This document shows positions 1-43,747 of a stretch of 43,747 bases of DNA, in pieces. Position numbers and translations under genes: made by a program. The stretch's first letter is position 1. Every line of letters begins with the position of its first letter. Source of the stretch: a virus; IMG/VR virus record IMGVR_UViG_3300022696_000100, one strand, 5' to 3'. The notes below the pieces were generated by a model. That model made no database searches and was not told the DNA's origin. It saw only the letters and a program-made list of their open reading frames with translations.

Positions 1-99
1 TAACGCAGAAAAATCGTCTGAAATATCTACAAAGGAGCCGGCTTGCAGTGACATATACACATAGTTTTCCAATGAAGTAAAAGACCGCCTCATTGCCTG
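1..99. repeat. Terminal direct repeat, copy 1 (identical to 43649..43747); circular-assembly overlap or true terminal redundancy
   Basis: Bases 1-99 (taacgcagaaaaatcgtctg...cattgcctg) recur exactly at 43649-43747, compared base by base. Confidence 0.95.
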
Positions 100-2061
100 A
101 AATTTTGTGTATGATTTGTCTGCTGGCATTACGGCTGGATTAAAGCCTCTAATATCTTTATGCCGTAAATACCAGATGAAAGCATCCCCTTCGCCCAGCT
201 TGATCTTATTGGCCAGATGTTCAAAATAATCGTGGTCACCAGCATATTTGTTATCACAATCTAGAAAGCAATAACGTCTATCACCCGCTTCCACTGGCAC
301 CGGCCATTCTTCATTAGATAAGCACATGAGATGTGTGAAGTTATTTATCTGCCGCGCATCAGCATACTTACGTTCACTCACAACTGTCGGATCTGTAATA
401 AGTGATTTAAGAAAAGACCGAGCATCTTTATGCCCACTCCATACTGCTTCGGTAAGAACCGTAAAAATTGATTCAGCAATCAGTGAGTTAAAATTGCCTG
501 TGATATGTCGGTCAGTTGATAAAGCAATTCCGTGGGGGCCGAATGCTTTAACCAGAATATCAGCAATAATATTCTTACCTGCTCCCTGACGGTCGCTCTT
601 AATTGCCAAGCATGTCTTACCGGGTGTACCTGGGTACTGGAACATATGTGCCAACCAGTCGGTAACATATTCATATAGATCTTTGTCATGTTTGCACCAG
701 ACCTCTTTAATATGTGTGCGGATAGTAGACCAATCACCTTCAGCACCTGGATTGGATAGGCCAAGGTAAGTATTAAGGTATTCCGAATCCGGCAGTACCT
801 CAGGGTCTCCTTGGTCTATAACTATGTCCTTATGCGGTTTAAACCTCATTCCCATATACTGTTTCCGGTGTTCCCATTTGCGCCATTGGGTGAATACATT
901 GAGCATTTTAAAGTTGAATTCACGGTTTGCAGCAGTTGAAGGGACCAGAGTAGGAATTAACTTATTGTCATACCAAAGCTCCATAGCCTTTACATCAGAA
1001 AATTGTAATGAATAATCGTCCTGTTCATTTAACGTTTTCTGAACCATTTTTAGACCGCCGCCATATCTACACATAGCGTGAGTGCGGTTCATGTGGCTAA
1101 AAACATGATACCGTTCCTGCCGTATCCAGTGCCATGCTATTGGATCCTCACTTTGATACTGACCATCCCAACCGCTTTCCTTGGCCAGCTTATACAATGT
1201 ACCAACAGTAATAGGGCGGCCAGTTCTCTGATTAAAGGATGTCCATTTATGAGGCCAATCATTTTCATTAAAATTTGCGCCAAGTTTACTCCATGTCTTA
1301 AACATCTTATAACCTTCATTACTACCAGAAGAAGCATGGTGTATAGCCATTCCGATCCTTAGCCATGTGTCGTAATCACAGTTAGGATCGAGGGCCCTTA
1401 GTGCCGAGTAAATCTTAGCACAGAGAAAAGGCTGCTTGGGAGCTTTGAAATCAGGTAAATCATCAACTGTGATTTTATTACCCTCAAGCTTTTCAACTAA
1501 AGTTTCCCAGACATATCGGTAACCTTTCATCTGTACAAGTTCCACCCTGGTAGGGATGTCACGTTTCCAATTAAGAAAGCCAGGGAGTCTAAGGACCCTG
1601 GCTATATCTTTCACTGCTTTATCACTTCCAAGTTTTATCAAAAACTCCATCATTGCAGAAAATTGATTTTCGATTTCCTTTGATAGAGTTACTTTGTTTG
1701 AAAGCAAATAGTACATATGCCCTCTCCCCTTACTGGTTTTGACAACCATTGTGGGTTTAATGGGCACAACAGCAGGATCAATCCCGTCGTCGTTCTCAAA
1801 GAAAAGACCCCGAATAGCCGTGATATTCTCCTTCTTCCGGCCGCCGAGGTCTGTATCTTGTACGGTGACGTAAACTCCTGCGCCTTGGTCGTTCAGCATG
1901 CAAAGCTGATCCCAAAATTCTTCCAGCGTACCATTCATAATCCTCGTCAAACGAGGATTTTTTTCTGACGTATTGTCAAACGTTTGAAAGGTAAAGCTAT
2001 CGGTTGATGGGTCGAGCAGCTTTAGAAACTGCTCTGCATGTTGCCTGTGGGGGTCTGTCAT
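1..2061 (-). CDS. Primase-polymerase / PriCT-2-like / D5-like SF3 helicase fusion protein, N-terminal 687 codons; continues at 43747..43355 (784 aa in the circle)
   Basis: I translated the minus strand by hand from ATG at 2061 (AAGGAGG about 9 nt upstream). It stays open to base 1. Sequence: MTDPHRQHAEQFLKLLDPSTDSFTFQTFDN..GAGVYVTVQDTDLGGRKKENI..VLRLPGFLNWKR (prim-pol-like); CDYDTWLRIGMAIHH..MFKTWSKLG (PriCT-2-like); QYPGTPGKTCLAIKSDRQGAGKNII (Walker A). The frame joins the 43355..43741 ORF through the repeat. It is absent from the ORF track only because no stop lies in the window. Confidence 0.85.
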   Translation of the reverse strand, partial: MTDPHRQHAEQFLKLLDPSTDSFTFQTFDNTSEKNPRLTRIMNGTLEEFWDQLCMLNDQGAGVYVTVQDTDLGGRKKENITAIRGLFFENDDGIDPAVVPIKPTMVVKTSKGRGHMYYLLSNKVTLSKEIENQFSAMMEFLIKLGSDKAVKDIARVLRLPGFLNWKRDIPTRVELVQMKGYRYVWETLVEKLEGNKITVDDLPDFKAPKQPFLCAKIYSALRALDPNCDYDTWLRIGMAIHHASSGSNEGYKMFKTWSKLGANFNENDWPHKWTSFNQRTGRPITVGTLYKLAKESGWDGQYQSEDPIAWHWIRQERYHVFSHMNRTHAMCRYGGGLKMVQKTLNEQDDYSLQFSDVKAMELWYDNKLIPTLVPSTAANREFNFKMLNVFTQWRKWEHRKQYMGMRFKPHKDIVIDQGDPEVLPDSEYLNTYLGLSNPGAEGDWSTIRTHIKEVWCKHDKDLYEYVTDWLAHMFQYPGTPGKTCLAIKSDRQGAGKNIIADILVKAFGPHGIALSTDRHITGNFNSLIAESIFTVLTEAVWSGHKDARSFLKSLITDPTVVSERKYADARQINNFTHLMCLSNEEWPVPVEAGDRRYCFLDCDNKYAGDHDYFEHLANKIKLGEGDAFIWYLRHKDIRGFNPAVMPADKSYTKFQAMRRSFTSLENYVYMSLQAGSFVDISDDFSAL

Positions 2062-2186
2062 ACCATTTTACCTCCTTTGTATTAAGCGTTTACGTTAAGT
2101 ACAATATATGGTACATACATAATGTCACTGGTTGAAGCTGTGGGGGCAATATACCAGAGATACTGCCATTTTTTCCTTCTTGAATG

Positions 2187-2226
2187 CACATCCTCTTCGA
2201 ACTTTGAAGAGGATGTGTTTCTCTTT
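2187..2226 (+). terminator. Intrinsic-terminator-like hairpin in the divergent intergenic region
   Basis: Perfect 12-bp stem CACATCCTCTTC (2187-2198) / GAAGAGGATGTG (2206-2217), 7-nt loop, followed by tttctcttt on the + strand. Confidence 0.4.
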
Positions 2227-2349
2227 CCGAACCCGTTAGCCATTATAATAGGTTAACATAATTGAATAAAAAAGTAAACTCTTATTTTATTCCCAAGAAA
2301 ATCAACTCCGTTTTGCACAGAAAAAAGTTTACTTGGATTTACATTTTTA

Positions 2350-2378
2350 TTTACTTTTTAAATTCATTATGTTATACT
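2350..2378 (+). promoter_or_regulatory. Sigma70-like promoter for the replication/nucleotide block
   Basis: TTTACT (2350-2355), 17-nt spacer, TATACT (2373-2378), about 40 nt upstream of the first + gene. Same architecture as the promoter at 39415. Confidence 0.45.
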
Positions 2379-2420
2379 AACTATAGATAATTTTTATTAA
2401 CCCCAACTAAAGGAGGAAGT

Positions 2421-2774
2421 ATGAGTTTAGAGCAGCAGTTACAAGCATTAACAATCGCTATATCTGGTTTAACAGAGGCGATGGCAAACGGGACCGGCTT
2501 TCATAGCGGGGCAGGAAATGCAGAACCCGCCCCCGATGTGGAACCGGAAAACACGCAAGAGGCAGATCCTACCGGGCTGTTTGATGATGTAGACGTGGAT
2601 ACGTCCAAAGAATACACCATCACCGACATCCGTAAGGCCCTTGCAAAACTTGTCGATTCCAGAGGCGAAAGCACTGCAATCGACGTACTGGCCAAATTTG
2701 ATGCCAAAAAGTTGTCCGACATCAAGGAAGCGGACTACGCGAAGTTCGTGGCGGTGGTTGAAAAGGAGGTATAA
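2421..2774 (+). CDS. Hypothetical acidic protein (117 aa)
   Basis: AAAGGAGG 6 nt upstream of the ATG. First gene of the + block. No family recognised. Confidence 0.7.
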   Translation: MSLEQQLQALTIAISGLTEAMANGTGFHSGAGNAEPAPDVEPENTQEADPTGLFDDVDVDTSKEYTITDIRKALAKLVDSRGESTAIDVLAKFDAKKLSDIKEADYAKFVAVVEKEV

Positions 2775-2777
2775 ATT

Positions 2778-4010
2778 ATGCCCCCTCAGAAACATTCCAG
2801 ATTTGGCCCCAGCAGTAGCGGCAGATGGATACCCTGCCCCGGATCTGTTGGGCTTCAGACGTACGGTAAGGGAAGCGGTTCTATTTATGCAGCGGAAGGC
2901 ACATTGATGCATAATATTTCAGAGGATTGCTTGTTAAACCCGGATGTAGCACCCGGGACTTTCGTAGGACAAACTTTTAATGTCGATGGCTATGACATAG
3001 AGTTTACACAGGAATTTGCTGATGCTGTTCAATTCTACTTGGATGCAGTTTGGAACCTCAAAGATGATTATCCAGATTCAACCCTTACAGTCGAGGAACG
3101 CGTCAATCTCGGCTACTATGGTAAGGAGTTCGAAAATATCTTCGGAACCGCTGATGCGATCATTAATCAACAGTTCGGGGTTCTCGTGGTGGCTGACCTC
3201 AAAGGAGGAAAAGGAGTATCTGTTGCAGCTGACTCTTCGCAGCCTAAATTGTATGCAGTTATGGCAGCAGGGAAATTGCTCGAAACCTATGAAAAAATTG
3301 TAACCGTTATTATCCAACCGCGTGACCGCACCGGTGAATATTACAAGGTGGCGGAACACGATCCAGCCGATCTCAAGGCATGGGTGGAAGATACCGTGCT
3401 GCCGGCAATTAGGAACGGCCGGTCAGACAATCCAACCTTCTGCGCCTCTGAAGCCGCATGCCGCTGGTGCGAAGCTTCCGGTCAATGTAAGTATCAGGCC
3501 GAGCTGGCATTCAAAGTGGCTGTCGATGACTTTGACATCGACGATCTTGAAAACACAACTGAAGAAAATCTAACCGCAAGACAAACTCCCCCAGGGTTGA
3601 TTGAAGACGACCAATTCTACAAGATTCTAGAACTTTCCAAATTCATCCAGGACTGGGTAGCCTCAGTCAAGACGGTAGCAAAAGAAAAACTGGAAAAGGG
3701 ACAGTTCCTGAAAAAATTGAAATTGGTTGAGGGACGATCAAACAGAACTTGGGACCCTGAACAGGATATCGAAAAAATCCTGAAGACCAAAGTACGCTTC
3801 AAAGTTAGTGAAATATATGAGAAGAAACTTCGGTCGCCAACCCAGCTAATGAAAATTGTCCCTAAAAAGAAAAAGGAAATGGTCGAAGCATTGATCATTA
3901 AACCCAAGGGGAAACCTACGGTGGCTTTCGAGTCGGATAAACGCCCGGCAATTAAGCCCACCAAAACTGCAGATACTGACTTTGAGGATATAGGAGGTAT
4001 CTTTGACTAA
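2778..4010 (+). CDS. PD-(D/E)XK nuclease, DUF2800 / Cas4-RecB-like with Cys cluster
   Basis: N-terminal FGPSSSGRWIPCPGS, the core ADLKGGKG motif and the C-terminal CASEAACRWCEASGQC cysteine cluster are typical of DUF2800 phage nucleases. Strong SD. Confidence 0.75.
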   Translation: MPPQKHSRFGPSSSGRWIPCPGSVGLQTYGKGSGSIYAAEGTLMHNISEDCLLNPDVAPGTFVGQTFNVDGYDIEFTQEFADAVQFYLDAVWNLKDDYPDSTLTVEERVNLGYYGKEFENIFGTADAIINQQFGVLVVADLKGGKGVSVAADSSQPKLYAVMAAGKLLETYEKIVTVIIQPRDRTGEYYKVAEHDPADLKAWVEDTVLPAIRNGRSDNPTFCASEAACRWCEASGQCKYQAELAFKVAVDDFDIDDLENTTEENLTARQTPPGLIEDDQFYKILELSKFIQDWVASVKTVAKEKLEKGQFLKKLKLVEGRSNRTWDPEQDIEKILKTKVRFKVSEIYEKKLRSPTQLMKIVPKKKKEMVEALIIKPKGKPTVAFESDKRPAIKPTKTADTDFEDIGGIFD

Positions 4011-4188
4011 GTACCGTGATATACTATGCCCAACCCATAAGATCATGTATGGGAAGCATTTAACCCTATGCCCCATATGTGTTGGAGAAACTATGGGCCC
4101 AGCCGAAACGAGTTATAAGCCAAAACTATTAAAACCGTCAAAAGCCAAAAAAGAAGGCAGACTGACAAAACATTACATTCTTGATTAA
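4003..4188 (+). CDS. Small putative zinc-ribbon protein (61 aa, TTG start)
   Basis: AGGAGGT lies 5 nt upstream of the TTG. Contains CPTH..CPIC. Fills an otherwise empty gap. Confidence 0.45.
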   Translation: MTKYRDILCPTHKIMYGKHLTLCPICVGETMGPAETSYKPKLLKPSKAKKEGRLTKHYILD

Positions 4189-4197
4189 GGAGAACCT

Positions 4198-4818
4198 ATG
4201 AAAGATACAGAAGGATTTGCCAAAACAGCTAAAAAAGTCGTAACCCCCGTGGCCCGTGCATCTTACGCTCGGCTACTGGAACCAGCCGAATCATTGAACG
4301 GGGATATGAAATACTCCGTTTCTTTGCTTTTCGAATCGGATGCTGACCTCTCTGTTATGAAGAAGGCAGCCGCCAACGCCCTCATTGAGAAGTGGGGGCC
4401 CGATAAGGAAAATTGGCCCAAAAACCTCCGCAGCCCCTTCCGTGACGGCAGCGACAAGGATGACCCCCTTTACGACGGAATTACTTTCGTCAATGTGTCA
4501 TCTGTTGAGCAGCCTGAAATTGTCAAAAAGGTAGGGAATGTTAGCGTTCCTCTGACATCCGCCAATGAAGTATATTCCGGGATGTATATCAGAACATCGC
4601 TGACTGCCTTTGCTTATGATAAAAAAGGCAACAGGGGCGTTTCGTTCGGCCTGAACAACGTTCTGAAAGTTAGGGACGGGGACAGGTTGGACGGTAGGAC
4701 AAATGCAGATACCGACTTCAAGGACTTCGAAGGTGATGATCCTATTGAGCAAGCCGGTGAAGCAGCTGAAGCCGCCAACACTGGCAGCACGTCGGCTGCT
4801 GAAGATCTGTTTGCCTAA
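4198..4818 (+). CDS. DUF2815-type ssDNA-binding-like protein
   Basis: Sits between the DUF2800 nuclease and PolA, as in known DUF2800/DUF2815/PolA modules. Has an acidic C-terminal tail (DDPIEQAGEAAEAA..EDLFA) like SSB tails. Confidence 0.6.
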   Translation: MKDTEGFAKTAKKVVTPVARASYARLLEPAESLNGDMKYSVSLLFESDADLSVMKKAAANALIEKWGPDKENWPKNLRSPFRDGSDKDDPLYDGITFVNVSSVEQPEIVKKVGNVSVPLTSANEVYSGMYIRTSLTAFAYDKKGNRGVSFGLNNVLKVRDGDRLDGRTNADTDFKDFEGDDPIEQAGEAAEAANTGSTSAAEDLFA

Positions 4819-4830
4819 ACCCTTAAAAAT

Positions 4831-4857
4831 GCAGCTCCTGGTTATGCCAGGAGCTGC
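4831..4857 (+). promoter_or_regulatory. Stem-loop abutting the polA ribosome-binding site
   Basis: GCAGCTCCTGG (4831-4841), TTATG loop, CCAGGAGCTGC (4847-4857). Followed directly by AGGAGG and the GTG start at 4875. No T-tract. Confidence 0.5.
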
Positions 4858-4874
4858 AGGAGGTTACCAATATA

Positions 4875-7037
4875 GTGCCCCGTATATCTACAGCCGATAA
4901 GGCAAAACTCGATAAGCTGTTTAATATGGCGACCATGAGGGGTAACACCTATGAGCAGAAGGTTGCCTTACATATGTTAAATGATAGATGTAAACGGCTA
5001 GGAATTAAAGCCGTTGATCTATATGATTTTCCTAAGCCGCCAAGCAATGGGAAGGTTATACATCTTGATTATGAAACATACTCCGCTATAAATATCCAGT
5101 CTGCAGGTGCTTGGATATATTCACAAGACGTTAGTACAGATCTCATATGTTTAGCGTGGTGCTACAATGACGAAGACCCTTTAATCTGGCGAAATAATAT
5201 GTATCATCTTGATGCAGACAGTCATAAGCTGGACGTATTATTTGACTGTGTTAGAGATGGTTGGGAATTGCATGCATGGAACGCGCAGTTTGAGTATTAT
5301 ATATGGAATTACGTAGCCGCTCCTAAATTTGGGTGGCCTAGGGTACCAATTGAACAGTTTCACGATTCACAAGCTTTGGCCCTATCCCTGGCATTGCCCA
5401 TGACATTGGAAGCGTGCGGCGCTGCCTTAAATTTAGATATACAAAAGGATAAATCAGGTAAGAGGTTAATCAATAAGCTATCAAAACCCCGGAAACCTAC
5501 GAAGTATAACCCGGCTATTAGATGGCTTTACGATGATGCTGTTGATGATTACGAGGATATGTATGCCTATTGTTTACAAGACGTTAGGTCTGAACGGGCA
5601 ATATGTGATGTGTTACCTATTAGTTATCTCCCCGGATATGAACGCCGGCTGTGGGTAGAAACAGTCAAGATTAACGACAAAGGCGTGCCGGTAGATATAG
5701 ATACGGTAAACAATATTCATGGTATCCTTAAAGAGTATGAACGTGAACAAGTTGCAAAGTTAGGAAAGATAACAAATAACGAGGTAACAACCCCAGGGCA
5801 AACCTCCCGTATGAGGACATGGTTTGAAGAAAAACACGGGGTATTACTTCCCAACATGACAGCGGAAACGGTGAGTAAAGCCTTAGAAGATCCTGCTTTA
5901 CCGAAACCCGTGCACAACGTTCTTAATATCCGGCGGTTAATGTCCAGAACATCGACTAAAAAGTATGACCGGATATTGGATATGATTGACGATGAAGGAT
6001 TTGTCCATGACATCATTAGATACCATATTGCAACAACTGGTAGATGGGGCGGTTCAGGACTACAGGTCCACAATCTACCGAATGCTAAGGTGGATGATCC
6101 TGATCTTGTTTCCCGCATTGCTCGTTATCAGTCTTTACGTCTATTTCTACTGTTTTACGATGACCCTATGTTCGTTGGTTCAGCAATGGTTCGACCTATT
6201 GTACGAGCTAAACTCGGCTATAAACTCTATGTTTCGGACTTTACATCCATAGAAAATCGAGTTGTCTGCTGGCTAGCTGGGGATGAAGAGGCGCTTAGAT
6301 TATTTCGGGACCACGTTGACCAGTATAAATGGTTTGCAACTAAACTCTATTACGGGGTGGCTTACGATGATGTTACAAAACACCAGCGAACTCATGCTAA
6401 GACGTGTATCCTTGGGCTCGGGTACGGCATGGGTGTTGATAAATTCTACGAGACATGTGTCAGTTATGGATTCGATATTACCTATGCAGAATGTAAACGC
6501 TCCGTTGATTTGTACCGTGAAATATTTAATTCCATTGTACGTCTATGGTACCGCAGCTATGAATTAGCAATGAGAACCGTTAAGACAGGGGAAGCAACTG
6601 AGTATTTACATCTTAAATTTAGAAAAGAAGGCAAATACTTTTATATGATCCTACCCTCCGGTAGAAAAATTAATTATTATGATGCCCGGGTGGAACCAGT
6701 TGAAACCCCGTGGGGAGAAACTAAACCCGGTATCACCTTTATGGGCCACCAACCTTATACTAGAAAATGGGGACGCCTTAAATTAATTCCCGGCCGGCTG
6801 ATAGAAAATGCTGCACAGGGGATGGCCAGAGACGTTATGGCAGAAGCTAAATTGAGGCTAATAGACAAAGGTTATAATGTAATATTCTCGGTCCATGATG
6901 AAATCGTATCCCATGACCCTATTGATTACGGCAGTCTTGCAGAATTTGATGAGATTATGTGTGATACTAATTATAACATTTATCCCGGGTTACCCATTGA
7001 TTCGGAGGGCTTCGTCACAAACAGGTATAAAAAATAA
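4875..7037 (+). CDS. Family-A DNA polymerase with 3'-5' exonuclease domain (GTG start)
   Basis: Exo I-like HLDYETYS. Motif B-like HAKTCILGLGYGMG. Motif C-like FSVHDEIV. 720 aa. Confidence 0.85.
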   Translation: MPRISTADKAKLDKLFNMATMRGNTYEQKVALHMLNDRCKRLGIKAVDLYDFPKPPSNGKVIHLDYETYSAINIQSAGAWIYSQDVSTDLICLAWCYNDEDPLIWRNNMYHLDADSHKLDVLFDCVRDGWELHAWNAQFEYYIWNYVAAPKFGWPRVPIEQFHDSQALALSLALPMTLEACGAALNLDIQKDKSGKRLINKLSKPRKPTKYNPAIRWLYDDAVDDYEDMYAYCLQDVRSERAICDVLPISYLPGYERRLWVETVKINDKGVPVDIDTVNNIHGILKEYEREQVAKLGKITNNEVTTPGQTSRMRTWFEEKHGVLLPNMTAETVSKALEDPALPKPVHNVLNIRRLMSRTSTKKYDRILDMIDDEGFVHDIIRYHIATTGRWGGSGLQVHNLPNAKVDDPDLVSRIARYQSLRLFLLFYDDPMFVGSAMVRPIVRAKLGYKLYVSDFTSIENRVVCWLAGDEEALRLFRDHVDQYKWFATKLYYGVAYDDVTKHQRTHAKTCILGLGYGMGVDKFYETCVSYGFDITYAECKRSVDLYREIFNSIVRLWYRSYELAMRTVKTGEATEYLHLKFRKEGKYFYMILPSGRKINYYDARVEPVETPWGETKPGITFMGHQPYTRKWGRLKLIPGRLIENAAQGMARDVMAEAKLRLIDKGYNVIFSVHDEIVSHDPIDYGSLAEFDEIMCDTNYNIYPGLPIDSEGFVTNRYKK

Positions 7038-7243
7038 TGGCGCAACCCAAGTACGAAACAAAGTTCGACGGTATGGAGGAAGAAATAGAAGCATACTGCC
7101 CCCGATGTCAATGTATTCATAAGGCCTTTCTTTACTGGACAGGCAAAGGGCGTCCTCGAGTATACTGTAGATCATGCAGACAGTCTGCTGGGTCCCATAA
7201 AGAAATGCCAGATGCCCTAATTGGAGGTAGACGATGGACTTGA
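7037..7243 (+). CDS. Small zinc-ribbon protein (68 aa)
   Basis: CPRCQC..CRSC. TAATG overlap with the polA stop. Confidence 0.5.
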   Translation: MAQPKYETKFDGMEEEIEAYCPRCQCIHKAFLYWTGKGRPRVYCRSCRQSAGSHKEMPDALIGGRRWT

Positions 7244-7578
7244 TTATTCCGGAATTTTTATCACATGTTAAAATCACCAAGGCTGATATCCAGCAAGCGG
7301 CCCCCAAGATCAAGAACTGGCTGCGAATGTTCGACATCTACAAGGAGCTAGACAAACAGGAAATTGAAAAATATATGCTCATTGAGGTGAATTACAAGCA
7401 GAGGAAATCTGTCTTAGACCGCCTGCTGGGACGATACGCAAAATTGGTTAAAGCAGAAATGGCTGAGGAATTAACCACCGTAATGGGGACAGAATTCAGG
7501 ACGGGGTATATTACACCCGTCAATGAAGAAATCGACCGGATCATTAAAGAAAATAGAAATGAAAATATCCCCGCATAA
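7234..7578 (+). CDS. Hypothetical protein (114 aa)
   Basis: ORF in an operon context. No family recognised. Confidence 0.5.
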   Translation: MDLIIPEFLSHVKITKADIQQAAPKIKNWLRMFDIYKELDKQEIEKYMLIEVNYKQRKSVLDRLLGRYAKLVKAEMAEELTTVMGTEFRTGYITPVNEEIDRIIKENRNENIPA

Positions 7579-8941
7579 ATACCAGGTCAAGGCTGTACAG
7601 CATTGGTTGGACAACCCTTGCTCTGCCCTATTTTTAGATATGGGGTTAGGCAAAACAGTTATCAGTCTTACCGGGATTAGCAATCTATTACGCCAGAAGC
7701 AGTCCAAGGGCTTCTTGATTATGGCGCCTTTAAGGGTAATATATAATGTTTGGCCTCTAGAAATTGAAAAGTGGAATCATCTTAGGCACTTATCCTATGG
7801 GATTCTCCACGGAGATAACAAAGATGCAGAATTAAAAATCAAACGGGATATATACCTCATCAATTATGAAGGATTAAAATGGCTCTATAATAAATGGAGA
7901 CGTGTGCCTAAAAGGCAGCTACCAGTTGACGGTATTATCTTCGATGAGTCTACGTCGGTAAAGAGTAGAACAACTGCCCGTTTTAAAATGCTGCGTATGA
8001 TGATAAGGGTATTTAAGTATAGGCTCATATTAACTGGTACCCCGGCACCTAATTCACTATTAGACCTATGGGCCCAGTACTACCTCCTTGATGGCGGGGA
8101 TAGGCTGTTCAATAGCTGGTATTCATACCGCAATTATTTCTTCTATCAAGCAGATTATCAGGGCTATAAGTGGGAAGCACGTGAAGGTGCATCTGTTCAA
8201 ATTAGCCAGAAAGTGAAAGATATCACAATGCGTCTCAAGGCAGAGGATTACCTCGACATGCCGAAGTTATTCATAAATGACGTTTTGTGTCAACTTCCAA
8301 GAAAATTGAAATCTGAATACGATCAGCTAGAAGAAGAATTTATTATTCGAATTAGTGATCAAACTATTACAGCAGCCAACGCTGCAGTCCTATCTGCTAA
8401 ACTACGGCAGTTCGTATCAGGGGCTATGTATACAGAAGAAGGAGGCTTAGCCCGTACACATGATGTGAAACTTGATACTTTACAGGAGGTCATAGAAGAT
8501 GACAAATCAGAACCTATCCTCATTGGAATTAACTTCCGATTTGAGTATGATCTTATCAAAACTCGGTTTCCAACTGTCCCCGTCGTTTACGGAGGAATTG
8601 ATCAGCGAACTTCGTCCCGTCTTATTAAACAGTGGAATGAAAAACGACTGCCTCTTCTTGTTGTGCATCCACTTTCTATCGCGCACGGGATTAACCTTCA
8701 ATCAGGCGGTAGAAAACTTATATGGTATAGCATTCCGTGGTCATTCGAACAGTACACCCAACTTAACCATAGACTCTATCGTCAAGGACAAACAAAGCCG
8801 GTCATTATTAATAGAATCATTGCTAGGGAAACAGTCGACGTAAGAGTGGCAAACGGTTTGTCACATAAAGAAGCTGAGGAAAAATCTTTCCTCAATAACC
8901 TTCTATCCAATTTAAGGAGGAAATATGGGATACAAAAGTAA
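7523..8941 (+). CDS. SNF2-family (SF2) helicase/ATPase; true start may be the ATG at 7559
   Basis: PHKYQ..LDMGLGKT (motif I), IFDESTSVKS (motif II), LILTGTPAPN (motif III), and C-terminal helicase motifs (HGINLQ, RLYRQGQ). Confidence 0.85.
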   Translation: MKKSTGSLKKIEMKISPHKYQVKAVQHWLDNPCSALFLDMGLGKTVISLTGISNLLRQKQSKGFLIMAPLRVIYNVWPLEIEKWNHLRHLSYGILHGDNKDAELKIKRDIYLINYEGLKWLYNKWRRVPKRQLPVDGIIFDESTSVKSRTTARFKMLRMMIRVFKYRLILTGTPAPNSLLDLWAQYYLLDGGDRLFNSWYSYRNYFFYQADYQGYKWEAREGASVQISQKVKDITMRLKAEDYLDMPKLFINDVLCQLPRKLKSEYDQLEEEFIIRISDQTITAANAAVLSAKLRQFVSGAMYTEEGGLARTHDVKLDTLQEVIEDDKSEPILIGINFRFEYDLIKTRFPTVPVVYGGIDQRTSSRLIKQWNEKRLPLLVVHPLSIAHGINLQSGGRKLIWYSIPWSFEQYTQLNHRLYRQGQTKPVIINRIIARETVDVRVANGLSHKEAEEKSFLNNLLSNLRRKYGIQK

Positions 8942-9371
8942 GGCGTACGTGGCAGGCCCTTTCTTTAACAAGACTCAAGTGGAGATTGTTGAAAGGGTTA
9001 AGAAGGAGTTGGACAAACTAGGGATAGAGTATTACTCTCCTAAGGATGAATGTCTGTATACTCCAGAAAATGATATTACCCCAGCAGAGGTATTCATGGG
9101 GAATATCAAGGCAATCATGCAAAGCGACTTTATAATCGCTATCACCGATGGGAAGGACACCGGGACTATGTTTGAAGCCGGATTTGGATGGGGTATGAGA
9201 ATTCCTATCCTGTACATTTGGGTCAATCATAACCACCAACCCTTCAACATCATGCTGGCGGAATCTGCAAGTTATGTCGCCTACGGGTATAAGGAAATGT
9301 CAGACGCCCTTAAGGAATTCAAGGCATCCTGCGCGTTTCCTAAGTATCGCCTGAAAGGAGCTGTGGAATGA
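8925..9371 (+). CDS. Nucleoside 2-deoxyribosyltransferase-like (NDT / dNMP N-glycosidase superfamily) protein
   Basis: AYVAGPFFN near the N-terminus and DTGTMFEAGFG (catalytic Glu context). 148 aa. Strong SD. Confidence 0.7.
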   Translation: MGYKSKAYVAGPFFNKTQVEIVERVKKELDKLGIEYYSPKDECLYTPENDITPAEVFMGNIKAIMQSDFIIAITDGKDTGTMFEAGFGWGMRIPILYIWVNHNHQPFNIMLAESASYVAYGYKEMSDALKEFKASCAFPKYRLKGAVE

Positions 9372-9880
9372 TCAGAGAAACGGTTAAACAGTACTACGAG
9401 AAAATTGTGCCGTTAAACTACATAGTGCGCTATAGCAATGTGCCTCGCATTAAGGATGAAACTGTTGCTGAGCACTCTTTTCTCGTAGCCGCCATTGTCG
9501 TCAAGCTGTATGAAAGGTATGAATTCGATATTGGTTGGGCATTGACTATGGCCGTTTGCCATGATCTTCCTGAATACGCAGTCAATGATGTTACTCATGC
9601 TATTAAGCGCGATCATCCCGCAGTAGCGGCAGCCCTACATGACGCTGAACGGGAAGTGATTAAAACATTACCAGAGGTTGCGCAACGTGCGTATACCGAA
9701 TTTGAAGAACAGTCTACACGTGAAGCCTTTATAGTTCACCTGGCAGACGTTATTCAATGTTCCCAGTATGCAGAAAACGAAGTACAACTGGGGAATAAGG
9801 AGCGTATGGAAAAAATTGCAATAACATCTCGGCAGCGAGCAACTTACTTCAGGCATCATTTAGAGAGGTGGCTAAGATGA
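9368..9880 (+). CDS. HD-domain phosphohydrolase, YfbR-like 5'-deoxynucleotidase family
   Basis: RYSNVPRIKDETVAEHSF..VCHDLPEYAVNDV (H...HD...D metal-ligand pattern). ATGA overlaps on both sides. Confidence 0.7.
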   Translation: MIRETVKQYYEKIVPLNYIVRYSNVPRIKDETVAEHSFLVAAIVVKLYERYEFDIGWALTMAVCHDLPEYAVNDVTHAIKRDHPAVAAALHDAEREVIKTLPEVAQRAYTEFEEQSTREAFIVHLADVIQCSQYAENEVQLGNKERMEKIAITSRQRATYFRHHLERWLR

Positions 9881-10302
9881 AATTAGTAACCATTACTGGT
9901 ATCGATAAGTCAGGGAAATCAACCCTGATGGACAAATTTAATAAGGCTACCAACTACGCTTATTACGTAACCGATCGCGACCCGTCTACTACTTTTCATT
10001 TCGATCGTGCATTGGATAGAAACAACATACCGCTTGACGACTACGACAAGTTTATGAATCGATTTCGTATGGTTCCGGGGCTTCATGTATGTTTATATTG
10101 CCCAGTACAAATTTTGATACAACGATTCCAAGCCCATAATGAACCTACCTTACCTGGAAACTTAACGTTAGGAGATCACCAGATGTCAATTATTAATCAT
10201 TTTTTATCAGCAAGATTTGAGCATTCGCTATTCCTAGACACATCAGCTATGATTGCATCAGACTGTGTAGAGCAAATGGTGCACGCCGTTAATAGTATTT
10301 AA
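9877..10302 (+). CDS. Short thymidylate-kinase-like dNMP kinase (141 aa)
   Basis: P-loop GIDKSGKST and a following DRDPST (TMK DR motif). I moved the start to ATG 9877 (ATGA overlap with the HD gene, GAGG upstream). Confidence 0.6.
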   Translation: MKLVTITGIDKSGKSTLMDKFNKATNYAYYVTDRDPSTTFHFDRALDRNNIPLDDYDKFMNRFRMVPGLHVCLYCPVQILIQRFQAHNEPTLPGNLTLGDHQMSIINHFLSARFEHSLFLDTSAMIASDCVEQMVHAVNSI

Positions 10303-10360
10303 CCTATAATTTATTTGGAGCTAACAGGAGTTAAATCGTTAGCTCAAGGGGGTAAGTCCA

Positions 10361-11281
10361 ATGCCTATTAATAATAAACTACCCGATTTAAAATTACCGG
10401 TAGCATTGAAAACTGGTGAGAAGCCTCAAACTGTATATGAGGATCAGGTCCACGCCTTAGGGGTTACGCTCATGTACGCCCCTTCTTACAATGATCTGTT
10501 AAGCTTTATTCCGGAATTTGGCACCGCCACATGGCGTGATACGCCCCATGAGGAGATAACAGATGAAGAACGCCGGGCAGTCATACTGGATCTATTCGAT
10601 GGCAAAATTCTACCAACTGCTTATGAATGCATTAACCTTGTTTTCAGATTCGAAGGGATGGATATCATTGACACGACTCATCTATTGCGCCACCGTATGT
10701 TTAGTTTTTCTGCTCAATGCACTGCTGATAGGGACTTACGCCATGATAATGCTGTTGTTAAATCTAGTATCATGGCCAATGCTGACTTTTATGAAAGGTA
10801 TCGACAAATTACTGAAGCGTCTAAACAATTATACGCTGATATGATCGATTCTAATGAGGTTAGCATACTGGATGCCAGAACAATCCTCACCAGGAACTTG
10901 AACACTTTCTACTATGTCCGGGGAAACCTTAAGGACTGTATGGCATATATCCAGCAGCGGTTGGATGAACAGATCCAGCCGACATCGGACAATATCCTGG
11001 CCACGCTCATGTGGATTAGGATATGTGAAAAATATCCTATGCTGGTGGATAGAATAAAAATCGGGGGCATTGATAATTGGTACGTCAAAACCGCTCCCAC
11101 CGGCAGGAGCAGTAATATCTATATGCCCAAAAAGGAAAATGACGTCTTTGAATATAAGAAGCAGTGGTTTCTATATAATAAACGTCGTGAAGATTTTCCA
11201 GGGTATGAAACGTATCAGGCCGGTAAAGATGCTGCTATAGAACATCTGGCCAAGATCAAACAACGGGGGTTTACTATATGA
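10361..11281 (+). CDS. Divergent ThyX-like (flavin-dependent thymidylate synthase fold) protein
   Basis: LLRHRMFSFSAQCTADRD aligns to the ThyX RHRxxSxxxxSxRY signature but with the second Ser replaced by Cys and RY lost. DARTILTRNLNT and IQQRLDEQIQ match later ThyX blocks. Carries an extra C-terminal extension of about 70 aa. Confidence 0.65.
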   Translation: MPINNKLPDLKLPVALKTGEKPQTVYEDQVHALGVTLMYAPSYNDLLSFIPEFGTATWRDTPHEEITDEERRAVILDLFDGKILPTAYECINLVFRFEGMDIIDTTHLLRHRMFSFSAQCTADRDLRHDNAVVKSSIMANADFYERYRQITEASKQLYADMIDSNEVSILDARTILTRNLNTFYYVRGNLKDCMAYIQQRLDEQIQPTSDNILATLMWIRICEKYPMLVDRIKIGGIDNWYVKTAPTGRSSNIYMPKKENDVFEYKKQWFLYNKRREDFPGYETYQAGKDAAIEHLAKIKQRGFTI

Positions 11282-11715
11282 AAGACATTCTAGATGAACA
11301 GAATTCGCTACAAGCTCGGTACTCAACCATGAGGGGGTATCCTCTATTAAACCCCAGCGAATTCGACCACTACTCGGTAGGTGAAGTTTATGATTTCATT
11401 CGCCACATGAAGTTCTGTTTGAACGAGGAACTTACAGAGCTGATGGAAGCTATGGGCAATAATAGCAGAGATATACACAAGCCCTGGTCAAAAGACTATT
11501 TCAAAATCAGGGCTGCACCGTCAATATCTACTCCCCATATGCGGGAGGAAGCTATTGATGCTTTATGCTTCCTAATGAATATTATGCTGGCTGTGGGTAT
11601 TACTCCCAGCAATCTTGAGGTAGAGTATTTCAAGGTACTTGACAAAAATATGAAAAGGATTGAAGCTTATGAAGAGGCCCAAAGAAAGCGCGGTGGAAGA
11701 ACGGTTGGTTCGTAA
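11278..11715 (+). CDS. MazG-like all-alpha nucleoside triphosphate pyrophosphohydrolase
   Basis: LNEELTELMEA and EEAIDALCFLMNIMLAVGI (the EExxE/ExxD helix pattern of the MazG family). ATGA overlap with the ThyX-like gene. Confidence 0.65.
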   Translation: MKDILDEQNSLQARYSTMRGYPLLNPSEFDHYSVGEVYDFIRHMKFCLNEELTELMEAMGNNSRDIHKPWSKDYFKIRAAPSISTPHMREEAIDALCFLMNIMLAVGITPSNLEVEYFKVLDKNMKRIEAYEEAQRKRGGRTVGS

Positions 11716-12046
11716 GATTAAGGCTATTGGCGGCATGGCTTTGAAATGGCCTGCCATCGGGAAGAAAGGTGTTCCTGATAGGATTATAATTCATCCGGCT
11801 ATCGGCACTGTGTTTGTGGAGGTTAAGCGGGAGCCAAACCAGGAAGCCACTATCTTGCAACAGCATGTTCAAGATGAAATCAGACGGGCCGGCGGTATTG
11901 CTTTTGTCGTCGGGGGTTATGAAGAAGTTGATCAGTTTATTGAGTTCGTAGTTGCTTACGGAAAGGATGAAAATGTCGCAGTCAGAAAAGAACAATCAAG
12001 AATTCAAAGGACTGGTCTTCGAATTCGAGATCGGCTTGGCCTTTAG
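11660..12046 (+). CDS. VRR-NUC domain nuclease
   Basis: GVPDRIIIH..VFVEVKR (PD-ExK) followed by QQHVQDEIRRAGGIAFVV, typical of VRR-NUC. Confidence 0.7.
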   Translation: MKLMKRPKESAVEERLVRKIKAIGGMALKWPAIGKKGVPDRIIIHPAIGTVFVEVKREPNQEATILQQHVQDEIRRAGGIAFVVGGYEEVDQFIEFVVAYGKDENVAVRKEQSRIQRTGLRIRDRLGL

Positions 12047-12119
12047 AACCATAAAAATCGTCGCGGGCTGCGTATGCGGCATCGCCTTGGCTATAATCTG
12101 TTATTTCATATTCACTTAA
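11973..12119 (+). CDS. Possible 48-aa tail-anchored membrane peptide (below the ORF-track cutoff)
   Basis: Hand translation gives MSQSEKNNQEFKGLVFEFEIGLAFRTIKIVAGCVCGIALAIICYFIFT. AAGGA lies upstream. Its stop overlaps the SD of the next gene and it fills the 12047-12128 gap. Confidence 0.3.
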   Translation: MSQSEKNNQEFKGLVFEFEIGLAFRTIKIVAGCVCGIALAIICYFIFT

Positions 12120-12128
12120 GGAGGGAAA

Positions 12129-12449
12129 ATGAAGCGAGGAATTTATGAAGAGCATTGGGTTGACGGAAATAAAGCACCTGCTGGCGGTGTTTCCTCGGGA
12201 CGAGGATTCGCTATTAGCTGGCAGAATGGCCCGCTCGGTATCGGTAAGGAGAGGAAAGAGCCAAACGGCGCGTTTGTTGAGGACATACTTGAGGCAGTCA
12301 AGGGGAGAATCGACTTTTACCAAAACAGCCCATTCAAATGCAACTACAACGAAATGGCAATCCTGTGTGTTAAAGAAGCCTTGGGTTATCTCAATAGACG
12401 AACTAGTGATAGAGAAGCCCGAGGCGTTGAAGGCACACACCAGCAGTAA
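12129..12449 (+). CDS. Small protein resembling the N4 gp49 / Sf6 gp66 (Acb2-type) family
   Basis: Pattern WQNGP..NGAFVEDIL..R..FYQ..PFKC..N..A...KEAL.YL..RT..R..RGVEGT. From memory this matches the conserved pattern of that family. Needs an HMM check. Confidence 0.5.
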   Translation: MKRGIYEEHWVDGNKAPAGGVSSGRGFAISWQNGPLGIGKERKEPNGAFVEDILEAVKGRIDFYQNSPFKCNYNEMAILCVKEALGYLNRRTSDREARGVEGTHQQ

Positions 12450-12459
12450 GGAGGGAAAA

Positions 12460-12849
12460 TTGAAAGACAAACCTATTCTATGTCTAGATTTTGACGGAGT
12501 CATCCACAGCTATTCCAGCGGATGGCAAGGTGCGCGCATGATACCGGACCCACCGGTGAAAGGCGCTTTACGTTTTCTCAATGATGCGCAGCGGTTCTTT
12601 AAGGTTGCTATATATTCGTCTCGAAGTGGCCAGGAGGGCGGTCTGGAGGCCATGCAGAAATGGTTAAAGGCTAGTTTGATGGAACGCTATCCGTATTCCT
12701 ATGATGATATTTACGAAGGAATCTTGTGGCCGACAGAGAAACCGCCTGCGTTCCTTACGATTGACGACAGAGCAATGCGGTTTGAAGGCCATTTCCCCAA
12801 CCCGGAATGGCTCACTTATTTCAAACCCTGGAATAAATCTGGGGTATAA
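12460..12849 (+). CDS. HAD-superfamily phosphatase (nucleotidase-like), TTG start
   Basis: ILCLDFDGVIH (DxDG motif I) and TIDDR near the C-terminus. TAAGGAGGG upstream of the TTG. The upstream part of track ORF 12145..12849 overlaps the previous gene and was trimmed. Confidence 0.65.
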   Translation: MKDKPILCLDFDGVIHSYSSGWQGARMIPDPPVKGALRFLNDAQRFFKVAIYSSRSGQEGGLEAMQKWLKASLMERYPYSYDDIYEGILWPTEKPPAFLTIDDRAMRFEGHFPNPEWLTYFKPWNKSGV

Positions 12850-12931
12850 CAAAATCCAGGCTGCTACCTGGTGTTAGATTTGGGAGGCCGCGTATGACTT
12901 TTTGATTATGAGTATTAGGTAACAGAATGGG

Positions 12932-12966
12932 AAAGCCCTACCTTTTGGGTAGGGCTTTTTTATTTT
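12932..12966. terminator. Bidirectional rho-independent terminator between the convergent + and - blocks
   Basis: AAGCCCTACC..GGGTAGGGCTT hairpin, followed by TTTTTTATTTT on the + strand and preceded by A-rich sequence. Confidence 0.75.
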
Positions 12967-13010
12967 AGAAGGAGTTAGCTGCTTATGCTTCGGGAGGGAG
13001 CGACTTCCTT

Positions 13011-13169
13011 TCACACATCAGGTAACAGACTGGGGTCGTTCGCATCGAACTTCTTTTTGGAGTCTAAGAAGATCTTCACGATCTCCTCGTCTGTTTTGTT
13101 TTTGAGTTTCATTTCTGTGAAGAAAGCTGTGAGCCCTAATTTAATAACTTCTGCAATAATCGGATCCAT
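13011..13169 (-). CDS. Small hypothetical protein (52 aa), last gene of the late/lysis block
   Basis: Hand translation gives MDPIIAEVIKLGLTAFFTEMKLKNKTDEEIVKIFLDSKKKFDANDPSLLPDV. AAGGAGGTG lies upstream of the ATG. Confidence 0.45.
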   Translation of the reverse strand: MDPIIAEVIKLGLTAFFTEMKLKNKTDEEIVKIFLDSKKKFDANDPSLLPDV

Positions 13170-13183
13170 TAAGCATCACCTCC

Positions 13184-13540
13184 TTATAAGGCTAAAAGTT
13201 CGTCGGTTAATCTCATAATCACAGCTTCTGTATCAGCCGGAGGAAGCACACCCGATTCGGCGTAGCCCACATATAACTTGATAAGTGGATACACCTTAGT
13301 AAGTATCTCCTTCTTCTTACGGAGAATAACTTTCTGTTCTTCTGTAAGATCGGGCTTGGCCGCCTGGATTTTATAATCATCGGATTGGCCATTATACAGA
13401 TCCATCATCCACACTGCTTTTTCTTGTGGCGTCATCTCCGAGACGGGCTTCATTCCCCCGTGCTGACACCCCAGAAAAAGGATACATAGTGCCAGAATCA
13501 GGGCCATTATTGATGGTAGTTGGACTCTCAATTTTCTCAT
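13184..13540 (-). CDS. Putative lipoprotein (o-spanin candidate or exclusion lipoprotein)
   Basis: MRKLR n-region, hydrophobic core, then FLGC lipobox-like cleavage site. AGGAGG 8 nt upstream. The start lies inside the preceding gene. Confidence 0.6.
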   Translation of the reverse strand: MRKLRVQLPSIMALILALCILFLGCQHGGMKPVSEMTPQEKAVWMMDLYNGQSDDYKIQAAKPDLTEEQKVILRKKKEILTKVYPLIKLYVGYAESGVLPPADTEAVIMRLTDELLAL

Positions 13541-13742
13541 TGTCAGTACCTCCTAAATAAAAATTGATGATTGTAGTAACTAGTGTGCCAAGTAAAAAAC
13601 CAAGAATTATTTTAGCATACTCGTCATTAACTGCATCAGCTTGAGCAAACGTAATTCTCCAAGTATATAAACCAGAGTATACAATTGCTGCAACAGCAAT
13701 ACCCGCACGAACTAGCATTCTAAAAGCCTCTCGTATTTTCAA
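13392..13742 (-). CDS. Two-TMD membrane protein, holin candidate
   Basis: Hydrophobic segments AGIAVAAIVYSGLY and IILGFLLGTLVTTIINFYL. Located in the lysis cassette. The 3' 149 nt overlap the lipoprotein gene in another frame. Confidence 0.5.
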   Translation of the reverse strand: MKIREAFRMLVRAGIAVAAIVYSGLYTWRITFAQADAVNDEYAKIILGFLLGTLVTTIINFYLGGTDNEKIESPTTINNGPDSGTMYPFSGVSARGNEARLGDDATRKSSVDDGSV

Positions 13743-13752
13743 ACTACACCCC

Positions 13753-14130
13753 CTAATCGTTTACTACCACACCGCTAATAGTTACATTTGTTGGAGCTAC
13801 AGGTAAAATCACAGAGAATGTTACTTCATTTGACCAATCACTTTCAAAACCTTCAGAATCGACAGCTGTCACTACCCAGAAATACGTGGCGCCTGTTACA
13901 GCATCGAAAGTGTACTCGGCTTCTTGCGTATCAAATTCTGGCAAATGCGCAAACTCTGCTACATGCTCTCCCTTAGTATAATCTCCACTTACATTACTTT
14001 CATATAGCCGGTAAGTAGCAATATCTGGCTCTGGATTCTTATCCCATTGAAAAGTTATAGTGATGTCAGCAGCTGACGCTACAGTTGCCATAACTATTAC
14101 CAAGAAAAAAGTTAATGCTAGCTTTTTCAT
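13753..14130 (-). CDS. Secreted fibronectin-type-III-like domain protein
   Basis: Signal peptide MKKLALTFFLVIVMATVASA, then the FN3-like pattern W..N.E.D...Y.LY...Y.W.V.AVD..G.ES..S. Confidence 0.55.
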   Translation of the reverse strand: MKKLALTFFLVIVMATVASAADITITFQWDKNPEPDIATYRLYESNVSGDYTKGEHVAEFAHLPEFDTQEAEYTFDAVTGATYFWVVTAVDSEGFESDWSNEVTFSVILPVAPTNVTISGVVVND

Positions 14131-14139
14131 TTATGCCTC

Positions 14140-14493
14140 CTAATTTTCTGACTGTATTTGATGCCTTAGTATTATTTCCTGCTCTATACCAGTAATACGT
14201 TTATCTTGAATCTCAATCCAAGTATCAAGTTTGTCTGTTAAAGCATTTACAGAGCCTCTAACTTCTGTTTGCTCTATATGAATAACATGTAGTATTTCTT
14301 TATTTTTAGTCAGCTGTGTTAACGGTATCACAAATAGGGCAAGAACTACTAACATAACAATCCCTATAGCCCATTTAAACACGGAAAAAGGTACTGGTTT
14401 CATATTGCTTAAGATCTCCAATGACTGTGCTACTGCGCTATGATGCATACAATGCGGAGTTTCTCTCCGTTCTATTCCGTCCCATCCCGACAT
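14140..14493 (-). CDS. Single-pass membrane protein with C-terminal coiled coil (i-spanin or holin/antiholin candidate)
   Basis: TMD WAIGIVMLVVLALFVIPL, followed by a heptad-like helical tail. Adjacent to the endolysin. Confidence 0.45.
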   Translation of the reverse strand: MSGWDGIERRETPHCMHHSAVAQSLEILSNMKPVPFSVFKWAIGIVMLVVLALFVIPLTQLTKNKEILHVIHIEQTEVRGSVNALTDKLDTWIEIQDKRITGIEQEIILRHQIQSEN

Positions 14494-14515
14494 AATTACC
14501 TTCTAGCCGTGTTAA

Positions 14516-14911
14516 TCAGTCTATCACTAATTCAAAATGACCTAAATCGTCAAAGTCATTGTCCTTTACTTGCGTATCCTGGTCCCAATCGCCGCCCCAG
14601 CGCAGGGTATAGCCCTTAAGAAAGGCTATCCCTACTACTATACCCGCTAAGTACGTAAAGCGCTCCCGGTCCTGCCAATCAGTAGGCCAAGGCGCAACGT
14701 CTACCCCTAAAGAGGGATAGACATTGTGCTTGCTATATGGATAGCGTACTTTACTATGATTATCGTCAAATTTAGCGTTTTGCTGGGCTTCATTACGGTA
14801 ACCAGATAAGACCGAAAAGTCTATAAAGCGTATAGCAGCTGTTAAGACTTCCCGGATTTTATAATGGCAGCTTTGCAGCTGCTCTGCTGATTCGTTACCA
14901 AATTTTGGCAT
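14516..14911 (-). CDS. Endolysin, peptidase M15 (VanY / L-alanyl-D-glutamate peptidase-like)
   Basis: SGYRNEAQQ, SKH..GVDVAP and DDLGHFEL give the His/Asp/His zinc-ligand pattern of M15 peptidases. Confidence 0.75.
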   Translation of the reverse strand: MPKFGNESAEQLQSCHYKIREVLTAAIRFIDFSVLSGYRNEAQQNAKFDDNHSKVRYPYSKHNVYPSLGVDVAPWPTDWQDRERFTYLAGIVVGIAFLKGYTLRWGGDWDQDTQVKDNDFDDLGHFELVID

Positions 14912-15303
14912 TATTCTATATCCGTGGTATCAAGAACAGGTTCCAGCGAAAGAAGCTCTGCCAAAGCCAGCTGGGGCCAATCTTTCTTTGCTTTGACCTT
15001 TTTAAAATCGAATTCTACTTCAATGCTATTCAACTCATCAAGTTCCTTGGCTGCTGCCGTAGCTTCCTCAGGCGTATCATATACTAGCTGATTCTTTTCA
15101 TTAGGCTTGGCACCGTGTCTATCACAGATTTCACGAAACGTTTCCTGGTAAACTTTCATCCCTGTTCGAACGGCATCCACTGCTTTCTTTAGCATGAATG
15201 CATCATGCACCGGAAAATGCCGGTCTCCGCTACTGAACAGTTTGTCAATTGCTGGGCCTAAAAGTTTACTTGCCTCACCGTTTGTCATCTTTACTCTTGC
15301 CAT
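14911..15303 (-). CDS. Hypothetical protein (130 aa) downstream of the fibres
   Basis: Start moved to ATG 15303 (GGAGGTGGGGG upstream). No family recognised. Confidence 0.55.
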   Translation of the reverse strand: MARVKMTNGEASKLLGPAIDKLFSSGDRHFPVHDAFMLKKAVDAVRTGMKVYQETFREICDRHGAKPNEKNQLVYDTPEEATAAAKELDELNSIEVEFDFKKVKAKKDWPQLALAELLSLEPVLDTTDIE

Positions 15304-15320
15304 AACCCCCACCTCCAGTG

Positions 15321-17600
15321 TTAGATATTAAGCATAGCTTCCAGCTCTAGAACCCGTCGTTCTTGATCCTGGGCTACTTTAATTAAAAACGGTATAAAAC
15401 GATCATAATAAATGCCTTTAAGTTTACCGTTATCTTGAAATGTAAGATCCGGGTTAACCTCAAATAGTTCTTCTGCAATCATTCCAAAATCGTTAAAACT
15501 TAAATCGTTTTTTGGATTAAAAGATACAGGATTAACATCAAATATCCAGTCAATATTTTCAATGGGTTTGATATTAGTTTTAACTTCCCGTGTAGATGAA
15601 TCATATCCCATTAGGCCTGAGGAATCAACATAAACAGCTTTACCAGCGCTAGTACTGGTATTATATATAGACACGGCTCTAAAGTATGTGACTTGATTGA
15701 AGTCCGCTGTTTCTGCATAAACTCGTACTATATCCCAATCAAGTGTACTACTGCCTATATATAAGTTGTATGTAGTAGTTGACTTAGGGCGAATATACAT
15801 GATACTTGAGTTATAATATAAATTTGCATCTTGAGCATCTCCAAAATATATTGCTTCATTGGACCCTATATACATACTGCCTATTTCTTTTGAAGTGCTA
15901 CCAATATTAGAGTTTGACGTAGGTAGTAAGTTGCCAAGCTCATCAATTTCCCACCTTGTTGTCGGGAGTGCGCCTGTTCGGAGATAAATTGACCCAGATG
16001 CGTTATTAGCATCGATATAAACGCCTCCTGCACCTGTGCTTTGTATCAGAAAAACGTCTTCAGTTCCATTATATCCTATTTGCGCATCTTGAGAAGCTCC
16101 AAAATAGTGAAAACCGTTATCGGCTTGATAGATATGTTCAATTTCTTCTGATGTAGAACCAATATCGTACGTAGCTGCTGAACTGGGCACAAGATCACCA
16201 GTAGAATTAATATTCCAACGTTCTGTTGCATCAGTATAGAACTTAATTTCAGTAACTGCGTTTATATAGATATCGGCCCAGGAATTCGCATTGGTTCCGA
16301 TCTTACAATTTCCAGTTCCATCAACGCTCGGAATAATTTCAAAATCAGCACCGTCCCAATATACAGTTACATCTTGAGCATCTCCAAAATAATGAGCAGA
16401 ATCATCACCTTGGTAAATATCTTTAATTCTTAATGCAGTAGTGCCTATATCATAAGAATCAGCAGTTAGCGGAGTAAAATGACCAGAAGCATCTATTGCC
16501 CAGTGATCAGTTCCGTCTGTATGGAAATATAGCGGCTCAGCTCCTGTAGTTCCCAGTTTAAATATTCCAGCTGCTGCATATTGTATAAAAGCATCTTGAC
16601 TATCGCCAAAATAAACGTAGGCATCGTCTTCAATATAAATATTCTTTACCGGAACACTTGACATGCCTATATTTTGTCCGCCAAGCATAGGCCCAACATT
16701 CCCGCTTACTATTGTCCAATCGGTTTCAGCATGATAGTATCTAAGCTCAGCAAATGCACCATTTGAGATATCAACAGATGCTTGTCCGAAAATTGTAGCG
16801 GCATCTAATGTATCGATAGTTAAGTCGTAAGCCGACCCATTAAACATTGAGATAATAAAACCATCCATCGCTGCTGACATAGCTGGAAGAGAAAATGTCT
16901 TATCGACAGCAGTTCCAGAACCCAGCACAAGTAGCTTTCCGCGGTCTGTTGCTAGTACCTCGTAATCGTCTGTTTTTTCATCTACACTTAAAATTTCGCC
17001 GGCCACTCGGTGCCAGTTTGTTATATCTTCACTGGGGGTATTCGCAAGATTTGGACTAGTTCTGCTAAAGTAAAAAGCTCCAAGATACTCAACAAAATCG
17101 CCTATTGCGTAGGAGACATTAGCGTTGTATATTTGGACAAAAGCAATTTCTTCCCAAGATGACGTTTCAACGGCTGGGTTTTTATTGAGATTGCTTGCTA
17201 CGATTGATCGATAAATCGCTAAATTGTATTTAACAATATCTCCAATACCGTAGGTGGTAGCATTATCCCAAGCTTCAAGACCGGCACCTCCGCCGCTGCT
17301 ACTTGAAGCAGCTACTTCTACAGGGTCGAACATCTGGACTTGAACACCAGGGTTGCCTTCATCTAGCGGATCATACGTGTATGAAACAACACGATAACTA
17401 CCGGTCCCAAATACGCTGGGGCATCTACCTTCGGCGTCAAGCTGCAGGGGGTTTTCATTAGGAACAGCCAGAGCTGAATCTGAGTAAGTATTCTTAAGAG
17501 TGTTATTAGAACCTGACTCTAAGAATTTAAGCCATCCTAACGCTAATGGATCACCGGCTCCGTCTAAAAATTGTGCGAAAGCTTCAATTACTCTACCCAT
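15321..17600 (-). CDS. Tail fibre 2 with CBM5/12-like repeats, 4 internal repeat modules and a C-terminal S74 intramolecular chaperone domain
   Basis: N-terminus is paralogous to the 930-aa fibre. W..ATTYGIGDIVKY..Y repeats. Four copies of DIGS..IY...YFGD.QDA. C-terminus YVDSSGLMGYDSSTREVKTNIKPI..FGMIAEEL..LELEAML. Confidence 0.8.
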   Translation of the reverse strand: MGRVIEAFAQFLDGAGDPLALGWLKFLESGSNNTLKNTYSDSALAVPNENPLQLDAEGRCPSVFGTGSYRVVSYTYDPLDEGNPGVQVQMFDPVEVAASSSSGGGAGLEAWDNATTYGIGDIVKYNLAIYRSIVASNLNKNPAVETSSWEEIAFVQIYNANVSYAIGDFVEYLGAFYFSRTSPNLANTPSEDITNWHRVAGEILSVDEKTDDYEVLATDRGKLLVLGSGTAVDKTFSLPAMSAAMDGFIISMFNGSAYDLTIDTLDAATIFGQASVDISNGAFAELRYYHAETDWTIVSGNVGPMLGGQNIGMSSVPVKNIYIEDDAYVYFGDSQDAFIQYAAAGIFKLGTTGAEPLYFHTDGTDHWAIDASGHFTPLTADSYDIGTTALRIKDIYQGDDSAHYFGDAQDVTVYWDGADFEIIPSVDGTGNCKIGTNANSWADIYINAVTEIKFYTDATERWNINSTGDLVPSSAATYDIGSTSEEIEHIYQADNGFHYFGASQDAQIGYNGTEDVFLIQSTGAGGVYIDANNASGSIYLRTGALPTTRWEIDELGNLLPTSNSNIGSTSKEIGSMYIGSNEAIYFGDAQDANLYYNSSIMYIRPKSTTTYNLYIGSSTLDWDIVRVYAETADFNQVTYFRAVSIYNTSTSAGKAVYVDSSGLMGYDSSTREVKTNIKPIENIDWIFDVNPVSFNPKNDLSFNDFGMIAEELFEVNPDLTFQDNGKLKGIYYDRFIPFLIKVAQDQERRVLELEAMLNI

Positions 17601-20392
17601 TATGCAGCCTCCAATGTGGCTATACGTTTATTTAGGTTGTGAATTTCTTGTAGCATCAAGCCCACGAGGTTTCTGTGCTTAACTGCTGCCGGAGTTTTAG
17701 CCCCAGTTTTAGGATCAATATCATAATCAACTAACTCAGGATTCACTAATTCAACTTCTTCAGCTATTAGACCAAATTCTTTTTCGCCGGGTACAGCTCC
17801 ATGAACTTTATCGGGATCATATTCATATTCTTGAGGCGTAAGATCATAAATCCAGCTAAGGTCTGCATCTTTTAACTTTTTGAAGTTGTTTTTATTTTCT
17901 TTGGTGGATGATAAGTACCCTAATCGGCCAGAGCTATTTACGTAACAATCTCTGCCAGTTAACGATGCCGAATAGATATTGGGACAAGTGAAAGTAGCAG
18001 ATGGCAAATATATATTTCCAGTACCGTCTATTTGAAATCTAATTGTGCCACCCGTATAGATATACATCGTAGAGTCGCTATTTATATAGACGTGATCCCA
18101 GTTCATAGCAGTACGGCCTATCTTTAGTATTCCGGTATCATCTGTAGTAGGCTCGATGCGTAATTCTGTAGTTGAATTATCCCAACCTATAATACCATCA
18201 TTTGATGCACCCAAACGGATATACCCATCATCAGCTACATATATATCTTCACAGTAAAGACTACCTACTGGGTAAGAAGCACTACCTATATCAAGGGCAC
18301 CAGCTAATGGAAACAAGTCCCCACCGACATCGATTAACCATTGAGTAGTTGAATCTGTTACTAGACCTAATTGACCAGTACTTCCATACACGCCAATTAG
18401 CAGATGCTGTCCCGTATCAGCAGGTATATGTTTAATATAGGTCGATCCAGAATGATTATACATCTCCAATTGTTGATCAGCGCCTGCAAAAATTGCACCA
18501 CTATTATTCATGTAAAGATTTGTTACGCCACTAGTAGCATTCCCAATATCAGGGCTAAGTGTAGATGTTTGTGGAATCAAATCCCCTGTTGTACTTTTTA
18601 TATACCATGCGTTATCAGAATCATCAGAGGCTGTAGCAACTCTAAGTACTATGCTATTAGCATCTGGCGTATCTTGAGTACCTATATTTTGAGATGGTCC
18701 TATTTGTATATAGTTACCAGTAGAACATCTAACTTGCAAAACCGTACCTGCTGCATCATAAATAGCACCGTTAGGCCCTACATAAAAATATTCTCCATTA
18801 TCCATAAATATAGAGCCAGTTTCATAAGTAGCCGAGCCTATATCTCTAGCTCCGCCTATAGGTAAAAAATCTCCACTTGTGTCTATTTCCCATTGGCTAA
18901 CTGCATAAGGGGCAAAAACAATAGAATCACCGCTAACAGCTGGCGTAGATAAAATGACTTGATTTAACGCATGGATTGTTACGTTTGACGAACCCGATAC
19001 AATATAACTATCTTGACTATCGCTTAAATAGATATATGAAGCATCGCCCAGGTATATATTCGCAAAATCTGCAGTATCACTACCTAAGTCGTAAGTCGCA
19101 GCTGCTGCTGGGAGTATATCGCCAGTTACAGTTAGCGGCATGAATATTGAAACTGCAGTAGCATAAGCATGAATAATATCTACGCCACCCGCAATAAGAT
19201 TTACTTCATCTGCATCAGGCCTACCTACACCCGTGTTAATATCATCTACAAAGGTAAACGTAGGAACAATAGAGCTACCTGCCTGAGAATATATTGCACC
19301 TCCTAAAGTTGTATTACTATAGAGGTAGTTGGCGTTCATTATCCAAGCAAGAACACCAGCCATAGCAAAGTCAACTCTACCTGCACTAGGGCTATAAAAG
19401 CCTGTCTGATCATCAAATTGAATTGTAGGAGAAGCTGCATCATCGTCGGATGGGAGTATTAATTTACCGCCAGTATCTAAATTAACATCTCCGTAAAAAT
19501 ACGCATCTTGACTTTGATCTAATAAAAAACCCAACGTAGGTCCTGCACCAGTATATATTTCAAAATCACCAGTTGCATGCTGGACTTGAATTTTAATGTC
19601 GCCTGTTGTAGTCTTAATATAGAAGTCGGTACCGTCATGAACTATATGAGCGTCTTGCCCATCCCCGAAATAATGATAACTATTATCACCCTGATAAAAA
19701 TTGCCTATCTCATTCCCTACTGCGCCTAAATTATATCCAGCTATGTTAGGCTGGAGAGTTGTGCCTGATTCACTCCAGTTAAGAAAGATAGTACCATTTC
19801 CCACAGGTGTCCACCATGTGGGAGAAGTAAGTGGAGTATTGCCCACATTAGAATCAGCCAGAGAAAAATACAAACCATTGCCAGAAATAACCACATCATT
19901 AAGCGCGTATGTGACGTTGACATTCCAATACCTCAAAAAATCGATTTTTTCCCATTTATCGAGATTAGTATCTGGAGCGTTACCCAAATTGCTGTTTATT
20001 AACGACCGATAATAAAAGCCGTTATGTGTAGCAATATCGAGTATTGAATATTCTGTGGTAGCTTCCCACGTTTCAAAATTTGTACCGGAACCTGTGGATG
20101 AGTTTTCAGCGTTTACTGGATCAAACTGTGCGACCTGAACGCCGGGCAGGTGCAGTACTGGGTCATCTTTATATAGGACAACTCTATATTGCCCTGTCCC
20201 AAACGCATCTGGGCAGCGTCCTTCGGCGTCAAGTTGAAGGGGATTAGAATTAGGTATTGAAAGTTCCTCATCAGCGTAGGTATTTTTATCCGTATTATTA
20301 GTATTTGAATACAGAAAATGCAGCCACCCATCGGCAAGCGGATTACCTTCCCCGTCAAAAAATTGTGTGAACGCGGCAATAACTCTGGACAT
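17600..20392 (-). CDS. Tail fibre 1 (930 aa), paralogue of fibre 2, with a C-terminal S74 intramolecular chaperone domain
   Basis: Shared N-terminal ~95 aa (MSRVIAAFTQFFDGEGNPL..NPLQLDAEGRCP). Five or more degenerate DIGS..Y..YFGD modules. C-terminus YVNSSGRLGYLSSTKENKNNFKKL..FGLIAEEV..NKRIATLE. Confidence 0.8.
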   Translation of the reverse strand: MSRVIAAFTQFFDGEGNPLADGWLHFLYSNTNNTDKNTYADEELSIPNSNPLQLDAEGRCPDAFGTGQYRVVLYKDDPVLHLPGVQVAQFDPVNAENSSTGSGTNFETWEATTEYSILDIATHNGFYYRSLINSNLGNAPDTNLDKWEKIDFLRYWNVNVTYALNDVVISGNGLYFSLADSNVGNTPLTSPTWWTPVGNGTIFLNWSESGTTLQPNIAGYNLGAVGNEIGNFYQGDNSYHYFGDGQDAHIVHDGTDFYIKTTTGDIKIQVQHATGDFEIYTGAGPTLGFLLDQSQDAYFYGDVNLDTGGKLILPSDDDAASPTIQFDDQTGFYSPSAGRVDFAMAGVLAWIMNANYLYSNTTLGGAIYSQAGSSIVPTFTFVDDINTGVGRPDADEVNLIAGGVDIIHAYATAVSIFMPLTVTGDILPAAAATYDLGSDTADFANIYLGDASYIYLSDSQDSYIVSGSSNVTIHALNQVILSTPAVSGDSIVFAPYAVSQWEIDTSGDFLPIGGARDIGSATYETGSIFMDNGEYFYVGPNGAIYDAAGTVLQVRCSTGNYIQIGPSQNIGTQDTPDANSIVLRVATASDDSDNAWYIKSTTGDLIPQTSTLSPDIGNATSGVTNLYMNNSGAIFAGADQQLEMYNHSGSTYIKHIPADTGQHLLIGVYGSTGQLGLVTDSTTQWLIDVGGDLFPLAGALDIGSASYPVGSLYCEDIYVADDGYIRLGASNDGIIGWDNSTTELRIEPTTDDTGILKIGRTAMNWDHVYINSDSTMYIYTGGTIRFQIDGTGNIYLPSATFTCPNIYSASLTGRDCYVNSSGRLGYLSSTKENKNNFKKLKDADLSWIYDLTPQEYEYDPDKVHGAVPGEKEFGLIAEEVELVNPELVDYDIDPKTGAKTPAAVKHRNLVGLMLQEIHNLNKRIATLEAA

Positions 20393-20401
20393 AGCTTTCT
20401 C

Positions 20402-21907
20402 CTATTGTACTTGCTTTACTTCCTCAATTGTCATATCCTTACCTGCAAACGTCACATAATTATATTTCTTTGACGGCTTGCCGCCAGCAGTAAGAGTTCC
20501 GACTGGGTAGCGTATACCATCAATTCCTGCCCGCTTCAGGAATTTTGAGGCTCCTTTATCGGAGCCAAATACACGTGATAGTTCTTTATAAAGTCTCTGC
20601 CCCTCGTGAGCAGTATTAGGTTTATTCAAGGCATGTTGGACGTCACCAGATAATTGATCCCACATCCCTTCTTTATTAATTTGAACACGTATTTTTGCAC
20701 GTTCTTTATGACCAGCCGGTTTATGCCAATCCATATAATTATATTCAGACGGATCTTTGCCTTTATGCAACGTAACCTTATACAAGTACCCAGGATGCAT
20801 TTCAGCGGTAAGTTTGCCGCCTTCAAATAGTTCATCTATATCGGGATAACCCGTAAGAAACGGGGGTATCTCTGAATCGGGGTTAGCCATCAGTTTATCC
20901 CCTAAATCTCGGATAACACTAGAAACGTACATTTCTATATTACGCCTAACGTCCCATCCCTCCTCATCAAACCCATCGGCTAATTCCTGATGCCAGTCAT
21001 CAAATGCGTCTTCAGGGTCCATAGCCATAATATCTTCTTGGAATGCTGTATACCCGTTATTCAAGTCATCGATAGTAGGATTAGCGGGGTCCCGTAAATA
21101 GTCTTCTCTGTAATGTGGGATTTTATCCCAGAACGGGTGGTCTGGATCGGACCACGCTTCAGCCGCCGCGTCAGATAAGCGTCTTTGTATGAATTCAGGA
21201 TCATTTGTTGCTTGTCGCATGAATTCATCTCTAGCTTCACGCTCAATATGCACGTCCAAATCGTCATAATTAATTGCTTTCCCATTATTCCGTATAATAG
21301 GTTCTGATCTCATTTTAGCATAACTGACAGCGACGCCGGGTTGCTCTGATGTATACAAACCCCAGCCAAATGCCTGAACACCCTCGCCTGAACCTATATG
21401 TTTGGTGGAAAGCCCTACTTCTGGGTCAATTTTATGAGGTGATCCGTGGTGAACTTCAATGTAACCTTCGTCACCAAGTTTCTTTAGAACTTTCTGATAT
21501 TGACGTGATATGGGCGGAACTACTTTACCCACGATACCCATTTCTAAAGCTGCAAGAGGTAAAGAATGAACGACGGCACCTACATCTGGAGACCCTGTCT
21601 TTTCTGCCCAGTAATCACCGGCGGTAGTGAGGGCCTGCTCAGCTTTTGTCATAACTGGCTCCACCAATTCACCCATATTCTGCATATATTGTTTACCATG
21701 TTCTGTCTTTGGCGTATAGGTTAAAGTTTCTTGGACACCCTGTACTGCTTGGCCTGCCTCTTCAAGGCTTTTACCCTGAGCTAACGCTCCTAAACCCGCA
21801 AAACCCGACAGCGGTTCAGCCACTGCTCCGGAAGCCATTGATAATCCGACCTCACCGAGGCCGCCTATAATCTTAAATCTGCTAGTATTCTTGGGTACTG
21901 TTGGCAT
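20402..21907 (-). CDS. Large virion-associated protein (putative ejection/internal protein), 501 aa
   Basis: Position between the head-completion genes and the fibres. Gly/Ala-rich N-terminus, then a conserved-looking HHGSPHKI..HIGSGEGVQAFGWGLY block. Confidence 0.4.
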   Translation of the reverse strand: MPTVPKNTSRFKIIGGLGEVGLSMASGAVAEPLSGFAGLGALAQGKSLEEAGQAVQGVQETLTYTPKTEHGKQYMQNMGELVEPVMTKAEQALTTAGDYWAEKTGSPDVGAVVHSLPLAALEMGIVGKVVPPISRQYQKVLKKLGDEGYIEVHHGSPHKIDPEVGLSTKHIGSGEGVQAFGWGLYTSEQPGVAVSYAKMRSEPIIRNNGKAINYDDLDVHIEREARDEFMRQATNDPEFIQRRLSDAAAEAWSDPDHPFWDKIPHYREDYLRDPANPTIDDLNNGYTAFQEDIMAMDPEDAFDDWHQELADGFDEEGWDVRRNIEMYVSSVIRDLGDKLMANPDSEIPPFLTGYPDIDELFEGGKLTAEMHPGYLYKVTLHKGKDPSEYNYMDWHKPAGHKERAKIRVQINKEGMWDQLSGDVQHALNKPNTAHEGQRLYKELSRVFGSDKGASKFLKRAGIDGIRYPVGTLTAGGKPSKKYNYVTFAGKDMTIEEVKQVQ

Positions 21908-23378
21908 TTTGCTCCACTTGTGATACTTGGTAACCTAACAATCGGGCTGATGCCCAAGTAGGATCAATTGGAATACCTTGTTTCTTCCACTTATTGAGAA
22001 TAATTGCCAGACGTGATTTAAATCGCGGCATGCTATACACGGCCAGGACGGAGCCAGCTGCAAGGCCAAGGTCGCCGCCCAGTAGAGCGCCGGCACCGAG
22101 TTTACTCATTGTACCAAGACCGCCAATTCCTAATTTGTCTAGCCGATTGACTGCTGGCATGATAGCTTCTTCCAATGCTAATAAATCGGAGTCAGCTGCG
22201 TTAAGCTTCTTTAACTCAGGCATAAAATCGTTTAGTTTATCCCTGGCGGCCCTTGCAAGTGCCATTTTACGCCTGACTTTTGGCTTGGAATACTGGGTTT
22301 TACCATATAAAGAGCGTAACTCATCGTACACCTCTAATTTGTAGTCTTGAAGATCACGAGCATTTAACTCTTTTCTACCAATTTGCTTATTTGCTTTGAT
22401 AACTGCCTGACGCGCTTTGAGAACTGCCTTTTGAGCAGCTTTAGGATCATCTGTATTTTTACGAGCAATATCATAAATAATTGAACCATACTCACGGAAT
22501 AAGGCGTTTACTGGAACAGCTTGTCCTGTCGTAACCGACCTGTCCAGCGCATCAGAAATCGCTGCATTCAAGAGATCTATATTTGTGCGAAGCTTCTCTA
22601 AACCTTTTTGAGTTGGCATGATCGCATTATCTAGAGCAGTATCGTTCAATTTATTAAGCTGCTCAGGAGAAAGTTTTCCTGCAAAGCGGACTGCCTCTTG
22701 ATACATCCCCCGTGCTTTGTGCTTGGGAATCATCCGTCTACCGGTCGCTGTAATTCCTTTAGATGCTAAAGCTATAGGGTCTGCCAACGAGGCAGCTTTT
22801 ACCGCCTTATCTGCTAACTGGGATAGTTTCTGGAGCTTAGCAGCCTTGCTTAAACCCTTTACTGCCATACCTCCGGGGATAAATACAGTAGCTCCATCCA
22901 TCATAACGCCTACAGGGTCTTTAGCCAACGCCTTTTTAAACCCTTCTATGGTACCGTATCTATCCTTATAAAAATCCCACATCATCTGGGCGTTGCCTTC
23001 AAATTGTGTGCCTAAAATCCCAGTGGGATCTAAAGTCTGACCAATCCCAGCGGCAAGGGCGAGAACACCTTTGATAGTTTGACCCGGATGGGCAACTGCT
23101 TCCCCAATATCCTTTACAGCTTGAAACGCACTGGACGGAATATTATTTACTGCTTCACCAAATACGGTTTTCCAATCAGTGTCTGCAGTTATTTCCTGTT
23201 CTACTTTACCAAACCGTGAGGGCTCCGCTGCTTGAGCGGGCTGCGGTGTAGCAAATCCCATACCTGCAGCAGAAGCCGCAGGAAGCTCCGGCAGGGGCTG
23301 CTGTTGAGGAGCTGGCTGTGCAACAGGCTCCATCAGTTCTCCCGGTTGTGCAGGCTGTACCAAATTAAATCGTGACAT
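21882..23378 (-). CDS. Large virion-associated protein (putative ejection/internal protein), 498 aa
   Basis: Pro/Ala/Gln-rich N-terminus and helical body. Operon position. Confidence 0.4.
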   Translation of the reverse strand: MSRFNLVQPAQPGELMEPVAQPAPQQQPLPELPAASAAGMGFATPQPAQAAEPSRFGKVEQEITADTDWKTVFGEAVNNIPSSAFQAVKDIGEAVAHPGQTIKGVLALAAGIGQTLDPTGILGTQFEGNAQMMWDFYKDRYGTIEGFKKALAKDPVGVMMDGATVFIPGGMAVKGLSKAAKLQKLSQLADKAVKAASLADPIALASKGITATGRRMIPKHKARGMYQEAVRFAGKLSPEQLNKLNDTALDNAIMPTQKGLEKLRTNIDLLNAAISDALDRSVTTGQAVPVNALFREYGSIIYDIARKNTDDPKAAQKAVLKARQAVIKANKQIGRKELNARDLQDYKLEVYDELRSLYGKTQYSKPKVRRKMALARAARDKLNDFMPELKKLNAADSDLLALEEAIMPAVNRLDKLGIGGLGTMSKLGAGALLGGDLGLAAGSVLAVYSMPRFKSRLAIILNKWKKQGIPIDPTWASARLLGYQVSQVEQNANSTQEY

Positions 23379-23387
23379 AGTTACTCC

Positions 23388-24803
23388 TTATTGAGCAGGG
23401 GGTGCAGCATATACCCATCCGCTGGGTGTGCGTTTGTAATATACGCCGGGATTTTCCTGATCATCAATTGTAACACCCACAGGATATTGATCTATAGGCA
23501 AGGAGCTTAACTCCTGTAGGAGTTCCGGCGAAGCATCCATATCTATAGGCTGGCCAACTTTTGGATCGGCAGGAGGTTCAGTGGCTGTCTCCTGGACAGC
23601 GTTTGGGTCGGCTGCCGTAGGCTGCGGTACAGCACCCGTACCTGCAGGACTTTGACGCATACCCGCACGTTCCAAATACTCTTGATACGGCTGCTCGCCA
23701 ATGACGTGATAAAAAGGAATTCGATCAATTTCACTCATTGCCTTGATACCGCCAAGTTCCTCGTCGTACGAGGTAGTAGCGGCAATATGCATTTTATCAG
23801 ATACGTTTTTCATATCTGCACGTTGTTGGTCAGTTAAACGGCCACCAGTTTCCCACTTTTCCATCATTACGTCAAGTTTAGACGGTAAGCCGCCAAACTG
23901 TCCTCTGACCTTATCAAAAGTGGACTGCATCTGGCTTTTTGCCGCTTCCGGCTGAGCTGCCCACCACGCTCTGGCTTCCTCTGCCGTCTTAAACTCAGAT
24001 TCACGTACGACAGACTCAGGATCCTGCATCTTCATAAAATTGAATACCAGAGCAAGGTCAGAAGCACCAGTCCCCATATCCCAAATACGATCAATTCTTT
24101 GCTTGGCATTATTGACGATGCGATATTCCTTTTGAGCAGGATTAAGGCGTTCACGTAATTTGTTGACCTGTTTACGCTGCCATTCTTCAAGGCCGCCTTG
24201 AAGGTTCTCTTGGCCTGGCTGCTCGGGATACGCCCCGTGGAACTTAGCAAAATTGTACATCTGAAGAAGCGCTTCTTCCCGGTCAGGACCCAGTGGCATT
24301 CCCTTGGTTTGCTCAATTTTCATACGCATAGGATTGCCCTCAGGTAATACTTCTGCAGCCTGCTGGAGTAATGTATTCTGCCCTTCAATATCATCAGGTT
24401 CAAGTGCCAGGGCGCCATGAATTTTAAAAGCTCCTTCCACGAAACTTGTGCGGTCAACGCCCTTAAAAACTGTATCAATTTCCTGTGCAGCCTTCGGGTG
24501 TACGAATGCTAACTGCTTCATCTTGTGGCGGTAAGCTTCCATATTACCTGAATCCCAAAGGTTCATAGCGTCTTTAGCCAAGTTGTCAGCACCAATATCC
24601 TTTGCTAACTGGCGTTCCTGTTCAGCTAGGAGGTTTTCCTGTTGACGTAAGGTGACTTGACCCAAAGCGGAAGCACGCTCCTCTTGCTGTCGAGCAATAC
24701 CTGCCTGTTGCCCCATGGATACGGCCTGAAGTCCAGCTAACGCTGCACGAGGGGTAGTATCTGGAGCGGGTACATGTGCAAAAGCTGTCGGGTTAATCGG
24801 CAT
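23388..24803 (-). CDS. Large virion-associated protein (putative ejection/internal protein), 471 aa
   Basis: Operon position only. Confidence 0.4.
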   Translation of the reverse strand: MPINPTAFAHVPAPDTTPRAALAGLQAVSMGQQAGIARQQEERASALGQVTLRQQENLLAEQERQLAKDIGADNLAKDAMNLWDSGNMEAYRHKMKQLAFVHPKAAQEIDTVFKGVDRTSFVEGAFKIHGALALEPDDIEGQNTLLQQAAEVLPEGNPMRMKIEQTKGMPLGPDREEALLQMYNFAKFHGAYPEQPGQENLQGGLEEWQRKQVNKLRERLNPAQKEYRIVNNAKQRIDRIWDMGTGASDLALVFNFMKMQDPESVVRESEFKTAEEARAWWAAQPEAAKSQMQSTFDKVRGQFGGLPSKLDVMMEKWETGGRLTDQQRADMKNVSDKMHIAATTSYDEELGGIKAMSEIDRIPFYHVIGEQPYQEYLERAGMRQSPAGTGAVPQPTAADPNAVQETATEPPADPKVGQPIDMDASPELLQELSSLPIDQYPVGVTIDDQENPGVYYKRTPSGWVYAAPPAQ

Positions 24804-24813
24804 TGTGTTCTCC

Positions 24814-26424
24814 TTAGTATGTGGGTAAGTTTGCTAAACCCGGGTTCTGTTGTGTAAAATTTTGCGTTTGATATACGGGTAGACTGGAGGGCTGTGCCGC
24901 GGGTTGAACCGCTACGTTTCCTAAACCATACCCTAAAGCAGACGTAACTCCCTGTACGCCTTGTGCCGCAGCTTGCCCGGCTGCCATAGTCCCAGCAGCT
25001 TGCGTAGCGCCGCCCTGAGTTTGAAGATTGGCAATTTGAGAGCCTGTCCCGGTTGCGAGATTAGCAAGGTAACTCGATAACGCGTTCTCAGCTTGTAATT
25101 CCGTACTGGCTTCACGTTCTGAAAGATTTGCAAGGTTTAATCCAGTTTGGCCGACAACGTCTGCCATCTGACCGCCGGCCACTGAAGCTAAGCGGGCCTG
25201 AGCCTGTCCAATTTCGCTTTCAATTTGGGCTACATTCAAACCCGTTCTCTCAGCAAGGGCCCCCCGTTCAGATGCGTTCATTCTCAAGAGGTCTGCCTGT
25301 GTCATACCCAGCTGCTGCGCAAGTTGTGCCAGTTGAGTTCCTGCCCCAGTAATAATTCCAGCTTCTGCTCCTGCAACCTGTTGACCGCGACTTGCAATGC
25401 TCCGGAGGTTTTCAAGGTGCTGTTGCTGTTGAGTAGAAGCAATACCCATCGCCTGTTCTTGGAGAGCAGTGCGAACGTTACCGCCGCCTAAACCCCCAAT
25501 AGCAGCCGAGTTACGCAGTAGAGCTTTCTCCTGCCTCTCCCTGAGGTACTTCTGACCTGGACTTTCAATATAGGCATCAATTGCGGCCTGCTGTGCTTCT
25601 GGACCCATAGCACCAGAGAGGGCTGCTTCCTTTTCCATAGCAGCTTTACCCGCTATGGAATACGGAGAAAATCGTTCTAAGGCAGCATCCCTGGCAGTTG
25701 ATACATCACCTCGGGCTGTCATAGTCCCTGCAGCCGCAGCTGCTAATCCCGATTGTAAACCTTCTTGCAACCGCGCGTCTGCTCCGCTAAATCCTATATC
25801 CGGGAGAGGTTCCTGCGGTTGGTCAAACATTTCAAACCGGTTACCTCCCATAGGAACTTCCTCGGGTTCTGCAGGAATAAATCCTCCAGACATTTCCTCG
25901 GTAGTAAGTCCCATACCGGGGGTCATCATGGATTCCTCAGCACCTGCAACTCCGCCTATATCGAGAGAAGAACCTCCCGGTTCTCCTGCAGCAGGAGCCG
26001 GGCCGTTCGGAGTCGGTACCATTCCGGGAGCATCATACGCTCCAGATTCATACTGTTGCATAAACGTTTCCATGGGAATCCCTTGTGAACGGGCCTGCGA
26101 TCCCAGGATGGCACGTTTTGAATCGGCTCCGGCATTATCCAAGATCTGTGCTGCCTGACCTGATGTATTTTCAAGAATATCCAGCACATCAGCTTCGCTA
26201 TTAATGATGGCATCACGCGCATCGCTAATCCCAGCACGATAGTTTGCCATTGCTGGATCAAACCTATCTAGAATTTCCGCACGAGCGCCTGCTGCTGACA
26301 TCCTTAAGGTCTTTTGTGCGTTTTTAATTGCGCTAGCCTGTTTACTCGCTGCAGATTTTGCGGCGTTTGCGCTAATTGCGGCTCCCGCAACTGCCCCGAC
26401 GGCTACGACTGCTGCTGCTGGCAT
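24814..26424 (-). CDS. Ala/Gly/Gln-rich large virion-associated protein, 536 aa
   Basis: Low-complexity A/G/Q-rich sequence. Operon position. Antisense ORFs in this span are composition shadows. Confidence 0.4.
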   Translation of the reverse strand: MPAAAVVAVGAVAGAAISANAAKSAASKQASAIKNAQKTLRMSAAGARAEILDRFDPAMANYRAGISDARDAIINSEADVLDILENTSGQAAQILDNAGADSKRAILGSQARSQGIPMETFMQQYESGAYDAPGMVPTPNGPAPAAGEPGGSSLDIGGVAGAEESMMTPGMGLTTEEMSGGFIPAEPEEVPMGGNRFEMFDQPQEPLPDIGFSGADARLQEGLQSGLAAAAAGTMTARGDVSTARDAALERFSPYSIAGKAAMEKEAALSGAMGPEAQQAAIDAYIESPGQKYLRERQEKALLRNSAAIGGLGGGNVRTALQEQAMGIASTQQQQHLENLRSIASRGQQVAGAEAGIITGAGTQLAQLAQQLGMTQADLLRMNASERGALAERTGLNVAQIESEIGQAQARLASVAGGQMADVVGQTGLNLANLSEREASTELQAENALSSYLANLATGTGSQIANLQTQGGATQAAGTMAAGQAAAQGVQGVTSALGYGLGNVAVQPAAQPSSLPVYQTQNFTQQNPGLANLPTY

Positions 26425-26433
26425 AATACTCTC

Positions 26434-26895
26434 CTAAAGTTTCTCAATTTGTTCCTTGGTTATTGAGAGAATATCTTGCCCAATTAGCTTACCGCCGCGT
26501 AGATAAGATTCAGCAAGTACTCCCTCAAGTTGTAGCCCAACCTCAATAGCGTGTTGTGCTACATTGACGTGCGCTTCGGGAACGAAGCATACGATTTTAT
26601 TCAAGTTTGGAATATTCTTTGCAGCCCATTTCAATGCCATAATAGAGGCCTTTACGCTAAATTGTTTTCTGTACTCCGGTAAAATTCGGGCATGCAACTG
26701 CCAGAGTACTGCCCCGTGGGGATGAATTCGATAACACCCCAATATTTTATGTTTATGCTCAATTCCCACCCAGTATTCATGAATTAGATCAGGAATTTCT
26801 AATTCCGACCCGTCTTCATGTATCTGGGCTGCGATGATCGGATTAGACAAAATAGCTAATGGTACGTTATAGTCGGTTATTCTATACGCCCTCAA
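26434..26895 (-). CDS. GNAT-like acetyltransferase-fold protein inside the virion module
   Basis: C-terminal VAQHAIEVGLQLEGVLAESYLRGGKLIGQDILSI resembles the RimJ/RimL-type GNAT C-terminus (GF..EG..R......G...D....S). Confidence 0.4.
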   Translation of the reverse strand: MRAYRITDYNVPLAILSNPIIAAQIHEDGSELEIPDLIHEYWVGIEHKHKILGCYRIHPHGAVLWQLHARILPEYRKQFSVKASIMALKWAAKNIPNLNKIVCFVPEAHVNVAQHAIEVGLQLEGVLAESYLRGGKLIGQDILSITKEQIEKL

Positions 26896-27179
26896 ATTGC
26901 CACCCAGCCCCTCGTACGATCTCCTGCAATGTCTGCAGATTGCTTAATATACTTGACAGCGCCTACCCCGCCTGTTTCATCCATATACTCCACACCTTGT
27001 TGCGCCTCGACTACTCCCTCTGGTGAGCCGGTGCCAATCAGCAGTCCCCGCTCCTGAACCTGCAGAATGAATAATCGAAACTGAGTTGTCATAAGACATT
27101 CTGCAGGCGTCAAGAGTTCGTCGTTAACAGCTTGCGCAATAGGGTACGTAGGATCAATTTTTGCTATTGTATTTCTCAT
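26892..27179 (-). CDS. Hypothetical virion-module protein (95 aa)
   Basis: ATGA-coupled ORF in the late operon. Confidence 0.5.
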   Translation of the reverse strand: MRNTIAKIDPTYPIAQAVNDELLTPAECLMTTQFRLFILQVQERGLLIGTGSPEGVVEAQQGVEYMDETGGVGAVKYIKQSADIAGDRTRGWVAI

Positions 27180-27188
27180 ACTGACCTA

Positions 27189-27884
27189 TTATGCATTCAG
27201 TGCAGGATGGCCGAACATGCGAATTAGAAACTGACCTGCGGTATACGTATTGTCATCAGTTGAACCTTGAACAAGATAAAAATAATAATCGTCTGTGATT
27301 GCCGGTGCGAGATTCTGAATGGTCTCGCCTAATGTCCAGTCGCCAGTACCGTCACAAATGGTAGCTGTATTGGCAACTGTATCATCGAATTCTTCATCAC
27401 CGGCTGATCCTTGAACCAGGAGGATGTCAGCATCGCCGGCTGTAGGTACTTCCAAACAAGTCATTTCCACTTTGTAAATGATACCATCTTCTTCAACATT
27501 CTGTTGCCCAAGATAAGCTGGGTCGCCTGATGAATCTAAACCGATGACATCATTAGCGGTACCTGATGAATCGAGGCCAGTAAGGTCAATCTGAATTTCC
27601 TTGATGATGTCCTCATTCTCGAACCAGCGATATGTCCTCGGTGCAAAAGCTGTGCCAACTGCGCCTGCGCCGTGTTCAGTCAATGGAGAGCCCTTATCAG
27701 CAACAAATCGGGGATAGTCATCCATTTCATCGAGTGAGCGAATCTTGGCGAGTGTCCATTCTGTCCAGTATTCAGCAATGAGAGCATCACTAATGTTTAA
27801 AAGGGCAGCAGTACGAGCTGCAGAATACCCGGCTACATGACAACGTTTTGATAATTCTTTCTTCTGTGCGGTTGTAAGTGACAT
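27189..27884 (-). CDS. Hypothetical protein with an HTH-like N-terminus and an acidic beta-rich C-terminal part (231 aa)
   Basis: N-terminal TAQKKELSKRCHVAGYSAARTAALLNISDALIAEYW looks like a helix-turn-helix. Confidence 0.45.
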   Translation of the reverse strand: MSLTTAQKKELSKRCHVAGYSAARTAALLNISDALIAEYWTEWTLAKIRSLDEMDDYPRFVADKGSPLTEHGAGAVGTAFAPRTYRWFENEDIIKEIQIDLTGLDSSGTANDVIGLDSSGDPAYLGQQNVEEDGIIYKVEMTCLEVPTAGDADILLVQGSAGDEEFDDTVANTATICDGTGDWTLGETIQNLAPAITDDYYFYLVQGSTDDNTYTAGQFLIRMFGHPALNA

Positions 27885-27911
27885 TTCGTTCTCCTTTACC
27901 TTGGGGGTTAA

Positions 27912-29354
27912 TTATTTAATATCCGCTTCTAACTTGATTATGACGGGTTTTACTGCGTCTGACCATCTAAATCGCCAGATACAGAAACGCGGAATACGTC
28001 CGTTTTTACGCCAAATAACCCTTTGCCCATATTTACCTATTTTACCTATACGCCGTGAGCGTTCATAATCAAAAGTCTTTGCGTCTTCCGATATTGCTAA
28101 CGATACAACTGGATCTTCAACTCCGTTACCGACGCCTGATTCGACAGTTAGTTCGATCATAGGTATTCTAAGTGGTTTGCCCCCTTTAGCTATCGGCTGG
28201 GTTGTAAAGACACGTACAATATTATTGTCATATTCTTGATACTCAGCTTTATCAAGAATCCCAATTCTACCATCTTGAGAATCTCCCACAATATTGTACC
28301 CGTACGCATGAACTAAGGAATTCACTCGCCAGCGGACTTGGGTAGGATCACCGGTTACGGCATCATCAACCGAAGACTTCTGCTCATGCCACAGGTTTGT
28401 TGTCATATTAAACACAAATGTACGCTCAAGAAAACTAAAAGCAACAAAAAATTGTCCGTCAAAGCTCCACGTAATTGCGAATGTTACATTCAAAACTGCA
28501 TCTGTAAATCCGCCAATTACGTTGTCAATGGCTATAGTAGAGATCTTTTGAAACTGACCGCGCACAAAAGCCCAAATACCTGGACTTTCATTCTTGCCTC
28601 CGCCAATCATGAAAAATTGCTGATTCGAAGAAACGAGAGAAAAAGGAGCATAGCAGCCTTTATCTAAGAAGATGTTGTTTCTTTGGAATGGAAATCCTGG
28701 GCCTCCGATGTTTTGGAATCCTTCAGTCGTTTCTGAGCCTGTAACGAAAAGCTGGTTGTTGTGCACCACCGGTGCAACAATAGGATCAGGATCAGCTTCA
28801 GCAGTTCCAAAATCCAGTGCGTCCCAAGTGGTACCGTCATTAAGAGCGGATATAATCCATTTTTTAGAGTCAGTACTACAAGCGAAATACCCATCAATAA
28901 AGACAACGTACTGAGGATCGCCAGAAGCCCTAAAGTCTGCGTCAGTAATTTCAACTAATCCTCCCGCAACTGAATAGATATACCCCTTACCACTGGGCAC
29001 AAGAATCATTAGTTGCGTTCCGTTGTCAGCCATACTGACGCGGGTTGAGCCTTCAATTGTGTCAATGGCAGTAAGAGTGAAAGTTTCTACGCCGGATATA
29101 TACGATCTATCCAGTCGGTATAGCGTATCTCCTTGGACAAAATAAGGAATACCAGCTAAGTCCCAAGAACCGCGATTAACTTCATCAGTTGTTGCTCCTG
29201 CTGTAGCAATCTGACGTATCCCGGGGGTTCCGACAAGCTGGCGTTTGGAAAGGGTTGGCACTTCAGGAGTTACTGGAATCCAATTTGTACATTCCTGATG
29301 TGAAATAGGTAAGGATTTCGCTACATAAAATCCATTTGTCAGCGGTATTTCCAT
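27912..29354 (-). CDS. P22 gp10-like head-completion / tail-hub protein candidate (480 aa)
   Basis: Size (P22 gp10 is about 470 aa), position downstream of the gp4-like gene, and N-terminal style. Assigned from memory, not aligned. Confidence 0.4.
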   Translation of the reverse strand: MEIPLTNGFYVAKSLPISHQECTNWIPVTPEVPTLSKRQLVGTPGIRQIATAGATTDEVNRGSWDLAGIPYFVQGDTLYRLDRSYISGVETFTLTAIDTIEGSTRVSMADNGTQLMILVPSGKGYIYSVAGGLVEITDADFRASGDPQYVVFIDGYFACSTDSKKWIISALNDGTTWDALDFGTAEADPDPIVAPVVHNNQLFVTGSETTEGFQNIGGPGFPFQRNNIFLDKGCYAPFSLVSSNQQFFMIGGGKNESPGIWAFVRGQFQKISTIAIDNVIGGFTDAVLNVTFAITWSFDGQFFVAFSFLERTFVFNMTTNLWHEQKSSVDDAVTGDPTQVRWRVNSLVHAYGYNIVGDSQDGRIGILDKAEYQEYDNNIVRVFTTQPIAKGGKPLRIPMIELTVESGVGNGVEDPVVSLAISEDAKTFDYERSRRIGKIGKYGQRVIWRKNGRIPRFCIWRFRWSDAVKPVIIKLEADIK

Positions 29355-30910
29355 TATCCAGAAATCCTCATTATAATGTTCTCAATGATAACGTTGACTG
29401 CGGTATCATCGTTCTGTACCCACAATTCAACGTAATCATCAGTAGCAAAGTCATAGCTCCAAATCAAAGACATATTACCAATATCTCCGGAATTAACTTC
29501 TCTTGTAATTTGGCTTGCAGCAACTTGAACGTCATTTATATATAGAAAAAAGGAGATATCATCAATCCCAGATGCAAGATCTACTGATATAGAGGCTGTA
29601 ATATCTAAATGCGCCCCTTTGCCAGTATATGTAAATCGTCCGCCAGACGTAATAGTAAATCTGTGATTTGCCTGAGCTGTCCACGTTGCCCCCACAATAA
29701 CCGGAGTAGCGGAGGCTGCGATTGTAATAGTCGCTCCACCGTGTGTAGCTAAGGCCAGATTTGTTGAGTTGACAGCGTTGGGGTTAAGAGCAAATTCCCA
29801 GAGATCATCATAAGGAGAGATATTCTCAAGGAAAGTGCCGGAACCGAACTGCTGTGTAGTCGTAATTGAAGCAAACCCGCCGGCAGCAATATTCCCGTCG
29901 TTAGCTAGACCTGCAATGCAATAGGATGTTGCGTCGGCCAGAATAAAGATGCCGTCTCCTATTGCTATAGCCAAGAACGTAGCAGAACCCAAGTCAAAAG
30001 CCTTGGCGCCGGTGGCGGTAATATCAAAATCAAAAATCTTGCAATAGAAAGTAGAGTTAGTGCCGGAAAAAGCCAATCCGTCAGTGGCTGCGATAAAACT
30101 AATAGACCGGAAGAACGTCAGGTTCATTTCATCAATAGTACCCACAGTATCACAGTCTACAGTACCCTCTGTAAAAATGAATTCATGATCGCCGGTAGTA
30201 GAAGAAATGTCAAATGCCTGGGCGCTGGTGCAAGACAACTTAATACCTTTTATAGTACAGCTGTTGTCAAGAGCTGTAATCATTGTATTGGACCCAGTGT
30301 ATGTGAGAGTAATCAGTCTATCATCTGGAGCCTGGATAACAGTACCCGCTCCCATTACAAATCGGCTGGCTGTGCTCACATCATTAACAATACGGTATTC
30401 AGTATCTCCTGCAAGGGTAATCACACCGCTGACAGGGGTTGGAAAATCAGATTCCTGATACACGAAAACCGTCTTACTCGTACCCGGGGTACCGGATTCT
30501 GAAATTTGGATAATGTCGCCAGATTCGGCAACTGTGATACCTGTTCCACCTACAATACTCCGGAAAGTGGGCTGAACAGCTGTCTCATTTGCCATAACTG
30601 CCGCACCAGTTTGGTCAACATTGAAATTATGGCTAATCTCAACGCCGTCTTGGGTGCTTAGGCTAGTAGTGATACCTGAGCCGCCCAAAATCGCTCTGAT
30701 ATAGTTGGCGGTAGCAACCTGTTTCAGGACAGGAATTGCCGCTACCTCGCCTATGCTTGACAAAGACCCCAGAGCAGTTAGACTAGCTAGAAAATCGCTT
30801 TGGGATACTTTGTAATTTTGCCCGTTTCTAACTATATCAATATAGTCACCCGCTTGGAAGGCTGAAACGGCTACAAAATCACTCTTTTTAATATCACGTG
30901 CTCTTGTCAT
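29354..30910 (-). CDS. Hypothetical tail/virion protein, probably beta-helical (518 aa)
   Basis: Gly/Thr/Ser/Ile-rich repetitive beta-like sequence. ATGA-type coupling on both sides. Confidence 0.45.
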   Translation of the reverse strand: MTRARDIKKSDFVAVSAFQAGDYIDIVRNGQNYKVSQSDFLASLTALGSLSSIGEVAAIPVLKQVATANYIRAILGGSGITTSLSTQDGVEISHNFNVDQTGAAVMANETAVQPTFRSIVGGTGITVAESGDIIQISESGTPGTSKTVFVYQESDFPTPVSGVITLAGDTEYRIVNDVSTASRFVMGAGTVIQAPDDRLITLTYTGSNTMITALDNSCTIKGIKLSCTSAQAFDISSTTGDHEFIFTEGTVDCDTVGTIDEMNLTFFRSISFIAATDGLAFSGTNSTFYCKIFDFDITATGAKAFDLGSATFLAIAIGDGIFILADATSYCIAGLANDGNIAAGGFASITTTQQFGSGTFLENISPYDDLWEFALNPNAVNSTNLALATHGGATITIAASATPVIVGATWTAQANHRFTITSGGRFTYTGKGAHLDITASISVDLASGIDDISFFLYINDVQVAASQITREVNSGDIGNMSLIWSYDFATDDYVELWVQNDDTAVNVIIENIIMRISG

Positions 30911-31392
30911 GGTGCTGCCTCCGTCTCATCTTCCAGTGCCACGCTTCCACCAGATTCCGTAAGGATGGTTGATTCCTCATCCGAATAGAATGTAGTATCA
31001 GCGTAACCCGGGTAATCATTCCCTGAACCCTGCGGTAAAGTACACGGGTATTCAGTATCGGTTATATCGACAGCTAAGTCTACAAGGATCATCATTCCAT
31101 CTTTTGCAGCTTTTGCTAGTGCCGGAGGGACGGGCACTTCATACTTAGGAGCAAGTAGAACTGCAAGGTTCTTCTTAATCCCGAATATAGCCCCCTCAGG
31201 TACCGTCATCTCATCACCCATATCGTTGACAACGGTATACCCTAGAGTTATGCCCTTTGCTTCAAGTGCTAGCATCATATCATTCAGCGCTCTAATTGCA
31301 GCAGCTGCTTCAGACGCTTCCACGGGAGCCTCGTCGGCTTGTACAACCAAATCCTCTAACGCGTCAATAACGACTTCGTTAACTTTGGCCAT
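30907..31392 (-). CDS. P22 gp4-like head-to-tail adaptor candidate (161 aa)
   Basis: Size, position after the coat gene, and the LNDMMLALEAKG and PCTLPQGSGND motifs. These resemble what I recall of P22 gp4 (..DLEAMM.., ..PTGSGN..). Confidence 0.5.
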   Translation of the reverse strand: MAKVNEVVIDALEDLVVQADEAPVEASEAAAAIRALNDMMLALEAKGITLGYTVVNDMGDEMTVPEGAIFGIKKNLAVLLAPKYEVPVPPALAKAAKDGMMILVDLAVDITDTEYPCTLPQGSGNDYPGYADTTFYSDEESTILTESGGSVALEDETEAAP

Positions 31393-31780
31393 TGTCCAGG
31401 TGCTCCTTTATACGTTTAAGAGCGTTACGTTGAACATCTTCGAGACCGCCTCGGTTAACGACCCTGCGTCCTGTAACCTCAAATACAAAAGTAATAAGGT
31501 CATCCTTAGACGTAAAGTCAGCGATCTGATGTTCATAGAATTCCAGGGTTCCCGGGCGTCCCCAACCTTTGTCGCCTTTAGGGGCATTCGGATCAGGCTC
31601 TGGTTCCTTGGGAGGTTCCGGAGGCGGAGCTGGTTCCTCTGCTTGATTCGTGAATGCAAGCTGGTCATCGACCGCGCCGAGATCATAGAAAAAATCGAGT
31701 TCCCGTACGTCTACGCGTGCTTTGCGGTAGGGGAACGGGCTGTCTGGTCCAGGTGGAAAGTAAACCCATTGTGACGGCAT
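31379..31780 (-). CDS. Hypothetical head-module protein with a Pro/Glu-rich linker (133 aa)
   Basis: EEPAPPPEPPKEPEPDPNAP linker. Lies immediately after the coat gene. Confidence 0.5.
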   Translation of the reverse strand: MPSQWVYFPPGPDSPFPYRKARVDVRELDFFYDLGAVDDQLAFTNQAEEPAPPPEPPKEPEPDPNAPKGDKGWGRPGTLEFYEHQIADFTSKDDLITFVFEVTGRRVVNRGGLEDVQRNALKRIKEHLDNGQS

Positions 31781-31799
31781 GCTGTATTCCTTTCTAATT

Positions 31800-31847
31800 G
31801 CCGGGAGCGGGCTGCGTAGACAACCCCGCTGTCTTCCCGCTCCCGGC
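31800..31847 (-). promoter_or_regulatory. GC-rich stem-loop just downstream of the coat gene
   Basis: Perfect 12-bp arms GCCGGGAGCGGG (31800-31811) / CCCGCTCCCGGC (31836-31847). No U-tract on the minus strand. Confidence 0.5.
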
Positions 31848-31888
31848 TACTCGCATGAGCGTTTTTACGGCTCACTAGAGTTTACGGT

Positions 31889-33154
31889 TTAGCCCCAGCC
31901 TTTACCGGCAAAGAACGGATTGAGGCATGCAAAAGCGGGCAGTATATCAAACCTGATTTTCTGGCTGTTTGCATCACCATCGCTATACTTCGATACCCTA
32001 ATGGAAATACCATCAGAAGTAGTAGCAACAGTATCCGTGCTGTAAAGTTTGGGCAGCTTCACAAAGGCGATTGCGAAAGCATCTTTGTGATAGAACAGGT
32101 TCGGCTGATACAATGTAGCAGTCGCGCCTAGAATATTAACAACATCATTTTCGGCAAAAGCCGAATCGACATTGTTATACTGGCCATTGGCCTCATAAAT
32201 GGCAGGGCCAGATACTGATAATTCAATAACACCTGAACCATCAGCAGTTGCGTCTTCGGTTACAGTACCTTTCCAGGTAATTGCAGCGCCAGAAGCATTC
32301 AAAATAACTTTACCTGTGCGAGGATGCACATAATACCGACCTTCAACCTCAATCATCTCACCAGCTTTAACAACACCAGCAGCAGTAATACCATCAACTT
32401 CAATGGTCTGAATCATGGTGTCTTTGTGAGTGACATAGGTCTGGTCAATGGCAGTAGCCGTAATGGCGCCCGCGCGGTCTGCACATGCGCCAGACGTATA
32501 GGAGCTCAGGCTGTTGCTGGACAAAGCGCGCAAGCCAGCAAACGGAGATGCAATCTGTGCATTTTCCCATGCAGTCTTTACCAAGGATTCGCCGGCATAC
32601 AAGCCCGACTGCGCGCTGGCAAGGTTCTGAATGGTGAAAGGATTCATCACATAGTGATGCATACCTTCAGGAACGCCGATAGACTTCATCATAGACATGG
32701 CGGATGCAACATCAGACCAAGCATCGACAACGGTGCCGACAGTACCCACCTGCAGGGCCGCCCTCTGATACATGAAATCACAGAAGTTGGTTTCCAGCTG
32801 GATGATTGCAGTTTCGGCCGCAGGCTTGAGGATTTCCTCGAGCTGATCCAAGGAAAGAGCTTCTTCCTTGTTGGTCCAGTCAATCGGCACAGTAATGTAA
32901 TTCTGGACCTGCGCAGTGGCTTTACCGCTGATAATATCATTCCATGTTGACAGGGAGATATCACCACCAGAGGTTTCTACCGCACGATACTGGTGCGGAC
33001 GTTTAATGTCAACATAGTCGCCCGAGGACGGATTGAACTTGCCCTGGAACATCTGCGTGTTGACGGTCTTTGACAATACCCGCTGTTTCTCAAAGGCGGG
33101 AATAAAGGCTCGCATTAATTTGCGAGTAATATTGGAAGCTAAATTGTTAGCCAT
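31889..33154 (-). CDS. Major capsid protein, P22-coat-like (HK97 fold)
   Basis: 421 aa, directly after the scaffold gene. The N-terminal pattern ITRKLMRAF..VLSKTVNTQMF.GKF..SGDYVDIKRP is typical of the P22 coat family. Confidence 0.75.
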   Translation of the reverse strand: MANNLASNITRKLMRAFIPAFEKQRVLSKTVNTQMFQGKFNPSSGDYVDIKRPHQYRAVETSGGDISLSTWNDIISGKATAQVQNYITVPIDWTNKEEALSLDQLEEILKPAAETAIIQLETNFCDFMYQRAALQVGTVGTVVDAWSDVASAMSMMKSIGVPEGMHHYVMNPFTIQNLASAQSGLYAGESLVKTAWENAQIASPFAGLRALSSNSLSSYTSGACADRAGAITATAIDQTYVTHKDTMIQTIEVDGITAAGVVKAGEMIEVEGRYYVHPRTGKVILNASGAAITWKGTVTEDATADGSGVIELSVSGPAIYEANGQYNNVDSAFAENDVVNILGATATLYQPNLFYHKDAFAIAFVKLPKLYSTDTVATTSDGISIRVSKYSDGDANSQKIRFDILPAFACLNPFFAGKGWG

Positions 33155-33173
33155 TTGAGTTTACCTCTTTTCG

Positions 33174-34037
33174 TTACTCGAACTCTACCCCATCAAGAAA
33201 AGGATCTTTCTTCTCACCGCCGGCCTTACCTTTCGGTATGGTAATCGGATCAGGAGTTGTTGTTACATTCGGTTTCAGCTGTGCAGCTGCAGGTACGACC
33301 GTAGTAGCGATATACGCTGATGCCTCGATCGATGACATACCCTGGAGTTTTTCAAGTTCCTGGGCAGAGGAAGCGAGATATTTGACAACCAGGGCGGATT
33401 CATCCAGATTAAGCATGAATGTAGCAAGGTCCGGGTCGTTAATATAGTTCGCAACCGTCTTATCTGCCTCTTTAAGTTCCTCGTCCGTAACCCCCAGGTC
33501 TTTGGCGTCTGCATACATCTTGGTGACTGCATTATTGATTGCCTGAGTCTTAGCCTCCGCTGCAGCTTGTAATTCGTCAGCTTGCTGCTTCTGAAGAATC
33601 TCTTTCTGCGCGTTAGCTTGAGCCAGTTTCTGAATTGCTTCATCACGGGCTTTAACTTTGGCCTGGTACTCAGAATCAAAAGTGTCCGGCATTTCTGGGA
33701 CAACAATGTCATCAGCCGCGCCCTGTGCTTCCTTGAGCTTGGCTTCTGCCTCCGCTGCCCGTTTCTCTGCCGCTTCTGCCGCACGTTTCGCCTCATGTTT
33801 CTCGAACGTCAACTTATTGATCTTCTTGTCGACGGCCTCTTGATTGATGGGTTTAGTCTCAGTTTCCTCAGTTGTTTCCTGCTGTTCCTGAGGGGCGGCC
33901 TCTTGCTCTTCTATGGGTGCCTCTTCACCCGCCTCCATCTCTACGCCCTGAAGATGTGGAGATTCTTCTGTCTCTTGCGAGGTTTCTTCCGCTGCCTGAG
34001 TCGGAGTCTCAGTAGTCTCTTCTGTCTCTTCCATCAT
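33174..34037 (-). CDS. Scaffolding protein (287 aa; start trimmed to the ATG after GAAAGGAGG)
   Basis: Glu-rich N-terminus and a long helical/coiled-coil body (AAEAAEKRAAEAEAKLKEAQ). Lies between the portal and coat genes. Confidence 0.7.
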   Translation of the reverse strand: MMEETEETTETPTQAAEETSQETEESPHLQGVEMEAGEEAPIEEQEAAPQEQQETTEETETKPINQEAVDKKINKLTFEKHEAKRAAEAAEKRAAEAEAKLKEAQGAADDIVVPEMPDTFDSEYQAKVKARDEAIQKLAQANAQKEILQKQQADELQAAAEAKTQAINNAVTKMYADAKDLGVTDEELKEADKTVANYINDPDLATFMLNLDESALVVKYLASSAQELEKLQGMSSIEASAYIATTVVPAAAQLKPNVTTTPDPITIPKGKAGGEKKDPFLDGVEFE

Positions 34038-34108
34038 TGACCTCCTTTCGTGCCGTGATTGATGGCTCACGTCGCCGTAGCCGGGTCTCACACCCGTGGG
34101 GTTATGGG

Positions 34109-34366
34109 CTATTCAAATTCAACGCCCTGTAATTCTTTAATTGGTCTTGAATAATATTTTCCATCTTTACCTTTATATATTTCAAAACCTGCTTCTAATT
34201 CGCCTTGCTCTGTAAGTTTAAACGTTTTGTGTTTACGTCCCTTTAAAATTTGTCCAGTTTTAGGATCACGGCTGGGCCAGTGGCCTGTTTCATCAGGCTC
34301 TATTCCCGCTGCTTTAGCTGTCTCATAATCATACCCACTACCTTCAGGATCAAATGGCTTAGGCAT
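34109..34366 (-). CDS. Small Gly/Lys-rich protein (85 aa) sharing the scaffold C-terminal GVEFE motif
   Basis: Overlaps the portal stop by 8 nt. Ends ..KELQGVEFE, while the scaffold ends ..FLDGVEFE. Confidence 0.6.
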   Translation of the reverse strand: MPKPFDPEGSGYDYETAKAAGIEPDETGHWPSRDPKTGQILKGRKHKTFKLTEQGELEAGFEIYKGKDGKYYSRPIKELQGVEFE

Positions 34367-36473
34367 TGCCCACCTCGCGTGCTAATTCTCTTGCCTGGCC
34401 TTCAATAACTGGCTGGGGTTCCTCTGCGTTCATTGCTTCACTCAGAGCTTTCAAGGTGTCAGCCTGATTTTTCATTTGTTGGGTTACGGCGGTAACTGCT
34501 TCCACAACCGCCTTCTGTTGATCTAACTGAAGCTTCTGGTCAACACTCTGTTGCTTGATCACCATTTCAAGTTCTTTGAGTTTAAGTTTCTGTTCCTCTA
34601 TATCCAGTTTACGTTGCCGCTCCTGAGTCTTACTCTGAACGTCCATTGCTTGAGCCTCAGCCACCATCAAGTTGGCTTGCTCGATGGGGCTGGGCTCGCC
34701 GCTGCCCTCATTCAGTTGGGCGACAAGTTGTTTTTCCTCTTCAGTCTGCTGCGTGGGAGGTATTAACCCTTGCGATAGCATCATCATACGTTTACGTTCG
34801 GCTATTTTTGCTATTCCTGGAGCCGCTATGTTGCTCAGGAGAACATCGGAACCTATAGCCATTATAGACGGATCTATCTTAGCAATCTCGTTTATTGCAG
34901 TAACCGTTTCTTGCTGCCTGCTATGGAATGCCGGACCCGCCTTACATACAATACTATATAAACCTTTTGACAGATCATTCAGCTCTACAATCTTCCCTGT
35001 TTGCTCATCCTTTACCTTTTTATGAATGGTTATAGTATCCGTAGTTCCATCCTGGCCGGTAAGCACCATTTCCTGGGTTGTATCATAGACTTTAGGGATT
35101 GCCTTAACCAGAATTTCACAGGTATGACCAATAGCAACTTCCATAGCCGAAAACCATTTCCGTTTCGGATTATCTGATTTGTTTTGAAGTAGCTGCACCG
35201 CCTCACCAGAACGATGGGCAGGTGCAGCACCACGAGCCTCGTCGAACGTCCCAGAGGTTCGCTGGATAAACCCCTGCGCGGATGCGGACGTTTCAACGAG
35301 GCCGGGGTTCGACTGGGGCGAACCCTGAAAGCCAGGAAGGGGCTGGCCTTCAGCATGGTCATAAAACTGTACCGGATCTGCGTTCGTATTGAGCGTCCGC
35401 AACGTATTACGAACATCCGGTGAGACAGCTTGGTCTTTCGTCATCCAGTACTTGCCCCGAGGAGAAAGGGCACCCTCTTCAATTTTCCTAGACTCCGCAT
35501 AATTGATGACGCGCTGCGCATCCATCAACTTTTCAACAATACCCCAGTAAATCACTTTATTCTCTGATATTCGAAAATTACCGTATACCGGTACTATAGG
35601 TAAATAGCAAAACACAGTTTCTTTGGCATCCGACAGCCAATCAGACCCGTCAAAGAGCTTCTGGTACACAGTATCATAATCTCTGCTGCGAGTCCTGTGT
35701 ACTTCAATACCCTGTGCAAATAACTCATCCTTTACCATTTCAAAGTTGTCATCTTCTTCAAAAACGGAGCCATCGGTCATCTGGATAAGAGTACGCTGCC
35801 TGGTTTTCTTAAAAAGGTATTCTCCAATAACAACCTCGTGGGGTTTCTTGAAGGAATATACCTGCTGCCTGATCTCCGACCCCACTGACATCCCTGTACC
35901 CTTAGGAAACATCTTCTTATACGCATCATACGTCATGGACGTTGTTACCCAACCGAAGTCAGCGTCTTTCATTGTCGGGTCAACAGCACCCGGGTCAAAC
36001 CACACAGAATCTTGAAAATTGGGTATCTTTTTAATCAAAAGGTCCTGTTGGAAGCTGTCATCATCCCGGTATTCCTGTACGACCCTCCACCCGTCTAAGC
36101 CAGTCCCAACCATGATTCGGCCCGACCTATTATATACGGTATGCGCGCTAGAAAGGTTTTCTATAGTCCGGATTATCCCTTCAAACTGCTGTGCGGTCTC
36201 ATTCGATGCCATCCCGCCGTTGGGATTTACCCGAATACTGAATTCCATGGACTCCATTTCGCCCATTACATCGTCAACGATCGGATTACATTCATCAAAT
36301 GTATACCTGGGTTTTCCTCGGAACTTGGAAATGATCTGCGGTTCCCATTGACCATCACGTTTGTTGAGAAACAGGTCGGCTTCACGGACCATCTCACGAT
36401 TATCATGATCTGACCACTGTGCTTCCTTCAACTGCTTCATCATTTGCATGAATTTGTTTTCTTCGGTTGCCAT
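34359..36473 (-). CDS. Portal protein, P22-like, with a long C-terminal helical region
   Basis: 704 aa after TerL. N-terminus READLFLNKRDGQWEP and GLDGWRVVQEYRDD resemble the P22 gp1 blocks. The C-terminal ~120 aa is Gln/Lys/Glu-rich and helical. Confidence 0.8.
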   Translation of the reverse strand: MATEENKFMQMMKQLKEAQWSDHDNREMVREADLFLNKRDGQWEPQIISKFRGKPRYTFDECNPIVDDVMGEMESMEFSIRVNPNGGMASNETAQQFEGIIRTIENLSSAHTVYNRSGRIMVGTGLDGWRVVQEYRDDDSFQQDLLIKKIPNFQDSVWFDPGAVDPTMKDADFGWVTTSMTYDAYKKMFPKGTGMSVGSEIRQQVYSFKKPHEVVIGEYLFKKTRQRTLIQMTDGSVFEEDDNFEMVKDELFAQGIEVHRTRSRDYDTVYQKLFDGSDWLSDAKETVFCYLPIVPVYGNFRISENKVIYWGIVEKLMDAQRVINYAESRKIEEGALSPRGKYWMTKDQAVSPDVRNTLRTLNTNADPVQFYDHAEGQPLPGFQGSPQSNPGLVETSASAQGFIQRTSGTFDEARGAAPAHRSGEAVQLLQNKSDNPKRKWFSAMEVAIGHTCEILVKAIPKVYDTTQEMVLTGQDGTTDTITIHKKVKDEQTGKIVELNDLSKGLYSIVCKAGPAFHSRQQETVTAINEIAKIDPSIMAIGSDVLLSNIAAPGIAKIAERKRMMMLSQGLIPPTQQTEEEKQLVAQLNEGSGEPSPIEQANLMVAEAQAMDVQSKTQERQRKLDIEEQKLKLKELEMVIKQQSVDQKLQLDQQKAVVEAVTAVTQQMKNQADTLKALSEAMNAEEPQPVIEGQARELAREVGNA

Positions 36474-36482
36474 ATGGGCTCC

Positions 36483-37922
36483 TTAATCAAAAAATGAATC
36501 AAATGCCATCGGATCACCTTCATGCACAGCTTTAGGAGTAATCAGGCTCATCATAAGAGCGTCTGCAAGGTTCGGTGATTGTATTTTAAGCTTTTTCATC
36601 TCAATTTTGGACATAATTTGGATTTGGCCGGACCCCAGATACTTCCTGGGGACCCGGCACACTTCCGAGCGAAGCAATGGGAGGTCAGCAATGTCGCTCG
36701 AAATTGAAATTAGGTCTTCAGGATCAATATACTGCTTTTTCTCAACTGCAAGGAACGTATTATGGAGTCTGTCACGAAGTTTCCAGTAGAATTGTGCTCT
36801 TCTGTTACGAAATACGTCCTTATTTGTCCTAACTTTGTCAGGACTGTCCTCTGTCTGGGGTACGCCACTGATCTTCTGGTAGGGTGAGAGCGGATTCTCC
36901 GGTGATTCAGAACCCCGAAACGGTTGAGCAGCTATCTTCTTCCCTTTTAAATTGTCTTTGACTTGTCGTTTAAGAGATAGACCCATGCCGTCAGCGTCCC
37001 AAGTGAAGAGATCCGCCCTTTTATCAACTGCATAGTCCGTTGCCCAGTCACAACCGTCGTTTACATCACCAAATTGCCGTAGTCGGGCATCCAAGATAAC
37101 GGAACCGTGTCTTCGAACCACGGCCTTGTCATCAGTTCCGAGGTCTGAGGGATCATGGGAAACGACGACAGCTCCTTTAGGTTTAATGCCAAGTTTTTTG
37201 TGAGCATCAACTGCAGCATCGAACCACTCTGTCTTAATAATTGAGTTCTCAACTGAATCATTGAACGCGCCTTCCCATATATGATCGTATAGGGCCCTGG
37301 GGAGCATCTGATAATCATGTAGCCTCTCCGCTTCAAGTTCAGGCGGGAACCAGGGATTGTCTCGATAGTTGATTTTTACGATAAGATGCAAATCGTCTAT
37401 GTAATATCCCTTGGTATCCAGCTCTTTCTGAAATGGCACAATAAAGCGTTGGCTAAAAGGATCTGCCGAAGACATTGCGTTAGCTGAAATCCACATCTCG
37501 GACTCAGATTCACGCAACGAAGGAGTTAAGGTCTTTAAAGATTGCTCAGAAATGAATTGCCCTTCTTCCAGCCAGAAGTATTTGAAGCCGTGCATACTCT
37601 TGACTGCGTCTATCGACCGGGCTAAGCCCCGGAAGCGGAACCCGCCGCCACTTATATGATCAATATTGGCCTTGCCTAAGTGGTAGCCCGGAATTTCGTA
37701 TTTATTGACCATCGCCTTTATTAAGGAATATACTGAGTCCTCAATAGAATTCTGAAATTCCCTGAAGCAGCCCACCAGGGCCCCTTCAGTCTGGGCCTTC
37801 ATTGCCATAGTAGAGGCAAAAGCCACTGATTTTGCGCCGCCCCTGCCCCCATATGCGACTTTAAACCGCCTTTTTAGATCCAGGAAAGGGCGTAACTTTT
37901 TCGGAATTTGGAATGTCGGCAT
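36483..37922 (-). CDS. terL: Terminase large subunit
   Basis: Walker A YGGRGGAKS, Walker B-like FWLEEG, and a C-terminal nuclease region. 479 aa. Confidence 0.85.
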   Translation of the reverse strand: MPTFQIPKKLRPFLDLKRRFKVAYGGRGGAKSVAFASTMAMKAQTEGALVGCFREFQNSIEDSVYSLIKAMVNKYEIPGYHLGKANIDHISGGGFRFRGLARSIDAVKSMHGFKYFWLEEGQFISEQSLKTLTPSLRESESEMWISANAMSSADPFSQRFIVPFQKELDTKGYYIDDLHLIVKINYRDNPWFPPELEAERLHDYQMLPRALYDHIWEGAFNDSVENSIIKTEWFDAAVDAHKKLGIKPKGAVVVSHDPSDLGTDDKAVVRRHGSVILDARLRQFGDVNDGCDWATDYAVDKRADLFTWDADGMGLSLKRQVKDNLKGKKIAAQPFRGSESPENPLSPYQKISGVPQTEDSPDKVRTNKDVFRNRRAQFYWKLRDRLHNTFLAVEKKQYIDPEDLISISSDIADLPLLRSEVCRVPRKYLGSGQIQIMSKIEMKKLKIQSPNLADALMMSLITPKAVHEGDPMAFDSFFD

Positions 37923-38313
37923 TGTCTGTCTCAGGTTTTACGTCAACAACTTCAATTTTCCACTCATCGGCACCGTCTTTGCCTTTGCCGGTAATATCCA
38001 ATTCTTGCTTGTCGCTCCAGCCATGCTGCTTCAAAGCAAAAATAGGCCCCGAGACTCTTCCCGGTCCCAGCAGCCTAAGCTCCAGAGCGTGCTGAATAAT
38101 CAAACGAGCTTGCCTTATAATAGGTAGAAACTCGTCCTTCTTCGCATATGAGATAATTTGATTCCGCGTGAACCCGATTGCGAGACATAAGCCCGTAATA
38201 GTATAGGGTTCGGGCGGATCTGCTTCGTCGCACTCATCAAAGTACGCGTTGATCATCTCTCCGAGTATATACGGAGAGGTAAATGTCCTTGGCCGGCCGA
38301 CGCGTTTTTTCAT
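37861..38313 (-). CDS. terS: Terminase small subunit (P27/Terminase_5-like)
   Basis: GRPRTFTSP..YF..C......PYTITGLCLAIG.....I..Y.....F...I..A......G.IFALKQHGWSD pattern. Immediately upstream of TerL. Confidence 0.7.
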   Translation of the reverse strand: MKKRVGRPRTFTSPYILGEMINAYFDECDEADPPEPYTITGLCLAIGFTRNQIISYAKKDEFLPIIRQARLIIQHALELRLLGPGRVSGPIFALKQHGWSDKQELDITGKGKDGADEWKIEVVDVKPETDNADIPNSEKVTPFPGSKKAV

Positions 38314-38320
38314 GAGAAAT

Positions 38321-38689
38321 TTACCTTAGGTTATACCGTATGTTATTAGGTCCTCGGTAGTCCCTGCCTGCAGGGCTTCTAGGGTTACTGCGCGGTGTGT
38401 GCGTCTGTCCTCTGCCCCGAGCGCGCGTCCTATTTTGTGCTGCCGCATTCTGTCGTACTCTCTTCCTCAGTGCAGCTGCCCGCGCTCTTGCCGCGACTGC
38501 CGCTCTATATTCTTTCATCCGAGCGCCCACTCTCGGGACCGGCTTCCTCGCTGACCGCTTTCTCTTCATCTGGGCTTCTCGCTGTGCCCGCCTTCTAATC
38601 ATCCTGCCCGCTATGCCTCCAGCGGGGCTGCGCTTACTGACTCGGCTGGGTCGGCGACGTCTTCTGCGATATTCCATATTTCGTGGCAT
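38321..38689 (-). CDS. Extremely arginine-rich basic protein (122 aa; 35 Arg, 7 Lys, 5 acidic)
   Basis: AAGGAG lies 6 nt upstream of the ATG. The stop is 8 nt before the terS start. I counted the composition from the translation. The gene is a local GC-rich island. Confidence 0.6.
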   Translation of the reverse strand: MPRNMEYRRRRRRPSRVSKRSPAGGIAGRMIRRRAQREAQMKRKRSARKPVPRVGARMKEYRAAVAARARAAALRKRVRQNAAAQNRTRARGRGQTHTPRSNPRSPAGRDYRGPNNIRYNLR

Positions 38690-38982
38690 GATATCTCCTT
38701 AAAAAGGGAAAGGTTTTATCTTAAACAGGCATATCATAATGATTAAGCCGCGTAAAGGCCTTTTTTAATAAATAAGTAAATAAGTTTTTGAAAGCGGTGG
38801 TTAGGTATTATATAAGTTTGACGTAAAGTAGTGGGGGTTGGGAGGTTGTGCGGTTATGAAATAAGTAAGATGTAAAGTAGAATCGGTCAAAGCGGAAAAA
38901 GTCATATAAGGTTCAATACGCAAGCACAAATTCAATCGGTTAGCTGAAGTGTAATTGAAATTAAAATTGTTTATCCGTCATA

Positions 38983-39091
38983 ACGTGATTCCGATTCAAC
39001 CAATGACTGTCATTCATTCTATAATTTACATTCAACTTATACATTTCATTCAATCAATGAATGTCCTTCATTCGTTGAATCGGAATCACGT
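38983..39091. repeat. 109-bp imperfect palindrome with perfect 18-bp outer arms
   Basis: ACGTGATTCCGATTCAAC (38983-39000) and its exact reverse complement GTTGAATCGGAATCACGT (39074-39091). The inner arms carry mirrored AATGA..TCATT elements (39002-39018 and 39056-39072). Confidence 0.85.
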
Positions 39092-39092
39092 A

Positions 39093-39215
39093 ATAAATGA
39101 GATTCATTTTTTACCGTGTAATTATGAATTAAACACCAGTTAGGATGTGAAGGCGAATTAATAAATATATAAGTTTTATAATATAAATGACATTCATTGT
39201 ATAAATGACATTCAT
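39093..39215. promoter_or_regulatory. Three copies of the 15-mer ATAAATGANATTCAT (operator or iteron candidates), left array
   Basis: Copies at 39093-39107, 39183-39197 and 39201-39215. Each has a palindromic core AATGA-N3-TCAT(T). The last two start 18 bp apart. Confidence 0.6.
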
Positions 39216-39216
39216 A

Positions 39217-39414
39217 GTATTTATTAAATATATTATTTTAACGGCAAAAACTATATATAAAATATTTTTTTATTATTATATATTTAAAGAATAAAAATAA
39301 TATATATAATAAATATTAATAACAAAATAAATATGTTAGATAAATGTCTTAATATATATAACCTAAATTTATAATAAATATAACTTTTTATACTTAAAAT
39401 ATTTAAAAAAAACC
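39217..39414. other. Extremely A+T-rich tract (about 90% A+T over ~200 bp)
   Basis: I counted about 18 G/C in 180 bases (39241-39420). It lies between the two site arrays. Confidence 0.8.
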
Positions 39415-39443
39415 TTTACTTTTATAAATGAATTTGGTATAAT
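39415..39443 (+). promoter_or_regulatory. Strong sigma70-like early promoter
   Basis: TTTACT (39415-39420), 17-nt spacer containing ATAAATGAAT, and a perfect TATAAT (39438-39443). Confidence 0.6.
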
Positions 39444-39504
39444 GATTTATAAAACAAAATAAATAATGATTATTTATTTTGAAACCGCCGAAAGGAGATT
39501 TAAA

Positions 39505-39708
39505 ATGAAAAAATTTATGATGATGGGAAGTTATGTGAAGGTCCGGTTGATGAAAGATAATTTCAAAGGAATGAAGGATGAGGAAATTATCAAGGATGTG
39601 AGGAATAATATGGATAAGAAATCCAAATATATCAATAAAGACGTGATGGAATGTGTGAATTGGTATAGGAAAGATTTTTTCCGGAAGGGGATAAAAATAG
39701 GAGGATAA
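39505..39708 (+). CDS. Small Lys-rich protein (67 aa), paralogous to the C-terminal domain of the 172-aa protein at 42767..43285
   Basis: AAAGGAG upstream of ATG 39505 (track start 39466 trimmed). 25/50 identities by eye with residues 106-154 of the 172-aa protein. Confidence 0.65.
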   Translation: MKKFMMMGSYVKVRLMKDNFKGMKDEEIIKDVRNNMDKKSKYINKDVMECVNWYRKDFFRKGIKIGG

Positions 39709-39718
39709 AATATAATTA

Positions 39719-39765
39719 GGAATTAGGAATTGGACAGAAGTCCAATTCCTAATTCCCATTCTTTT
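39719..39765 (+). terminator. Rho-independent terminator
   Basis: Perfect 17-bp stem GGAATTAGGAATTGGAC / GTCCAATTCCTAATTCC, AGAA loop, then cattctttt. Confidence 0.75.
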
Positions 39766-39836
39766 AATGAATGATATTTATCAAATGAATACCATTCACT
39801 GAATAAATGATATTCATTTGATAAATGACATTCATT
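39766..39836. promoter_or_regulatory. Right array of AATGA..TCATT sites, including two further ATAAATGANATTCAT 15-mers
   Basis: 15-mers at 39803-39817 and 39821-39835, again 18 bp apart. Degenerate sites at 39766-39780 and 39784-39800. Confidence 0.6.
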
Positions 39837-39944
39837 TGATAAACTCGGTTCACAGATTAAACGGAATTCACCGTACTGTGACCAAATCCGAAACACCTGG
39901 AATTATGAAAAAAATTGATTTTGAAAATCGAAAGGAGCTTTGAA

Positions 39945-40166
39945 ATGATGGACATCGAACGTGATATCGTATTTGAAAGTGAGGACAGTTCCGGTGAAGA
40001 ATCGTATTCCTTCAAAATCTTAGAAATTGATGACGATGGGGAATATGGACTCCGCCTTTATACAGACGGCGATGAATGCGGAATGAGCGCAGGATATCAC
40101 CTTTATGAGTTAATTGCAGAAGGGTATGAGTGGATAAAGGAACAGAAAGGAGGATTCAATGCCTAA
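39945..40166 (+). CDS. Small acidic hypothetical protein (73 aa)
   Basis: AAAGGAG upstream of ATG 39945 (track start trimmed). Confidence 0.6.
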   Translation: MMDIERDIVFESEDSSGEESYSFKILEIDDDGEYGLRLYTDGDECGMSAGYHLYELIAEGYEWIKEQKGGFNA

Positions 40167-40341
40167 AATTGTCATAAGGAAAGACGTGATCATTGATGAC
40201 TATAGAATTGACTGTATACGTGAACCATTACTGGATTACGTGATGACGACTCTGAATACCCACGATATCCCAGGGAAAATTGAAAGTGTTGTCATTGACT
40301 GGAACACTGACAATATAATCGTCAAAATGTCAGAGGTTTAA
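40159..40341 (+). CDS. Hypothetical protein (60 aa)
   Basis: AAAGGAGG upstream. Overlaps the previous stop. Confidence 0.55.
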   Translation: MPKIVIRKDVIIDDYRIDCIREPLLDYVMTTLNTHDIPGKIESVVIDWNTDNIIVKMSEV

Positions 40342-40342
40342 A

Positions 40343-40405
40343 ATGATATTATTCTGTGGTATGATAATTGTGATCGGATTAATTTATATGAGGATATATG
40401 TATAA
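40343..40405 (+). CDS. Possible 20-aa hydrophobic micro-peptide
   Basis: Hand translation gives MILFCGMIIVIGLIYMRIYV. TAATG-coupled to the next ORF. Weak evidence. Confidence 0.2.
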   Translation: MILFCGMIIVIGLIYMRIYV

Positions 40406-40533
40406 TGAAATCATTAATCACACTCATAATCACATTAGTAATTCTGTGGATCGGGGCTCATTCCGGTCTTGGAATTGCTTTGGCAGTCGCGGCGCTCTAT
40501 ATTGGATATAGAGTGGGCGACCTTGATTATTAA
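40405..40533 (+). CDS. Possible 42-aa membrane peptide
   Basis: Hand translation gives MKSLITLIITLVILWIGAHSGLGIALAVAALYIGYRVGDLDY. GAGGA upstream. Fills the 40342-40557 gap. Confidence 0.4.
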   Translation: MKSLITLIITLVILWIGAHSGLGIALAVAALYIGYRVGDLDY

Positions 40534-40557
40534 TCGATCAATCGAAAGGAGGTCAGA

Positions 40558-40863
40558 ATGACAAAGACTGACAATCCCGTTCTGCGTGAACTGAAGAAAC
40601 AGTTCTCAGACGCGGATGACGTGAAGATGGACAGAGATGGAGGGTTTCTTCTCATCTATCACGACATGGTGAATGCGGAAAATCGGGACATGATGATCGA
40701 GTTTGTGAGAGCATTAGCAGATGACATAAAAATTGAATTTGATTTTCAATTGTATGGCATGGGCATGAATGCTTTCAACGGGAACTTGGTTGTCAAATTT
40801 AAACAGACTGATGTCGTTACCGAGGCGATGATGGAAGGAGTGCCCTATGCCGAACCGAGTTGA
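40558..40863 (+). CDS. Hypothetical protein (101 aa)
   Basis: GAAAGGAGG upstream. Confidence 0.6.
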   Translation: MTKTDNPVLRELKKQFSDADDVKMDRDGGFLLIYHDMVNAENRDMMIEFVRALADDIKIEFDFQLYGMGMNAFNGNLVVKFKQTDVVTEAMMEGVPYAEPS

Positions 40864-41068
40864 CCAAGTTATATGCAGATACGCAAACGGATGTTTAGCA
40901 TTCAGTTGCGTTCACAAGTATCCGCATGAACGTCGAAAAGTCAAGATGAGAGCACCTCACGAAAAGGAATGTTGGTGCACTCAATATGGGCATTGTCCGA
41001 GAACTGGGAAAACCGTCAGATGTACGTTCCTCAGACGGATTACTCTTCACAAGGACTTTAGGAGGTAA
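40847..41068 (+). CDS. Cys/His-rich small protein (73 aa)
   Basis: Seven Cys and several His (CRYANGCLAFSCVHKYPH..CWCTQYGHC..VRC). Overlaps its neighbours as in a coupled operon. Confidence 0.45.
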   Translation: MPNRVDQVICRYANGCLAFSCVHKYPHERRKVKMRAPHEKECWCTQYGHCPRTGKTVRCTFLRRITLHKDFRR

Positions 41069-41069
41069 T

Positions 41070-41348
41070 ATGCTCAATCAAATTAAGGAAATCAACGAAG
41101 CAGCTGAGAACGTGCTTCACAACTATGGGCTAGAGGAATGGTGGTTCACCCAGCAATATCGTCACGAATTGGGTGGTGATACACTTACGTTAAAAATTGA
41201 ATTTGAACATCCAATGACATCATTCCTCGATATGATCAGAATAAAGATCCGACAGGAATTGACCAGCTCCAAATTCAAGGGCAATCAGGAAGCCTGGCAA
41301 ATCATCAACAGCGATCATATGAGGATAGATTATGAGTTTATTCTTTAG
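41070..41348 (+). CDS. Hypothetical protein (92 aa)
   Basis: TAGGAGGT upstream of ATG 41070 (track start 40986 trimmed). Confidence 0.6.
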   Translation: MLNQIKEINEAAENVLHNYGLEEWWFTQQYRHELGGDTLTLKIEFEHPMTSFLDMIRIKIRQELTSSKFKGNQEAWQIINSDHMRIDYEFIL

Positions 41349-41523
41349 GTTGTTACATACAGTTCTGCTCTCCCTTATCTTGGCGGCTCTGATCGCTCTG
41401 ATAAATACCGTCAATGATAAGGGAATTAACATGCACCTGTACCAGAAAATTGAAACCGAGCACTGTTCTTGGGATGTTGAGGCTAAATCGGGAACAGTCA
41501 TTAACATGAAAGGAGGTAACTAA
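41332..41523 (+). CDS. Small membrane protein (63 aa)
   Basis: N-terminal TMD LLHTVLLSLILAALIALI. Confidence 0.5.
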   Translation: MSLFFRLLHTVLLSLILAALIALINTVNDKGINMHLYQKIETEHCSWDVEAKSGTVINMKGGN

Positions 41524-41738
41524 TGGGGCACAAAATTCAATACGAACTATCAGGCCCGGATGGGAACGTTTTCGCGGTGATGAGTTATGCAAGAAAATTG
41601 GGTGAAGAATTAGACATGCCCGTGAAACCCACTATCGAGGAAATGACCCAAGGTGATTACAATCATGTACTCAGCGTATTTAATGAGCATTTTGGTGACT
41701 ACGTTGAACTGACAATGAATGGAGTACCCGTATTTTGA
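41523..41738 (+). CDS. Hypothetical protein (71 aa)
   Basis: GAAAGGAGG upstream. TAATG coupling. Confidence 0.6.
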   Translation: MGHKIQYELSGPDGNVFAVMSYARKLGEELDMPVKPTIEEMTQGDYNHVLSVFNEHFGDYVELTMNGVPVF

Positions 41739-41899
41739 TCGGCCTCGATACGGGGTCGTGGCAAATCCAGGTAGGAGCGTTTGTAATACTATTATTGGTG
41801 GAACCGGCATGGAAAATCGTCATACGCTTATTGAAGGACAATACAGATGAGCTATTAATGATCATCGTATTCTGCGCCATAGCTCTATTCCGCAGATAA
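41735..41899 (+). CDS. Possible 54-aa two-TMD peptide (TTG start)
   Basis: Hand translation gives (M)IGLDTGSWQIQVGAFVILLLVEPAWKIVIRLLKDNTDELLMIIVFCAIALFRR. Overlaps the preceding stop. Weak SD. Confidence 0.25.
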   Translation: MIGLDTGSWQIQVGAFVILLLVEPAWKIVIRLLKDNTDELLMIIVFCAIALFRR

Positions 41900-41924
41900 A
41901 GTTTACTTCAATTAGTAAAATGCC

Positions 41925-41953
41925 TTTACGTTTTGCTTTCAATAGTATACTAT
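41925..41953 (+). promoter_or_regulatory. Possible internal promoter upstream of the DUF932 gene
   Basis: TTTACG (41925-41930), then either a 15-nt spacer to TATACT (41946-41951) or a 17-nt spacer to TACTAT. Confidence 0.3.
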
Positions 41954-41998
41954 AAACTAGAACCATAAAAAATAACCCAAAACGGCAAAGGAGGAAAA

Positions 41999-42715
41999 AT
42001 GGCTAAAACGTATGACATTCCAAAGGGGGATTTGAAGCATTTACATACCCCCAAACCGACCCCCACTTGGTCGCCTATCAGCCACTTTGATGTGGTTGAT
42101 CAGACCGAAAAGGCGATTGAGGACGCAGGGATCAGCGTAATTACCTCAAGGCTGGACATCAACGGGCCCGGCACTTACATGTTCGGGCAGATGACGTTGG
42201 AAACTTCCGGCCACAATGCCACACGCTTCATGCTGGGATTTAGGAATTCCACCAACAAGCACATGGCAGTGGGATTTACCGCTGGTCTTCACGTTTATGT
42301 ATGCTCCAACATGATGTTCCAAGGTGACTACATGACCTTTAAACGTCATACCAGCAGTCTTAATCTCGAACGCGTGTATGAATTGGCGAAGGAAGCTGTA
42401 GGCATTCTGCCCAAGTATAAGGAGGTGATGGACGAAAAATTCGTCGGGTATCGCCATCAGCACGTAGGAGTGGACACTTTTAAGAAGATGACGTTCGACA
42501 TGATGAAGGCAGGCGTTGTCAATCCTAAGATGTTCGGCTCCTTCTTGTCCGCTATGAACGAGGAAATTAACTTGGCACATGGCTCCAGAACTTTGGCCGT
42601 CGTTCACCACGGGGTAACCCGGTTAAACCGGAAACAATCGCTGGAACGGATCATTGACATAACCCCGCGGTTGACCAACATTACCGATGATTATTATGCC
42701 CGATTGGCGGCATAA
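41999..42715 (+). CDS. DUF932-family protein
   Basis: LGFRNSTNKHMAVGFTAGLHVYVCSNMMFQGDYMTFKRHT matches the DUF932 core (GLRNS.DKS....G.....VC.N......K.RHT). Confidence 0.65.
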   Translation: MAKTYDIPKGDLKHLHTPKPTPTWSPISHFDVVDQTEKAIEDAGISVITSRLDINGPGTYMFGQMTLETSGHNATRFMLGFRNSTNKHMAVGFTAGLHVYVCSNMMFQGDYMTFKRHTSSLNLERVYELAKEAVGILPKYKEVMDEKFVGYRHQHVGVDTFKKMTFDMMKAGVVNPKMFGSFLSAMNEEINLAHGSRTLAVVHHGVTRLNRKQSLERIIDITPRLTNITDDYYARLAA

Positions 42716-42766
42716 ACCCACAACCGCCCCTCTTCGGAGGGGCACAACCCTTAAGGAGGGAAAATC

Positions 42767-43285
42767 ATGAGTATTTATCTTTTGAACGCGGATGACATGA
42801 AACTCGAAGGCAAGTTCGAATCAACCCTGGATGCTGACCGTGCCGGCCAGAAATCCAAATTCAGCTACCTTGTAGTCAAAGAGGCCAAGGAATTGGAATC
42901 GTTTCCGGCAAAGGAACTGTGCAAACTCCGCCCGAACGTTGGCCTCTCCGTCATGAAGCCCGGCAGCCTGGGAGCGAAAGATAAGGCGTGTCTGGCTATA
43001 TGGGAAGCTGCAGAAAAATTGAAATTTGAAATCGTAAAGGAGGGGACGGCTACGGAGAAGAAAAAACCGGGCAAACCCCGGATGGGCAAGTACATCAAAA
43101 AACGCTTGCTGGAAGACGATTTCAAGGGCATGGATGAAGCGGCCATCATTAAGGAGGTTCGCAGTGCAAACATCAGCGAGAAAGACGCGGAAAAGGATGT
43201 TATGGACTGCGTTAAATGGTACCGCAGGGCGCTTCGGAAGGACATCGCAAAGGCTGATCCGAAAGCCAGCAGCCTGATGGATTAA
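42767..43285 (+). CDS. Hypothetical two-domain protein (172 aa); the C-terminal domain is paralogous to the 67-aa early protein
   Basis: TTAAGGAGGG upstream. Residues 106-154 (nt 43082 onward) align with the 39505..39708 product. Confidence 0.65.
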   Translation: MSIYLLNADDMKLEGKFESTLDADRAGQKSKFSYLVVKEAKELESFPAKELCKLRPNVGLSVMKPGSLGAKDKACLAIWEAAEKLKFEIVKEGTATEKKKPGKPRMGKYIKKRLLEDDFKGMDEAAIIKEVRSANISEKDAEKDVMDCVKWYRRALRKDIAKADPKASSLMD

Positions 43286-43317
43286 TACCCGCCAGCATAC
43301 ATCCTACCCATGCACGA

Positions 43318-43349
43318 AGGGCTCCTGCTGATCAGCAGGAGCCCTTTTT
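43318..43349. terminator. Terminator between the convergent early block and the primase-helicase gene
   Basis: Perfect 28-nt palindrome AGGGCTCCTGCTGA/TCAGCAGGAGCCCT (43318-43345), followed by TTTT on the + strand. Confidence 0.75.
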
Positions 43350-43354
43350 AGTGT

Positions 43355-43747
43355 TTAACCTAAGGTTTCCCAGGGTATAGGTGTCCGAGCATGTTCAGAA
43401 AATCGCTCTCTTAAACTTTCAATGGATTCGAACCTATAGACGTTATATTGAGGTACGCTTTCAGTAGCATTGACTTGATGCTTACTAAACGCGGTAGGAC
43501 CAAGAATTTTCTTGAGCATTCGGCCAAACCATATATCGGTATGAAGAGTGCCTCTGCTGTACTGCTGCTCATCATGAACCTTTTTGTAAGCAGCATACAT
43601 ATCTCTTATACGATGCTCTAGTTTTGTATCATTGGTAGGAGGATCGGTTAACGCAGAAAAATCGTCTGAAATATCTACAAAGGAGCCGGCTTGCAGTGAC
43701 ATATACACATAGTTTTCCAATGAAGTAAAAGACCGCCTCATTGCCTG
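43355..43747 (-). CDS. C-terminal part of the primase-polymerase/helicase gene (continuation of 2061..1)
   Basis: The track ORF 43355..43741 is open to the right edge. The last 99 nt duplicate 1-99 and the frame is continuous with the hand-translated ORF from 2061. Confidence 0.85.
   Translation of the reverse strand, partial: QAMRRSFTSLENYVYMSLQAGSFVDISDDFSALTDPPTNDTKLEHRIRDMYAAYKKVHDEQQYSRGTLHTDIWFGRMLKKILGPTAFSKHQVNATESVPQYNVYRFESIESLRERFSEHARTPIPWETLG
43649..43747. repeat. Terminal direct repeat, copy 2 (identical to 1..99)
   Basis: Same 99 bases as 1-99. Implies a 43,648-bp unit genome. Confidence 0.95.

Follow-up and report, generated by a model that had tools for sequence, protein, structure and literature searches.

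A phage gene module centred on a divergent ThyX-like enzyme that may make an altered DNA base

The module lies in a 43,747-nucleotide stretch of viral DNA (IMG/VR record IMGVR_UViG_3300022696_000100; this whole stretch is the window), where eight co-directional genes, all on the + strand, span positions 8925-12849. A gene island had been proposed here by a sequence-only reading; it was real, with the named genes present at the coordinates which that reading gave, although it had counted seven neighbouring genes. Independent gene calls on a Logan contig (99% identical) backed the same gene set and supplied the kinase start at 9877. ATGA overlaps at 9368, 9877 and 11278 bore out the tight coupling claimed for the five enzyme genes, which is translational. 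The upstream SNF2 helicase gene overlaps the block by 17 bp, and the + strand block ends at a bidirectional terminator-like hairpin (12856-12871). Profile and structure searches of the proteins found the proposed enzyme assignments essentially right.

The first gene (8925-9371, +, 148 aa) encodes a nucleoside 2-deoxyribosyltransferase (NDT; PF05014, E = 1.2e-14; phrog_7995, E = 3.8e-21). It had been called NDT/dNMP-glycosidase-like; the NDT half of that name was kept and the glycosidase half was dropped, as the nearest solved relatives, 6evs (2e-6) and 7m5h (2.5e-5), are true NDTs. The catalytic Glu of FE(A)G aligned with that of the solved enzymes, and the C-terminus (...GAVE) is similar to that of true NDTs (...GAVY). 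An HD phosphohydrolase of the YfbR/DatZ type follows (9368-9880, +, 170 aa), matching PF12917 YfbR-like (E = 2.4e-18), as anticipated from sequence, and PF13023 (E = 1.2e-17). Its best phrog is phrog_7076, named 'dATP triphosphohydrolase' (E = 1.2e-17), and its PDB relatives are 2cqz, 3mzo, 1xx7 and HDDC2. R21-Y22 is invariant across the HD family.

The third gene (9877-10302, +, 141 aa) encodes a minimal TMPK/dNK-like P-loop kinase, with the P-loop GIDKSGKST and a D-R motif. The family profile matched SPbeta YorR 2axp (9e-15), thymidylate kinases (6.5e-8 to 1e-5) and deoxynucleoside kinases (~1e-3), in agreement with its description as thymidylate-kinase-like. The kinase was present in 29 loci, and in several (e.g. 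L052 and L066) an N-terminal fusion joins it to NDT (Rosetta-stone). Downstream of the ThyX-like gene lies a MazG-like or dimeric-dUTPase-like all-alpha NTP pyrophosphatase (11278-11715, +, 145 aa), recognised as MazG-like beforehand and matching phrog_173 (E = 3.5e-11) and phrog_18650 'dUTPase' (E = 1.6e-9). E51, E54, E91 and D94 are invariant, and the family profile matched the dimeric dUTPase 5mil (5e-4) and the MazG-like 4qgp.

At the centre of the module is a divergent ThyX-fold flavoenzyme (10361-11281, +, 306 aa), designated ThyX-like. As the sequence-only reading held, it is a divergent member of the fold: PF02511 was matched at 57.8 bits (cut-off 24.8), and the TIGR02170 equivalog model gave 30 bits, with its cut-off at 87.9. 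With a canonical-ThyX HMM, true ThyX proteins scored 326-352 bits and all ThyX-like proteins 14-42 bits; PDB ThyX sequences matched the protein only at E ~0.5. The AlphaFold2 model (pLDDT 92.7) matched only ThyX/FDTS and PolB in Foldseek (probability 1.0, identity 14-20%, TM 0.5-0.7). A search of 1.84 billion proteins (E ≤ 1e-3) gave 191 clusters at 50% identity, one of 185,579 species genomes had a match, and the sole cultured phage with a family member was Geobacillus GR1. The ThyX-like proteins are a small, discrete, divergent family apart from canonical ThyX, found almost only in phages.

Canonical ThyX/FDTS (EC 2.1.1.148; T. maritima TM0449, M. tuberculosis ThyX, PBCV-1 A674R) shares with this family the fold, the RHR flavin motif (FAD motif R78/H79/R80), S83, E58, R147 and R174, which polarises uracil. 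In its second half the motif is replaced, RHRxxSFSAxC[TS][AG]DR standing against the canonical RHRxxSxxxxSxRY, so that the substrate loop is changed family-wide (E86 to A, S88 to C/V/T, R90 to A/G, Y91 to D); the folate-stacking H53 is Leu across the family. The proteins also carry ~35 extra N-terminal and ~90 extra C-terminal residues. Although conserved, the Cys that stands in for S88 gives way to Val, Thr, Ala or Gly in roughly one locus in four, and therefore supports no mechanistic argument. A precedent for a ThyX fold outside housekeeping dTMP synthesis is PolB (PDB 4p5a/4p5b), which methylates UMP/dUMP at C5 on the way to polyoxin, but it acts in cellular secondary metabolism, has the canonical motif and is no closer to ThyX-like than ordinary ThyX is (14-15% identity).

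In 84 of 86 loci, the NDT, HD and ThyX-like genes lay side by side and ran in one direction. These are all of the evaluable loci (84/84), the other two being cut off by contig ends; the grouping is thus more than chance. Both gene orders were seen. The obligate core is NDT, HD and ThyX-like, and the kinase and MazG-like genes are an extension in this phage. The module spans three unrelated replication backbones, with PolA-type (41 loci), DnaE-type (27 loci) and GR1-type arrangements. The phage does have its own family-A polymerase (4875-7037), as had been pointed out, but the module, which also occurs with DnaE- and PHP-type replication modules, is not defined by it. No earlier description of the module was found in the literature.

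The remaining three genes are neighbours. The VRR-NUC nuclease (11669-12046, +; phrog_93 endonuclease, E = 1.1e-22), correctly named beforehand, accompanies SNF2 and PolA in other loci and not the ThyX-like core; it belongs to the replication/recombination module, outside the nucleotide module. The gene at 12129-12449 (+, 106 aa; phrog_2428, E = 6.9e-20), previously labelled Acb2-like, is a homolog of Tad1 (Thoeris anti-defence 1; PDB 8kbb, E = 2.2e-11; 7uav, E = 3.7e-10). A small HAD-type phosphatase (12460-12849, +, 129 aa; N-terminal DFDGV; phrog_23773, E = 7e-24) starts 745 bp past the MazG-like stop, close to the ~750 bp first estimated, at a TTG (12460) preceded by the Shine-Dalgarno sequence AAGGAGGG. 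No HAD homologs were found in the 85 other loci, and the protein is a possible accessory that is not conserved with the module.

The Tad1 neighbour bears on a counter-defence role, under which the DNA would be unchanged and the module would rebuild or buffer dNTP pools, or destroy a toxic or immune nucleotide, in the face of host defences that deplete or poison deoxynucleotides. Nucleotide-based conflict systems often contain NDT-like and HD domains, and the ThyX-like family is limited almost wholly to virulent phages, both of which fit such a role. The Tad1 homolog, however, was seen in this locus only and in none of the 85 others, and the constant ThyX-fold C5-pyrimidine partner, often in the company of genes for dCMP deaminase and dUTPase-like proteins, speaks for precursor synthesis in bulk and not for signalling. 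We regard this as the least probable of the readings weighed.

The main competitor, though one we still consider doubtful, is ordinary dTMP supply, which the sequence-only reading had also allowed. Here ThyX-like would be a divergent, working dUMP-to-dTMP synthase and virion DNA would be canonical. HD, NDT, kinase and MazG-like enzyme, and elsewhere also dCMP deaminase, would feed it from dCTP or dNMP through dN and dU to dUMP, giving more dTTP for an AT-rich phage. The Pfam Thy1 score is over the gathering threshold, the fold is kept together with the FAD- and uracil-binding arginines, and the uracil-activating residues would suit plain dTMP synthesis equally well. In the complete genome of this phage, as in most loci, ThyX-like is the only thymidylate-synthase-type gene, so parsimony would make it the thymidylate synthase of the phage. 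dCMP deaminase (near ThyX-like in 35 loci) and MazG-like or dUTPase-like genes (45 loci) are classic neighbours of a dTMP pathway.

A YfbR-type nucleotidase with a kinase is also an established ordinary route to dUMP/dTMP, which counts against base replacement. In E. coli, YfbR takes part in the deoxycytidine pathway that leads to thymidylate (YfbR-Cdd-Tdk-ThyA; Weiss 2007, as cited in PMC4491880), and in T. brucei a YfbR-like nucleotidase with thymidine kinase is the obligatory route (PMC5098729). These routes share with the module a YfbR-type 5'-deoxynucleotidase, base conversion at the nucleoside level, a kinase and a thymidylate synthase, but they use cytidine deaminase and not NDT, their genes are scattered housekeeping genes with no obligate cassette, and the thymidylate synthase is canonical. 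Thousands of phages have ThyX or ThyA without NDT and HD, whereas ThyX-like never occurred without both (84/84 evaluable loci). Where dCMP deaminase is available as a source of dUMP, the nucleoside detour is unnecessary, and the replaced substrate-loop and folate-stacking residues likewise speak against ordinary dTMP supply.

The same holds for other genes around the module. An intact canonical ThyX is additionally encoded in four loci, with a degenerate second copy in a fifth and a ThyA-like gene in one further locus, which argues against ThyX-like as simple thymidylate-synthase redundancy; canonical ThyX beside the module is nevertheless hard to square with the destruction of dT nucleotides. 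Two further genes sit inside GR1-type modules: a nitroreductase gene and a phrog_2888 'alpha-glucosyltransferase' gene (E = 6e-53), the latter also telling against ordinary supply. In seven marine loci a sugar-nucleotide epimerase/dehydratase gene lies directly 3' of the ThyX-like gene. Neither a glycosyltransferase nor another recognisable downstream hypermodification gene was found in this genome, and this was counted against base replacement.

Co-encoded canonical ThyX would also mirror T4 (td with gene 42) if the module were directed at cytosine, with ThyX-like turning dCMP into 5-methyl- or 5-hydroxymethyl-dCMP, much as the ThyA-fold enzymes of T4 (gp42) and Xp12 do, the MazG-like enzyme acting as a dCTPase, and HD and NDT removing canonical dC. 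The dCMP deaminase gene adjoins the thymidylate-synthase homolog in 35 loci, an arrangement for which C-modified metavirome contigs are strongly enriched (bioRxiv 10.1101/2024.12.05.627091), and a small ThyA-like domain in 22 related loci has Asp where E. coli has N177, which is the dCMP signature. This domain is absent from the window. T. maritima R174 corresponds to an Arg that is invariant in ThyX-like, with no acidic residue evident in its place; this Arg polarises O4 of uracil and would collide with the N4 amino group of cytosine. A cytosine substrate is accordingly judged improbable.

We consider a pathway of the base-replacement type, its modifier having a ThyX fold, the best reading, above ordinary dTMP supply, at a probability of about 0.45. 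It builds on the directly established gene identities, family distinctness and obligate three-gene linkage. Counted in its favour were the discrete ThyX-like family, its active-site pattern, the linkage and the phage lifestyle, and further the second thymidylate synthase, the sugar-related genes, the HD and NDT precedent and the weak relatives in hypermodified phages. A few cultured phages hold weak relatives of HD and NDT, among them YerA41, vB_Yru_GN1 and Carin-5; DNA of YerA41 and Carin-5 is T-hypermodified (PMC9023294, PMC12686479), and the vB_Yru_GN1 match has the same identity as that of YerA41.

The precedent comes from Z-genome (2-aminoadenine) phages, whose system (DatZ, MazZ, PurZ, with NDT a proposed addition) shares its logic and three of four protein families with the module. 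DatZ is a YfbR-like/HD_3 dATPase, MazZ is MazG-like, and HD with NDT has been proposed as the pair that depletes the canonical nucleoside; NDT co-occurs with DatZ in restriction-resistant phage contigs, and one DatZ-associated NDT prefers canonical dA (bioRxiv 10.1101/2025.10.22.683976). In both systems a YfbR-like HD would yield a deoxynucleoside that NDT can remove, a MazG-like enzyme would supply the monophosphate substrate, and the role of modifier would fall to a paralog of an enzyme of housekeeping nucleotide synthesis. Here that modifier would be a ThyX paralog on a pyrimidine, and the PurA paralog PurZ is absent. The module HD has Y22/N24 where DatZ has its specificity pair W20/I22, and PDB DatZ was not detectable as a sequence match to it.

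The ThyA-fold systems, namely T4 hmC (gp42, gp56, gp1), SPO1/SP8 hmU (dUMP hydroxymethylase, dTMPase, dUTPase) and Xp12 dCMP methylase, share a pyrophosphatase, a dNMP-modifying thymidylate-synthase paralog, a dedicated kinase and a nucleotidase against the canonical nucleotide, and GR1-type loci resemble them further in the glucosyltransferase-family gene. The module differs in its unrelated ThyX fold, flavin chemistry and obligatory NDT, and in that its modified base is a prediction. From canonical ThyX the putative modifier differs in its identity (14-20%), its score under the equivalog cut-off, its constant linkage to NDT and HD, and its occasional co-occurrence with canonical ThyX.

In such a pathway, HD would dephosphorylate a canonical pyrimidine deoxynucleotide to its deoxynucleoside, the most likely substrates being dT nucleotides freed from the DNA of the host. 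NDT would then exchange the base, for example thymine for uracil, so that the canonical nucleoside is lost and its deoxyribose recycled as dU; the kinase would re-phosphorylate the new nucleoside or nucleotide, and the MazG-like enzyme would convert dUTP (or dTTP or dCTP) to the monophosphate. The flavin chemistry of ThyX-like would place on C5 of dUMP a group that is not simply methyl, most likely 5-hydroxymethyl or alternatively 5-hydroxy, and the product would be phosphorylated and incorporated by the phage PolA for some or all of the thymidine.

The earlier interpretation is thus partly supported. Its base-replacement logic gained comparative support from the discrete family, the obligate HD and NDT, the extra canonical ThyX and the GR1 glucosyltransferase-family gene, and the depleting pair has its precedent; no recognisable downstream hypermodification enzyme is encoded in this genome. 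The best explanation is that this almost exclusively phage-borne module rewires the pool of pyrimidine deoxynucleotides, and the constant pairing with the same two partner genes suggests that the ThyX-like enzyme may make an altered DNA base instead of ordinary thymidine.

The ends of the window share an exact 99-nt direct repeat (1-99 = 43649-43747, leaving 43,648 unique bases), and it was therefore taken as a complete phage genome, circularly permuted or with terminal repeats. A replication block on the + strand comprises an exonuclease (2778-4010), a gp2.5-like SSB (4198-4818), a family-A polymerase (4875-7037) and an SNF2 helicase (7523-8941), and the structural and packaging genes (terminase, portal, scaffold, major head, head closure) occupy the − strand between about 13 and 38 kb. 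Directly after the helicase, eight co-directional + strand genes encode a nucleoside 2-deoxyribosyltransferase (NDT, 8925-9371), an HD phosphohydrolase (9368-9880), a P-loop kinase of 141 aa (9877-10302), the ThyX-like protein (10361-11281), a MazG-like protein (11278-11715), a VRR-NUC nuclease (11669-12046), a 106-aa protein (12129-12449) and a HAD phosphatase (12460-12849, with a TTG start at 12460). The boundaries matched those called independently on a Logan contig of 99% identity, which upheld the gene island proposed in the sequence-only reading with corrections: eight genes were counted where seven had been given, and the 106-aa gene, previously labeled Acb2-like, is a Tad1 homolog (PDB 8kbb, E 2e-11; 7uav, E 4e-10; phrog_2428). 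Tight coupling is shown by ATGA start/stop overlaps at three junctions and by 17 bp that the first gene shares with the helicase. The block is closed by a bidirectional hairpin at 12856-12871, and a sigma-70 promoter scan across it gave a result no higher than chance.

The Tad1 homolog (Tad1 is a Thoeris anti-defense sponge protein) sits between the nuclease and the HAD phosphatase, and none was found in the 85 related loci. Elsewhere in the genome, at least 8 copies of an 18-nt-spaced repeat with the core AATGACATTCAT were located in three clusters at 38986-39853, where an AT-rich stretch (GC 0.33) separates the packaging genes from the early genes; this array looks like replication-origin iterons or operator arrays. 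Within two large tail-fiber-like genes (− strand, 15321-17600 and 17600-20392), a 60-nt repeat recurs in five diverged copies at 15820-19703, reflecting a repeated peptide motif, YFGD.QD...Y.

The ThyX-like protein was assigned to Pfam PF02511 (Thy1) at 57.8 bits (gathering score 24.8), and its AlphaFold2 model (pLDDT 92.7) matched solely ThyX/FDTS and PolB structures in Foldseek, at 14-20% identity. It scored 30.0 bits against the NCBIfam TIGR02170 thyX equivalog, below the cut-off of 87.9, and PDB ThyX sequences matched it at E about 0.5 only, so that the divergent ThyX-like enzyme of the sequence-only reading was borne out by domain score, fold and failure to reach the equivalog cut-off. 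For residue comparison, the protein was aligned to T. maritima ThyX, using a reference sequence 100% identical to the PDB chain. E58, R78-H79-R80, S83, R147, R174 and D176 are kept, and the flavin- and uracil-binding arginines R78, R80, R147 and R174 correspond to R110, R112, R173 and R200, all invariant in the ThyX-like family. The complete ThyX motif RHRxxSxxxxSxRY (T. maritima R78-Y91) is absent: the window has RHRMFSFSAQCTADR, the family motif is RHRxxSFSAx[C/V/T..][TSH][AG]DR, and the replacements are E86 by A, S88 by C (in the window), R90 by A or G, Y91 by D (followed by R124) and H178 by Q. H53, the folate-stacking His of the T. maritima folate complexes, aligns with a nearly invariant Leu84. 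Relative to T. maritima ThyX, the protein is longer by about 35 residues at the N-terminus and about 90 at the C-terminus. A HMMER scan run exhaustively over 1.84 billion cluster representatives returned just 191 relatives at E<=1e-3, a discrete small family as opposed to the fringe of the large ThyX family. The scores of a canonical-ThyX HMM on the collected loci were likewise bimodal (true ThyX 326-352 bits, every ThyX-like protein 14-42 bits). On these residue and profile comparisons, the ThyX-like protein is no ordinary ThyX.

Cys120, at the position of T. maritima S88, is invariant among the 120 closest homologs. In ~21/85 loci, and in several distant representatives with NDT and HD retained, this position is V, T, A or G, and a catalytic nucleophile at Cys120 was consequently rejected as a family-defining feature. 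In five loci (L054, L056, L066, L068 and L073) the flavin-binding RHR is replaced by RYR (loop SFSADCSGDKWW); the same loci carry kinase::NDT fusions and a mini ThyA-like gene.

Of the partner enzymes, the NDT was assigned to PF05014 (54.9 bits against a threshold of 28.8, E 1e-14). The catalytic Glu of its D-x-G-T-x-F-E-x-G segment aligns with the NDTs 6evs and 7m5h, its closest solved relatives, its C-terminus (GAVE) is like that of NDTs, and its N-terminus (YVAGPFFN) is also NDT-type by motif comparison. It looks like a nucleoside-level base-exchange enzyme. A dNMP N-glycosidase (DNPH1/Rcl, MilB, BlsM) was rejected, since the closest relatives are true NDTs and the PDB matches with E<=1 include no chain of that kind; the earlier NDT/dNMP-glycosidase-like label thus narrows to a true NDT. 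The YfbR-like HD phosphohydrolase and the MazG-like pyrophosphatase of the same reading both held. The HD protein exceeded the thresholds of PF12917 (66.9 bits, E 2e-18) and PF13023 (64.7 bits), its PDB relatives are 2cqz, 1xx7 and HDDC2, and its metal ligands (H36, which is invariant, H65-D66 and a later Asp) align to 2cqz. It falls in phrog_7076, a PHROG named for DatZ-type dATP triphosphohydrolases. Identity as a true DatZ was rejected: no PDB DatZ was matched, the DatZ specificity pair W20/I22 is Y22 and N24 here (residue 24 being N, M or I across the family), and no PurZ was found in the window genome, so that phrog_7076 is the sole link and DatZ was kept as an analogy. Either a YfbR-type or a DatZ-type activity would yield a deoxynucleoside, the substrate of the NDT. 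The MazG-like protein matched phrog_173 (E 3.5e-11) and has invariant ExxE...ExxD metal ligands (E51, E54, E91, D94); Pfam dUTPase_2 was reached at 0.065 only, and the family profile matched dimeric dUTPases (5mil, 5e-4) together with MazG-like pyrophosphatases. The kinase, of 141 aa only, has a P-loop and D36-R37 and scored 19.6 bits against TIGR00041 (cut-off 83.25). Its family profile matched SPbeta YorR (9e-15), thymidylate kinases (6.5e-8) and deoxynucleoside kinases (~1e-3), and the protein is a predicted minimal member of the TMPK/dNK superfamily.

To place the module among related phages, 86 loci were compared (the window, 4 Tara/ENA loci, Geobacillus phage GR1, OK896991, and 80 IMG/VR loci), annotated by iterated HMMs built from the window proteins. 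In 84/86 loci NDT and HD adjoin the ThyX-like gene in the same orientation; in the other two the contig ends just upstream. Two gene orders were found (NDT-HD-ThyX-like and ThyX-like-NDT-HD), across three unrelated replication backbones: the PolA/SNF2/VRR-NUC backbone of the window (41 loci), a marine DnaE/RecA/RNR phage backbone (27 loci) and the type of the 79-kb Geobacillus siphovirus GR1. Because the backbones are unrelated and ThyX-like identity falls to ~40% across loci, the linkage of the trio points to functional coupling and not to inherited synteny. MazG-like genes are present in 45 loci, a dCMP deaminase in 35 and a TMPK-like kinase in 29; several loci encode the kinase as an N-terminal fusion to the NDT, which ties it to the nucleoside step. 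A DUF6378 protein (~100 aa) lies directly upstream of the ThyX-like gene in 38 loci, filling the gap between it and HD (for example 9676-9999 in locus L076); in the window that place is taken by the kinase and a 58-bp gap. Virulent phages are essentially the only carriers of the ThyX-like family. Among 185,579 species genomes a single match was obtained; it lies on a MAG contig of 26 kb, the only cellular or prophage homolog available as a functional hint. A protein-level search of 50,697 phage records likewise gave one match, GR1, and no DNA-level relatives were found in cultured phages. Full-text searches and targeted reading retrieved no description of a cassette of ThyX-like, NDT and HD genes or of any characterized member, and the literature description of GR1 holds nothing on its DNA.

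An intact canonical ThyX (RHRxxSxxxxSTRY) is encoded no more than a few kb from the ThyX-like gene in four loci, two of which (L053 and L060) have the window's backbone and the order NDT-HD-ThyX-like-MazG-ThyX. A fifth locus has a degenerate second ThyX copy, and one further locus a ThyA-like gene. For a genome of 40 kb, a pair of thymidylate synthases would be unusual, which suggests that the ThyX-like protein does something else. Separately, a small ThyA-like domain (150-200 aa) was noted in 22 related loci, the window not among them, either adjoining the ThyX-like gene or fused to the TMPK-like kinase. It was located at 12969-13424 in L001, 10968-11423 in L045 and 10552-11154 in L066, and as C-terminal halves at 13767-14711 in L002 and 11073-11987 in L056. 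The counterparts of C146, R166, S167 and D169 in E. coli ThyA are retained, and Asp stands at the N177 position, the dCMP signature. No Pfam match was obtained for this domain and phrog_160 matches were weak; hhalign gave 97% for c48 against the kinase C-terminal domain, and E 1e-3 for c87 against EcThyA residues 145-179.

Further genes of the neighborhood recall phages with glucosylated hydroxymethyl-pyrimidines. All GR1-type loci have, inside the module, a glycosyltransferase of a PHROG named alpha-glucosyltransferase (E 6e-53) and a nitroreductase-family flavin reductase, and in seven marine loci a sugar-nucleotide epimerase/dehydratase directly follows the ThyX-like gene. An ordinary supply of dTMP by a deoxynucleoside route, with the ThyX-like protein as a divergent but conventional synthase, is the main rival to the pathway proposed below, and we give it roughly a third of the weight. 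Such routes are known in E. coli (YfbR-Cdd-Tdk; Weiss 2007, cited in PMC4491880) and in T. brucei (PMC5098729), and in the window genome the ThyX-like gene is the sole gene of thymidylate-synthase type, with no second synthase, glycosyltransferase or other gene for downstream hypermodification. The glycosyltransferase embedded in GR1-type modules is awkward for ordinary dTMP supply, as are the never-broken linkage with NDT and HD and the loss of substrate-loop and folate residues from the ThyX-like protein.

The pairing of HD and NDT has a precedent. The DatZ of Z-genome phages is of the YfbR-like/HD_3 kind, and in restriction-resistant contigs an NDT co-occurs with a DatZ-type HD and PolA; one such NDT has a preference for canonical dA, interpreted there as a means of depleting the canonical nucleoside (2025 preprint, 10.1101/2025.10.22.683976). 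Weak relatives of HD and NDT together were found in few cultured phages, among them YerA41, vB_Yru_GN1 and Carin-5; the DNA of YerA41 and Carin-5 is T-hypermodified (PMC9023294; PMC12686479). In Streptococcus phage vB_SagM-GXN1 (PQ819873; locus L086), a cultured 176-kb phage, an unannotated NDT and a YfbR-like HD are followed by a degenerate Thy1-like protein (6459-8808). The last, 432 aa and annotated as thymidylate synthetase, matched Thy1 below threshold only (E 2.4e-4) and no longer has an RHR flavin motif. The set represents the same trio in a more remote form.

Given the gene identities, the distinctness of the family and the obligate linkage of NDT, HD and ThyX-like genes, all of which were shown, the following pathway is proposed. 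HD would remove the phosphate from a canonical pyrimidine deoxynucleotide, and NDT would then exchange the base, the deoxyribose being recycled as dU. The kinase would re-phosphorylate the product, dUMP would come from the MazG-like enzyme and elsewhere from the deaminase, and the ThyX-like flavoenzyme would place a non-methyl substituent at C5. The outcome, a non-canonical DNA pyrimidine, was given a probability of about 0.45. At the same odds, somewhat short of even, the ThyX-like protein would be the first ThyX-fold (flavin-dependent) maker of a non-thymine 5-substituted pyrimidine deoxynucleotide for wholesale base replacement, with an obligatory HD and NDT 'erase and recycle' pair turning host dT nucleotides into substrate. 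Such a system would work like the known base-replacement pool systems, but differ in its ThyX-fold modifier (in place of ThyA or PurA) and its obligatory NDT. As the uracil-polarizing Arg is invariant, replacement of T would be likeliest; the canonical ThyX of four loci is awkward for it. Modification of cytosine is an improbable, minor alternative, and use of the module as a counter-defense at the level of the nucleotide pool is marginally more improbable.

To our knowledge, all known pre-replicative replacements of pyrimidines in phage DNA (hmC, 5mC, hmU, 5hoC) use ThyA-fold enzymes. A ThyX-fold counterpart, if real, would be a second, mechanistically different and flavin-based entry point to modified DNA, and would carry the idea of canonical nucleoside removal by HD and NDT over to pyrimidines from the purine (Z) genomes. 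Such a system would be found widely among uncultured phages of marine, freshwater and soil origin, and would explain why the trio is common in viromes and absent from almost all cultured phages. The DNA of these phages would withstand restriction enzymes, and sequencing may under-sample or mishandle it, which would matter in enzyme discovery and in surveys of viromes. Should the product be plain dTMP, the obligate nucleoside-level cassette would still be an undescribed phage route to thymidylate.
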